This document shows positions 1-64,000 of a stretch of 64,000 nt of DNA, piece by piece. Origin of the DNA: Balanoglossus misakiensis (lineage: Eukaryota > Animalia > Hemichordata). Positions within the stretch are counted from its first letter, which is position 1. Each line of letters starts with the position of its first letter. The position numbers and the translations under genes are program-made. The notes below the pieces were generated by a model, which searched no databases, was not told where the DNA came from, and saw only the letters and a list, made by a program, of their open reading frames with translations. The DNA is taken from contig CM082576.2 in NCBI GenBank assembly GCA_040954595.2, positions 18,523,028 through 18,587,027 on the forward strand. The letters are read 5' to 3'.

Positions 1-558
1 CTCGCTGCCCTTTTCCCATTAATATTATGTTTCATTCAAGACACTGTTTATGTTAATGTACATGTGGATATATACTGAATGAACATTCAACCACACACAC
101 CTTCCATCCCGCTTGTAGACACGAGAGTGAAAAACCTTGCCAAAATGAACAATCGGTCTCTACCATTTATTCATTTTGGGCGAGTTTTTACTCTCATATA
201 CAAGCATGGTGGAACTTGTGTGTGGTTGAACGTTCATTCACTACATATACACATGTACATTAACATAAATGGTGTTTTGTATCAAACACAAAAAGAAAAA
301 GGGCAGCGAGTGAGAGACCTTTTTAGAAAGCCATAAAACATGTGGGATATCCGAGAATAGTTCTATTATTTGTAAAAATGGAGGTTGCTCGTCACAAAAA
401 ATAACAGAACCTGCTTGACAGAAAAGTTCCATGAAAAAGACAGGGCATGTATAGATGTAATTTTTGATGCTTTGATACTATATTTTAGATTAGTTTTTCC
501 TGTCCCAAAACACCATGCAATCTGTTGTATTATGTCTGCATATAATCAACAGTAATTG

Positions 559-3500
559 TTATTGAAAAGAAATAAAAGTGTGAGTTAAAATATTTGGGAC
601 TAAATTGCACTGCAGATACCTTGAAATCATCCTGGGTATCAGAGTTAAAAACTCTATTGCTTCCTCATGTCTCTGCCACAATGCACCTTCTCCTGGCAGC
701 AAGAAATCTGCAATCCTTTCATAGTGGCTTTGCAGTAGTGTTGGTCGTCGCAGTATTTCGTCCTCAGGGATTACTGTATTCTGACGTTTTGGGAGCTGCT
801 TTTCAATTTTGCTAATTTCAGATTCTATAATTTGTGATGGATCTCTTTCTTTTGTCATCTCTTCTTCTGCACCTAGACGTATCATGGCATTACCTATGAT
901 ACCACCTGGACGCTTGGAGGAAGTTGTTTTCGTCACTCTCCGTATTCGATTGAAAACTCGCTCCTGCTTTTCAGCATTTGTTGACCTCAGAGAAACCAAT
1001 CTCAGTTGATCAGGTAGATGGACGGTGATGTTATGGAAATACCGCCCGAACATCTTTCGTTTGGTAAGTTTCTTTGGCTTCTCAAATACCCTTTTGCACA
1101 ATATTCCATGCAAAAATACAGTGTTATACAATCGCAGAATCAGTCGTGGGCATCTGTCATTGTCATGTTTATAAGCAGTTTCGCTTATTTCAGCAAGCGT
1201 GTCAATAAGCTGACCGTGCTCAGTATTTATGTTGTTCTCGTGAAGATACTGGGACACCAGAAGGATAGCTTTGCGTGCATCACATCCCCGAATTTCGTCT
1301 TTACCACCATATGTTGCCTGAATAAAGTTCTGTAACTTTACTGCTTCTTCTTTATCCTTGGTTTGTGCTGGAATTTCTTCTAACACATTGTGGATGTGTC
1401 CCTTCAGGTCATGGAGTGGCTCTGATGGCAAAATTTCATATGCAGAGCAGTTTATTTCAGCAAATTTATATTCTGGAGTGAGATGGAGCAGTGCTGGTAC
1501 TCTCTGCATACCATGTAAAATTTCAGAGAGTTTAGATTGTAAGTCTGGCTTCTTTAATCCTTCAGTTTCTTCACCCCTAGCATCAAGCTCTCTCCTAAGG
1601 TCGGCCACTGTTAAGTTGGCAAATGGATGGGGAGTTTGCCGTGACTTTTCTCTACATATTGGGCTGCCCTTGATTAACAAGTTACGTTTCTCATCTATTG
1701 ACAGATATTTCAGATGGTAACATGCAGACAGATCATCATGTCTTCTTGACTCTATTCCACAGATGCACTGGTAGTGACCTCCTTTCTGGTGCTAATCCTC
1801 AAACTCCTGTGCCGGTCCATCGCCATGAAAAAATCGGTGGACATCTGTGTATTCCCTGGAACCTTCATCGGATGTTATTGGTCCTGTTGCACATTTTAGA
1901 TCTTCTACTCTGGTTTCAACATATGACAGCTGATCAACGTCATTGGAGTTGGATCGTCCCATTATATATAGATGTGGCTTCTCAACAAGCGAGTCAACGT
2001 TTACTTTTTTTCCGTGTTTCTCCAAGTACTCCTCATTTGTCAGATATGTTGCCGCGTCGTATATCCAGCTCACCATGAAGACAATGTGGGAATGGTTGCC
2101 TACAGTACTGTGGTCATGCCATATTTTGAAGTGCCGTGAGTGATGTAGTCTTTTTAATTTACTGCGCATTTCATCGATGGTTTCTCCTTCTTTCAACTCG
2201 TGTATTCTTTGTAGCTCATCCCTTATTTCTTTTTCTTCTAGGTTTTGGTAATGACCGTCGTCATACCCATAAACATGGCTTCTCAGAACACCAAGCTTAA
2301 TTTGTCTGTCAAGCTCTCGTTTTCGGATTGTCTGTAAGTTTATTTTTCTAGCGTAGATTGTATAAGTTTCTTCTTTTAATTTGCCATCTTTTCCAATGGT
2401 CATCTTTTGGAACTCTTTTGGTGCTATTAATTCACCGATGTCGATTTCGCCACTTCTTATTTTTGTTTTCAATATTTCTTGCAGGGCTCTTGCTGGTCGG
2501 TGTTGAGGAAGTGACACCTCCCCCAAGACCTTTCAATGTTTTACGGTGTACTCTTCTGACAAAATCTCGACCTTGAACCTTCTTATTGATATTGAACTTG
2601 TCAGTGTCGATGCCAGCTGAGGTTGCGTACTCTTTCAGTATTTGGCCACCATTTGCAGCTGTTAGCCCGTACTTTCTCGCAAGGCTACTCCAGTTGACCT
2701 TGCCAGCATCATAATTGGAAAGTTCACTTACAAATGAGCTTTTGTCCCATTCAACAGACTCTGTTTTTACAACATGGTCTTTTGGTGTCAGCTTGTTGAG
2801 GGATTCTAGTTGTAGACGGCGATTTACTCGCTTCTTGGCAGAATCGGTAGACTCAAAGTCAACAGACCGTCAACATGATTCGTAGCAAGCAAATGACTGA
2901 CCGGATCCTAGGATTGTTTTTAAATCTCCGTCATTTTTAGCATGGGATTTTTCGATGCTTTGCTTGACATTAGTATAAAGTGCTCGTCTGTCTTTCTTTT
3001 TCTGTTCTTTGCTGATTTTTGTCTGTAGCTTGAACCCCGGAACTTTGAGAAGCGCTTCACTGAAAGGTGTTGAGTACACTTTATTGTATGACTCCTCTAC
3101 TCGCTGATATAGCTGTCCGGCAGTTCTTACGGCAGATTTAAGAGGGACAGTCAGCTTTGTCTCATGTGGATTTTGTAGTTGTTGCATCTCTCCCATTGCA
3201 TCTTCAATTACCTCAACAGTCGAGAAGGGAAGACTTTTGATATGTTTCTGATAGTACTTGTTCAAAAGTAGAACATCAACATTGCTACTTTGGCACTCTT
3301 GACAGTCAAGTGCTGTGTGTAGGATTTGCCTTGATAAAGGCAGTTTTTGCCAACTAGTTGCAGAAAAATGCTGTAGAAATACTGACATTTTTCCTGGAAT
3401 TCAACCATTGAACTGAAGCACTTAGTGTTTTCTCAAATCGTGGCAGTTTAAATTTAAACTGGTAACTTGCATATTTCTGCTGTTAGCCATGATATCCTGA

Positions 3501-3676
3501 TATTTGGCATACCTTTGTCCAATGGATATGTTGTAAACAGGCATAAATCTTGATGTATTTTCAGCCTTTTCCTGAGTAGACTTTTCGGAATTAGAAAGCT
3601 CTTTTGTTGCTCTTGCAGCTATGGCCATAAAATAACCACAAAATGCCATGATGACATGCCAACTGAACAAGTGCAT
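559..3676 (-). pseudogene. RAG1/Transib-fold DDE transposase-like gene (~1000 codons) with internal SAP domain, disrupted
   Basis: ORFs 3422-3676, 2870-3388, 1792-2526 and 559-1680 join through in-frame stops (TGA 2870-2872, TAG 1792-1794) and frameshifts (~2522, ~3400). Ordered motifs WHDHS, FFHGDG, GGHYQCIC, PLHDLKGH, YFHNITVH, NAEKQE mirror the RAG1 core (D600, D708, ZnB Cys pair, LH, His pair, E962). SAP-like NLTVADLRRELDARG...KKPDLQSKL. No TIRs identified. Confidence 0.7.
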
Positions 3677-6600
3677 ACCTCCAAATAACAGCTGAAGGGA
3701 TCATCTGCTGCAATTTGAATATGGCGCCAATTTTACATGAACAAAGGAAAAGTTGAACTTTGACCTTTCAAGACGCACTATTTTGATGGGGTAAAATGAA
3801 AACCATGTACTCACCAGATTGAAGTTGAAATAAAGGTTTATTTCCCTCATATAATGTTGTCATGGCTTGTTAAATAAGTGAATGAGTGACAGTAATTACT
3901 ACTTGTGGCTAAAAATCATCCCAAACTGATTGGGAATTATGTATGTTCACGATTTTCTGAACACTAAAATGATCTTGAACGCGGGCGGGCGCTAATGGTA
4001 GCGTCCATGTCAGTTGCTAGGATACGCGTATACGATCAGCTGATTTTACCCACAATGCATCACGCCAACTAAGGCATTACGTAATGGCACCCCTGGACGA
4101 GCGTCCCAGGGTAAGGATAATTTACGAGGCGGAAAATACGAAAAATCCACCGCTAAACAGCTTTATTTTCTGACACCTCTGGTCGTAATCGAAGGTTAAC
4201 ATGTTCGCCCATTTCAAGATTACGATACTGTGTTTGAAAACGAAGTTAATGATTCAGCATAACCCTATAAATGTTGGAATTTTGGCTGCCGGTCAATGGG
4301 TAGTCGATAATCTACATCGTCAAAATATTATGGCAGCGAAATACACTACAGTATGAGTCCTATCAGAGAAAGTTGACGGGTCATAAGGTGAAACTAAAAA
4401 ATAATAATGGGATTGTGAGCATCTAGCGGTGGATTTTTGGCCTTCTTTTAAGAATATCATTTTCGACCCCCAAAATGCCACTATTTGTCACATGATAATA
4501 GTTTTGGAGGTTTTCTCGGAAATGTCTCATTTTATTTGCTTGTCTTGAACATGAATTACATCAACTGATTGGCTGGTGTGGTTACAATTGTTTATTATGC
4601 TCGATTAGGACGTTAGCCAATCACATGAAGCAACATCTGCATGATACTATCGAATCAGAGCGCGAGCTCAAACGGATTAGGAGAGACATCTTGACCGCGT
4701 CTCTGAAAAGCCAAAGGTCATTGTTTAAATGATAAAAAGGATTTAGCAAAGTTCACATCAAAATAGAGGAAAAATATGCACCTATCTATTATGTTGTTGA
4801 TTGATTCATTCCAAGGTGTACATTAAGAACTGTCCCTCATTTGACTTAATAATCCAAATTACACAAACAATAAACGCATAAATTTATTGTTATTAATGAA
4901 AATACTGGTAGAGTTGATAAGCTGAATACTGGACATTTAAGCATATCTCAATTTGCAAATATAGAACTGGAAGTGAACATAGTATCAATACCCAAACAAC
5001 ATGAAAATCACGCACCCTTTTTTAAAACTCTAGACCAAGGTAAAATAATTGCCTGAACATTTTTCATCAGATCCCTTCTATATTTCCAAACAATTCTTGA
5101 ACACAAATCCAAAATCCAATGGTCACATAATCTAATCCAAACACACCCTTCAAATAAATCTATGTCATATAATCCAATCAAAGCACATATTTCAAATACA
5201 TTTACATCCAACAATTGTGGAATTAGAAAATGTGGAATTGAAAGTCTCTAGAGCTGCCACTTTTTAGCATTAATTTCCAACTTAAATTAGTCCATCTAAA
5301 TAAGCTTACTTAGGTATACATGAACACCTTATCGATGCCCGATTATGACTGCATGTTGCAATTTGAACACTTTTGTATTAAAACGGTGCCGCACCTATTT
5401 CATCAGCCTCCATACAAACAGTACGCAGCTATCGTGGTTTGCGTTGCCAAAAGATGACAAACTGATGCAAATGCGAGTAATATGGCTTAAGTTGAGGATT
5501 TAGAGGATAGGGAATATATTTGAAGTATTTTATTGTTGAAAAATGTGAAATTTGGCAGCTATACAGGCTTTAATAGACAGGCATTGAAATGACTTTACAA
5601 ACAAATTTTTCTTGAATGTTTAAGACAGACAGAATCAACCCACAGTCAGCCTCAAATATATAAACTATTACAAAATGTTAATTAAATGGAAAATTTTGAA
5701 AAAATTTGCTTGGCCACTCATTTGATTGCATTTTTTCCATTTCATATTTTAGGCATGGTATATCAATATAATTTGTTGTGTTGTGTATATATTATGCTTG
5801 AAAACCAATTGACGGAAATATTAATTTAGAATAATGGTTATATTTTGAGAAATCACAAAGATTTCTACATCACTCCCACATCATTGGTTGCTTAGCAACA
5901 GACATTCACCCTCCAAGCAAATTAATATCCTTTGAGAAGTATCATGTGGAGAGGATCATGCAGTCACATAATCTTTGATTTGTACCATCCACCATTTCAT
6001 TGTAGGCTTTATCATAAAGGTGTTGTTTGGATTTCTGGCAGTTTGTAAGGTGATATGAGAAATGCATTCCTTTCTGGCAAAAGACAACAACGTGTACTGC
6101 AAATTAATAGCTGGAATCATGATGATGATGATGATGATAATAAATATTATTTTTTTAAAAACAATATTTTGAAAATGACTGTAAAAGAGATCGCCCAGCG
6201 TCTCTCTCATATACAGGAGTGACGTCGTAAAGACACACAGCTCTGCCCAGCATAGCTCTGGACTTATACGCTGTTTGGGTCAACGCTGCTCTCCGTCCCC
6301 ACAGCTATGGAGCCATCCATAGGAAAATCCGTTGGGTGCGGAGCAAAATGATACGCACCGATTTTCAAACAATAAACTACATGAACATGTACATAATGTT
6401 GTCAGAAATAAAGATCGAACGAAAATTTCACAAATGGGAACCTACTTGACGTGTTTGTCGCCGAATCGTAAACGTCGTTAATGCAGCGCCGTAAAACTGG
6501 TGACCCTCCCATACAAACATGGACGTTCGCCTTCATTTAAGTCATGTGATCAACACGTGACACGTGTTTTACTATGCCAAGCAGAGCTACATGGTGCCTG

Positions 6601-6778
6601 CAAACTGCATGTGGCTAAAACGGCACATATTCTAAGTTGTGCGTTTAATGTATCAGTAGAACAATACCTTCATTTTGCAGCTGTGTTGTTTTCATGTTCG
6701 CGGAAAACTTCTTTGCCACCATCGGTTTAAAACTATGAAAGCCAGTTGGGGACATGTACATACGCAATAAATAAAAAA

Positions 6779-7271
6779 TTATCTCGAGATCTCGAGATAA
6801 TTCCATTCGTTTTCCTGACTTTTTATTTTTTTATCTCGAGATCTCGAGATAATTCAAGTTCGTTTTCCTGACTTTTTATTTTTATATCACGAGATCTCGA
6901 GATAATTCCATTCGTTTTCCCGACTTTTATTTTTTTATCTCGAGATCTCGAGATAATTCAAGTTCGTTTTCCTGACTTTTTATTTTTTTATCTCGAGATC
7001 TCGAGATAATGCTATTCGTTTTCCCGACTTTTTATTTTTTTATCTCGAGATCTCGAGATAATTCAAGTTCGTTTTCCTGACTTTTTATTTTTTTATCTCG
7101 AGATCTCGAGATAATGCTATTCGTTTTCCCGACTTTTTATTTTTTTATCTCGAGATCTCGAGATAATTCAAGTTCGTTTTCCTGACTTTTTATTTTTTTA
7201 TCTCGAGATCTCGAGATAATCCTATTCGTTTTCCCGACTTTTTATTTTTTTATCTCGAGATCTCGAGATAA
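6779..7271. repeat. Left TIR array: 10 copies of palindrome TTATCTCGAGATCTCGAGATAA, period 52-53 bp
   Basis: Palindromes at about 6779, 6831, 6883, 6935, 6988, 7040, 7093, 7145, 7198 and 7250, with near-identical linkers. Confidence 0.95.
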
Positions 7272-7710
7272 TTCTCTCGAAAGAGGGCGGTGTGTTGGTA
7301 GGGGGACTGTCCAGAGAGGACCATGCATCGATATCGGTCCAGAGAGGGACATGCATCGATATCGGTACGGAGAATTGGCAAGCAAGCACTCGGTGTATTC
7401 AATAGTAGGAGTGATCGTCGGTTTCAGAGCTGCATGCTGCATCGTATCATCAGACTGAGTGCATGAGTCTTGGTAATTAGTTGACATTTCAACTTCGTAA
7501 TATTTATAATTACTAGTTATACGTACTGGGACAAATTACCGAAGTCTTGGCCTGAGATTACTTTCCAAGTTGGCAAGAAAACTGACTCAGTGGTAAAGTT
7601 ACTAAACAATTGGTTTCAATATTATACTTTATTCATTATCATTATACGATAATTCCTTTTATCTAATGCGACAATTAACATTCCTCCTCTATCGAACAGA
7701 TAACGTCACC

Positions 7711-9678
7711 ATGGAAAGAGATGATATAATCCGTATCTATTTCAACATGGGCTTCAACTACAGTGAAATCCTGGCTACTTTAGCTGTCAATCATAACGTT
7801 GTCATTAGTATGCGTCATCTTAAAAGATTACTGAAGAAACTCGGACTTTTCAGACGGAAGTACCATTCAGACATCAATGAGGTAATAACATTTCTGAGAG
7901 AAGAGGTTGACAAATCTGGAAGACTCCACGGCTATCGGTGGATGCATTTAAAGTGTGTCCAGAGAGGATTGGTTATCGACAGGGAGAGTGTGCGGTTGTT
8001 ACTCCAGATCATTGACCCCATAGGTGTGGAATTAAGAAAGAGACGTCGTCTACGCCGTCGCCAGTATGGGTCTCCTGGGCCGAACTATATGTGGCACCTA
8101 GATTCGTATGACAAACTTTCCCCTTACGGAATAGCAATCAATGGGTGTATAGACGGGTTTTCCAGGCGTGTAATTTGGGCTCAAGCTTATCACACCAACA
8201 GTGATCCGAAGATTATAGCAGGGTACTTCATCAAAGAAGTTGAAAGTCTGAAATCTTGCCCCCAAAACATGCGAGCGGATAGAGGCACAGAAAATGGACA
8301 TGTTGAACAGTTCCAGAAGTTTCTAACAAATGATGACAACTGCTTTTATTATGGCAGCAGTCAACTCAACCAACGCATAGAACGATGGTGGGGTACATTT
8401 CGCCAACACTGTGGACAGTTTTGGTTGGATCTTTTCTACAAACTAAAGGATGATGGAGTCTTCAGTGGTGATTATCTTGATAAAGATCTGGTCAGATTTT
8501 GCTTCCTGAAAATGATACAGGTAAGAAGAAGAATTTGGGACTTAAAAAATAATTGTCTTTCCTCAATCTGTTACACTATCACTTATACTGTATATACTTT
8601 AAATACTTATACAGAAAATATTGCTAGGATTGATATTATATAGTGAAAACGTACAATACAATAAAATATAAGAAGTCCCATGTATAAACTGACTAACAAT
8701 AACCCTACGCTCTTCCAAATGGGAGGAGTATAAAAAAGAACGTTTTTATGTATTAAAAAGAAAGGACTGCTCACATATTTTGGTTTAAACCTTCAAATAC
8801 AAAGTAAAAAAGGCTTAAAATGTGCTGTACATGTGTTGATATGTATCATGATGAACACAAATCACAACCTGCAATGCATTGTGTGTGTGATTTAAGACTG
8901 TCCTTGTCTACTTATTCCAATTGTCCATTTTATGCACCTCTATCCTGCATGCATATGTTGGACAACATTTTAGACTTTCCACTCCTTCGACAAATACCTT
9001 ACTATTAATCTCGGATCGAATACTGTTGGTGTGATAAGCCTCATCATAAATTACACGCCAGCTGGTAAACCCGTCTATACACCAATTGATAATCTAATAT
9101 ATGTACATTGTTATAATTATAATATTTGTAATTTTATTCCGTTTGTTTGGTTATATTTCACTACAATAAATTAATTTTAGGTGTACCTTCCCGTCTGAAG
9201 AGTTCATGTAGATGAGGTGTCACCATGTATGTATCTTTTAGATATCCTATAGTACCTAGGGACTATGTTTAACTGATGCATGTATTAAACTGCTAACATT
9301 GAACTTCCTCATACATTTTGTGCCTGTCATTTTATAATTCAGGATGAACTGGATGATGCTGTAATGGAATGGAATTGTCACAGGATCAGTCGTTCACGTA
9401 ACGCAGTCTCTCCCATCGGGCGACCTCACATGATGTTCTTTGTCCCGGAGATGTATGGAAGTCATGATTTCGGATCAACTGTTTCTCAGGAACAGATTAA
9501 CACATGCCGAGAGGAATGTGTGTTCAAAGGAGCGTGCCCCTGTGATGAAGATTTATTCGAGTACTGTGTCTCATACATGGTCGACAACAATATGCATTTA
9601 CCTTCTGACCCATATTCTGCTGTGGAATTGTACGTGAATCTCCGAAATTCTATAAAATATGAATCCTTATCTGACTAG
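7711..9678 (+). CDS. IS3EU-like DDE transposase (HTH/Clr5-like N-terminus plus rve integrase core), ~381 aa, 2 coding exons
   Basis: Exon 7711-8520 (donor CAG|GTAAGA) joins exon 9343-9678 (acceptor TTCAG|GAT) in phase 0 with no stops. Motifs WHLDSYDKL, GCIDGFSR, RADRGTEN, NQRIERWW, WNCHRI. Confidence 0.9.
8915..9090 (-). other. Degenerate antisense copy of the transposase catalytic-core exon inside the transposase intron
   Basis: Reverse complement of 9067-9083 equals 8144-8160 (17/17) and of 9022-9039 equals 8185-8202 (18/18). Colinear gapped similarity covers about 8137-8310. Confidence 0.85.
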
Positions 9679-10202
9679 CAAGACCTTACTGTAAAAGGAA
9701 ATTATTATACATCACCCAAACAACAACAACAATGTCACTTCCATGCAAGGAACTGGATGAATTAAAGAAAGATATTTGTCAACACAACAAAGTTTTATTA
9801 ACTTTCAGAACATAATGACAATATTGTTCATCTTCAACACTGAAGTAATATGAAACTATGGCACAGACTTTGTGTTAATGTTAGATCTAATTCTGTAAAG
9901 TATAATACTGTCAACGCAAATAAAAGCTGAAATACAACAACTTTGTGGCTCAACTGTTTGCACCTTAAAACCACATGATGCCCAGGCTTGGTTGTAGATG
10001 TAAATATGTAAACAAACAAACAAACATGTTAATAAAGAAACTAAGTATACAGACGATAAGTGACAAGTAAAGCACTGATCTTCTTTGGTAGAGTGGAACA
10101 GAGACTACTCCTAGTTGTTTGTTTACATTATATCTACACCAATAACCAAGCCTGGTCATCCTGTGCTTTAACCATTATGTCACACACTGTGTCACATAGT
10201 AA

Positions 10203-10409
10203 CTGAATAAGTAACTGAATAACTCCCCACAACAGGCTGAATAAGTAACTGAATAACTCCCCACAACAGGCTGAATAAGTAACTGAATAACTCCCCACAA
10301 CAGGCTGAATAAGTAACTGAATAACTCCCCACAACAGGCTGAATAAGTAACTGAATAACTCCCCACAACAGGCTGAATAAGTAACTGAATAACTCCCCAC
10401 AACAGGCTG
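10203..10409. repeat. 34-bp minisatellite, ~6 copies (CTGAATAAGTAACTGAATAACTCCCCACAACAGG)
   Basis: Direct tandem copies starting at 10203, 10237, etc. Confidence 0.95.
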
Positions 10410-10797
10410 CAATAACACATCAAGTATTTAGCTTCTCCATATATTAGATAATATGTGTAAACTTTTAACGTAATCAATGATAAAACAATTTGTAGGAAAT
10501 ATGACAGTAAATGGCAACTGTATGAACATTTAAAGAAAACACTGAAAATAGTGCAAAGTTACAGGCGCATCCCTTAATGAATCCACATAAATTCACCTCT
10601 TCCATGCAGCAAAGAGGTGACTTCTGACACGTCAGGTTCATCATTGACATAATCATTACTTTGCATACCAAGTGACTTTACACAAGTATTCCCTGTATTC
10701 TTTCTATCAATGTAAGCCAAACACAACAATATTGTCCCTTTAATTCATGTAATAACTCACCATTGCTGTTCTACCAATGGAAACAATATCAATGGTC

Positions 10798-13319
10798 TCA
10801 AATAATATCCATGTCCCAAAAACCACTGTTCAAAACTGCATTGAACTCACTTCTGAATTCTACGAAGTTGGCATATGACAATGGCAGTTCAAGCACATTG
10901 CCACATGTGTGAGCAACTGGACGACGTTGTAAACCATCAAGTTTAACAAATGACACTTGAATCGGCTCTGCTGTCATTATGTCACAACCAGTGCAATATC
11001 TCAGGAACTTCTTTAGAGTACTTTGTTCAAGTTCACGGATGTATCGTTTTAAGTGATTAGCAACAGCCCTCTCATCATTATTCAAGCATTCGGCGATTTG
11101 AAGATGTTGTAGGACTTTCTTTGTTGTTGGTTTCTTGTCATTATACAGTCTATCCAAGTTCTCTTTGCCAATTTGTTTGCCTAATGGCTGTAAGATTGGT
11201 CGCCAACTATCAATGACAAACATTGGCTCTTGTACTATCTCTTTATGCGCTATTTCTTGCAGAATGGATCCAATGTTTTCTTTGGTTGGCAGTCTTTTAC
11301 AGTCATGTCGGTCTAACACTTCAATTAACTCATCTTCTTCTACTTCTTGGAAGTTCTTCATTGCAGCTTCAAATACTTCACGGTCCGATTCAGACAGGAA
11401 GTGATAATACACTTGAAGTAGACTTGCCTCTTCACACTTCTGGTCTCCAAACATTACTTCTTCCATGAATGGCTTTGCAAACTCAATAGGGAAGTAATCC
11501 ATTTCCTTCCAACCCTTCATGATTATTCTTGCTACAGCTTCCCATTTTTCTCTTGGGTAATCATGCCTAATGAATGGCACCCGGCAATTCTTTCCAACTG
11601 TGCAACATTCATAGAACTCGGACCAAAAACTTGTAAAACAGTCTCTCACAACTCCACTACCACTACCACGCTCAACATTACCTCCTGGCATAACCATGGC
11701 CACATTGATAGGACATGCCATAATCTTTGGATCTGAGAATTCTGAAATCATGTCATTCAAAACGTCACTCCTGTGTATTACAAGTGTTCTAGTCTCCACT
11801 GGGTCTTGATCTTCACTGATATGACTGGTAGTGTCTTGGGGCTGGGATTGGCTAACAGGTTCATCATTTTCAAAGAACGGCAATGTAGAATCAAGGCTTT
11901 CTGCTGAGTTACTATTGGAACCCCGTGATCCAAACTGAACAATGTTTGAATCATTATCACTAATCACCAGTGGTTCTGCATCAGAATCGACTGTCTCTAA
12001 TGTGACTTCAGAACCTACGTCAGGGATGGGTTCAGACTGGAATCTGCTACAACTGGGCATACCATGATCATGGTGAACTGTATCTAGGATATGCTTATTG
12101 TGGTTTCCTGCACTTGGTACACCTGCATCATTGCTCTCATCAGACAACATATCAATAGATTCCTGTGGAAGAGCTTGTGACTGTCCCTTGCTTGCTTGTA
12201 TCGTCTTTGCCGGTGGAACTGGCACATGCCTATCAAGTCCTGGATCAGGTAGATCAGCATCACTGCTGTCATCTGACAATGACACTGATTCTAATTGTGA
12301 CTGCTTACTTGTTTGTCTGCTTTTCTTTTTAGGTTTCACTACCTGTTCACAGTCTTTTCTCTTTGTCATAATGTAGAAGCGGAGCATTCTAAATCCAGTT
12401 ACTTCATACAATTCGCCAACGGTGCTTATTTCATCAATTGTTCTTTCTCCTGAATCTCTTATGTCAACGTGATAACTGTCCATGTCTCCTCGCTGTGATA
12501 CGCCGTTGGGGAAAAACAAATCTTTTCCTGTAGTCAGGAGATCAGCTTTCGTGCTCGACTTACTTACTGATATACACCTTGTTCCACCACCTTTTCTGGC
12601 TCGAACTTGCTTGTATTCTTTTTCAATGAAATCAAAATCAAGCCATCCTATTTCAATTTTCCGCTTTATTTTTGCTGCATGTGTATTACCAAATGGTCTT
12701 GGTCTAGTTGAGGCTTGTCCACGATTACCTTTACTTGATTCTCCCTTGTCATCTGATACACTATTCTGCTTTCCATTTCGAAGGCTAAATTTTTGTCTTA
12801 TTTTTTTCAGTAGTTCTGACTTCCTGCTCTCTCTGTCTGGAACAGTACAAAATAATCTGCGAGAGAAGTCCACAGCAGCAACTCTGTCCCCATAAGATGT
12901 CAAATACTTAGATAACATCTCATCATCCATTAAGAGGATCACCGATGGATCAATCTGAAAATCAATTTAAAGCACATGGAATCTTAGTGCATGCATATGG
13001 GCAGAGGGTGCGGGGGGTCTCGCTAAATACATACATACATGCATACATACATACATACATACATACATACATACATACATACATACATACATACATACAT
13101 ACATACATACGGGTACATACATACAAACAAACAAACAAACAAAGATGGAAAGACTGTCAATGAATATTTTTCCACCTACTAGCCTTAAAGCTCATTTAGC
13201 CATATTTACATATATGCAACAAGAACTAATAAAAAATTTACCTTTTCCTGTTCAAGTCTGTCAATTTCCTCTTCAGGCACTCTGCGTCGTCTAAGAAATC
13301 CATATAGTTTTTCTGCCAT
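10798..13319 (-). CDS. SAM-like + HECT-domain E3 ubiquitin ligase-like protein (~744 aa), transposon cargo
   Basis: Exon 13319-13242 (MAEKLYGFLRRRRVPEEEIDRLEQEK, GT donor, phase 0) joins exon 12954-10798 (TTTCAG acceptor, IDPSVILLMDD...), fully open. C-terminal HECT motifs SGVVRDCFTSFW, FLRYCTG and RPVAHTCGNVLELP (catalytic Cys). N-terminus is SAM-like. Confidence 0.88.
13027..13110. repeat. (CATA)n microsatellite in the HECT-gene intron
   Basis: Visible tetranucleotide run. Confidence 0.95.
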
Positions 13320-13581
13320 TTTGTCTGATCTGTTTGCTTAAGTAATATTTTTCTGTAAGGAAAATCAACAACAGTTAAATCAAAACTGATGTACCTAAAG
13401 ACAAGCATGAAATAATGCATCAACTTGATTTTTATGAACAGTTTGGGACATTTGAGAATATTATCTCAGAAGGAAAAACTATCTACTTTCTCACCTTGAA
13501 TAAAGTTGATATCTCACCAAAAATTACAGTGAAGCAAGAATTTTGTTCAGAATTTTTGATGAGGAAACTTCTCAATTGTCA

Positions 13582-13735
13582 ACATACATACATACATACA
13601 TACATACATACATACATACATACATACATGCATAAATACATACATACATACATACATACATACATACATACATACATACATACATACATACATACATACA
13701 TACATACATACATACATACATACATACATACATAC
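13582..13735. repeat. (CATA)n microsatellite
   Basis: Visible tetranucleotide run. (CA)n at ~14236-14273 and (TA)n at ~14624-14652 lie nearby. Confidence 0.95.
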
Positions 13736-13829
13736 AATTTAAAATAATTTAGGGAGTGATTAAGACTTCAACTTGGACTCTATTGATAATAATATAACTT
13801 TTGTAATAAATGCCATCGGTGCTTAAATC

Positions 13830-14145
13830 TTCATTATATTATACCAGTATATTGATGGTGTAAATCACGCTATTTGATTGGTCGAGACACGACACGTGAC
13901 CGTGATATATTAGCCATATACCACAGTCATATATCATAGTCAAAGAAAATGCCTTTTTAAAATGTTTAATGCAAAGTTTCAATATACTGGCATAATATAA
14001 TAGCAATAAAACACCCCAGTCATGGTATACCACTCGATTTTGACCAGTTCAACTCCATATACGCACTCGCTATCGCTCGTGCGTATATGTCGTGAACTGG
14101 TCAAAATCTCGTGGTATACCATGGCTGGGGGTGTTTTATTGCTTA
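13830..14145. mobile_element. Short non-autonomous element with a long fold-back (stem 14002-14143)
   Basis: ~60-bp imperfect inverted repeat around the core CACTCGCTATCGCTCGTG. Left boundary approximate. Confidence 0.55.
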
Positions 14146-14236
14146 AATATTAAATCAAGTCAATCAATGTGCACAAACATTACACACACACTCATTAATA
14201 CATAGAGACAGACACAGACAGACACATACACACTCA

Positions 14237-14277
<41 letters not shown>

Positions 14278-14620
14278 CCTATTTTGCTTTAATTTTTTTG
14301 TTTGAAACTTTCATATCAACTGAAGAGTTGTTGACGTTTGACCTTGGATGTACTGAGGTCACCATACACACTCACATTTGTCTGTGTCATAATCACAGAC
14401 TGAAGCAAAGTAAAATAAATCACAGCAGCTGTACTGATGTTAACATTGCATTGTTTAATATTCAAGATCAAGTTAAAGTGCATTTATTTATTGGAAGAAT
14501 CCAGTTATGGCAACTTGATCCTAGGCGATGTAACTATCCGCCCCACACACAAGTTGAATCATGTATGATATATGTTTCAAACAGCGCGGCATAAGGCCAG
14601 AGTTAGCCTCAAGTTGTGTT

Positions 14621-14655
<35 letters not shown>

Positions 14656-15572
14656 ATGGCATATGTTACATCATGAATCAAAAATCAAGCAAGTTAAGTT
14701 GAGTACGAGAAACTGACAAGAACGTCTCAGTCAACCTATTGCATGCAGCACATTGTCAACGTCGCGTCGATCGTGTTTGGCATGATCATGATGACGCTTG
14801 ACGTGCAAGGCGACTCAATAGATTGCCACATCACAAACCAGTACAAATTGTGCATCGTGTGGTCATGTTACGTGTACGACAAATCTACCGGTTATGAGAA
14901 GGAGGTAAAATCTCAACTTACCAACACTCAGTCAGTCTGATAAGATACGATGCAGCATGTAAGGCAGAATCCGACGAAAAGTCCTGGTACTAGGTCAAGC
15001 TAGTTTCCTATCTACACTGCGTAATGGTAGTTTAGGTGATTTAGGAGTGGAATGGTCGGAGTCCTATGTTAGGCTTGTAGTTATATCGTAGTATGCCAAC
15101 CCGGCGGGGGCGCTCGTCATGTCACGGTCCTGTCGGCCGAATTGCATGATGGGTGGGCGGGTGGGAGCTTGAGTCTCAAGCCGCCGTATAGATGTATAGT
15201 GAGATGTCACCAGATGCACTACTTTCTCTATATTTATATGCTTGTATATACATATTCATAAGTCCTATGCATATTCATCCTAGGTTTAACCAATCATCAC
15301 GCAGTGTAGACAGTTTCCTATCTACACTGCGTAATGGTAGTTTAGGTGATTTAGGAGTGGAATGGTCGGAGTCCTATGTTCCCTTTCCCTTCGTCTCTCC
15401 GCCAATCCCCTCTCTGGTTCCCAAACCTCATCAACACACCCCATAAACACTGTAGACATATCATACATGGCGTTCTCATACTATTTATTTCGTATGAAGA
15501 CAAGTCAAACAAAAACAAACAAAACCTGTACTGAAATCACATGCAGAGGGCAGGACAAAACTCACTCTAATC

Positions 15573-16898
15573 CTATTCTGACGTTGCCATAGAAAGACGT
15601 TGTGTATCTGCTAAAGAATTCATATTCTCGTATACCTCCTGCGCCTCGGTCATGGCTCTTTCCTTCAATTTCATCGCCGGCGCTGACGGTAACAATACCT
15701 TCGATAACTGCATATAGTATGAAGCTGTTGACTGCGTTTTCCATCCAATATGTTGCATAATATCTGGCATAGTTGACCCCGACAATGCTAATGCTATCGC
15801 ACAGGCACTACGAAAACTATGGATTGTCTCACCCTCAAAGATGTCTAATCTAGTCAGGTATTCCCTTAGCCGCGCGTTTGCTGCATTAGTAGAAAGAGAC
15901 GCGTCGCTAATCTTTCCGTCTCTCGTTGTCGAACGAAAAAACACACCTGGGTCTAAGCTCACATTACTAACACTAGCAAAATGTTTGTAAGATACAACCG
16001 CTCGTACTGGACAAATCGTCTCATCATCGTTCAGCATGATGGGACAACTACGAACGTTACCATCTCTTAGTGTTTTGCCCCATACGTGATTTAATAGTAA
16101 CCCTCCATTCTGTAAGGCAACGATATTTTTCGTCTGGATATTCAAGAGATCACCTGCCCTATCACCCGTAAATGCTAGACACAGGAAAAAGGCTTTATCT
16201 CTGGCCAAAATAAACAGCTGAACAGGGTTAATGTTGGGAAATTGATCCAATTTGGAATCTATCTCCTCAACCATGCGACGAACTTTCGCTAACATAATTG
16301 GCTTTGCTTGTCGCGGAACTAAATTTTCGTTCATTTGTTCTTCTGTCACCGACTTCAAATATTCTTTTACTACTTTGTCCGCTGCCGGATTGCCGATGCC
16401 CAATCTACTATCCCAATGGCCACCTCTCCCTATCCGATCAAATATCGTTCTAAGTTGCCCAATATACGAGTCAACAGTCTTAAACGCCAATCGCTTAGGA
16501 CACCGACAGCACTCATGTCTTCTACATTCAGCCGTGTGTAACGTAGTTCTGCCATCTTTGTCTTTCCACACCAGAAACCGAATAACATCTCTTGGCGAGG
16601 CGGAAGCAAGTGTTTTTGGCGGGGCCAGGTTTACCAAAAATTCCTCCAGTTCCCCTTGAAACCGATATGTCCGTGCATTATAGCGAGAGGTTCTAGGTCC
16701 CGACAATACCTCATCCAGACGCTTTTCGATAGCAGGGATGTCAATATCCAACGACTGCTTGTACGGATGGTCGGGCTGATTCGGTCTAGATTGGGCATTG
16801 TAGCCACATGTTTGACAGAAATTATAGCCAACATCATTTGGGTAGTGACACTCCGGACACTGTACTGCTGGCAACCATAATCGTGGCACACCCGTCAT
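15573..16898 (-). CDS. Tyrosine recombinase with N-terminal Zn ribbon and ALOG-type DNA-binding domain (441 aa)
   Basis: CPEC..CQTC; FLVWKDKDGRTTLH..C..CRCPKRLA...IGQLR...GNP (ALOG-like); catalytic GDR, GKT, HSFR, HIGW, YY. Confidence 0.92.
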   Translation of the reverse strand: MTGVPRLWLPAVQCPECHYPNDVGYNFCQTCGYNAQSRPNQPDHPYKQSLDIDIPAIEKRLDEVLSGPRTSRYNARTYRFQGELEEFLVNLAPPKTLASASPRDVIRFLVWKDKDGRTTLHTAECRRHECCRCPKRLAFKTVDSYIGQLRTIFDRIGRGGHWDSRLGIGNPAADKVVKEYLKSVTEEQMNENLVPRQAKPIMLAKVRRMVEEIDSKLDQFPNINPVQLFILARDKAFFLCLAFTGDRAGDLLNIQTKNIVALQNGGLLLNHVWGKTLRDGNVRSCPIMLNDDETICPVRAVVSYKHFASVSNVSLDPGVFFRSTTRDGKISDASLSTNAANARLREYLTRLDIFEGETIHSFRSACAIALALSGSTMPDIMQHIGWKTQSTASYYMQLSKVLLPSAPAMKLKERAMTEAQEVYENMNSLADTQRLSMATSE

Positions 16899-17076
16899 TA
16901 GTAGCTGTAAATAACAAGATCGAAACTAAATACGATTCCACCCAAGTATCTCACACTAACATTTCCGTGTCTTAACATTATAAAACATCAATAGCTGTAA
17001 AATCCGCCCCACCCCAATAGGATTCCTGTAAATTCAGCATATGTATTCGACTGTACATAGGCCTATATATAACATC

Positions 17077-19290
17077 CTATTCCATATCCTCCTGTGTATA
17101 ATCTGTGGTATAATCTAATTTGAATGCCCATATGTCATACAAGGACGGAGTCTGCCCCCACCCATTCTTTCTGGGAACTTCAAAGATATACGACCCTGCC
17201 CGAGCTACTTCAAGACACTTCACCGCCTCCCCATGTAGAATCGGCCACCAATATTGGACGGGTGACGTTTTCGGCACAATGATCGTAGCCAACGCTTTCT
17301 GTTCTTTGAGGAACTTTAATACCGGCCCGACCAAGTGAAAAGGAGGAAACACATAACAATCCTCGCCCGTTAAATCCTGTGCAAACACATCTACCCCCGA
17401 AGTATCGGGCGTTTTCCAAGGCGTAAAATGTCGCAACGGATTCCCATCTCTACCCTGCACAGTATTGGAATCTAGGGCCATTAAATCCACAGAGTGGCCA
17501 TCTTTCCCTCCAAATTCCCTGTCAATCTTCTGCCAATACCTCGAGATTAGCCGTGCATCCTGAGAGGTAAGTTTTCTTGATGGGAAATCAGCTGGATTGG
17601 CACTAGACGGAATATACCGCATTTCTAAGATGATATCCAAGTCATCTACTACCTCATACATGGTCTTCAAGGCGCTATTCATATCCTTGCTTCTACTTCT
17701 GAGATTCTGCCAGCAATGTAAAAGCGTTTTGTTATCCGTATAGGCAATAACCCGGGTATTGCGGACCACACTTTCAAATGACAGTAATGTTCTCTCAAGC
17801 GCCTTACTCTCCTTAAACGCTATCGGTTTTCCCTGCATATCCGTACCCCAGTAATCTCTTATCTCCCCTCTCCTTCCTCCCGCCATACAGATGCCGCCCC
17901 AAGCATACTGAGAAGCATCACTTGCGATCCTTATGTTGACGTGTTTCTCGTCTTTCCATTGACTATATATATTCCCTGCTTCCAACCTCCTCCAGCTTAA
18001 TATTTCCTCCCGTAACTCTGGGTGAAGAAATATCATACCTCCCTCTTTCTCAGCCTTAGACACGGAAGCTGCCATCTGCTGAATATACAATTTCGCCGAC
18101 GGAACGGCTACGGACAACGAAACACACTTCCCCATCAATCTCTGCATGGTTTTGACAGAAACACAGGGGCTACGTAAAATGTCCTCCCGTAAGTTCACGA
18201 ACTTTACTTGTTTCTGATGGGAGATGCTGAACTCTTTCTTAACTGAATCAACTTGAAAGCCGAGGAACTCCAAACATTGAGTTGGTACCACAATACACTT
18301 CTCAAGGCCAAGAAAGTAGCCAAGTGATATCATTACAAATGACATAATAAAACATGCAGCCTGGGCCTTTTCCATGTCAGACCATCCATGGGAAGAATGA
18401 AGTCGCAACTGTCCTGCATGTCTATCATCGATATACAACAATGATGGGACTCCATACTTTCGTACCTCATTCATTGCAACCGAGCCTATGGTCTGGTATA
18501 TAAAGGGTGAACATTTCCAGCCAAAGGGGATTGTAGCACACACAAACCACCACCCTCCCCATTGAATACCTAATAAAGCTCGGCTTGTGATGTTGATCAA
18601 CACATGGTCATAGCCACTTTTATCGTCCAACTTAGTTTGAAAATGACCTTGCTCCAGGTATCTTGGTACATCAGTAACTCTGTCTAAGCGAAATGGAAGG
18701 TCTTTCATCCAACAATTTAGAAACCTTTCATCGTGGCACAACCTAGGTTTTGTCGGTTCGATCGTCAATGGCATGACTAAATACGGAGGCCTCACTTTTC
18801 CAACCTCGCCCCAGACTTCAAGTGCACCAGAACGAACCCTTTCTAAAATGGTGTGGCTGATGAAGTCTATGTGACTCTTGCAAATAGTGTTATTTGGAAA
18901 ATACACACTTGGTGGGAATGCTAGATCATACTCCTTTCCCTGAAAATTACCATGGAAAGGAACAACGAAGTCGAACACAGAAACACCATTTTTTATCCAT
19001 CCTCCCACCAACTGTTCGTTTTCTTGTCCTTGAAGGATGGCCAGCCATTGGTCACGTTGTTGATGAAGCCCCCCTGCCAAGAATGTTCTAGGATTCCGAA
19101 AATGCAAATCCCTAGATGACGCCTTTACCAAACCATTCATAACCATTGATGGATGTGGGGCCACAGTAGTCGGAGCGGGATCTCCCTTCCAATCAACCCA
19201 GTCAACATTCCGTAACAGGTAGTCGTGATACGCTTTTCTTGGATTAACGGATACTTTTCGTTCCCAATCTGGTATACGTGGAAGTGAAAT
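17077..19290 (-). CDS. Pol: reverse transcriptase + RNase H + DNA N6-adenine methyltransferase-like domain
   Basis: LDDKSGYDH, IPFGW, YIDD (RT); SDAS, YTDN, NPADFPSR (RNase H); DLMA...VDVF...YVFPPF (DIRS MT). ORF opens at a TTTCAG acceptor (19290). Confidence 0.93.
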   Translation of the reverse strand: MSLPRIPDWERKVSVNPRKAYHDYLLRNVDWVDWKGDPAPTTVAPHPSMVMNGLVKASSRDLHFRNPRTFLAGGLHQQRDQWLAILQGQENEQLVGGWIKNGVSVFDFVVPFHGNFQGKEYDLAFPPSVYFPNNTICKSHIDFISHTILERVRSGALEVWGEVGKVRPPYLVMPLTIEPTKPRLCHDERFLNCWMKDLPFRLDRVTDVPRYLEQGHFQTKLDDKSGYDHVLINITSRALLGIQWGGWWFVCATIPFGWKCSPFIYQTIGSVAMNEVRKYGVPSLLYIDDRHAGQLRLHSSHGWSDMEKAQAACFIMSFVMISLGYFLGLEKCIVVPTQCLEFLGFQVDSVKKEFSISHQKQVKFVNLREDILRSPCVSVKTMQRLMGKCVSLSVAVPSAKLYIQQMAASVSKAEKEGGMIFLHPELREEILSWRRLEAGNIYSQWKDEKHVNIRIASDASQYAWGGICMAGGRRGEIRDYWGTDMQGKPIAFKESKALERTLLSFESVVRNTRVIAYTDNKTLLHCWQNLRSRSKDMNSALKTMYEVVDDLDIILEMRYIPSSANPADFPSRKLTSQDARLISRYWQKIDREFGGKDGHSVDLMALDSNTVQGRDGNPLRHFTPWKTPDTSGVDVFAQDLTGEDCYVFPPFHLVGPVLKFLKEQKALATIIVPKTSPVQYWWPILHGEAVKCLEVARAGSYIFEVPRKNGWGQTPSLYDIWAFKLDYTTDYTQEDME

Positions 19291-19357
19291 CTGAAAGCAA
19301 ACCAAATAGCCCAGTTAACAGGAGTGACTGGAAATTTAGTACCCAAGTCAACTCCCC

Positions 19358-19394
<37 letters not shown>

Positions 19395-19541
19395 CATGAA
19401 ACTCACTTCTCACATTCGTCGTCTCCCAAACAAATAAAGCCAACATAAACAATTTCTTCGTATGCAGCAAGCCGTTCCACATGAACTTTATTATTTAACA
19501 CCAACCATGAGGTCTGTCACGAAATCTACCATGACACAGTT

Positions 19542-20759
19542 TTACTTTTTTCTTCTGTCCCTTCTACTATCTCTATCATAATCATCACGACTAAAGCAGT
19601 TTCGAGAAAAGTGTCCCAATCGTCCACATCTCCAACATCTCCCACTTCTCATCTTTCCTGGCTTTCTCTCATACGAGTCCTTCGTTCCACTCGCTTTCTT
19701 GACTTTCGCGATCTTTTCCATTACATCGGCGTGTTCTTTCGAGCCCACTAGCGCTAGTACCATGTTTGCAATCGCTGGTGATTGCCGCTCTTTACGTAGA
19801 GCTCTCAGCATAGCTATGTATTTGGGATATTCCGGGTGTTGTATTTCTAGCGCTGTATCCACCACCAACTGGAACCGTGCCAAGGCCTCTTCTGGGACGA
19901 AAATGCATTCTTCTCGCTCGGCATAGAGGCGAAGTTCCGCCAAAGCTCTTTCAAATCTCTCCTGTCCTTCTCTGACGGTAACGTCATGAGCCCGTACCGT
20001 CTGCAGCATCTGGCGATGAACAAAAAACCAGAAGACATCAATATACAGTGGCAACATTCATGCATATCACTTGCATGAGAACAATAGATTCAGCCACACC
20101 TCAAGTCGCAAGTGAGAACAATGGCACTGGTTTCACAGCTGCCCATGTCGGCTCAAAAAATTTTTTCCACCATACCGCGTCAACCCGTGAAACGGGGCCG
20201 CCAATTATCCTCGTCTTACCCACTTGCGGCAATGGGGACGACATTTGCTTCCAATTTCACACCTCTCCTCAATATCCGCGTCGACCTGATTTACAGGGAC
20301 GCCAACAGCCACATGCCATACATCGGTAGATAGCCGTAAGCCGCTCCCGATCCCTCCAAGAACCTACCTGTTCCGGCATCGTTCACTCCATATTCCTGAA
20401 GAGAAAACCTTCCGAAGCATAGACCCACATGAAATTGCACTTCCCCAACCCGTGCTAAACTATTGACGGCAGGCCCAATGACCTCTCCACATATTCTGGC
20501 TTAATTCATTTGGAAGTGGTAACACTGCAAAAAAATCCAAACTCACCGGCGCATTCGAAACTGGTGTAGTCATGGTAGTATACGCTGGCACCGTTGTAGT
20601 TGCTGCCGTGCGAAGGCTCTGCGTCGCTACTATGGTGCTTGCCGTCGTTGTTCTCGTACCTACAGACGCCAATAACGTGGGGTTTATCACTGGGGTTTGC
20701 AGAACTGTCTTCCCCTGAGGAGTGGCACCCGCAGCACGCGAAGGTCCAGCTGAAGTCAT
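19542..20759 (-). CDS. Gag-like protein with CCHC zinc knuckle, probably spliced
   Basis: Exon 20009-19542 has CWRCGRLGHFSRNC. Candidate first exon 20759-20547 (T/A/P-rich, donor CCG|GTGAGT). Possible small exons at 20395-20368 and 20285-20220 are unresolved. Confidence 0.75.
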
Positions 20760-21015
20760 GACGAGCGCCCCGGACACTGGTAAACTTGCGTCTCAAGCCG
20801 CCGTATAGATGTATAGTGAGATGTCACCAGATGCACTACTTTCTCTATATTTATATGCTTGTATATACATATTCATAAGTCCTATGCATATTCATCCTAG
20901 GTTTAACCAATCATCACGCAGTGTAGACAGTAAAAGAACGCCATATTCTCTGTACCGATACACCGCCCTCTCTGGACAGTCTCCGTACCAATACACCCGC
21001 CCTCTTTAGACAAAT

Positions 21016-21458
21016 TTATCTCGAGATCTCGAGATAAAAAAATAAAAAGTCGGGAAAACGAATTGGAATTATCTCGAGATCTCGAGATAAAAAAATAAAA
21101 AGTCGGGAAAACGAACTTGAATTATCTCGAGATCTCGAGATAAAAAAATAAAAAGTCGGGAAAACGAATTGGAATTATCTCGAGATCTCGAGATAAAAAA
21201 ATAAAAAGTCGGGAAAACGAACTTGAATTATCTCGAGATCTCGAGATAAAAAAATAAAAAGTCGGGAAAACGAATTGGAATTATCTTGAGATCTCGAGAT
21301 AAAAAAATAAAAAGTCAGGAAAACGAATAGCATTATCTCGAGATCTCGAGATAAAAAAATAAAAAGTCAGGAAAACGAATGGAATTATCTCGAGATCTCG
21401 AGATAAAAAAATAAAAAGTCAGGAAAACGAATGGAATTATCTCGAGATCTCGAGATAA
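21016..21458. repeat. Right TIR array: 9 copies of the same 22-bp palindrome, linkers inverted relative to the left array
   Basis: Palindromes at about 21016, 21069, 21122, 21175, 21228, 21281, 21333, 21385 and 21437. Confidence 0.95.
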
Positions 21459-23469
21459 TTTTTTATTTATTGCGTATATACATGTCCCCAACTGGCTTTC
21501 ATATAAAACCACTGCATCAGGTGAATCTCAATTTTTAAGAGCGATACTTCAAACATGCAGCACTGTTTACAAATCGGGGTCAAAGGTTATACAAGAATAA
21601 CCATGTACAGTTGGTATTTTTCGGATGTACCTCTGGCCATGGCCTTGGTCTATAAATTGTTCTTGACAACATATATTTTTAAAGATTTTGGTTTACTGAA
21701 TTACATCTATAGCTTATAGTGATGGCTGTTTACCTAATAATTATTTTAACAATGCCAACTTAGCTGGCGCTGGATCGAGGGTACAGGACTATCCTAGGTC
21801 AAGGGTCAATCGTGAATGTTTTGGTCGCGAATCAGCTGATCTTTTACAACAGCGTGTTACGCCCCTTTTTTAAATTTCTCATGAGTGGAGACGTCAGTGA
21901 AAGAACATATTTCGGATAATGGAGCATTCTTGGCAGTGTTTTCAAAGGGTTTCGCAACCTTTCTACATGGGACGCGGCGGCGCTTGGCAGAACTTTGCGA
22001 GGTGGTCGTCATCACAGGTCGCACCGTAGTTGAGAGAGAGAGCCATGACACTGACAGAGCCGGGTGAGTGATTGAGATCCTGGATCAGTTGCCGTCACTC
22101 AGATCACTAGACATTCTCTCTCATTAGGGTGTAGCTACGGTGTTGCCACGGGACCTACGACGTTTTATCGTGACGTCGGTGTTGCCCCGACCGGCCAGGG
22201 AAGTATATCAGATATGATGAGTCCGGTGATGACTTGGCTTTACGGCAGTCGCTGTGCCTGTAGATAAAGGAAAGGAACAGTACAACGCGCCGCCAGTGTG
22301 ATTAGCATCGCTTGGAGCAAGACTAGATGACAGACATCGCCAGGGTCGTTGGCAAGACCTTGGCGGGCAGAGATGTGTGACACAGGTCCTCCTACAGGTA
22401 AGCCAGTCTTAATTCTTTTACATGCTTTTCAGAGTCAGCTTTTTGAGATGGTGAGATCTCTGTCTGGTGGTTTCTCTGTGTGACCTTTAGCTCTGCATAC
22501 AGCCGGGAACACACAGACCTGTACGCAGAGCTATGTGACCTTCTGAGTCATATAATAATGTCACATTTAGTACTACATTATCTCTATGGAAACGCAGCTA
22601 GGGGGAGGGTGGAGGGGGGGGGGGGTTCTATGCTGGTTTCCCCCATCATAGACCCACCCGTGACCCCCACCACAAAAATCTGTAGTGAAACAACAGCCAA
22701 ACCAGTGCACTATATCACAGTCCCTCTATTACATACTGTGACTGTATAAGCTAAAAAATAAGACATTCACTTTTTGAAATAAACATTTCTCTGTTAATTA
22801 TCTCTGAAAGCTTGATATAGGAGAACATTTCGGTTACTTCAATGTCACCATTGTTTTCACTACTATCACGTAACAAGCAATTTAAATTACCTTCGCAAAA
22901 ACAGTATGCTCTATGTTTTTTTGTTAACGCTTTGAGATGTCTGGCTCAAATCTTCGTGAATGCAAGCTGTCATAACTTTTGTACAAAGTAGTGTCTCATT
23001 TTTTTTTAAAGCAACTAGCTTGATTTTTAAAATGAAAAAAAACTTCTGATATACTAGGAATAGTAGGATTTGCTCCAGAAGTTTTCTGAATTACAATGCA
23101 CTTAACGGGACATTAGCTGTAACTTTTGGCTTTAATTGATGTACATATATTTTTGTTCTGAGTATCCATGGGAATTTCTTGTTCTACTCCAAACAGCATG
23201 CTAATATACCCATTTATACTTCACTTGTCAACATAGCCCGTGAATGTGTAATGTTATCATTCACATTTTTTTACTACTGTTACGTAAATATGCAACATGT
23301 CTAAAAAATATGTTTTTATAGAATATATTTATTTATTTAGAGTAAAATGTTTTTGGTGACATTTAAATATTTAGTGGATGGTATTTTATACATCAATTGT
23401 GGGTTTCAACATATTGTTGGGAGTAGCACAAGAATCTTAAGTGGCCACATAGAATTAATTTTCAACCTT

Positions 23470-23646
23470 CAGTAAAACCTGTCAAAACCAAACCCTGTCT
23501 AATCTGGAAACCTGTCTATACTGAACACCTTTTCAGTACCTTCAACATAGAATCACATGTTAAAAGAACCTTTACAAACTGGAAATGTCTGTAAACTGAA
23601 CAATTTCTTCAGTGCCTTCAGTGTTCGGTTCAGACAGGTTTTACTG
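23470..23646. mobile_element. Tc1/pogo(Tigger)-like MITE (CAGTAAAACCTGTC...GACAGGTTTTACTG)
   Basis: Terminal inverted repeat with TA on the right flank. Related elements at ~30160-31178, ~57862-58050, ~62910-63080 and a partial one at 1-320. Confidence 0.6.
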
Positions 23647-23650
23647 TATT

Positions 23651-24110
23651 TAATTTCTCACACTGCTGGCCGCTGGGAGTGTGGGATAGGATATCCCCGA
23701 CGAGTGTGAGAAATACGATCTCAGGTCCTTGGGAGTGTGAGATTCTATTATTCTCACACTCTCACTGAATCGAAAGCTGTATATGACGCGAGCGCTGATT
23801 GGTTGACAAAGAGTTCTTTCTCTTCGCGCACTAAATGTTATCCAATGGCGTGATGTGTATTACAGGCACAGAACTATAACGTGCCCCCAGACGACAGTTC
23901 CAGAGTATTTATTCAATGTTTTAACGAATTTGGCTAATTTGTGACCGTGTGAGAAAAATAATCTCACACACCAAGGACCTGGGATCGTATTTCTCACACT
24001 CGTCAGGGATATTTTGTCCCACACTCGCCTGCGGCTCGTGTGTGACAGAAAATCCCCAACTCGTGTGAGAAATACGATCCCAGGTCCTTGGGAGTGTGAG
24101 ATTCTATTAA
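23651..24110. mobile_element. Interspersed fold-back repeat (core CACTCGCCTGCGGCTCGTG), 3 copies in window
   Basis: Stem ~23959-24103. Reverse-oriented relatives at ~53222-53870 and ~56342-56745. Confidence 0.75.
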
Positions 24111-24701
24111 TCCCAAATGTCATAGCAGCTGCCCCTTTAAAACAATTTCTTTAAAAAATGTGTTTCTAATAGATTTGGTCAGGTGGAAAAGTATGTCACA
24201 TACTGTTTTCACTGAACACTGATGTGGTTGCAATTTTATTGACACAAATTGAATCACACTATGCATCACATTAGACTTAGGGGTAAACCATTTTATATTT
24301 AGGAGAGTGCAGTTTAGTTTCTACTCTGCCTATTCTCTGATGTTTTTTCTTTACTATTTGGCAGAGGCAAAATGCAGACTTGTTATGGAAGTGTTCCTAA
24401 GTAACTATGCATAAATTATTTCTATTAATCTAAGCACATTATGTAAAATATAAATCAACCAGGTAGACTCATGTCTCCCCCTACAGTAATGGTGACAATT
24501 CTTTTTATAGTACCCAACTTACTCAAGTAAACACACTTAATGTTAGCAAACAGTCCTATAGATATAGCCTGGTCCCCTGTCCCATTCCTGCTGCTGGTAG
24601 TGACAGCAGGGTTAGAAAGTGGGCAGAGAACAAGAGTATCTTACAGGCCTCTTTCATGACCCCTGTGTGACCTTACATCCTGGTGATTTGTTGGTTTGAC
24701 A

Positions 24702-27275
24702 TTATTCAAAACCGCGGCACAGAGCGATATCCATCCGCCATATGCAAATGAGCCGAAGTATAAAAGCAACGAGCAACGTACAGTCTGTCCCTCCCTTGCA
24801 ATAGGCCACGACAGCACGAACCATGGCTCAAACTGGTTCCGCAGTTCGAGCTTTTGTGGACTCACACCAGGACTCCGCAGAACTATCCGGTCGCCATCCA
24901 AGACCCGGTCCCGGTGGTGCCACACCCCAGCAAAATGCTGCACCAACACCAGCAAGTGGAGAGGCAACAGGCGTCAGCAGCAGTGTAACCAGGGTTAGTT
25001 TTCCCCCTTGTATGCCTCCGGTCATTTCGGTTTTGATTTGCAGTTCGGTCCCCTGTTGTTGTTTTTTATGCACTACGGTTCACCACATTTCTCCCCTCGC
25101 GTTGTTTTTCGGCTTTCGAATTTTCTTAGTGCAGGTGGAAGGCCAAATCACCAATTTGAAATTCCGCCACCTGTTAGGCCTGACACCACCTGTTTCGCCA
25201 ATTGAAAAAAAAAAAACACGATGCCTTTCCCCTACGTAACAGGCGTGGTAGAACTGAATGGAGATTGTATTTTATTTTCTATGCAATATGCGTCGAATAC
25301 TTGGAGTTACAGGAGTGAGCGGCAGGCCAGGCAGTGTGGTATACTGCGAGAGCGCCAACATTTGTTTGTTAAATAGAGTTGGGTGGGTTATACCCATGAG
25401 TGCCAAGGAGACCGGCCAGGCAGTTCATCCGGTGATGACTGCGAGAGCGCCGAATTATTGTGGCTGAGGCCAAAGGAAATACATAGGCTCGAGGGAGGAG
25501 CAATGTGAGCGGTCATTTACGTAGCAGACGCATGTTCGCCTTGAATTTGCTGATGCCTATGTAATGAGGCGCTCGCCCTGTAAACAAAAGGGGAGTCTTC
25601 AGTACGGGAGAGCAAGTATACTTTCCACCCGTGGTAATGGGCAGAGAAGTTATTGTATGTGTACGTTTACTTGTATTGCAGAAAGGGGAGTTGGAGAACC
25701 TAAAGAAGCCAGGTAAAAAAAAAAAACTGCAAGAATTGACAGAAACCGCATCGCCGCACTGAGAAAAGAAATAAGGATGAACTAGTCACATGCTTTGTCT
25801 GTGGTGAGAAAGGGCATGTTGCCAGAGCCTGCCCAAAAAGAAAGTAGTATACCCAAATTGCTGTGTTTTTTCTCTCTCTTTGCTCGTTTATATTTATTCG
25901 TCACAGCAAGTAAAACATGGGTTACTCATCCACGTACACGCATGCACACTGTACTAACACGCATACTTCTCTCGGTCGCCTGCACACTAATAGACGCCTT
26001 CATGCACACCCACACAATCGCATACTTTCGACCAACCGCTCGCACCATAGACGGAACGCATTCACGCATATAAATACAGACGCACAAAACATGCCTGAGC
26101 AACTTAGATGGAGCAAACGCTACACGGACACTTGCTGTGATGCTTTGATAACTTGAAATGTACGAAAAGTCTGGTTTGCTTACAACCCTCCGTGACAATT
26201 AAAAGGTTGTCTTGAGAATAAAATAAAAGAAAGAAAGAAAAAAAATGCTTTTATATCTCGCCTTCCTAGATTGACCCCACTCAACCAGTAGCGGATATCC
26301 CGTGTTTATCATACACCAAACATCGCCCCGAACGCAGGGAGGACTAAAACAGTCCTTTGCATTCCATGCAACCTCGCCTTACTGAGGTCCTGTCTAGGGG
26401 CTCCCTCAAGAAAACATTTTACATTTAGTAGCCCATAGTCTTTATCTATTCTTTTCTGTTCACTCCCTACGCATGGGAAACCGGCCCTGAGGAACTTCCA
26501 GTCGCCAGAAAGTCATACACATGGGTATCTCTTGAGGGCGCCCCTCGACAGGAGACCCGTTATCAATGTCGATGAGGTTCGTAAATCCAACAAGAAAGTG
26601 TCGCCCGCACTACTATCATTTAGAAACCCACATGAATTTGTCGCCGGGGGAATTCATAAGCACAGGGAGGTGTGGAACGACGAAAAGCAGAACACAAAAA
26701 GATATGAGAACCTCAATGATTTAATTGGATTTTCCAAGGCTTTTGTTGTGGGTGTGTTTGTAGTGGTAACTTGTTTGTTACTTGGTTTGACTGTATTTTA
26801 AGGATTGGGGGGATACCCAACTCGGTAATAATGGGCTCAAGCACGAGGAGAATAGGCTTTGCGTCCGGATGCGCCTCCAAAAGCCCGGACCCATTTCTTT
26901 AACAATAGGCATATCCATGAGCGAGGTGATGCGGCTTTGAATACTTAGTTATTCAAAACCGCGGCACAGAGCGATATCCATCCGCCATATGCAAATGAGC
27001 CGAAGTATAAAAGCAACGAGCAACGTACAGTCTGTCCCTCCCTTGCAATAGGCCAAGAGAGCAGGGCTATGTGCGTAAAAGGGACAGGGTGGGGATTTTA
27101 TATGACCAGCCCCCTCGGTAAAATCCTTTGCGAATGTATTCCCACCCGCCCTCCCACTTTTTCGAATATAAGAGTTTTACACACTTCGCTATGGATGCGC
27201 CTCCAAAAGCCCGGACCCATTTCTTTAACAATAGGCATATCCATGAGCGAGGTGATGCGGCTTTGAATACTTAGT
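24702..27275 (+). mobile_element. Non-autonomous PAT/DIRS-like element (internal deletion derivative) with split direct repeats
   Basis: A = 24702-24808 and 26949-27055 (107 bp). B = 26867-26949 and 27193-27275 (83 bp). Residual pol N-terminus LLSFRNPHEFVAGGIHKHREVW (~26610-26680) resembles DLHFRNPRTFLAGGLHQQRDQW of the autonomous element. No RT core or YR. Confidence 0.88.
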
Positions 27276-27879
27276 CATTCATCATTCAATGTTGAACAGC
27301 TAACCTTTTCTAACAGGCAATGTTCACCAGTTTTGTTCAAGGATGAGAAAAAATGCATTGATTCAATAGCATGGTTGGTAAACTCGAAATTGTATACTCA
27401 CACCGACAAAAAGCCAGGATGTAGAGGTCAAAAGGGGTCATAAAAGTGGCATGATATAGCACAGTTGCCAGTGGTGTAATGTTTATATGAACTGTGCAAC
27501 TTCATTCATATTTCTTAGTGGCAGTAATGTTATTATAAATATAAACTGACATCTGAAATCACTTTGCGATGTCGAAATTCAGTGGGAAGAAACAAACGCC
27601 AAAAGTTACCACATTTTATACTGACACTTATTTGTTTTGTACAGTTTACCCTATGGATCCAGCTATCATAGGAATAGGTGCAATAATTGTAGCTTTGGTG
27701 GGCTGGTTGATCGCTTATGGGCTTGATCAATCATCCCATCTAGGCTACAATTATTGCAGATATCATAGGAAGGGCACATTGGGAACCCCCCCCCCCTCAC
27801 ACACACACACACACACACACAATTTGGGCGACAACACAATATATATATGATGCAGTCTACAAGTTGCACCGAAATATCT

Positions 27880-28750
27880 TTAGGTCCCATTTGTATATAC
27901 TGGTGGTACCTCATGAGATCGGTTGCGTCTGTATGGATGTATGTCCGTTCACATCAAAAACTTGAAAACCGCTGAGCATATAACCTCGATATTTGGTGTG
28001 CAGATGCAGGCAGGGCTGTAGATGGGAGTTTGTTCAAATGAAGTTGTTGGGAAAAACGTAAATTTGGCCAAAACTCAGAAACTCAACAACCACTGGTCAT
28101 ATTGATTTGAAAATTGGTATGCATGTACCTTATATTTACCTCACACAGTTGTGTATGTTTTGAACTAATAGTCTGTATTTTCTATAATTTATGTATTTTT
28201 TTGTCTTTTTCCACATTTTTGGTAAAAAATCTACTTTTCTGGAATTGATGACCTGACTTCTTTGAAATTTAGTATGGGGCTTCATATAGGTGATGTGAGT
28301 TATCAAAGTTTTGTTTAAATTTGCTGCAAAATTTGCAAATTTATAATTTTGGTGCAAATTTTGCCTTTTTGATCAATTTTTTTCTGTAAAACCGTTTGTC
28401 AGATTGCTTTGAAATTTGGTAGGCATAGAGATGTGTGTTTGTCAAATCAATTTGTAGAATTCAATAGTATATTTTTGGGGTGATTTTTGCCATTTTTGGT
28501 CAAAACTCTTTCTCAGAACCCTCTACCCCATTGCTTTGAAATTTGATTTGAAGGTTCCATGGTGAGTTGTCATGATGATTTACAAAACCTATGATGAAAG
28601 TGTCAATGTTTTGTGGGGGCAATGTCTTGTATTTTGGGGGTATATTTACCAATTTTGATAAAAAATTATATTTCTCAGAAAGTGTACACTGTATGGCTGA
28701 TTTCTATAAATTTTAGTTGTAAGTTAATGGGATTGGCTTCTTTAGAATTA
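27880..28750 (+). mobile_element. Helentron-associated (DINE-1/HINE-like) non-autonomous repeat
   Basis: Starts TTTAGGTCCCAT, then a GTAT/GTCC microsatellite and internal repeats. Homologous in reverse to 30548-31024. Right end approximate. Confidence 0.55.
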
Positions 28751-29668
28751 TTATGAAATCATATCATAGGTAATTTGGAATTTCTACTGGGCTTGCGTTT
28801 GATATTTTATTTTTTACGCGCAGTGCACGCAAAGAGCCAATTTTTTTTTCGTGAAATTGTATTTGAATTACGTGCAACAAAATAGCGATAGACAAGCAGG
28901 CTTTCAGATAAACATACTTGAATGAGTTCTCCCTTCATGTCTAGATGGCCCAACACAAAAAATATCATTTAGAATGTAGCGAATAAAGTACATAAACATC
29001 ATGAAAGAGACTGTGTACAGTGGTCCCCCCCCCCCGATACGTATTAAGTACAGACAAGGTATGGAATTCTTGTGTTATATCATCAAGGAAAATGACCCAG
29101 AAGCCCTACTTGCTTTGTTATATCTAATGGCTTCTGTGTGCATAAAATATAGCCCGACACGTGTCAAGTTTGTGGCCTAGGTTACCGCACGTACATCATT
29201 GTGCGTCCTGCTACAGCATACAAGCGCGCGTACGCGTACATGTGTACAGGGCGCCTGACCGGCCAACCTTGACAAGGCGCCCCAGATAGCCTCGCCCGCT
29301 GTTATCTTTCAATGGATTTTTTTTGTGCGCATGTCACGCAACTGTGACAAAATATTTGCGCGCACACATTGTAGTTTTGTGTTATTTAGTGTTATTTTAA
29401 ATGGGTGTCACACCGATTTAATCAGCCTCCATTCAAAGAGTACACAACAGTCGTGTTATGCATTAATTAGCAAAAGATGATAAACTGATGCGGATACAAT
29501 CAATATAGCTTAATGGTGATGATTCTAAAGCAGAAGGCTAATTGTCATTAGTATCATACATGCAGAGCCTGAATTTGCCACTTTCTATTGTTCTCACCAA
29601 ATTTAGTGTAATAACCCCTAAGTACCACCCTCTAATTTTAAAGAACACTAATTATGGAAGCCCATTAA

Positions 29669-29753
29669 CCCTTTCACAACCAAGGTTCAGTCAAAACCCA
29701 TTGTTTTCTATGAAAAGGTTTGACCTGCATAGAAGGAACTTGGGGTGAAAGGG
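29669..29753. mobile_element. 85-bp piggyBac-like MITE
   Basis: TTAA|CCCTTTCAC...GTGAAAGGG|TTAA. Decayed relatives at ~31940, ~47190 and ~63101. Confidence 0.7.
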
Positions 29754-30547
29754 TTAAAGGGACAAAGTCGCTCTTTTTGACTTTTGACTCACTTGCTTTT
29801 ATTAGAGGTTCCTACCTTTAAATGTTTCATAAAATGTTTAATCAAATCTGTCTACAATCAGAGTAGACATTGTTTACATATACCTTTTGTTAAATGATTG
29901 TTGTTGTATTTCAGATTGTTGTCAGGAGCAGGTGAGAAATATGGTATGATTTCTGAAGGTCTGAGTACTGCATTGCAGTTATTTGACGATATGAAGAGGT
30001 TACGATATTCAAGGTAATTATGGTAAAATTCTGAGTTTCAAGATCATTCTCTACATATGGCCCTGACTTTTTTTGGTGGTTTATCTGTTTTTGTAAAGTT
30101 CACCATGTCAACCAGGAAATGATTCCATACAGACAGTGGAGTACAACTGAGATGTGAAGTACATTGAAACCTGCCTAGGAAGGACACCTCTGGGACCACA
30201 AAATGTGTCCTTAATAGAGAGGTGTCCTTAAAGGGACAAATTCTCTCCCTCGCTGCCCCTTTTCCATGAATTAGGTTTGTTACAGGGCACCATTTCTGTT
30301 ATTCTCCATGTGGATATATAGTGAATCAATGTTTCACCACACACAACTTCAACCCTGCTTGTAGCCACCAGAGTGATAAAAAACACACGCCAATAATCGG
30401 TCTCTATCATTTATTCATTTTATGCGAGTTTTTATGCTCATATCATTCAAGTGGGATGGAAATTGTGTATGGTTGAACGTTCATTAACTACATATACACA
30501 TGTACATTAATATAAAATGTCTCTTGTATCAAACATAATGGAAAAAA

Positions 30548-31024
30548 TCGCGTCAAGGACACAGTGGTCCCATTGAGGGAATACACAAGAAAAAGTCTAC
30601 ACCGGAGTAAATGGCGATATACTGACAGACACACACACTAAATAGAACAGCTGGCCTCTTTAAAACTTAGCCAGTTATGTAATCATTCAGGAATTTCCTG
30701 TGTATATAAACAACTCAATAAAGTAAATACACACCACTTCGCAAAGCAATCTGACCAGTAGTTCTTGAGTTACTGAGTTTTGACTAAGTTCACATTTTTC
30801 CAGCTAATTTGCATATTTTTGGCAACGACAACTTCATTTGAACAAACTCCCATCTACAGCCCAGCCTGCATGTGCACACCAAATATCAAGGTGATACACA
30901 CAGTGGTTTTCAAGTTTTTGATGTGGACGGACATACATCCATACATCCATCCATACATACATACATACAGATGCAACCAATCCCATAAGGTCCCATGGTA
31001 TATAGGCCTATACCAATGGGACCT
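30548..31024 (-). mobile_element. Helentron-associated (HINE-like) element inserted in a T-run
   Basis: Subterminal GGTCCCAT/ATGGGACC repeats and a (CATA/CATC)n tract. Absent from the paralogous site at 46251-46270, where only the A-run remains. Confidence 0.7.
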
Positions 31025-32379
31025 AAAAAGGGCAGCGAGAGAGAGACTTTGTCCCTTTAACAGAAATGTGCATGTAATATTCTATTCAAACCATTACTCT
31101 TGTCTTGAACAATCTTTCCTTAATAGAAAGGTGTCCTGATTAGAGAGATGTCTGTATTAATTGACAGGTTTCACTGTATTATCAACATTTTCAGTTTCAT
31201 AATCCTTCTGGATGTCTTTGTCAGAAAATTTTGACAGCAGCCAAAACTTTCTCTGCCATACTCACAATAAGAGAAAGCTTGCACCTGTGTGTAAAACGGG
31301 TTATTTTCGCAAGCAATTCATTTTTGCGAAATAGGCGAGAGCCAACAAAATGTGAAAAGAAAAAGTTGCGTAAAATGTTTTTCGGAGATAAAGATGCAAT
31401 GAAATACAAGAACATGAAAATTAATCCTCGCATAACAGTTGCCTCTTTTAATATCGCGAACATTTCCTGTCACGAAAATAATCCGTTTTACAGTAATATT
31501 GAAGGTCAGAATGCTTTTGATGAGAGAACAATACACCAGTTGCAAAGTATCTTGACTAACATAAAAATGATGGTATTTTCTGAAGAAGATATATTCTCGC
31601 AGTTGGTGTTTTGTTTCCTCATCAAAAGCATTCTGACCTTCAATATTATTCTGTTGAGCTATACATGCAATCTAGTCTGATCAGAGATGATTATATCATC
31701 GACAATAGATCCTGGATACTAAAAGAGCATAAAATGACTGCGACAGATACCTTGTTAGTTGTAACAGGTGTGAAATAAGAATTTGGATAACACTGACAGT
31801 ATTTTGGCTATTGTTGGGGGGTGGGGTGGAGCAATAAGTGATTTTGAAACCCCATGTAACACCTGTCTTACCATTAATATGACTGCATTTATGGTACCAT
31901 AAGGAATGTTAACAAAATGACTGGGGAACCCTGGTTACATTACCCTGATCACCACAATGGTTCAGTCCAACTGCATTGTTTTCTATGTTAAGGTTGGAGC
32001 ACTGAAGAGGAAATTGGGGTGGAAGGGTTAAAAAAAACACTGACTGACAATACTGCCAATAACAAAATATTGTTTTATCTTCTCTTTGTATACAGCGCAC
32101 CAATATAGAAACATTGTATATTGATCTGAACTCTCCTCCATATCCTTTGCCAAGTCAAGGTAGTATTAATTACAGTGGATTTACTGTAGAACAATTGGCT
32201 GCCATGTTGGGTGAGGTAAGTAAGCGATGTAAAACATTTCATACAACACTGCATACTAACAATAGTCATATCAACCTGACAAGGGAAGATGAAAAAAGCC
32301 TAAGCCCCTTTGAACAGCTGTATTTTCTTGGAATCTGGTTTTATAATACACTTTGATTGATTCCCTTACGAAAAAGTTC

Positions 32380-33256
32380 TATAGAACTTCTATTGCTTTT
32401 CAATAAAAATTTCTATTAAGAATCAATGGATATTCCATGGAAACTCAATGGAATTTCTATGGAAATTCTATTGACTTCTATGGACTTTTGGCCACTTTTC
32501 AATTAAACTTCTATAGAAGAGATATAGATTTCAATTGATTTTCTATAGAAGAGATATAGATTTCAATTGATATTCTATTGATTTTCTATAGAAGAGTTAT
32601 CGATGTGTATTGATTTTCTATAGAAGAGATATAGATTTCAATTGATTTTCTATTGAACTTCTATAGAAGAGTTATAGATGTGTATTGATTTTCTATAGAA
32701 GAGATATAGATTTCAATTGATATTCTATTGATTTTCTATAGAAGAGTTATCGATGTGTATTGATTTTCTATAGAAGAGATATAGATTTCAATTGATTTTC
32801 TATTGAACTTCTATAAAAGAGTTATAGATGTGTATTGATTTTCTATAGAAGAGATATAGATTTCAATTGATATTCTATTGATTTTCTATAGAAGAGTTAT
32901 CGATGTGTATTGATTTTCTATAGAAGAGATCTAGATTTCAATTGATTTTCTATTGAACTTCTATAAAAGCGTTATAGATGTGTATTGATTTTCTATAGAA
33001 GAGATATAGATTTCAATTGATATTCTATTGATTTTCTATAGAAGAGTTATCGATGTGTATTGATTTTCTATAGAAGAGATATAGATTTCAATTGATATTC
33101 TATTGATTTTCTATAGAAAAGTTATCGATGTGTATTGATTTTCTATCGAAGAGATCTAGATTTCCATTGATATGCTATTGATTTTCTATAGAAGAGATAT
33201 AGATTTCAATTGATTTTCTATTGAACTTCTATAGAAGAGTTATAGATGTGTATTGA
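32380..33256. repeat. Left subterminal tandem repeats of the EnSpm element (TTCTATAGAAGAG / ATTGATTTTCTAT units)
   Basis: Many short nested direct repeats containing the palindrome TTCTATAGAA. Confidence 0.9.
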
Positions 33257-33581
33257 TCCTGTATTATCTGGTTACCAAAGACAGAGGGGTGGGATTGGGG
33301 CAAAAAGATTGATATTTATAAAAAAAAATACTTCACTGAATACTCAGCATATTCTTTCAGTCTGTTGTTTAATATTAACACATAAATGTGCTAAATACAG
33401 TGTTGCCTCAGTCAAATTAGTTTTCTGCTGGCTTTCAGTGAAATATTTGAGAAAAAACCAACATACTCATCAAATTAAAACTTAACATTTTATTGCAATA
33501 AATCAATAAAAAGGTGACATGAAAAATAGAGTTTAAATAAATAAAGATAAGCAAAACACATAAATGAAACAGTTAACCACA

Positions 33582-36500
33582 CTACTTGTGTTTTGCTTCG
33601 GAGTAAATTTTCATTTTAATGTACTGCTCCACCTCAGCAACCTTGCAGTCAAACTTGCTGCATACAATATCTGTGGGGAAACAGAGAAAAATAATTGCTG
33701 AATGAAATTGTACTGAACCAAAGCTCAAACCTTAGAGATGTCTTTGTTTGCCATACTATATTTTTTTTTCTAAAACCTAACCGCCAGAAACAAAGAACAA
33801 ACTAAATGAAAATATATCAAGGTTACGGTAGAGAGAATGGTATATTTGATTTGCAGTCCCTTAAACGCTTTTACAACTTTTTAAAGATGGCCTATCTCAT
33901 TCCACATACAGGTCTCCATTAGCAGACCAAAGCAGATTTTGCAAAAGCACTGCAAAATTTGCACCCTATCTACAGCAGGTTACACTATGTTAAAGAGGTA
34001 TACATCACTGATCACTCCAAATATACAAAATGCCAATATATCTTTGTGTATTCCTATGACCTAAAATAGCAAATTAATAATTGGAGATGATAAGTAACTT
34101 AATACCTACATACCTTTAATGGCTCTTATTTTGTCGGCATCCAGCGCTGGTTTGGGTAAAGAACCCTTGACTGAGTTGCACACTCTGCCACTATACGAAT
34201 GAGTCCTGAGTGTTTCCCTATCAAACACCACTGCCATCAAATCATACGTCATTTTCTTCGCTGTTGATTCGTCAACGCGGCTCAGCTGCTTGGCAGTTAC
34301 TATCATCTCATCATTGACCAAAATCTGAAAAAGACCAAAATAATTGGTAACACTAGAGGCAGACACAAAATAAATATGATTTCTGTCATAGAAAACCTGA
34401 TAAAATAGAAAGTACAGTAAAAACTCTATCACAGAGTTCTTACAATACTTTCTATTTTCTATGAAATCAACAGCTCTAACAATACAACCACATTTTCCAT
34501 GGAAGTAAAGTTGCAGAGCCATGATCTGTTCTAAACAGAGTTGCAATCATCAGGTCTGCAGATAAATAAACAAAAACTTTATGACCAAAATAATTAAATT
34601 CTTTGTTTTGCATCCACTCAGATTTTGATAGGTAAGTGCACAAGTTCAGAAACACAGAAATTTTTAACAGGTAAATTTAATATTTACTCGATAGTTTCCA
34701 TGTAATACAAGCACCTTATCAAGAATCCCAGCAGAAACTAATTTTTCACCCTGTTAAGTTGCACTCAAATGTGACATTCTGCAAGCATGCAGGTGTTCCA
34801 ATCACATTTCCCAAAGCATGTATACAAAAAATTTGCAGGCAGAAAAGTTTTTTTCATGAAATCTCGCAAAACATACACATGCAGAACAAAGAATTTTCTT
34901 ACTTAGGCCATATGGTTGAACCTAAGAAGCAGAAGTATTATTTGAATGACTATGACTATGTCTATGCAGATTCCTGAAATCACACATTCATGATAAATTG
35001 AAATAGATATCAACAGTTACCTCTTCACTGTTCAATGGGGCATCATGTGTTCCACTGGAGTTATTTGTCTTTGAGACTGCAGGTGCACCAGTCTTTACAC
35101 CAAATGTTCTTTTTACATCAGCAATTTGTCCAAGCAGGCCAGGTAACTCTATACCATTTGAAAAGATTAGAAAATAGAGGTATAGGACATATGTTCATTG
35201 ATTTAACTCCAATAGTTCATAGGAAAAGGAATAAAAAAGAGACAATCCTGGCAAAAAAATATTGTTAACCAATAAGACAGTGGACCATCATCCATAAACA
35301 AAATTATTTTAATTGTGGTGAACTGAGATGTTTACATACTGACCAGCATTATCAAACTATTGTCAAGTAACTACAAAACACATAGTTTGAGAAAGCTGGT
35401 CACAAATGAAGGCTTTCATTGGTGCTGAAAAAGGTAAGTTACAGCTTGCCCAGCTTAGTCATCATGTACAAGTGAATAAATTAAATGTTTTTCATTTATA
35501 AATTAATTATGGTAACGTTTTACTTTGTATTTCAAAACATATATGGAGTCCTTGATACTTCAATTTCTCGTCAAAAAAATGCTGAAAATGATGTTCTTTT
35601 GTGATATTCATGAGTATTTTCAAAAACAATCATTCTGTGGCATATTTTGGCTGTTGACTTTTGATATTTCTAAAAATAAAACCAAAAGAACACTGACAAA
35701 ATAATTTGATTCAGCTAAAACCTACTCATTGCATTAAAAATATACAAGAACTAAAACAATCCACTGACTTTATTCAATGCGTGTATCAATATTCTTTTAC
35801 CTTTTAACACTCGAAGAGAATAGCGTAGTGCAGCATTTTCCTCCTTCAATTCCCTTATTTCTTGGTGTAGCTTGTCCTCATCATAGCCTTCTGAGCCACT
35901 GGACACTGGTGTTGAAGCACGGAATGAACTCTAGAATGCAGAGGAACATTAATGAAATAGACTAAAAATCACAGTTGTCAACAATAACAACACAGTTCAT
36001 ACATGGATTTCAACATGCTTGTGATATTTACCCATCAACAGCACTGAACTGCAGTCACTTTTTGATGGAAATATTATTAGTTTCAATAATTGCATAACTT
36101 TGCTCACATTTTAAAGATACATTTTGCAGGGGTTGCGTTAACCCCATATTTTGCTTCCCGAACTTTTCAGGGGGACTCTTACTTTTTACACAGAGGGGTC
36201 CCATCTCTCACATAAATACAAAAATTTTAATTTCCTGTCTTTTATTTCATGTGACAGGGACTCATTCTGAGCAAACACTAGTGCAATCCCTGTTTCATAA
36301 TTAAGCCACACAAGCTCACAACACTCTCTTATACGTCAGCATTATTTTAGCTTTTGTGCAAGTTTGGAAGTAAAAGTATATGCTTCAGGGGCAGAAATTG
36401 TAGCGTATGACATTGCCAGTACTTACAGACTTAAGTGACTGGACATCCTCCTCCATTTTTTTACGAACTTCAGATGTCTTCTTGCTTTCTAACTTTCTCA

Positions 36501-37410
36501 GCAAATTTAAAGACGAATTCTTTTGGCTGATCTTCTTTTTTTTTATTCAAGTTATTTTTTTCCTGAAAAAGAAATGAAATGATTATTGTGAGATACTTCT
36601 GAACACTTGGCATGGAGTTTTGAAAATGGGTGTTTATATTGACAACGAGAAATTAATATCATCTGTACCTAGATAAATCATATTGAATTCTGCATCAGCC
36701 ACATGGTAGTTAAATATCAACTTACCGGTACATAATCATCTTCATCATCTTCGCTGTCGGTGTAGATTCTCTTTGGTGCCTTTTCACGTTTCCCCCGTCC
36801 ATATTCTGGAGTCTTAATGTTTGTGTTCACCCCTTTTTTGACATAGACGTTGGCTAGTCGCAACAGCTCCTGCCTGTCATCTGTAAAGATAAACATTATG
36901 ACCTGGTTGTGAAAAACACACACACACACAACTGAATGAGAAACTTTTGCTGACGATCAAAAATGCACAACACAAACCACGTAAAAAAATTGTGTCACAA
37001 AGTAAAACAAAGGGGTTGCTGGCTTTCCTGGCAACTTGTTTTGTTATGCAAATAGTATAACAATGAACAGGAAGTAAACAAGCTGTGTTTGGTTCAAGGG
37101 AGCCCAAGACCCTGGGATCGAGATAAAGGTAACTTTCTACAATGAACGTCTTCAACATTGGGAAATGTTTCTACCTGACACGTTTTTTTTGAGTTTTGAA
37201 AAAATCCAAACAATTCTTACCGCTAAACTTGATAACTCTTGCTACATATCTCGCCGGATCTCTTCCTGCCTTCTTTGATGGCCACTGGACAGCACAATCT
37301 TCGTCGAAGTCAAAACTCATAACGTCGTCTTCATCGAGATCTTCTATCCAATTCGTCTCACCAACTTCAACACTCTTTTCTTCGTAAAAATCAAATAAAG
37401 CGTACTTCAT
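33582..37410 (-). CDS. BEN-domain accessory protein (~345 aa, 7 exons; one extra A in an A9 run of exon 3)
   Basis: GT-AG exons 37410-37221, 36880-36726, 36562-36427, 35930-35801, 35148-35021, 34324-34114 and 33670-33582 have compatible phases after a 1-nt correction. C-terminal LMAVVFDRETLRTHSYSG...KPALDADKIRAIK is BEN-like. Central coiled coil. AATAAA downstream. Confidence 0.72.
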
Positions 37411-37849
37411 GGTGACTAGATCAACGTTCGTAAATAGAGAAATCTTAAGCGGAGCTGGTAGCGAGTGACGCGTGGTGTGTCTTCGGTGGTTACTGAATCA
37501 GCTGTAAAAGGTCAGGAGTTCGCCGACTATTTATTTACCTTGATGCATGCTGGGTAAGAAATGCGGGCGTTTATGAGAAGAGTCAAAGGTCATGCAGTAG
37601 GTCATGTGATTTTAAAATACAGCATTTCTTAGAGCTGAGATGTTATTTGAAAAAAAAACACGTTAAGATATCATTCACTTTATTTTGAAACGCCAAAATT
37701 CACCTTAAAGTAGTACCACAGATCGATCGGAACGTTAAAATTTGAACTTGAGATGATGCCATAACTATCACCCAGCATGCACCGCAGTCACCGACGCTTG
37801 CACAGCTGATTCACTAGATCATCAGATCGCTGTTCGTCGCAGAAGAGAC
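37411..37849. promoter_or_regulatory. Putative bidirectional promoter with mirrored ATCAGCTG and Staf/ZNF143-like motifs
   Basis: CpG-richer gap between two divergent ATGs. GAATCAGCTGT (~37495) mirrors ACAGCTGATTC (~37802). TGCATGCTGGGTAA (37544-37557) mirrors ACTATCACCCAGCATGCA (37764-37781). Confidence 0.5.
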
Positions 37850-40800
37850 ATGTCGAGGGTCGTGCGCGGTCCATACAAGTGTTACCTAAATGATACCGAA
37901 GTCAGTATTCCAAAGAGAACCTTGTTTAGATGGCGAATTCGCGATAAACATGGTTTAGAGGTAAGTGTAGCTCTTTTTTACCACGGCCTGAAGTATGCGC
38001 CGCGCTTGCTGCAGCTGCAGTTCCGTAGCCTGCAACATTCCTCGATGTGTGTGTGTTACGGAAAGGTGCCCCTTCCGTAACACACACATCGAGGAAAGTT
38101 GCTGGCTACGGAACTGCAGCAAGCGCCGGGCGAAAACTGGCATTGTCTGTCATTTCTCGTTGATTGTTATAATTATAGGGTGTCATAGGTAGTGTATGCA
38201 TTTTATTTCTGTTCTTTTTGGTTTTATTAAAGTCCAAAAGGCTAGCTTGTACATCTCCAACTCTTTGTCTAAATATAGCAGCATTTATGCTGCTGCAGTA
38301 TTTTTTTAATTGAAAAATAATTTAGTACTACGAATATTGAGGGAAAAAAACAAAAAAAAACAGGTCATTACTGACACCAGCCTACTTTTCTTTATAAGAA
38401 CTATTAAAGCATTAGCACTTTCCTCTGAGATTTAGAATCAAATGATGTAATATGCATTATGTAGTCCCGCTATACTGAAATACATATCTTAACCACATTC
38501 TATTCATATCTTTCAGACTGATGATATCGCCATCGACACTGACAGTTGTTCTGTAAATAGTGACTACCAATCTGAAAGTGGCAATGATGAATATTTATAT
38601 GATGGTAACGCCTCTCATGACAGTTATCGAAGTGGACTAACTTTCTCTCACAGAGATACAGACATTGATGAATACAGCACTACAGAACCAGACACAGATG
38701 ACTATTTATCAGCCGACGAAACATCAGATGATCAGACATCATTCATCATAGATGACCAAGTACCAGCTCAGGAAACGTCACATGTCAACTTACTGAGTGA
38801 CGGAAGTGGAGAGATTGAAGAAAGTGAAGAAATTATACACACACGCATATCAAACAAAAACACTAATGGGACTGGCACAGGAGAAAGTGGTGATGAATTG
38901 GTAGGTTCTGCTTTTGACTTTAAAAATTTTATGGTTGCCAATTTGAATTTTGTGCGGTAACTTACCTTAATCACTTATGATCTATGACTTTTTACATTAT
39001 TTTGATGATTTACTTTCAAAGTAAGTGTACTTACTGAAGGGTGTGCATTTACAACTTGAAAAAGTGGACATGGTGCAATATACACATTGATTCCTTGACA
39101 GAAACATGACAGTGATACACACCAAAATGTCTCTATTCTTTTAGCAATGTGACCAACTTTTGATCATCGGAAATTTAAAAATTGTTTATTTGTTTAGCTA
39201 TTACAACATCGTTTAGTATTCCACTAATCAATCTGTTTTATATGTTAATGCAACTTAATACACATCGTTATTATAAAATACAAGTATGAAAGCTAGTGTC
39301 TCTATGGTTGTGAATGCATTTATTTTAATTCTCAAGGAGGCCTATTATTTAGAGCATGACCCCTGTTTTCAAAATCTGGTGATCAATGCATAAGAGATCA
39401 GAGCCTGTTTTCACAAGGTCAAATCAAGGTTAAATGTGTCAGTCCTATGAGTGTGACCATTGCATTGTTCATGTTATTTCTGGTTGTCCTATTTTTCTAA
39501 ATGTACTACTATTTTTCTAATTCTCAGGGAGCTGAAGAAGGAACTGGAGAGATGAATGTCACAACAGAACAGCTTTGTCTACTTCTCCAGGCTTTTGTCC
39601 TCAGACACCGACTTACGAAAGATGCTCTCAAAGACTTGTTGCACGTCATTAACCTGATAGCACCAGAAACTGTACCAGCAACACCATACTTTTTTAAGAA
39701 CTGTTTTGCTGAGACAGCTGTGTCGTGTAAGAAGCACTTCTATTGCTGTAGTTGTATGGCATATCTTGGTGCCGAGGGCGAAATTCAAACTGACACCACT
39801 TGTGGTAGCTGTAATGAGCCTTTCAGTGAGCAAATATCTGTAGCAAATAACAATTTTTTCATTGTAATGCCAATCAAGGACCAACTTGTAGATTTATTAG
39901 AAAATCAGAATATTAATAGTGAATTGTCAGTTTCAACTTTATTGGATGGCTCCATTTATCAAGATCTCCTTGAAAATGGTATCATAAGAGATAATGACTT
40001 AACCCTTCTCTGGAATTGTGATGGGGTCCCTGCCTTTAAGTCCTCTGGTTTCTCAATATGGCCCATTCAGTGTGTAGTGACAGAACTGACTCCAAAATGT
40101 CAAAAACAAAATATTCTCATGCCTGGCCTATGGTTTGGTCAATCCAAACCACAGATGGATTGTTTTTTGGCACCATTTGGTGAAGAATGTGTGAAATTGG
40201 GTAATGATGGTTTTACCTGGAGAAATCAAAGTTCTGGTGAGATAATCACAACATGTGTCCATGTGTTATTGTGTTCTTCTGATTCAGCTGCCAGGCCTTT
40301 GATGCGCAATTGCAAACAGTATAATTGGCAGTATTGATGTGACTGGTGCCTGCACCCAGGGGAATACATAGCAAAGGGCAATGGTCATGCACGTGTATAT
40401 AGTGTACAGGATCTTCCTCATCCTGAGTTGAGGAATAACGATCAGTATGAGGATTGTTGTAGGCAGGCGGTTGAAAGAGACCGACCAATATTGGGTGTGA
40501 AGGGACCCAGTGTGTGTATGTTGCTTCCCAATTTCGACATTGTGAAAGGGTTTGTTCCTGATTATTTGCATTGTGTTTTATTAGGGGTTGTCAGGCAAAT
40601 CACCTCACTTTGGCTTGACAGTGAAAACAAGCAGAAACCCTGGTACTTAGCCCCTGCTAAACAACGTGTAATTAATTCCCGTTTGGTGCAGCAGTTTCCT
40701 CCAAATGAAATAACCAGGACACCACGATCGTTAGATTACAGAAAGTATTGGAAAGGTTCGGAGTGGAGGGCATTTCTCCTTTTCTATTCTTTAATTGTTC

Positions 40801-41744
40801 TGAGAGGTGTGTTACCTGCAGTTTTTTCTGAACCATTGGTTTTTGCTGGTTTTTGGAATCCACACGTTACTTCAGGAAAAAGTAACAGCCCGCTCTGTTG
40901 ATCTGGCAGAGCAGGCAATCAGAAAGTTTGTGACTCAAACTGAATGCCTTTATGGGAAAGAAGTGATGTCATTTAATATGCACATTCTACTGCATTTGTC
41001 TAGTAGTGTTAGGGAATGGGCACCTCTCTGGGCTACATCTTCCTTTGTGTTTGAAAGTCACAATGGTGTAATCATGAAGCTATTTCAGGGTACTCAAAGT
41101 GTGCCTTCACAGATATCAAACACATTCTGTCTGTGGAGAGATTTATCAAGAAGATCCACAATTATACCACAGGATAGTGATCTGAGGCCACTATTTGACA
41201 AATTGTCTAGAGGAATTGTGCATTTAAAGAGGGACTTTCATAGCTGCTCAGGGGTTGTGGCCATGGGAGCTGCTGACAAACGGATATAAGATTGACAGAC
41301 AGGTTAGCTGTAGAGGAGGCTGTGGGCCACCCTATCTTGAATGTGAACGCCAAATATTACAAGAGATTCACTATATCAGGTGCTGTGTTCACAACAAGTA
41401 GCTACACTAGGGCAGCAAAGAGAACGAACCATTATTTTCAGGGACAAGATGAGCAATTGTATGTAATAAGAAACCTTGTAATTCTTAGGCTAGGTTGCAT
41501 ATGCCAAGGTGATTGTCACTGTAATGAAAGATCATTCCTGATAGCCAGTAGGTGTTTAAGTGGGAGGTCAATGTTTGTTGACAATGAAATTGGCATACAG
41601 TGTACACATGTAAAACCACTGCGTGAGATTTCACATGAAAGAATTGCTGTGCGACCGTCGTTTTTGAGACGTAAATGTGTAGTTCTTGGAATGGGTGAGT
41701 CAATTTACCTCTCACCACTCCCCAACCCTTTTGAAAGGGACTGA
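37850..41744 (+). pseudogene. EnSpm/CACTA (Transposase_21-like) DDE transposase, disrupted
   Basis: Exons 37850-37960, 38517-38900 (acidic) and 39528-41744, all phase 0. Motifs CxxC..CxxC, WNCDGVP, SSDSAAR, DYLHCVLLG, WKGSEWR, HILLHL, FVFES. Stop at 40335-40337; frameshifts near 40825 and 41285. Confidence 0.9.
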
Positions 41745-42069
41745 TAAGGGCTGCAAAAAAAGTCTGTAGGTAGCAAACACTTACCCCAGTACTGTAGTTG
41801 AGAGTCCGTTTCTTCTGATTTGTATTTATATACAGATTTGTATATGTACCAGTGTTTTACAGATATCATTTTGAAATTGTAATAAATGAATTATTTACAG
41901 AGACATATTTGTCAAGTATTCATTCACAATATAAAATAGAATGATTAAGAATGAATAGCTGTGTGTTTGAGCTGAATGTATACTGGTATCTGTTTGCTCG
42001 GGGTGAACTGGTTACTTTCCATGGCCAAACGATACAATCTTCGCCTAAATCAAAATCCTTAGCGTCCGG

Positions 42070-43295
42070 TCATGGTTGGCAATATTTTTCAATAGAAAAT
42101 CTATTGACGGCAATAGAATTCAATAGAGACAGTGGATTTTTGTTAAAATACACTGTTCACATTGAAATGTATGTAGTTGGGGCAAACCTGACAAACTCTT
42201 TGTCATTTTGTGATGATTATGTGCACACATTTGCTAAAAACTAGGGGAAAATGTTTCTTTCACCTATTTCATGGTTGGCAATATTTTTCAATAGAAAATC
42301 TATTGACGGCAATAAAATTCAATAGAGTCAGTGGATTTTTGTTAAAATACACTGTTCACAGTGAAATATATGTAGTTGGGCCAAACCTGACAAATTCATT
42401 TGTCGTTTTGTGTTGATTATGTGCACACATTTGCTAAAAACTAGGGGAAAATGTTTCTTTCACCTATTTCATAGTTGGCAATATTTTTCAATAGAAAATC
42501 TATTGACGGCAATAGAATTCAATAGAGACAGTGGATTTTTGTTAAAATACACTGTTCACAGTGAAATGTATGTAGTTGGGGCAAACCTGACAAATTCCTT
42601 TGTCATTTTGTGATGATTATGTGCACACATTTGCTAAAAACTAGGGAAAAATATTTCTTTCAACCATTTCAAGGTTGACAATATTTTTCAATAGAAAATC
42701 TATTGACGGCAATAGAATTCAATAGAGTCAGTGGATTTTTGTTAAAATACACTGTTCACAGTGAAATATATGTAGTTGGGCCAAACCTGACAAATTCATT
42801 TGTCGTTTTGTGTTGATTATGTGCACACATTTGCTAAAAACTAGGGGAAAATGTTTCTTTCACCTATTTCATGGTTGGCAATATTTTTCAATAGAAAATC
42901 TATTGACGGCAATAGAATTCAATAGAGACAGTGGATTTTTGTTAAAATACACTGTTCACAGTGAAATGTATGTAGTTGGGGCAAACCTGACAAATTCCTT
43001 TGTCGTTTTGTGTTTATTATGTGCACACATTTGCTAAAAACTAGGGGAAAATGTTTCTTTCACCTATTTCATGGTTGGCAATATTTTTCAATAGAAAATC
43101 TATTGACATCAATAGAATTCAATAGAGTCTGTGGATTTCTGTTAAAATATACTTTGTTCACAGTGAAATATGTGTAATGGGGGCAAATCTTACAAATTGC
43201 TTTGTCATTGTATGATAATCATGTTAAAACCTATTAAAAATCATTTTTCACTTATTTCATGCTAGGTAATATTTTCAATAGAAAATCTATTGACG
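42070..43295. repeat. 200-bp tandem repeat, ~6 copies, right subterminal region of EnSpm
   Basis: TCATGGTTGGCAATATTTTTCAATAGAAAATCTATTGAC recurs at about 42070, 42269, 42469, 42669, 42869 and 43069, and is degenerate at ~43257. Confidence 0.95.
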
Positions 43296-46047
43296 GCTAG
43301 TTTAATGGAAATCATCTGTATAATTCTATAGAAAATAATATTCTATTGATTTTCTATTGAATTCTACACGTTTCTATAGAGGTCTATAGAGTTCTATAGA
43401 ACCTTTTTCGTAAGGGTTGAAATGTGTTTTACATCTAAATGCATCGTTTTGGGAACATTTTCTAGTATGTATGTGATTATTAAATTGAACTTGTATATTT
43501 GCTGGGGCAACTCAATTTTCAGTAAAGATAAGGATTGCCCAATGTTCGGATTGTCTTCAAAAAGATGACAACAACTCAAGTCTCAAAAACTCTTTTGTTT
43601 TTAAGTTTGAATTGTAGTTGTCACATCATTAACGACTTCACATGTGAATGCCAAATTTCGATTCTTAGCAAATGTTGTATTTTCACAGAGAGGAGTCCAT
43701 TTCTCAATCATATCACCCCGCAAACTGCCTGAACTCCAAAAACTTAACTTCAAAGCATATGGTGAAGTACAGATGGTACCAATGAAGGATTATGCGGCTG
43801 ATCCACACCACATGATACTTCTCAAAGGTTATCAACTTGCAGGTAGGTATCTGTTGCTACGCAAATATTTGCAATCATACCATGATCTAGATTCTTAAGT
43901 TCACTGGTCAAATATATAACTTGTTTACGTGGTCATTTACAACCAATTCATCATTTTGTGGTTTGTTAAGATTTTCAGTACTCTTAATTGGTACTTCAAT
44001 AAAATGGTTGTAATATATTTATTAATATTTATTACACATCACGTATTATTATGCGCTCCTGGTTGGCTAATACTAAATATGACAGAAATTCATGACCTGT
44101 GCACACGATCTAAGGCTTATGGAAGTTATTGTCGTGAGTGATGCAGTGTATTCTGTTGCAGTACTTTCACAAGCCAGCCTATTATTCCCCATCATTTCAT
44201 TGCATGGCCAATTAATTACACATCCTCCTGAAAATTGTTGGAAGGTGGGCAATCAATTTCCATGGTTACATCCTGGATGAAACACTGGTACAGGTTCAAG
44301 ACAAGTTTAGTGACATTGTGTGAATCCACAGCAGAATTTCACATAAACTGTATAATCCTCCATTTTTGTAATGATTGTGTTTCAGAAAAATCTGTGTCAA
44401 GTGGTGATACAAAAGAGGTTGCCATAGTGAAACCTACAACCATAGTAACCACTTCAGTGTCTACAACCACTACCACAACACAGCCACTGAAACCTGCAAA
44501 CAGTTACCATGGTTACAAGGGCCTAGCTCTGGTATGACCTCAAATCCTCTCAAATCAACTGTTGGAAGTTCATCTTTAGGTAAAGTCTCCAGTGTTGCTT
44601 CCCAGCCATTGTCAAATTAAGTCCACACACAATTAGACCACCAAGTGTAGTGTGAGATATAGTAGAATTATTAAGAGTATTGCCGTGTTGATCTTCAGTA
44701 CAATATGAGTTAAAGTTATATAGCACTTTGTGATCAGAAATTGACTCAACCAAGTCAACCCCAGATGCAGGGCCAAGGTAGAGGATATTGGTGCAGTTAG
44801 TGAAATATGAGAATGCAAAATTTAAGTGTAGCGTAACAGCTGTCTCCTTTGATATGCGAACATTTCCTGTCACAGAAAATTCCCGTTTTACAGTATATAA
44901 ATATATCAACTAGATATTTTTACTGCAGGTGCCACACCAAGTCATCTGTCACCTGGACAACCAAGTCAAATTGGAAGTCCGTCTCCACAACATCTGTCAT
45001 CCTCTCAACAGAAACTGAGTCGGTCCCAGATGCAGGGCCAAGGTCAAAGGTCATCAATGCCTTTTGCCCAGCCTACCAGTTTACCAAACCAACCAGTATC
45101 CACTGTCACAGCAAACAGGACACAACAACCCAATGTGACTGTTTCAAGTATCCCCATGAGACAATTTTGTCCACCCAGGTACAGTTGTGGTCTACCTTCT
45201 ACTTTATGAGATTCAAATTAGCTGTTTCTAGTTACCCATCCTGTGAATTGAAAGCTTTTTATGACTGTTTCACATAGCCTTGTGTTACCATTTTCTATAC
45301 AGTAAACTATTGTTTCAAAACACATTCAAAACTTCTGTTTTGGTTGCTAGAAACCCACTCTGTGAATGCAAAGACTCTTTTGGATAATGCCAGAGACTCA
45401 GTGATCAATTTCAATTTTTAATGAGATGTGTGTTGAAAATAGGACTTTGAGAGTTGCAAGCTCAACATCGAATCAAAAATTGAAGTCATGAATTTAAAAT
45501 GGGGTTTTGAATACTGGCCTTGATAATGCTTCATATTAACTAGGTTTTTTACTCTTTTTGGACAGGCAACTTCACCACCAAAGATGACTTCCCAGCATGC
45601 ACCAGCTGCTGCACTGAAAGCCACAGAGGGTGTCATGCAAATGGTAAATGCTAGTCAGTTCAGTAAGATGCCACCAATTGCTGCTGTGAATTCTATCAAC
45701 TCACAGCCAGAGCAGAGATGGCCAGGTACAGATTCACAGCCACAAAGAGGTAGGTACAGTCAAACCTGTCTATACTGGCCAGTCAAGGGACTTCCAAAAC
45801 TGACATTTATAGACAGGTGGCTTCTATAGACAGGTCAATAAATGTGCAATGTACATGTACATGAAATGAAACAAAGTTGCCACTACATAGAGGTTGCAAC
45901 AAACACATAGTTGACTGTCATATATGTTATGTTGCCATGGCAGTCATTTACCATGAGTTCGATTATACATTGCCAAAACCGGAGGAAAAAATATTCAAGT
46001 TCCCCTTTTCATATTCTCCATCAATGGTATAATACGCCAGTGTCATG

Positions 46048-49000
46048 ACCACACACAACTTCCACCCTGCTTGTAGCCACGAGAGTGAAAAAACCTCACC
46101 AATATGAACAATCGGTCTCTATCATTTATTCATTTTGGGCGAGTTCTTATGCTCATATCATTCAAGCGGGATGGAAATTGTGTATGGTTGAACATTCATT
46201 CACTACATATACATATGTACATTAATATAAAATGTCTCTTGTATCAAACATAATGGAAAAAAGGGCAGCAAGAGAGAGACTTTGTCCCTTTAATAGAAAT
46301 GTGCATGTAATATTTTATTCAAACCATCACTTCTGTCTTGAACAATCTTTCCTTAATAGAGTGGTGTACTGATTAGAGAGATGTCTTATTGACAGGTTTC
46401 ACTGTATTACCAACATTTTCAGTTCCATAATCCTTCAGTGTTTGCCAGAGAATTTGACAGCAGTCAAAAACTTTCTCTGCCATACTCACAATAAGAGAAA
46501 GCTTGCACCTGTGTTTTACTGTTAAATTACCATACCACAAAAAAACAGGTTGTTTTTGCGAGCAATAAATTTTTCGCAAAATATGCGAGAATCAACAAAC
46601 GTGAAAATAAAAAGTCGCGTAAAATGTTTTTCGGAGATAAAGATGCAATGAAATACGAGAATGTGAAAATTAATCCTCGCGTAACAGTTTGGTCTTTTAA
46701 TGTCGCGAAAAATTTCCTTTCATGAAAATAATCTGTTTTACAGTCCGGTAATATTGAAGGTCAGAATGCTTTTGATGAGAGAACAATACACCAGTTGCAA
46801 AGTATCTTGACAAACATGAAATGATTGAATTCTCCGAAGAAGATATAATCTCGCAGTTGGTGTGTTGTTTCCTCATCAAAAGCATTCTGACCTTCAATAT
46901 TATTCTGTTGAGCTATACATGCAATCTAGTCTATATATGTTCAGAGGTGATTATATCATCCATAATAGATCCTAAATACTAAAAGAGCATAAAATGACTG
47001 CGACAGATACTTTGTAAGTTGTAACAGGTGGGAAATAAGAATTTGGATAACACAGTATTTTGGCTATTGTTGGGGAGCATGAATAAGTGATTTTGGAACC
47101 CCATGTAACACCTGTCTTACCATTAATATGACTGCATTGATGGTACCATGAGGAATGCTAGTAAAATGACTGGGGAACCCTGGTTACATTACCCTGATCA
47201 TCACTATGGTTCAGTCCAAAAGCATTGTTTTCTATGTTAAGGTTGGACCTCTGAAGAGGAAATTGGGGTGGAAGGGTAAGAAAAAACACTGACTGACATT
47301 ACTGCCAATAACGAAATATTGTTTTTCTCTTCTCTTTGCATACAGCACACAAGAACAGAAACCTTGTATATTGATCTGCAACTCTCCTCCACATCCCTTG
47401 CCAAGTCAAGATAGTATTAATTACAGTGGATTTACTGCAGATCAATTGACTGCCATGTTGGGTAAGGTAAGCGATGTAAAACATTTCATACAACACTGCC
47501 TACTAACAATAGTCATATCAATCTGACAAGGGAAGATGAAAACAAAAACATCTTTTCAAACTAGCTTACTGTGCGGACCAATTTCATTAAGCCCCATTTA
47601 ACAGGAATTCTGGTTTTATAATTAACTTTGATTGATTGACATGTGTTTTACATCTAAATGCATCGCTTTGGGAACATTTTCTAGTATGTATGAGATTATT
47701 AAATTGAACTTGTATATTTGCTGAGGGCAACTAAATTTTCAGTAAAGATGAGGAATGCTCAATGTTTTGATTGTCTTCAAAATAATGACAACAACTCAAG
47801 TCTCAAAAACTCTTTGTTTTGAATTTTGAATTGTTTTTGTTGCATCAGTAACGACTTCACATGTGGATGCCACATTTGATTCTTAGCAAATGTTGTATTT
47901 TGACAGAGAGGAGTCCATTCCTCAATCATATCACCCCGCAAACGGCCTGAACTCCAAAAACTTAGCGACAAAGCGTGAAATACAGATGGTACCTATGAAG
48001 GATTATGCGGCTGATCCACACCACATGATACTTCTCAAAGGTTATCAACTTGCTGGTAGGTATATGTTGCTATGCAAATATTTGCAATCATACCATCCAG
48101 ATTCTAAAGTTCACAGGTCAAATATATAACTTGTTTACGTGGCCATTTACAACCAATTCATCATTTTGTGGTTTGTTAAGATTTTCATTACTCTAAATTG
48201 GTACTTCCATAAAATGGTTGTAATATTTATTACACATCACGTATTGTTATGCGCTCCTGGTTGGCTAATACTAAATATGACAGAACTTCATGACCTCTGC
48301 ACACGATCTGAGGCTTATGGAAGTTATTGTCGCGAGTGATGCAGTGTATTCTGTTGCAGTACTTTCACAAGCCAGCCTATTATTTCCCATCATGTCAATG
48401 CCTGGCCAATTAATTACACATCCTCCTGAAAATTGTTGGTAGGTGGGCAATCAATTTCCTTGGTTACATCCTGGATGAAACACTGGTATAGGTTCAAGGC
48501 AAGTTTAGTGACATTGTGTGATTCCACATCAGAATTTCACATCAACTGTATAATCCTCCAATTTTGTGTTTCAGAAAAATCGGTGTCCAGTGGTGATACA
48601 AAAGAGGTTGCCATAGACAAACCTACAACCATAGCAACCACTTCAGTGTCTACAACCACTACCACAACACAGCCACTGAAACCCGCATCAACAGTTACCA
48701 TGTTTACAGCATCTACCTCCAGTATGACCTCAAATCCTCTCAAATCAAATGTTAGTCTCGGTTACCCAGATGCCTTTGCTTCTTCCGATGCTCTCCAGAA
48801 AAGGGTCTGGGGAAATGCTATTGAAAGCTTTGTAAAACAAAATGGCCGATGTCAGGATTTTGATCATCGCCTGATTGGCTGAGCTGTCAGTATGACCCGG
48901 GTCACTGGCTCTCAACAATGTGTGATTTTTTGTCGTCTCTTCATATCAAGAGACCGGTACTTGTTGGTTGATGCGAAAGGCAAAAGGCGTCCTCTGTTAG

Positions 49001-51108
49001 CATTGTTGGAGAAATTATACGAAATATCTTTGGTAGACGATTGTCGAAACTATTGCGGTGACCCGGGTCATACTGACAGCTCAGCCAATCAGGCGATGAT
49101 CAAAATCCTGACATCGGCCATTTTGTTTTACAAAGCTTTCAATAGCATTTCCCCAATTTCCCCAGACTCTTTTCTGGAGAGCATCGGAAGAAGCAAAGGC
49201 GTCTGGGTAACCGAGACAAATCAACTGTTGGAAGTTCATCCCCAGGTAAAGTCTCCAGTGTTGCTTCCCAGCCATTGTCAATTTAAGTCCGCACATAATT
49301 AGACCACCAAGTGAAGTGTGAGATATAGTAGAATATTGCCATGTTGATATTCACTACAAGTTAGTTAAAGTTATATAGCACTCTGTGATCAACGAGTTGA
49401 AAATACAGCATGAGTTTTCGGGGACATGTAGTCCCCTTCATCAGATGCACACGTGGAATGAACAGAGAAACAGAGAATCATGGGGTATTCAAAGTAGGAA
49501 ATATGTGCAGGACCAGGTGCATCAGAAATTTTTCCTGCAGTGGATTTTCTATCTGAGGATGGTGACTTCATGACCGAAATTTTGTGTCCGTGAGCAAGGC
49601 ACTTTACTTCTCATTGCTCTGAGGAGACTCATGGCTTTGTGTAGGTGATTTGCACCTTTTCTAGTCTTTCTACTAGACATATTTTCTGTGTTTGTGATAG
49701 ATGAATTACTGTCTTACAGGAAATTTTTGTGAACTTCGTGAGAACCAAAAAATGCGAATTAAAAAGTCATGTAAAAATATTTTTCAGGGATATTGGTGCA
49801 GTTAGTGAAATATGAGAATGCGAAATTTAATTGTAGAATAACAGCTGTCTCTTAGGATTATGCGAACATTTCCTGTCACAGAAATTTTCTGTTTTACAGT
49901 ATATAAATAAATCAAGTAGATCTTTTTACTGCAGATGCTACACCAACAATTCATCTGTTACCTGGACGACCAAGTCAAATTTGAAGTCAGTCTCCACAAC
50001 AACTATCGTCCTCTCAACAGAAACTGATTCAACCAAGTCAGCCCCAGATGCAGGGCCAAGGTCAAAGGTCATCAATGCCTTTTTCCCAGTTTACCAAACC
50101 AACCAGTATCCACTGTCACAGCAAACAGGACTCAACAACCCAATGTGACTGTTTCAAGTATCCCCATGAGACAATTTTGTCCACCCAGGTACAGTTGTGG
50201 TCTACCTTCTACTTTTTGATATTCAAATTAGCTGTTTCTAGTTACCCATCCTGTGAATTGAAAGCTTTTTATGACTGTATCGCATAGCCTTGTCTTACCA
50301 GTGTCTACACAGTAGACTATTTATTTTCAAAACACATTCAAAACTTCTGTTTTGGTTGCAAAAAAGCCACTCTGTAAATGGAAAGACTCTTTGGATAATG
50401 CCACAGACTCATTAATCAAATTCAATTTTTAATGTGATTAATGTTGATAAGCCCTAAAACCTGATCCCTTCCAAATGTGAGTATGTGTGTTGAAAATGGG
50501 ACTTTGAGAGTTGTAAGCTCAACATCGATTCAAAAATTGAAGTCATGAAGTAAAAAATGTGGTTTTGAATACTGGCCTTGATAATGCTTCATATTAACTA
50601 GGTTTGTTACCCTTTTTGGACAGGCAACTTCACCACCAAAGATGACTTCTCAGCATGTGCCAGCTGCTGCACTGAAAGCCACAGAGGGTGTCATGCAAAT
50701 GGCAAATGCTAGTCAGTTCAGTAAGATGCCACAAATTGCTGCTGTGAATTCTATCAACTCACAGCCACAGCAGAGATGGCCAGGTACAGATTCAAAGCCA
50801 CAACGAGGTAGGTACAGTCAAACCTGTCTACAGTGGCCAGTCAAGGGACTTTCCTAAACTGGCATTTATAGACAGGTGGCTTCTATAGATAGGTCAGTTA
50901 ATGTGCAATGTACATGTACATGAAATGAAACAAAGTTGCCACTATAATAGAGGTGGCCACAAACACAGATTTGACTGTCATATATGTTATGTTGCCATGG
51001 CAGTCATTTACCATTAGTTTGAATATACTTTGCCAAAACCTGAGGAAAAAATATTCAAGTTCCCCTTTTCGTATTCCCCTATCAATGGTATAATACAACA
51101 GTGTCATG
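46048..51108 (+). repeat. Second copy of a ~5-kb tandem segmental duplication (first copy 30336-46047 with its insertions removed)
   Basis: Colinear similarity from ACCACACACAACTTC (30336/46048) to GTGTCATG (46047/51108). Confidence 0.9.
48753..49219. mobile_element. MULE/MuDR-like MITE with ~155-bp TIRs and 9-bp TSD
   Basis: TAGTCTCGGTTACCCAGA...TCTGGGTAACCGAGACAA, flanked by ATCAAATGT (48744-48752) and ATCAACTGT (49220-49228). Absent at the paralogous site ~44550. Confidence 0.8.
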
Positions 51109-51288
51109 GTAAAATTTTGTGACATTTTTGCTAACTGCTAAACCCCAAGTAACATTGTTTTTTTCAGTATTTTTCAGCGAAGGAATTAACCCTAGTTTCT
51201 TGTTCTGCTATGGATAGCTTTATGAAATGTTCAGTCTTTAGCTTCTATACAAAACTTGTACACGAGTAATGGCCATTGTGAATATTAA

Positions 51289-52484
51289 CCCTTACGCTGT
51301 CGAGTCCGTAGCAGAGCGCCCGATTTCCGGTGTGGGTAGAAGTCGAACGTTGGCGAGTGATGAATGACCTAATCGGTATGGATCGATATGATTCACCGAC
51401 CCGCTGGAGTCTCTAGGCGTTTGCGTGCGCTTCGCTATAACGGGTTGACTTTGAACTACCGTTTTGAGGGCAATATCTGTTAGGACAGGAAAGGCTCGAC
51501 AGGGTTCTTTGCCTTGAACTACAAAGAGCACACTATCCTAAGAGGCACATTCCGCCGGTCATTCCCGACCCTGTGGAGACCGTTTTTTTGCGTCCGTCAA
51601 AAACGTACTTGGCATCGATGCATTGTTTACTATAACAGACGGTTCCACAACGACATAGGGTATCGACCTTTTCGATGGCCAGCGGTGTCGGATGCACTCG
51701 TGGGTAGCACTGTTTGGGAAAGTGCGTTTTGGGATCGACTCGGGAAACATGACGAAATGGTGCAATGGGGCCCGCAGAGCTTGCGGGATACCTATGACTG
51801 TGTCGGTACAACCCTGTGCCGTAAAAAATTTATAGCGTATTAACACCGTACTGAACGTCAGTTTGCCGTGCGTAAGTAACCAACGTGTCGTTATCACAAC
51901 GTCCGTGTGTGTCTCGTCTGAAGAAATGAGTCGTTATCACAACGTCCGTGTGTGTCTGGTCTGAAGAAATGAGTCGTTGTCGGGCGGCTGTAGAGTGGGA
52001 CACTGTGCGCCAGTGTCTAGTCGTTCGCATTACGTGTCGAACTAACTCGTACCCTACGGGAAAGTGGCAGGGGAAGGTGTGCCCGAACACCCCTGGCGGT
52101 ACACCCTGGGTCCCCTACTGACAACTAATGGTGTCGTCGTTGTGACGTGATATGGCGTGTGCTAACACACTAACTTTATTTTCGTAAAAGTAAGCCTCGA
52201 AATGACGTTGACAGACGCTCCCCTCCCAGGGGAACGAACCCGATGACCCCACAACTTTTACCCGGTTAATTGTTGTTTGAGGTCCCGCCAACACGGGACT
52301 GTGCCAAACTTGAAGTCTAGCACGTTCAAAAGCAGCTAAAATGACCCTCCAAAAACCCGATTTTCAGGCAAAAAGCCTGGTAATCCAGCGGGTGTAGAAT
52401 GCCGGATTCTACATACACCGAAAAGGAGGCGGTCTCGTAACGACTCGGCAGCCCAACGGGTTATGACCCCCGGTAGCAAGAGGG
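51289..52484. mobile_element. GC-rich non-autonomous piggyBac-like element
   Basis: TTAA|CCCT...AGGG|TTAA (51285-51288, 52485-52488), abrupt GC/CpG rise, no transposase ORF. Confidence 0.75.
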
Positions 52485-54783
52485 TTAAATGAACTCAGAC
52501 GAGAATTCATTTTTCAACAATAACAATGCTGATCAATATATAAAACGCCTTTGTTTGAAAACCAAACTCTGAATAAATTCTTAATGTTTTACAGAGTAGA
52601 ATAAAGTCTTACAGCTGATATCCAAAGTTAACATTGAAGTTATTGACGTTTTAATACTACTGTGTTTACTTATCAGCAGGTATGCAGTCAACGATGCGAA
52701 CAGGAGTGCAGTCAACACAACCGACAGTACCTAATGTGAGCGACAGCAAAAATCCACCTGTCACCACTGGCACCAATGTTATTCCAACTCTGACACAGCC
52801 ACAAGTACATGTACAAAACCAGTCATTGGTATGTTATGTTATGAGCTGAGTTATAATACCCACCTATCCCTTTTGCCTGGCAAGTGACAGTTTATCACTT
52901 TTCAGTATTTCAATGGAACTGTATTTGGATAATTTGTTACCTAACATGACATCAGAAGATGGCAGCTTGATGTCTTAACTGAGGACATTGGATGACCAGT
53001 AGATAAAGATTTTCTTTGATATCAATGACATCAGACGCAGTTCCGTTGGCATTCAAATTTCCAGCTGACGGGGAATTTCAGCAACGTGGTGCAAATGACG
53101 ACTGTGCAGATGAATACCAAGATGCTGTTGAGGCACCATGCCTGATACATATTACCTGTCTGGTGGTACTAAAGTATAAACACATCCGGAAAAAAATATT
53201 TTACGGGATACCAATTGAGACTAATAGAATCTCACATTCCCAAGGACCTGTGATCATATTTCTCACATGAGTTGGGGATTTTTGTCCCACACGAGCCGCA
53301 GGCGAGTGTGGGACAAAAAATCCCCAACGAGTGTGAGAAATACGATCCCAGGTCCTTGGTGTGTGAGATTCTTTTTCTCACACGACCAGAAATTTGCAAT
53401 ATTAACGTTTATTTACAATAAAAGGACTAAATCTATAAAATACCAACTGATAACTGCATGACCAGTCATATATTGATCCGCCCCTCAAAATATAGTCCCC
53501 ATTTCATCACGAGTTTACAGTACACACATGCTATAAAAATGTGCTCAACACATCTTAATATGGAGATTGTTTCCAGTGGTATAAATTCAAGCGATATCTA
53601 GAAAATACAACCGTGTTTTTTAGTCTGTCGCCAACCACGTACACCACTGTCGTCTGCACATGACCTGATCACATTGTAGTTCAGGTTTGTGTACAACACA
53701 TCACACAATTGGATAATATTTGTTCGTTCTGAGGGGTATGAATATCATTATCCAATCAGAGCTCGTGTCAGATAACAGTTGTCTGTGTGCGCATTAACAC
53801 AGAGTGTGGGATCAATTTGATCCCACACTCTCTATCCCACACTCCCAGCGGCCAGGAGTGTGAGAAAAATTATTCCCATCTTGTTATAAATCTGAGCCCA
53901 GGTGTCTTTGGTGTGAGATTCCAGTAGTCAAGAGTAGGCTTACCTTGAATAATGTAATGCTTGTAAATAATTTATAATTTCTTCTTACCCTCCAGATATG
54001 AATGTCACAGTGGTGGAAATGCGTGCCAACACTATTGTCAGAATACCCATGGTAGTTATCTCTGCGCTTGCAGACCAGGATTCTATCTGCTGGAGGATGG
54101 CTATGCATGTGGCGGTATGTAACTGTGGATATTGATCTCTTCTGTGGCTACACTGTTTGGGGATTGTATATTGCTATGGTTACAATCAGCTAAACACACA
54201 TCCTGTCAGTCCATTGCACACATTTTAAAATTTGAAATCAACCGCACACTCGTACTGAACACATGTTTGTTGAAATTGTATCTCAGAATTTTTCCATTTA
54301 TAATTATGCATAATATAAACAAATTAACAAATGTGAAATTTTATCTTTGAAAATTTGTTTGCAAGGGTGAAAAAGTAATCTGTTGTTTTAAAAATCAGAC
54401 AAAGTTTTGCTGACAGGGTACACGAGTTTCAGGGGATTTTGTTAAAATGAGAATGATAGAGAGTGTTAAAATTCTTAGATTCTGAGATTGCCATGGATAT
54501 TGAGGACTTTGATGTAAAAACAATTAATTGATCAAGAAATATGTGGTTAAGTATATGTGTCATCAACCTCACACTATACTATAAGACTGTCTGATATATT
54601 TATGCACAAGTACAATGTATTTTCACTACTTATATGCATAACTCAATCAAATTAACATAATTTATCGACCTATAGCTAAATAAATTACAGCAAAGAATAA
54701 ATATACACTTAGAAAATTCATATAGTTTTCATCTCATTTTAAAGACATTATAAATGCTTCTCCGAGGGGTACAGTAATTTTTA

Positions 54784-55331
54784 GGGTAAGCCTAATTCAA
54801 GATTCACGTTTCAAGATTCACGTTCCACAGCCCAAGATTCATATTGTGATTCAGATTCTAGTCTTGTCTAATATGTTTATGCTGCCGTAACCAGGGGTGC
54901 GTACGATTGTTTATTGTCCTTGATCCCTGCCCAAGCAAGGTTCCCCAAATATTCTGTTCGATTAACGCGTGACGTCATTGTCGGGTATCTCTTCAAGTTC
55001 AGTTTCAACAACATTTTTCAAAGAGAGATGCACCCTATTTATTATTTTCTAACACATGAATGACCCTAGGCCTGAGATCGCACCATGGCCGGCAATCTTG
55101 GTATTCACAGATACTTTTAAGCGTAATTCTGATATAATTGATAGGTTTAGGTATATTTTACAACCAATAACTTAAGCAAAGGACTAATTCCTATATTCTG
55201 AATCAAGTGAAAGTAATATTGTAGATGGCGAAAGGACGTGACAAGACTCGAATCTGAATCAGAATATGAATCTTGGGCTGTGGAACGTGAAACGTGAAAC
55301 TTGAAACGTGAATCTTGAATTAGGCTTACCC
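54784..55331. mobile_element. MULE-like MITE with 9-bp TSD TAATTTTTA (duplicated at 59976-60520)
   Basis: GGGTAAGCCTAATTCAAGATTCACG...CGTGAATCTTGAATTAGGCTTACCC, with identical 9-mers on both flanks. Confidence 0.8.
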
Positions 55332-55369
55332 TAATTTTTAATGGGTATATTCTTGATAACTCATCACCA

Positions 55370-55705
55370 TGAATGATCATTTCAAAACTTAACAAGGCAT
55401 ATGGCTAAAGAGGATTCAGTGTTTGTGCACCTTCTATCTGCTATGCTGGATCTATTGACAGTTTTCAAAGGGGTTTAAAGACTCGTCTTTTTATTCAGTA
55501 CTTTCTATTTCATTCCATTGCTTTTTTGGTTAATAGGGACTGTCTTTCAGAACTCTTTGGTTTGTTTCGTGTTTTTAAGTGTAATTTATTATCCTTTAAG
55601 CTTTCACTTGTTTTCTAATTTTATTATTTTCTGTAGAAAATGCACTGAGATGTATGTGTATTATGTTTGTCAGGAAATAAATAATAATAAAATTAAAAAT
55701 AATAA
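55370..55705 (+). mobile_element. 3' end remnant of an L2/CR1-group LINE (copy at ~60560-60895)
   Basis: Translates to YG.RGFSVCAPSI...FQRGLKTRLF followed by an (AAT)n-like tail. Confidence 0.55.
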
Positions 55706-58700
55706 ACTATCTTTGATTTCAGATGTCAATGAATGTATGGAGAGAGCAGATCTTTGTGAAGGCCAGTGTGTGAATACAGCAGGCTCTTTTTATTGCACTT
55801 GTGTTGTGGGATATTGATTGGTCAATGGAGAGTGTACAGGTAAGACCAGCACAATATGTGGGCAACGAAAGGTCCTGTATCTGTAACTTTTGAATTTTTA
55901 TTCAATATTATTCTGGGTGTCACCCATCATTTCTTGTTCAGCTCGGTGAAGCTAGGTAAGCAATGTTGTTATTGTTTAAACATTGTATTCAAGCCTGGGT
56001 CTGGACTTGGATGCAATTTGTCAATAATAACAGTGATTGGTAACTGCATGTTTACATAACTGGCTAACTGTTAAAGAGACCAGCTGTTCTTTTTGCTGTG
56101 TGTACAGTACACATGCCATTGGCAGCTTATGGCTCAGTCAGTGTTTGCCTGTTGATTTCTCTATGTGTGTGTGTCTGTCTGTCTGTATATGTACTCTGGT
56201 GTAGACTTTTTTATTGTGTTATCCCTGAATGGGACCACTGTGTCCTTAACGCGATGTTTTACACTCAGCAGCGATAGTTTGTCTAACACGAGCCAAAATA
56301 TCCCCAACTCGTCTGAGAAATCTTATCCCAGGTCCTAAGGTTGTGAGACTAATAGAATCTCACACTCCCAAGGACTTGGGATCATATTTCTCACATGTGT
56401 TGAGGATTTTCTGTCCCAAACAAGCTGCAGGCGAATGTGGGACAAGATATCCCCGACGAGTGTGAGAAATACGATCCCAGGTCCTTGGTGTGTGAGATTA
56501 GTTTTCTCACACGGTCACAAATTAGCCAAATTCGTTAAATAAATGACTCTTGAACTGTCATCTGGTACATTGTAGATTCAGTATCGCGTCATTGGATAAC
56601 ATTTAGCACATGTTGTTAAAGAACTCTTTGTCATCCAATCAGCGCTCGCATCATATACAGCTCTCGATTCAGTGAGAATGTGGGATTGATTTGTTCTCAC
56701 ACTCTGATCCAACACTCTCAGCATGCCAGGAGTGTGAGAATCTATTACGAGTTTGAAATCTTAGGTGAAGAGTTTATCAATTTCACTGCCAACCCTGTAG
56801 GGCATTCTGGGATATGTGCTCATGCCAAAGCACAAACAGCCATGACCTGACAGCTCAGTTTGTAAATCATTTCTACAAATCCACAAAGAGACTCAAAGTT
56901 TAGAAAAGTTGTGTCTGTTAGAAATATTAGAAATATTACTGTTAATACTTAATTTCAAAGCCATGTGAATTTGTTCACTTTAATAGGAAAATTTTTAAAG
57001 GAAGGGAGGATTGGTATTGACTTGAATAATTACAATGGATGTTTTTGTTCTCTATTTTCAGATGTGAATAATGAGTGTTCAGATTCTGTTTGTGCTGGAG
57101 GGTGTCTCAATGCAGAGGGCGGATTCAGCTGTAATTGTGGTGATGATGGTTTCTCTCTGAGTGCAGATCATGTCAATTGTTTAGGTAAGTTTTTTTTGAG
57201 TGGGGAGGGGATAGACCAACAATTGCTTTGCATTTCCTGCCTCAAAAGGGCGCTTACACAAGTTGTAAGTGGCAAAGATTACAGCGAGTCACCATGTAAA
57301 AAAAATAATAAATAAAAGTTATCAGGCACTTTCCAAAGTTACACATTTAGAAAAAAATGAGTTTGTTGTCTCATGTGTGATATTTTTGGCTAACAAAACA
57401 CTAGCGTCTAATGTGGTTACTACATTGTTTGTTTATCAGTATACAGTACTGGTACATATAAACATATGATATGACCAAGTTATATGCCAGATGATATTTA
57501 TCAAGTTTCACACAATTTTGCTCTCTTGTATATTTTTTTCAAAGCCAACTGTACATGTAATTCAGATGTATTCATTCAAACACAATGTATCATATTTGTG
57601 TTTTCAAGCTGGTTGGTCACCATGCCAACAAGCGTGTTACAACACACCAACCAGTTACCAGTGTGGTTGCAGACCAGGATTTAAGTTGCACAGAAATCAA
57701 CAAACATGTGTTGGTGAGTATCTACAATTGGGAGAAAGTAAGATGTAGGTGTTTGTGCAATGTAAGTGTCCAATACATGTACATGTATATGTGACACTGA
57801 AATTACACATTGTACAGTCAATAATTGGTAAATGTCTATTATTCATGACACAAATCAACATACAGTCAAACCTCTGTGACTGGCCACCTCTATTAAACAG
57901 CCACCTCTATATAGTGCCCACTTTATTCTAGTCCCTGTGTAATTTATATCTACATTAATTGACTTTTCTACCAGGTATAATGGCCACCTGTCTATAAAGG
58001 CCAGTTTAGGAAAGTCCCTTTACTAGCCATAATGGACAGGTTTGACTGCACTTGTGTTGATTTCTGTCTGTAATACGTGTAACACAATCATAAAATTTTT
58101 CATAAAGAGGGCACACTTCCAAAATAAGGTGTCATCTCCAAGCAGACAATGTGAAAAAGGAGGCCGGTAGGTTACAGAGTACTGCTCGAGCTCATCTACT
58201 TTGTTGTATACATGATACAAGTTGCGTGTAAAACTGACCTTACAATAAAATGTGGCTGTCGAAAGTCTGTCCCAACTATAGTGTTGATACACAAGACAAA
58301 GTTTTTACTCTTTGACCAACTGGCCTCATGTTTGCGTCTTGGAAGGGCACCCTCTTTATGAAAAAGGCATATGATATCACTACAAGGAATAAATTAACAT
58401 GATAGAACATTGCTGATTAATGTCATAGATCATGATAACATGAATGCATAGCAATGTTTTGTTACAATTTGGTACATAAAGAAATGGACTACTGTGACAG
58501 TATTGACTCTGGGCACTACGTAGATGATTCCCAGCCTCAAAATTCTGACTTGCTTCACCGTTGGAAGAAGTCAGTTTTCAGGTTAACATGTATATTTGTA
58601 CAGAGTGTGGCATTAGTGAGTGGTTGCATCACATCAATGCATGACAAAAGGTCATCACTGTGTAAGACTCAGAAATAGAATTTGAATACAAATCCTATTA

Positions 58701-58892
58701 AACAAAATATTCTAAAATTTACATGTTATTTTAACATGTTTACTCCTATAAAAGTGAGTGCACGTGTTTTCGAGGTCTCTTCAATTCAGAAGCCACTGTG
58801 TAGGCCTTAGTTGGTGCATGCAGCTCGTAGACTTAGAAATTAAGTTTGGTTCAACTCAAACGCTTCAAGTCCAGTTGACCATCTCACACTTC

Positions 58893-58972
58893 TGGCACTG
58901 GTGGGATTCAAACCCACGCCATCGAAACGACTGCAGGTGCCTAAAACCCCTTGACTGTAGGACACAAATGCC
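58893..58972 (-). pseudogene. tRNA-Leu-like pseudogene or SINE head
   Basis: Minus strand reads ...TTTAGGC...CAGTCGTTTCGATGGCGTGGGTTTGAATCCCACCAGTGCCA: long variable arm, T-arm and acceptor 3' half. The 5' half is degenerate. Confidence 0.5.
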
Positions 58973-59059
58973 TGACAGTGATATAACTATGTTATAATGT
59001 TACATCGACAATACATAAGTTTGGGGATATGTTGTCTCAAATGATCAAATTGAGACAAA

Positions 59060-62000
59060 TTATCCCCATCTTGTTATAAATCTGAGCCCAGGTGTCTTTG
59101 GTGTGAGATTCCAGTAGTCAAGAGTAGGCTTACCTTGAATAATGTAATGCTTGTAAATAATGTATAATTTCTTCTTACCCTCCAGATATGAATGAATGTC
59201 ACAGTGGTGGAAATGCGTGCCAACACTATTGTCAGAATACCCATGGTAGTTATTGCTGCGCTTGCAGACAAGGCTTCAATGTGCTGGAGGATGGCCATGC
59301 ATGTACAGGTATGTAACTGTGGATATTGATCTCTTCTGTGGCTACACTGTTTGGGGATTGCATATTGCTATGGTTACAATAAAACATGCATCCTGTCTGT
59401 CCATTGCACACATTTTAAAATTTGAAATCAACCGCACACTCGTACTGAACACATGTTTGTTGAAATTGTATCTCAGAATTTTTCCATTTATGATTATGCA
59501 TAATATAATCAAATTAACAAATGTGAAAACTTATCTTTGAAAATTTGTTTGCAAGGGTGAAAAATTAATCTGTTGTTTTAAAAATCAGACAAAGTTTAGC
59601 TGACAGGGTACACGAGTTTCAGGGGATTTTGTTAAAATGAGAATGATAGAGAGTGTTAAAATTCCTAGATTCTGAGATTGCCATGGATATTGAGGACTTT
59701 GACGTAAAAACAATTAATTGATCAAGAAATATGTGGTTAAGTATATGTGTGATCAACCTCACACTATACTATAAGACTGTCTGATATATTTATGCACAAG
59801 TACAATGTATTTTCACTACTTATATGCATAACTCAATCAAATTAACATAATTTATCGACCTATAGCTATTAAATTACCACAGCAAGGAATAAATATTCAC
59901 TTAGAAAATTCATATAGTTTTCATCTCATTTTAAAGACATTATAAATGCTTCTCCGAGGGGTACAATAATTTTTAGGGTAAGCCTAATTCAAGATTCACG
60001 TTTCAAGATTCACGTTTCATGTTCCACAGCCCAAGATTCATATTCTGATTCAGATTCCAGTCTTGTCTAATATGTTTATGCTGCCGTAACCAGGGGTGTG
60101 AACGATTGTTTATTGTCCTCGATCCCCGCCCAAGCAAGGTTCCCCAAATATTCTGTTCGATTATCGCGTGACGTCATTGTCGGGTATCTCGTCAAGTTCA
60201 GTTTCAACAACATTTTTCAAAGAGAGATGCACCCTATTTATTATTTTCTAACACATGAATGACCCTAGGCCTGAGATCGCACCATGGCCGGCAATCTTGG
60301 TATTCACAGATACTTTTAAGCGTAATTCTGATATAATTGATAGGTTTAGGTATATTTTACAACCGATAACTTAAGCAAAGGACTAATTCCTATATTCTGA
60401 ATCAAGTGAAAGCAATGTAGATGGCGAAAGGATGTGACAAGACTCGAATCTGAATCAGAATATGAATCTTGGGCTGTGGAACGTGAAACTTGAAACGTGA
60501 ATCTTGAATTAGGCTTACCCTAATTTTTAATGGGTATATTCTTAATAACTCATCACCATGAATGATCATTTCAAAACTTAACAAGGCATATGGCAAAAGA
60601 GGATTCAGTGTTTGTGCACCTTCTATCTGCTATGCTGGATCTATTGACAGTTTTCAAAGGGGTTTAAAGACTCGTCTTTTTATTCAGTACTTTCTATTTC
60701 ATTCCATTGCTTTTTTGGTTAATAGGGACTGTCTTTCAGAACTCTTTGGTTTGTTTCGTGTTTTTAAGTGTAATTTATTATCCTTTAAGCTTTCACTTGT
60801 TTTGTAATTTTATTATTTTCTGTAGAAAATGCACTGAGATGTATGTGTATTATGTTTGTCAGGAAATAAATAATAATAAAATTAAAAATAATAAACTATC
60901 TTTGATTTCAGATGTCAATGAATGTATGGAGAGAGCAGATCTTTGTGAGAGCAGATCTTTATCTCAAGGCGCCACAGAGGAATAAAGGTCCTTCTTTTGT
61001 TGCATTTCGAATAGATTCGTGTAATTCACTTTTGTTTGGGCTCCCTAAGTACTAGATCAGCCGTATTCAAGTTCAAAATATTGCTGCTAGTTCCAAAATC
61101 ACTGTTTACATCAATGCAATTTCAGTTCCATTGGTTACCTGTGTCTGATCGTATTGTTTTCAATATTTTATTTCTTATTTTTGAATTCATTCATAGACTT
61201 GGACCATCATATCTGTCTGATATGATCAAATTATATGTTCCAAATCGAAACTTGAAGTCAGCTGATCAGCTCAAACTCTGTCCTGTTCAGCCCAATGCAA
61301 TGATGACAACAACAATTGCTTGCCTTCAGACACAAATATTTATTGCATATATTATCAGCGAATAAAGGGAAATGGTTTTGAAGTTACAGTTGGCATTTTG
61401 CATTTTCGAAATGTCTACTTATATCCCAGGCCACGATACGGAGAAAAAAATAAAAATACACCAGCTGAGCTCCTCACACGTACATAGTCATGTATGGTAA
61501 ACCTGGCATTCTGTCCATATGGGACCTACATTTGTAGGCGATTGATCGATGTTGTGTCGAAATCAGGCCAGTAATTAAGTTAAAACTTGGTTAATACGTT
61601 ACCTTAGGGTGTTATACATTATCCAGTAACTGTTTTACTTAAGAATTGCCTTTCAAAAGCTGTTTACCCACGGTAAACGTATCGTTTCACGATCAACGCA
61701 ACACTTCTGTATTTACAAGTCTAACATGGAGCCGGAGAGGTCAACGTATACTTCCGGGTCATATCGTCGAACGACATTGATTATTTTTAAGCGGACTGTT
61801 ACACAAGCATTTCGAATTAATTTCTTTTCACGGATGTTTGGACCGATATTAGACCTCTCTGTCAGGAAAGTTTGGTTAACTTCCGAGGTCGTTTTCAATG
61901 ATTTTTAAAACGTTTGTGGACGTCTCTTTAGGGGTCACCAACATACCACCGAAAACACGTTAAAAACTTCTACTACTATTAAGGACAGATTTTGATAAAA

Positions 62001-62850
62001 TTTACGTCTGCAGTGAAAAATGGGAATCACTTTCGTAATTTATCCAGCTAACATGGTTTTTTATTGCACAACAGAGTTGCAGACCAGGATTTAAGTTGCA
62101 CAGAAATCAACATACATGTGTTGGTGAGTATCTACAATTTGGAGAGAAAGTAAGATGTATGGGTTTGTACAATGTAAGTGTCTTATACATGTATATTTGA
62201 CACTGAAATCATATATTGTACAATCAGTCATTGGTAAATGTCTGCTATTCATGACACAAATAAAAAAACAGTCAAACCTGTGTGAGTGGCCACCTCTATT
62301 AGGCAGCCACCTCTATATAGTGGCCACTTTCTTCTAGTCCCTATGCAATTTACATCTACATTAATTGACTTTTCTACAAGGTATAATTTCTACAAGGTAT
62401 AATGGCCACCTATCTATAAAGGCCAGTTTAGAAAAGTCCCTTCACTAGCCACAATAGACACTTGTGTTGATTTCTGTATGTTTTACGTGTAACACAATCA
62501 GGACATTTTTCATAAAGAGGGCAGCCTTCCAAAATAAAGTGTCATCTCAATGCAGACAATGTGAAAAAGGCGGTCAGTAGAGTACTGCTCGAGCTCATCT
62601 AGTTTGTTGTATACATGATACATGTACAAGTTGTGTGTAAAACTGACCTTACAATAAAATGTGGCTGTCCAAGTACATAAGTTTCAACTATAGTGTTGAT
62701 ACAAAAGACAATCAAGTTTTTACTTTGTGACCAACTTGCCTCGTGTTCGTGTCGTGGAAGGGTAACATGACTGCATAGCAATGTTTTATTAAAATTTTGT
62801 ACATAGAGAAATGGACTACTGGGAACTATGTAAATGATGCCCTGAGCCTA
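59060..62850 (+). repeat. Second copy of a tandem segmental duplication of the EGF-exon region
   Basis: 59060-60947 resembles 53870-55757 and 62076-62850 resembles 57667-58520. The middle is replaced by unrelated sequence. Confidence 0.85.
61090..61285 (+). mobile_element. L2/CR1-group LINE ORF2 C-terminal fragment
   Basis: FHWLPVSDRIVFNILFLIF...LGPSYLSDMIKLYVPNRNLKS is typical of this clade's post-RT region. Confidence 0.65.
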
Positions 62851-64000
62851 AAAATTCTGACTGTCTGCAATTATAGTTTTAGCATTTTTGTTCAATTGCA
62901 CTTTCAAGTACAGTCAAACCCGTCTAACACCAAAGGGACTGAAGAAATTGTTCAGATTGCAGGTGTCCAATTTAAAGAGGTTCTTTCAACATGTGGTTCT
63001 ATGTCAAAAGGTTTGAACAATGTCTTTGAAATAGACATGTTTCCAGATTAGACAGGGTTCGGTTGAGACAGGTTTTACTGTATTTTGATACATGCTCTGG
63101 CTTAACCCTTTCACCAACATGGTTCAGTCTAAACCCTTTATTTTCTATGGTAAGGCTGGATCTTTAAAGAGGAAACTGTTTTTTTTCTGGGAATCTCTTT
63201 ATTTCTTCTGTCACAAAAATTGCATGGGAGTTCTAATTCTAAAAGGAAAACTGATTTCATAAAAGATCTCAAAGTCAAGTTTTGGATGTGGCTCCATTTC
63301 AAGTATTGTAGGTGACTAGTTTTCCGGAGTTCAAGTCTTTATACTTGCAGTAGAGTTGGTCACATGTACTTGGGTAATCTGAGTGTGGTCAGAAATTGAA
63401 CTTACACACATTGAGTTGAGTTAAGAATATGTCTGGTGTATTACTGTAATATGACTAGATACAGCAAATGCATTAACTATAAGCGTATGTTAAAATACAC
63501 AGTTTCCATGGACAAATCTGAGTGATGAAATTAAATACACATGTTCATTAAATCCCACCATGATAGAGCGCCCCCACTGTTCAGAATGTCCATTTTGAAG
63601 TCCTACATATATGATGTCATGCCTAGCTGTCAATGTTAACTGATGTGTACTTGTACTACTAGTAAATGGAAGTACTTTAAAGTAAAGCTCAGATGCAAGG
63701 TTTTGTAAAATAAATATAATATTAAAACGTTGCCATCATTTTAGCCATTTTGAACAGCGGTCCAATTGACTAATGTGATCACTCTGTATGCGGCATATGG
63801 CATATTAAGCATTTAGTATTTTTCAATCAGAAGCCGTTAATCCTGTGATTAATTCTGCTTCTTGCAGCATTGATTTTAAATCACCACACATGAATAATTT
63901 TGTCCAAAGGACTGCGGTGCCCAAGTGTTTATGATAAGATAAACAAACGGTGAAATTCACTGAAGAAGTGAGCGAGCACTTGCCCATTCATTGTTCAATG

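What the first reader, a model, noticed from the sequence alone, without database searches (positions are those of the whole stretch)
6734..21503. DNA transposon carrying its own intact HECT E3 ubiquitin ligase (transposase + SAM/HECT two-gene module)
Seen: one element with matching TIRs and a perfect 6-bp TSD encloses two intact, spliced, tail-to-tail genes. One is a 381-aa integrase-core transposase. The other is a ~744-aa protein with a SAM-like N-terminus, a compact middle domain (RKIEIGW...GGGTR...LFFPNG...LRFY, possibly beta-grasp), a long acidic/Ser linker and a HECT domain retaining PVAHTC. Known: HECT ligases use this Cys, and SAM domains oligomerise. Inference: the ligase is a dedicated accessory protein rather than a decayed capture, since it is intact and appears to be transcribed from the right-TIR side. 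It could degrade host silencing factors or limit transposase dosage. Many annotated G2E3-like invertebrate/fish genes might be such cargo. I cannot verify whether this pairing is already catalogued.
Basis: partly seen in the sequence, partly recalled or inferred. Interest (0 to 1): 0.85.

Follow-up and report, generated by a model that had tools for sequence, protein, structure and literature searches.

The report
Transposon carrying its own ubiquitin ligase
This cut-and-paste jumping gene of an animal genome carries, facing its transposase, a second gene for a predicted ubiquitin ligase that related elements in fish, frogs and marine samples keep in the same place and under selection, so the ligase is the element's own gene and likely tags the transposase to control jumping.

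Summary
Confirmed. Window 6734-21503 is an IS3EU/GingerRoot DNA transposon: TA termini, 56/57-bp matching ends, TAAAAC duplication. It encodes a 381-aa DDE transposase and a convergent 744-aa SAM-like / ubiquitin-like / HECT protein with Cys710.

The pairing is a trait of the lineage. 21 of 28 metagenome loci with at least 2 kb downstream of the ligase carry the transposase there, and 0 of 28 carry it upstream. One locus is a complete element. Fish and frog genomes list the two genes under neighbouring accessions. The Cys is kept in 97 of 98 homologues, and HECT dN/dS is about 0.19 between diverged copies.

This copy's ligase may therefore be silent.

Most likely the ligase ubiquitinates the transposase. 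Structure-prediction support is weak (0.43 against 0.04 for the best control, on a fish pair). A host substrate remains a real rival.

I found no paper reporting the pairing, but Repbase entries could not be read. This scan had already noted the pairing in at least 9 genomes.

The parts
6728..6733 (+). left target-site duplication TAAAAC
6734..7274 (+). left TIR (TATGAAAGCC...) with 9.5 copies of a 52-bp subterminal repeat (6779-7274) holding a palindromic core; likely transposase-binding array (inferred)
7275..7495 (+). predicted promoter and non-coding first exon of the transposase (candidate donor GT at 7473); homologous to the matching region at the right end
   Evidence: local alignment score 165 vs best of 300 shuffles 36; inner part alone 86 vs 37
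7711..8520 (+). transposase coding exon 1 (aa 1-270; D131, D190 and E224 invariant in 25 of 25 aligned sequences)
8521..9342 (+). transposase intron (GT..AG); the coding match also ends or breaks at residue 270 in L001, L003 and L014
9343..9678 (+). transposase coding exon 2 (aa 271-381 and stop)
10203..10415 (.). 34-bp tandem array (6.2 copies) between the two stop codons
10798..12954 (-). ligase coding exon 2 (aa 27-744): rest of SAM-like domain, ubiquitin-like domain, disordered acidic/Ser linker, HECT domain
10801..11808 (-). HECT domain (about aa 409-744); catalytic-position Cys710 codon at 10905-10903; conserved Trp739
12352..12675 (-). ubiquitin-like (beta-grasp) domain, about aa 120-227
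   Evidence: best Z 9.1, rmsd 2.5, 80 residues aligned to 5fr6_A; 31 of 50 listed rows match model residues in about 65-209, most of them described as ubiquitin-like domains
12955..13241 (-). ligase intron inside the SAM-like domain, with a (TACA)n tract
13242..13319 (-). ligase coding exon 1 (aa 1-26, start of SAM-like domain)
   Evidence: SAM-like fold from homologue P0001
13833..14145 (.). 313-bp repeat insertion in the predicted 5' intron of the ligase gene; skipped in run contigs
   Evidence: table 5 (shorter side only 29 and 36 letters)
14890..15001 (-). inner half of the predicted ligase promoter / non-coding first exon (candidate donor GT at 14921)
15002..20928 (-). nested tyrosine-recombinase retroelement with split direct repeats (15002/15312 and 15173/20790); gag-like CCHC ORF 20057-19542, RT ORF 19314-17077, recombinase + ALOG ORF 16925-15573. 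Ngaro/PAT-like layout (label recalled)
   Evidence: skipped cleanly by a contig of run X1 with 114 letters on the shorter side
20929..21015 (-). outer half of the predicted ligase promoter, cut off from the gene by the nested retroelement
21016..21503 (-). right TIR with 8.4 copies of the 53-bp subterminal repeat
21504..21509 (+). right target-site duplication TAAAAC

Best explanation
The element is an IS3EU/GingerRoot transposon whose lineage keeps a second, convergent gene for a predicted HECT ubiquitin ligase, and that ligase likely binds and ubiquitinates the element's own transposase. Shown: ends, target-site duplication, both reading frames, domain folds, linkage across many loci, purifying selection and Cys conservation. 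Inferred step 1: the two genes are transcribed inward from twin promoter regions just inside each end. Inferred step 2: the ligase takes ubiquitin from a host E2 onto Cys710. Weakly predicted step 3: it docks on the transposase. Inferred step 4: tagging lets p97 or the proteasome strip the stable integrase-type complex from the new insertion so that gap repair and transcription can proceed, and caps transposase dosage. The SAM-like domain would oligomerise the ligase, and the ubiquitin-like domain would recruit the degradation machinery or the substrate. In this particular copy the ligase is probably poorly expressed because a retroelement splits its predicted promoter. My odds: dedicated element gene about 0.93; catalytically active in the lineage about 0.85; transposase as main substrate about 0.5 overall.
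For: Linkage in DNA: 29 of 80 HECT-bearing metagenome loci have the transposase downstream. Among loci that reach the HECT end and have at least 2 kb downstream it is 21 of 28 (20 wholly on the opposite strand; L041 has pieces on both); 0 of 28 loci with at least 1 kb upstream have it upstream. L003:20-7731 is a complete element with TACGAAAGCC ends and an ATATTG duplication. Neighbouring tags or accessions in annotated genomes: Sarotherodon ACER0C_002508/002509 and 024914/024917; Synchiropus LOC128757643/644, 128746623/624, 128751756/757; Gymnodraco LOC117532431/430; Chaenocephalus KUCAC02_006291/006290; bullfrog XP_073457855/854, 073480620/621, 073453753/754; Xenopus XP_031750185/186. In one unnamed NCBI cluster pair, 9 of 12 transposase entries share a contig length with a ligase entry. 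Selection: HECT dN/dS median 0.19 (range 0.11-0.78; 26 of 27 under 0.4) for the 27 of 69 pairs with dS 0.1-0.7; transposase median 0.125 for 5 such pairs (pairs are not independent). Cys710 is present in 97 of the 98 homologues that cover the column. Trp739 is present in 91 of 95 and lies at Cys+29, the spacing of E6AP Cys820 and Phe849 (PMC6463701 passages). Trees of 27 pairs share 12 of 24 splits; Mantel rho 0.27, reached by 11 of 5000 permutations. Complex prediction on the tilapia pair P0011 + P0136: 0.43 against best control 0.04, runs agreeing in at least 18% of contacts, partner pLDDT at least 71; the tool rates this weak (mark reached by 51 of 78 solved and 2 of 108 mismatched pairs, but at 0.60 or under by only 5 of 78 solved and by all 4 of 180 mismatches that passed). 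Precedent: HIV-1 integrase is ubiquitinated by VBP1-Cul2/VHL at a post-integration step (review PMC3381236, passage; the primary paper was not read).
Against: No activity, substrate or RNA data. The complex score is in the range the tool calls more often wrong than right, and it was run on a fish pair rather than the window's proteins. Deep branches of the two trees disagree: 4 conflicts between splits with support of at least 95, and related HECT domains sit beside two very distant transposase clades, which argues against one tight co-evolved interface. N-terminal regions differ among lineages (L007, L030, L044, L046, L066), as expected if targets change. The canonical -4 Phe is absent (Met741 at -4, Trp at -6), so ubiquitin transfer is not guaranteed. 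7 of 28 loci with at least 2 kb downstream show no transposase. Near-identical pairs often show dN/dS near or above 1 (L019/L058 1.0, L058/L063 1.7, L024/L063 3.6, L003/L064 0.88). The window and run X1 differ at 5 non-synonymous and 2 synonymous sites in the ligase. Individual copies therefore drift neutrally, as expected after insertion, but this gives no sign that this copy is under selection.
Confidence: 0.5

Rival explanations
1. The ligase is the element's counter-defence: it ubiquitinates a host silencing or restriction factor (or chromatin at the element), using its variable N-terminal domains to choose the target.
For: N-terminal regions vary among lineages while the HECT domain stays. 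Deep tree conflicts show the ligase module has changed transposase partners. Fungal IS3EU elements carry TET/JBP genes proposed to counter methylation silencing, and an alpha-kinase opposite the transposase (PMC12730594 passages).
Against: The same SAM-like / ubiquitin-like / HECT architecture holds across echinoderms, molluscs, fish and frogs with dN/dS about 0.19 in the HECT domain; there is no sign of arms-race turnover there, though I did not test the N-terminal domains for positive selection. A weak predicted contact with the transposase exists (0.43 vs control 0.04).
Confidence: 0.33
2. The protein is a structural or targeting cofactor of the transpososome. Ubiquitin transfer is non-degradative (mono-ubiquitin, for localisation or repair-factor recruitment) or weak.
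For: Non-canonical tail W-x-M-D-I-V; very divergent HECT (11-17% identity to solved HECT domains in the top rows); strongly conserved SAM-like and ubiquitin-like domains. An ESM Atlas cluster with a similar SAM-like fold has rva_4 on 24% of its members (a lead only).
Against: The invariant Cys and the surrounding RRP[IV]x[HR]TC motif imply thioester chemistry is selected. Autonomous GingerRoot and IS3EU elements with other second genes exist, so a structural role is not universal.
Confidence: 0.12
3. The HECT gene is a passively captured host gene or a dead passenger.
For: GingerRoot elements are known to carry host gene fragments (PMC6839031 abstract). This copy's predicted promoter is interrupted.
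Against: Fixed convergent position in 29 of 80 loci with transposase identity to the window ranging from about 27% to 54%; purifying selection; multi-copy in single genomes; no close host ligase among solved structures.
Confidence: 0.05

Closest known systems
IS3EU/GingerRoot superfamily (Repbase; Kojima and Bao 2023, PMC10045372: passages and supplement part 12 of 18; Cerbin et al. 2019, PMC6839031: abstract, sections 16 and 21)
   Same: TA..TA termini, 6-bp TSD, integrase-type DDE transposase. By eye, the window's core matches the 'YDKLKPYG' branch, closest IS3EU-1_CGi, IS3EU-2_SK, IS3EU-1_TC and IS3EU-1_DR. IS3EU elements are described as encoding two proteins (PMC10853768 figure legend), and the label IS3EU-1_CGi_2p implies a second Repbase protein.
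   Different: None of the passages read names a HECT ligase as the second protein. 'ubiquitin' occurs 0 times in the main texts of PMC10045372, PMC12730594, PMC6839031, PMC4455052 and PMC10853768. Repbase entries themselves could not be read and may already annotate it.
Fungal TET+ IS3EU families with an alpha-kinase (Kojima 2025, PMC12730594, passages)
   Same: A protein-modifying enzyme gene in the opposite orientation to the transposase inside an IS3EU element.
   Different: The enzyme here is a HECT ligase with SAM-like and ubiquitin-like domains; no TET/JBP or kinase; animal hosts.
Host HECT E3 ligases (HUWE1, UBR5, E6AP, TRIP12, NEDD4 family)
   Same: Bilobal HECT fold (VIA Z 23.1, rmsd 4.1, 315 aligned to UBR5), HTC catalytic motif, an aromatic residue 29 after the Cys.
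   Different: Only 11-17% identity in the top rows, Met rather than Phe at -4, a SAM-like plus ubiquitin-like N-terminus not seen in the matched entries, and encoded inside a transposon.
Transposon-borne ubiquitin/SUMO-pathway domains (Ulp1 and OTU proteases of Mutator, Ginger1, Zisupton; F-box of Zisupton) and ClpX remodelling of the Mu transpososome - recalled, not from a call
   Same: Mobile elements that encode or use ubiquitin-family or remodelling enzymes around an integrase-type complex.
   Different: Those are proteases, adaptors or host ATPases; here the element encodes a stand-alone writer enzyme on its own gene.

Membership tests
IS3EU/GingerRoot | TA..TA termini | tested here: met
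   TATGAAAG...CTTTCATA; definition in PMC10045372
IS3EU/GingerRoot | 6-bp target-site duplication | tested here: met
   TAAAAC; ATATTG in L003
IS3EU/GingerRoot | Integrase-type DDE transposase with first D 100-300 residues from the N-terminus, of the IS3EU lineage | tested here: met
   D131/D190/E224; rva_4; motif-level match by eye to Repbase IS3EU cores. No joint tree with the Repbase sequences was built.
IS3EU/GingerRoot | Terminal inverted repeats over 30 bp | tested here: met
   56 of 57 terminal bases match; 150-nt arm 91%
IS3EU/GingerRoot | Second encoded protein | tested here: met
   744-aa convergent gene; two-protein description in PMC10853768
IS3EU/GingerRoot | Mobility (other insertions or an empty site in this species) | tested here: inconclusive
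   No genome held. Run X1 contigs from both flanks stop 30 bases into each TIR (6490-6763, 21474-22531), as expected if other insertions share the ends, but one base short of the tool's bar for bridging. No empty site could be sought.
HECT E3 ligase | Bilobal HECT fold at the C-terminus | tested here: met
   Pfam above cut-off; Foldseek E 1.8e-12; VIA Z 23.1
HECT E3 ligase | Catalytic Cys in the C-lobe HTC motif | tested here: met
   C710; 97 of 98 covering homologues
HECT E3 ligase | [quoted passage not shown] | tested here: not met
   Met at -4 (89 of 94); Trp at -6 (91 of 95) sits at the same Cys+29 spacing as E6AP Phe849, a possible substitute
HECT E3 ligase | Ubiquitin thioester formation and transfer | not testable with these tools
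   needs an in vitro assay
SAM domain | Five-helix SAM fold | tested here: inconclusive
   No Pfam SAM hit on the window's exon 2, which lacks the first 26 residues. Homologue P0001 residues 1-62: feature score 0.84 (lead only) and TM 0.60-0.66 to SAM models, under the tool's naming bar.
Ubiquitin-like (beta-grasp) domain | Beta-grasp fold | tested here: met
   Z 9.1, rmsd 2.5, 80 of 83 residues to 5fr6_A, followed by USP11 UBL, Ring1B C-terminal domain, ATG8, ATG12, ISG15; pLDDT mostly over 90. Z is modest, and no Pfam family names it.
G2E3 | N-terminal PHD/RING fingers plus HECT (recalled) | tested here: not met
   No PHD or RING hit in Pfam; the model shows SAM-like and ubiquitin-like domains instead

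The most novel reading that the evidence does not exclude
A large, ancient branch of IS3EU transposons (1,300 clusters at 50% identity match the ligase profile at E <= 1e-30) encodes its own E3 ligase to ubiquitinate and dismantle its transpososome after integration: an element-encoded counterpart of ClpX for phage Mu and of host E3s for retroviral integrase. The convergent 'second gene' slot of IS3EU would then be a swappable module of protein-modifying enzymes (HECT, alpha-kinase, possibly DUB-ATPase) that all act on the transposase.
Probability: 0.4. Interest if true: 0.85.

Novelty: new variant of a known kind. Interest (0 to 1): 0.66.

Why it matters
How eukaryotic integrase-type transposition complexes are taken apart, and how elements limit their own transposase, is poorly understood. 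An element that brings its own E3 gives a two-gene system in which this can be tested directly, including in zebrafish, Xenopus or cultured fish cells, where near-intact copies are annotated. It also means that many 'uncharacterized HECT-domain' genes of fish, frogs, echinoderms and molluscs are transposon genes, which affects counts of E3 family expansions. IS3EU vectors may need the second gene to work. A compact HECT ligase with a non-canonical tail is of interest to ubiquitin biochemists.

Tried and rejected
No genome was held, so copy number, sister copies and an empty site could not be examined. No RNA holder was listed. HECT relatives were not found in genome contigs (0 of 9 candidates) or viral contigs (0 of 107). 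Runs X3 and X4 cover only scattered pieces at depth near 2 and were not used. X1 and X2 are one sample and may be related to the window's source, so they are not independent support; depth was not read as copy number. Inverted-repeat searches on 12 loci showed long end repeats around both genes only in L003, L014 and L028; the other contigs are too short or lack them. The twin-promoter homology seen in the window was not found in L003 or L014 (scores 28 and 18), so it is element-specific. The one 'upstream/overlap' transposase hit (L063, E 8e-7) overlaps the HECT hit and was rejected as an artefact. Tree set: 21 DNA loci (window included) and 6 annotated pairs; loci with under 200 aa of HECT or under 150 aa of transposase in one ORF were left out. 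Annotated pairs were matched by neighbouring tags or contig length, not by DNA. dN/dS: 42 of 69 HECT pairs were left out of the median (dS under 0.1, above 0.7 or saturated). The ESM Atlas gave no named family for the middle domain. A PDB sequence search gave only weak HECT hits (best E 1.4e-4). Literature: 0 papers for IS3EU+HECT, for transposon-encoded+ubiquitin ligase+HECT, and for the five-term disassembly query. HECT+transposase+DNA transposon gave 28 papers, 25 listed, none relevant by title and abstract start; one checked by passages (PMC4284660) was a false match. IS3EU+ubiquitin gave 2 and G2E3+transposable element+HECT gave 1, seen as listings only and apparently unrelated. The review I expected to describe IS3EU anatomy was not held. 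Repbase records and most subscription journals are outside the library, and 17 of the 18 parts of the PMC10045372 supplement were only term-searched, so 'not in print' is not proven.

Full report
1. Observation. The element runs from 6734 to 21503. Both ends start TATGAAAGCCAG and match in 56 of 57 bases, and TAAAAC flanks both sides (chance about 3.6e-4 at fixed boundaries). Arrays of a 52/53-bp repeat with a palindromic core lie inside each end. A plus-strand gene (7711-8520, 9343-9678) splices to a 381-aa protein with Pfam rva_4 (E 3.8e-25) and D131, D190, E224 invariant in 25 of 25 aligned sequences. A minus-strand gene (13319-13242, 12954-10798) splices to 744 aa with Pfam HECT above its cut-off. 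Splicing is predicted; no RNA holder was listed.

2. 40% of the span is a nested tyrosine-recombinase retroelement at 15002-20928, with CCHC, RT and recombinase/ALOG ORFs and split direct repeats (the Ngaro/PAT label is recalled). A contig of run X1 joins 15001 to 20929 with 114 letters on the shorter side, so a form without it exists and the IS3EU unit is 8,843 bp. With that joint, about 240 bp inside the two repeat arrays are homologous in inverted orientation (score 165 vs best shuffle 36; inner part 86 vs 37). Each copy ends in a candidate splice donor, and each ATG is preceded by a candidate acceptor. I infer twin promoters with non-coding first exons pointing inward. The retroelement sits about 80 bp from the ligase-side donor, so this copy's ligase is intact as coding sequence but likely cut off from its promoter. 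The twin homology was not seen in L003 or L014.

3. Family. Kojima and Bao (PMC10045372; passages) define IS3EU by TA..TA termini and usually 6-bp TSDs and merge it with GingerRoot (PMC6839031; abstract and two sections). In their supplementary alignment (part 12 of 18) the window's core matches IS3EU-1_CGi, IS3EU-2_SK, IS3EU-1_TC and IS3EU-1_DR at motif level, compared by eye. The named ligase hit with the highest identity is from Ptychodera flava (52% over 54% of the query), consistent with a marine invertebrate, perhaps an acorn worm (inference).

4. The second protein. The AlphaFold2 model of exon 2 has mean pLDDT 75, with ordered N-terminal helices, an ordered middle domain, a disordered linker and an ordered C-terminal domain. 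The C-terminal domain matches HECT structures (Foldseek E 1.8e-12; VIA Z 23.1, rmsd 4.1, 315 residues) at only 11-17% identity in the top rows. The middle domain matches ubiquitin-like folds (best Z 9.1, rmsd 2.5, 80 residues). The N-terminus of homologue P0001 resembles SAM domains (TM 0.60-0.66, feature score 0.84; leads under the tool's bar). Cys710 is kept in 97 of 98 covering homologues, and it lies 34 residues from the end in 81 of 87 proteins where the motif was found. The canonical -4 Phe is replaced by Met, but a Trp (91 of 95) sits at Cys+29, the spacing of E6AP Cys820 and Phe849 (PMC6463701 passages).

5. Is the pairing a lineage trait? Yes. The ligase has 110 close homologues in fish, frogs, echinoderms, molluscs and a hemichordate, often several per species, and 1,300 clusters at 50% identity match its profile at E <= 1e-30. 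Of 80 metagenome loci fetched with the ligase profile, 29 have a transposase downstream. Among those reaching the HECT end with at least 2 kb beyond it, 21 of 28 do (20 wholly convergent); none of 28 with at least 1 kb upstream has one there. L003:20-7731 is a complete 7.7-kb element with TACGAAAGCC ends, an ATATTG duplication and subterminal arrays; L014 and L028 show inverted end arrays around both genes. Neighbouring gene tags or accessions pair ligase and transposase in Sarotherodon, Synchiropus, Gymnodraco, Chaenocephalus, Hippocampus (same contigs, tags 4 and 12 apart), bullfrog and Xenopus; this is a proxy, since that DNA was not read. Against: 7 of the 28 loci lack a transposase hit. 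One, L025, is identical over 202 codons to linked L062 and has little room; L053 has a weak remnant; the rest may be deletion derivatives or true unlinked genes.

6. Selection and history. For the 27 of 69 HECT pairs with dS 0.1-0.7, dN/dS has median 0.19 (26 under 0.4; one 0.78); five transposase pairs give median 0.125 (pairs overlap and are not independent). Near-identical pairs often sit at or above 1, and the window differs from run X1 at 5 replacement and 2 silent sites in the ligase, and at none in the 1,110 covered coding bases of the transposase against 4 in its intron. This is the usual transposon pattern: selection acts between transposing lineages while single copies drift. Trees of 27 pairs share 12 of 24 splits, including the clade of the window, L003 and the fish elements; deep splits show 4 supported conflicts, and Mantel rho is 0.27 (11 of 5000 permutations). 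So the genes co-diverge recently, while the ligase has been swapped between, or retained across, the two deep IS3EU transposase branches.

7. Mechanism. A gene kept for so long by a selfish element must help the element in the cell that expresses it. I favour action on the transposase. Integrase-type strand-transfer complexes are stable and must be removed before repair (established knowledge, recalled), and HIV-1 integrase is ubiquitinated by a host E3 after integration (review PMC3381236, passage). A complex prediction for a neighbouring tilapia pair scored 0.43 against 0.04 for the best of three controls, with at least 18% contact agreement and partner pLDDT at least 71. The tool rates this weak: passes at 0.60 or under came from 5 of 78 solved pairs and from all 4 of 180 mismatches that passed. 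The idea for this test came from an earlier scan note (e1-8148478), so it is not an independent discovery. The counter-defence rival is favoured by variable N-termini, partner swapping and fungal IS3EU TET cargo (PMC12730594). Odds: transposase substrate 0.50, host factor 0.33, non-degradative or structural role 0.12, passenger 0.05.

8. Novelty. The superfamily, its two-protein layout (PMC10853768 legend) and an opposite-strand alpha-kinase in fungi are known. I found no paper naming a HECT ligase in IS3EU or as a transposon gene, but Repbase records and a key review could not be read, and Repbase labels imply annotated second proteins. This scan had noted the same pairing in at least 9 genomes; those notes are unchecked and count as leads only. 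Verdict: real, a new variant of a known kind, interest 0.66.

Noticed in passing
window 15002-20928: Nested tyrosine-recombinase retroelement with long open RT and recombinase ORFs; the recombinase ORF carries a zinc ribbon and an ALOG domain (Pfam E 1.2e-22). It is polymorphic: skipped in an X1 contig, while its family is present in that run at much lower contig depth.
   Followed up: partly
window 13833-14145: 313-bp insertion with an internal hairpin and very high summed contig depth in runs X1 and X2, skipped in their contigs; likely a high-copy non-autonomous element.
   Followed up: no
window 559-3400 (minus strand): Run of broken ORFs, one with a SAP domain (E 3.3e-5, just under the cut-off); possibly a decayed transposon gene.
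   Followed up: no
window 32348-43297: 75-bp and 200-bp tandem arrays flank a BEN-domain ORF (34106-34546, minus) and broken Transposase_21-like ORFs (39501-41744, plus); may be one decayed EnSpm/CACTA-type element with a BEN accessory gene.
   Followed up: no
window 44023-50851 and 53998-60895: Near-identical (94-99%) direct duplications spaced about 4.2-5.2 kb; tandem segmental duplication or assembly duplication.
   Followed up: no
L066:587-3148: Divergent 854-aa ligase variant with SAM-like and ubiquitin-like regions plus an extra middle region that looks by eye like a UBX-type domain, paired with a convergent transposase; would fit p97 recruitment if confirmed.
   Followed up: no
L007, L030, L044, L046: Ligase variants whose N-terminal regions differ from the window's SAM-like / ubiquitin-like pair and have no convincing Pfam match.
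   Followed up: partly
L017, L022, L030, L034 transposases: Second transposase clade (about 490-520 aa, 'NHKLI' type) with a long helical N-terminal extension and an HTH; also paired with HECT genes.
   Followed up: partly
ESM Atlas cluster, row 10: A eukaryotic cluster with a SAM-like fold close to the ligase's (TM 0.72) in which 24% of members carry rva_4; hints at SAM-transposase fusions or merged gene models.
   Followed up: no
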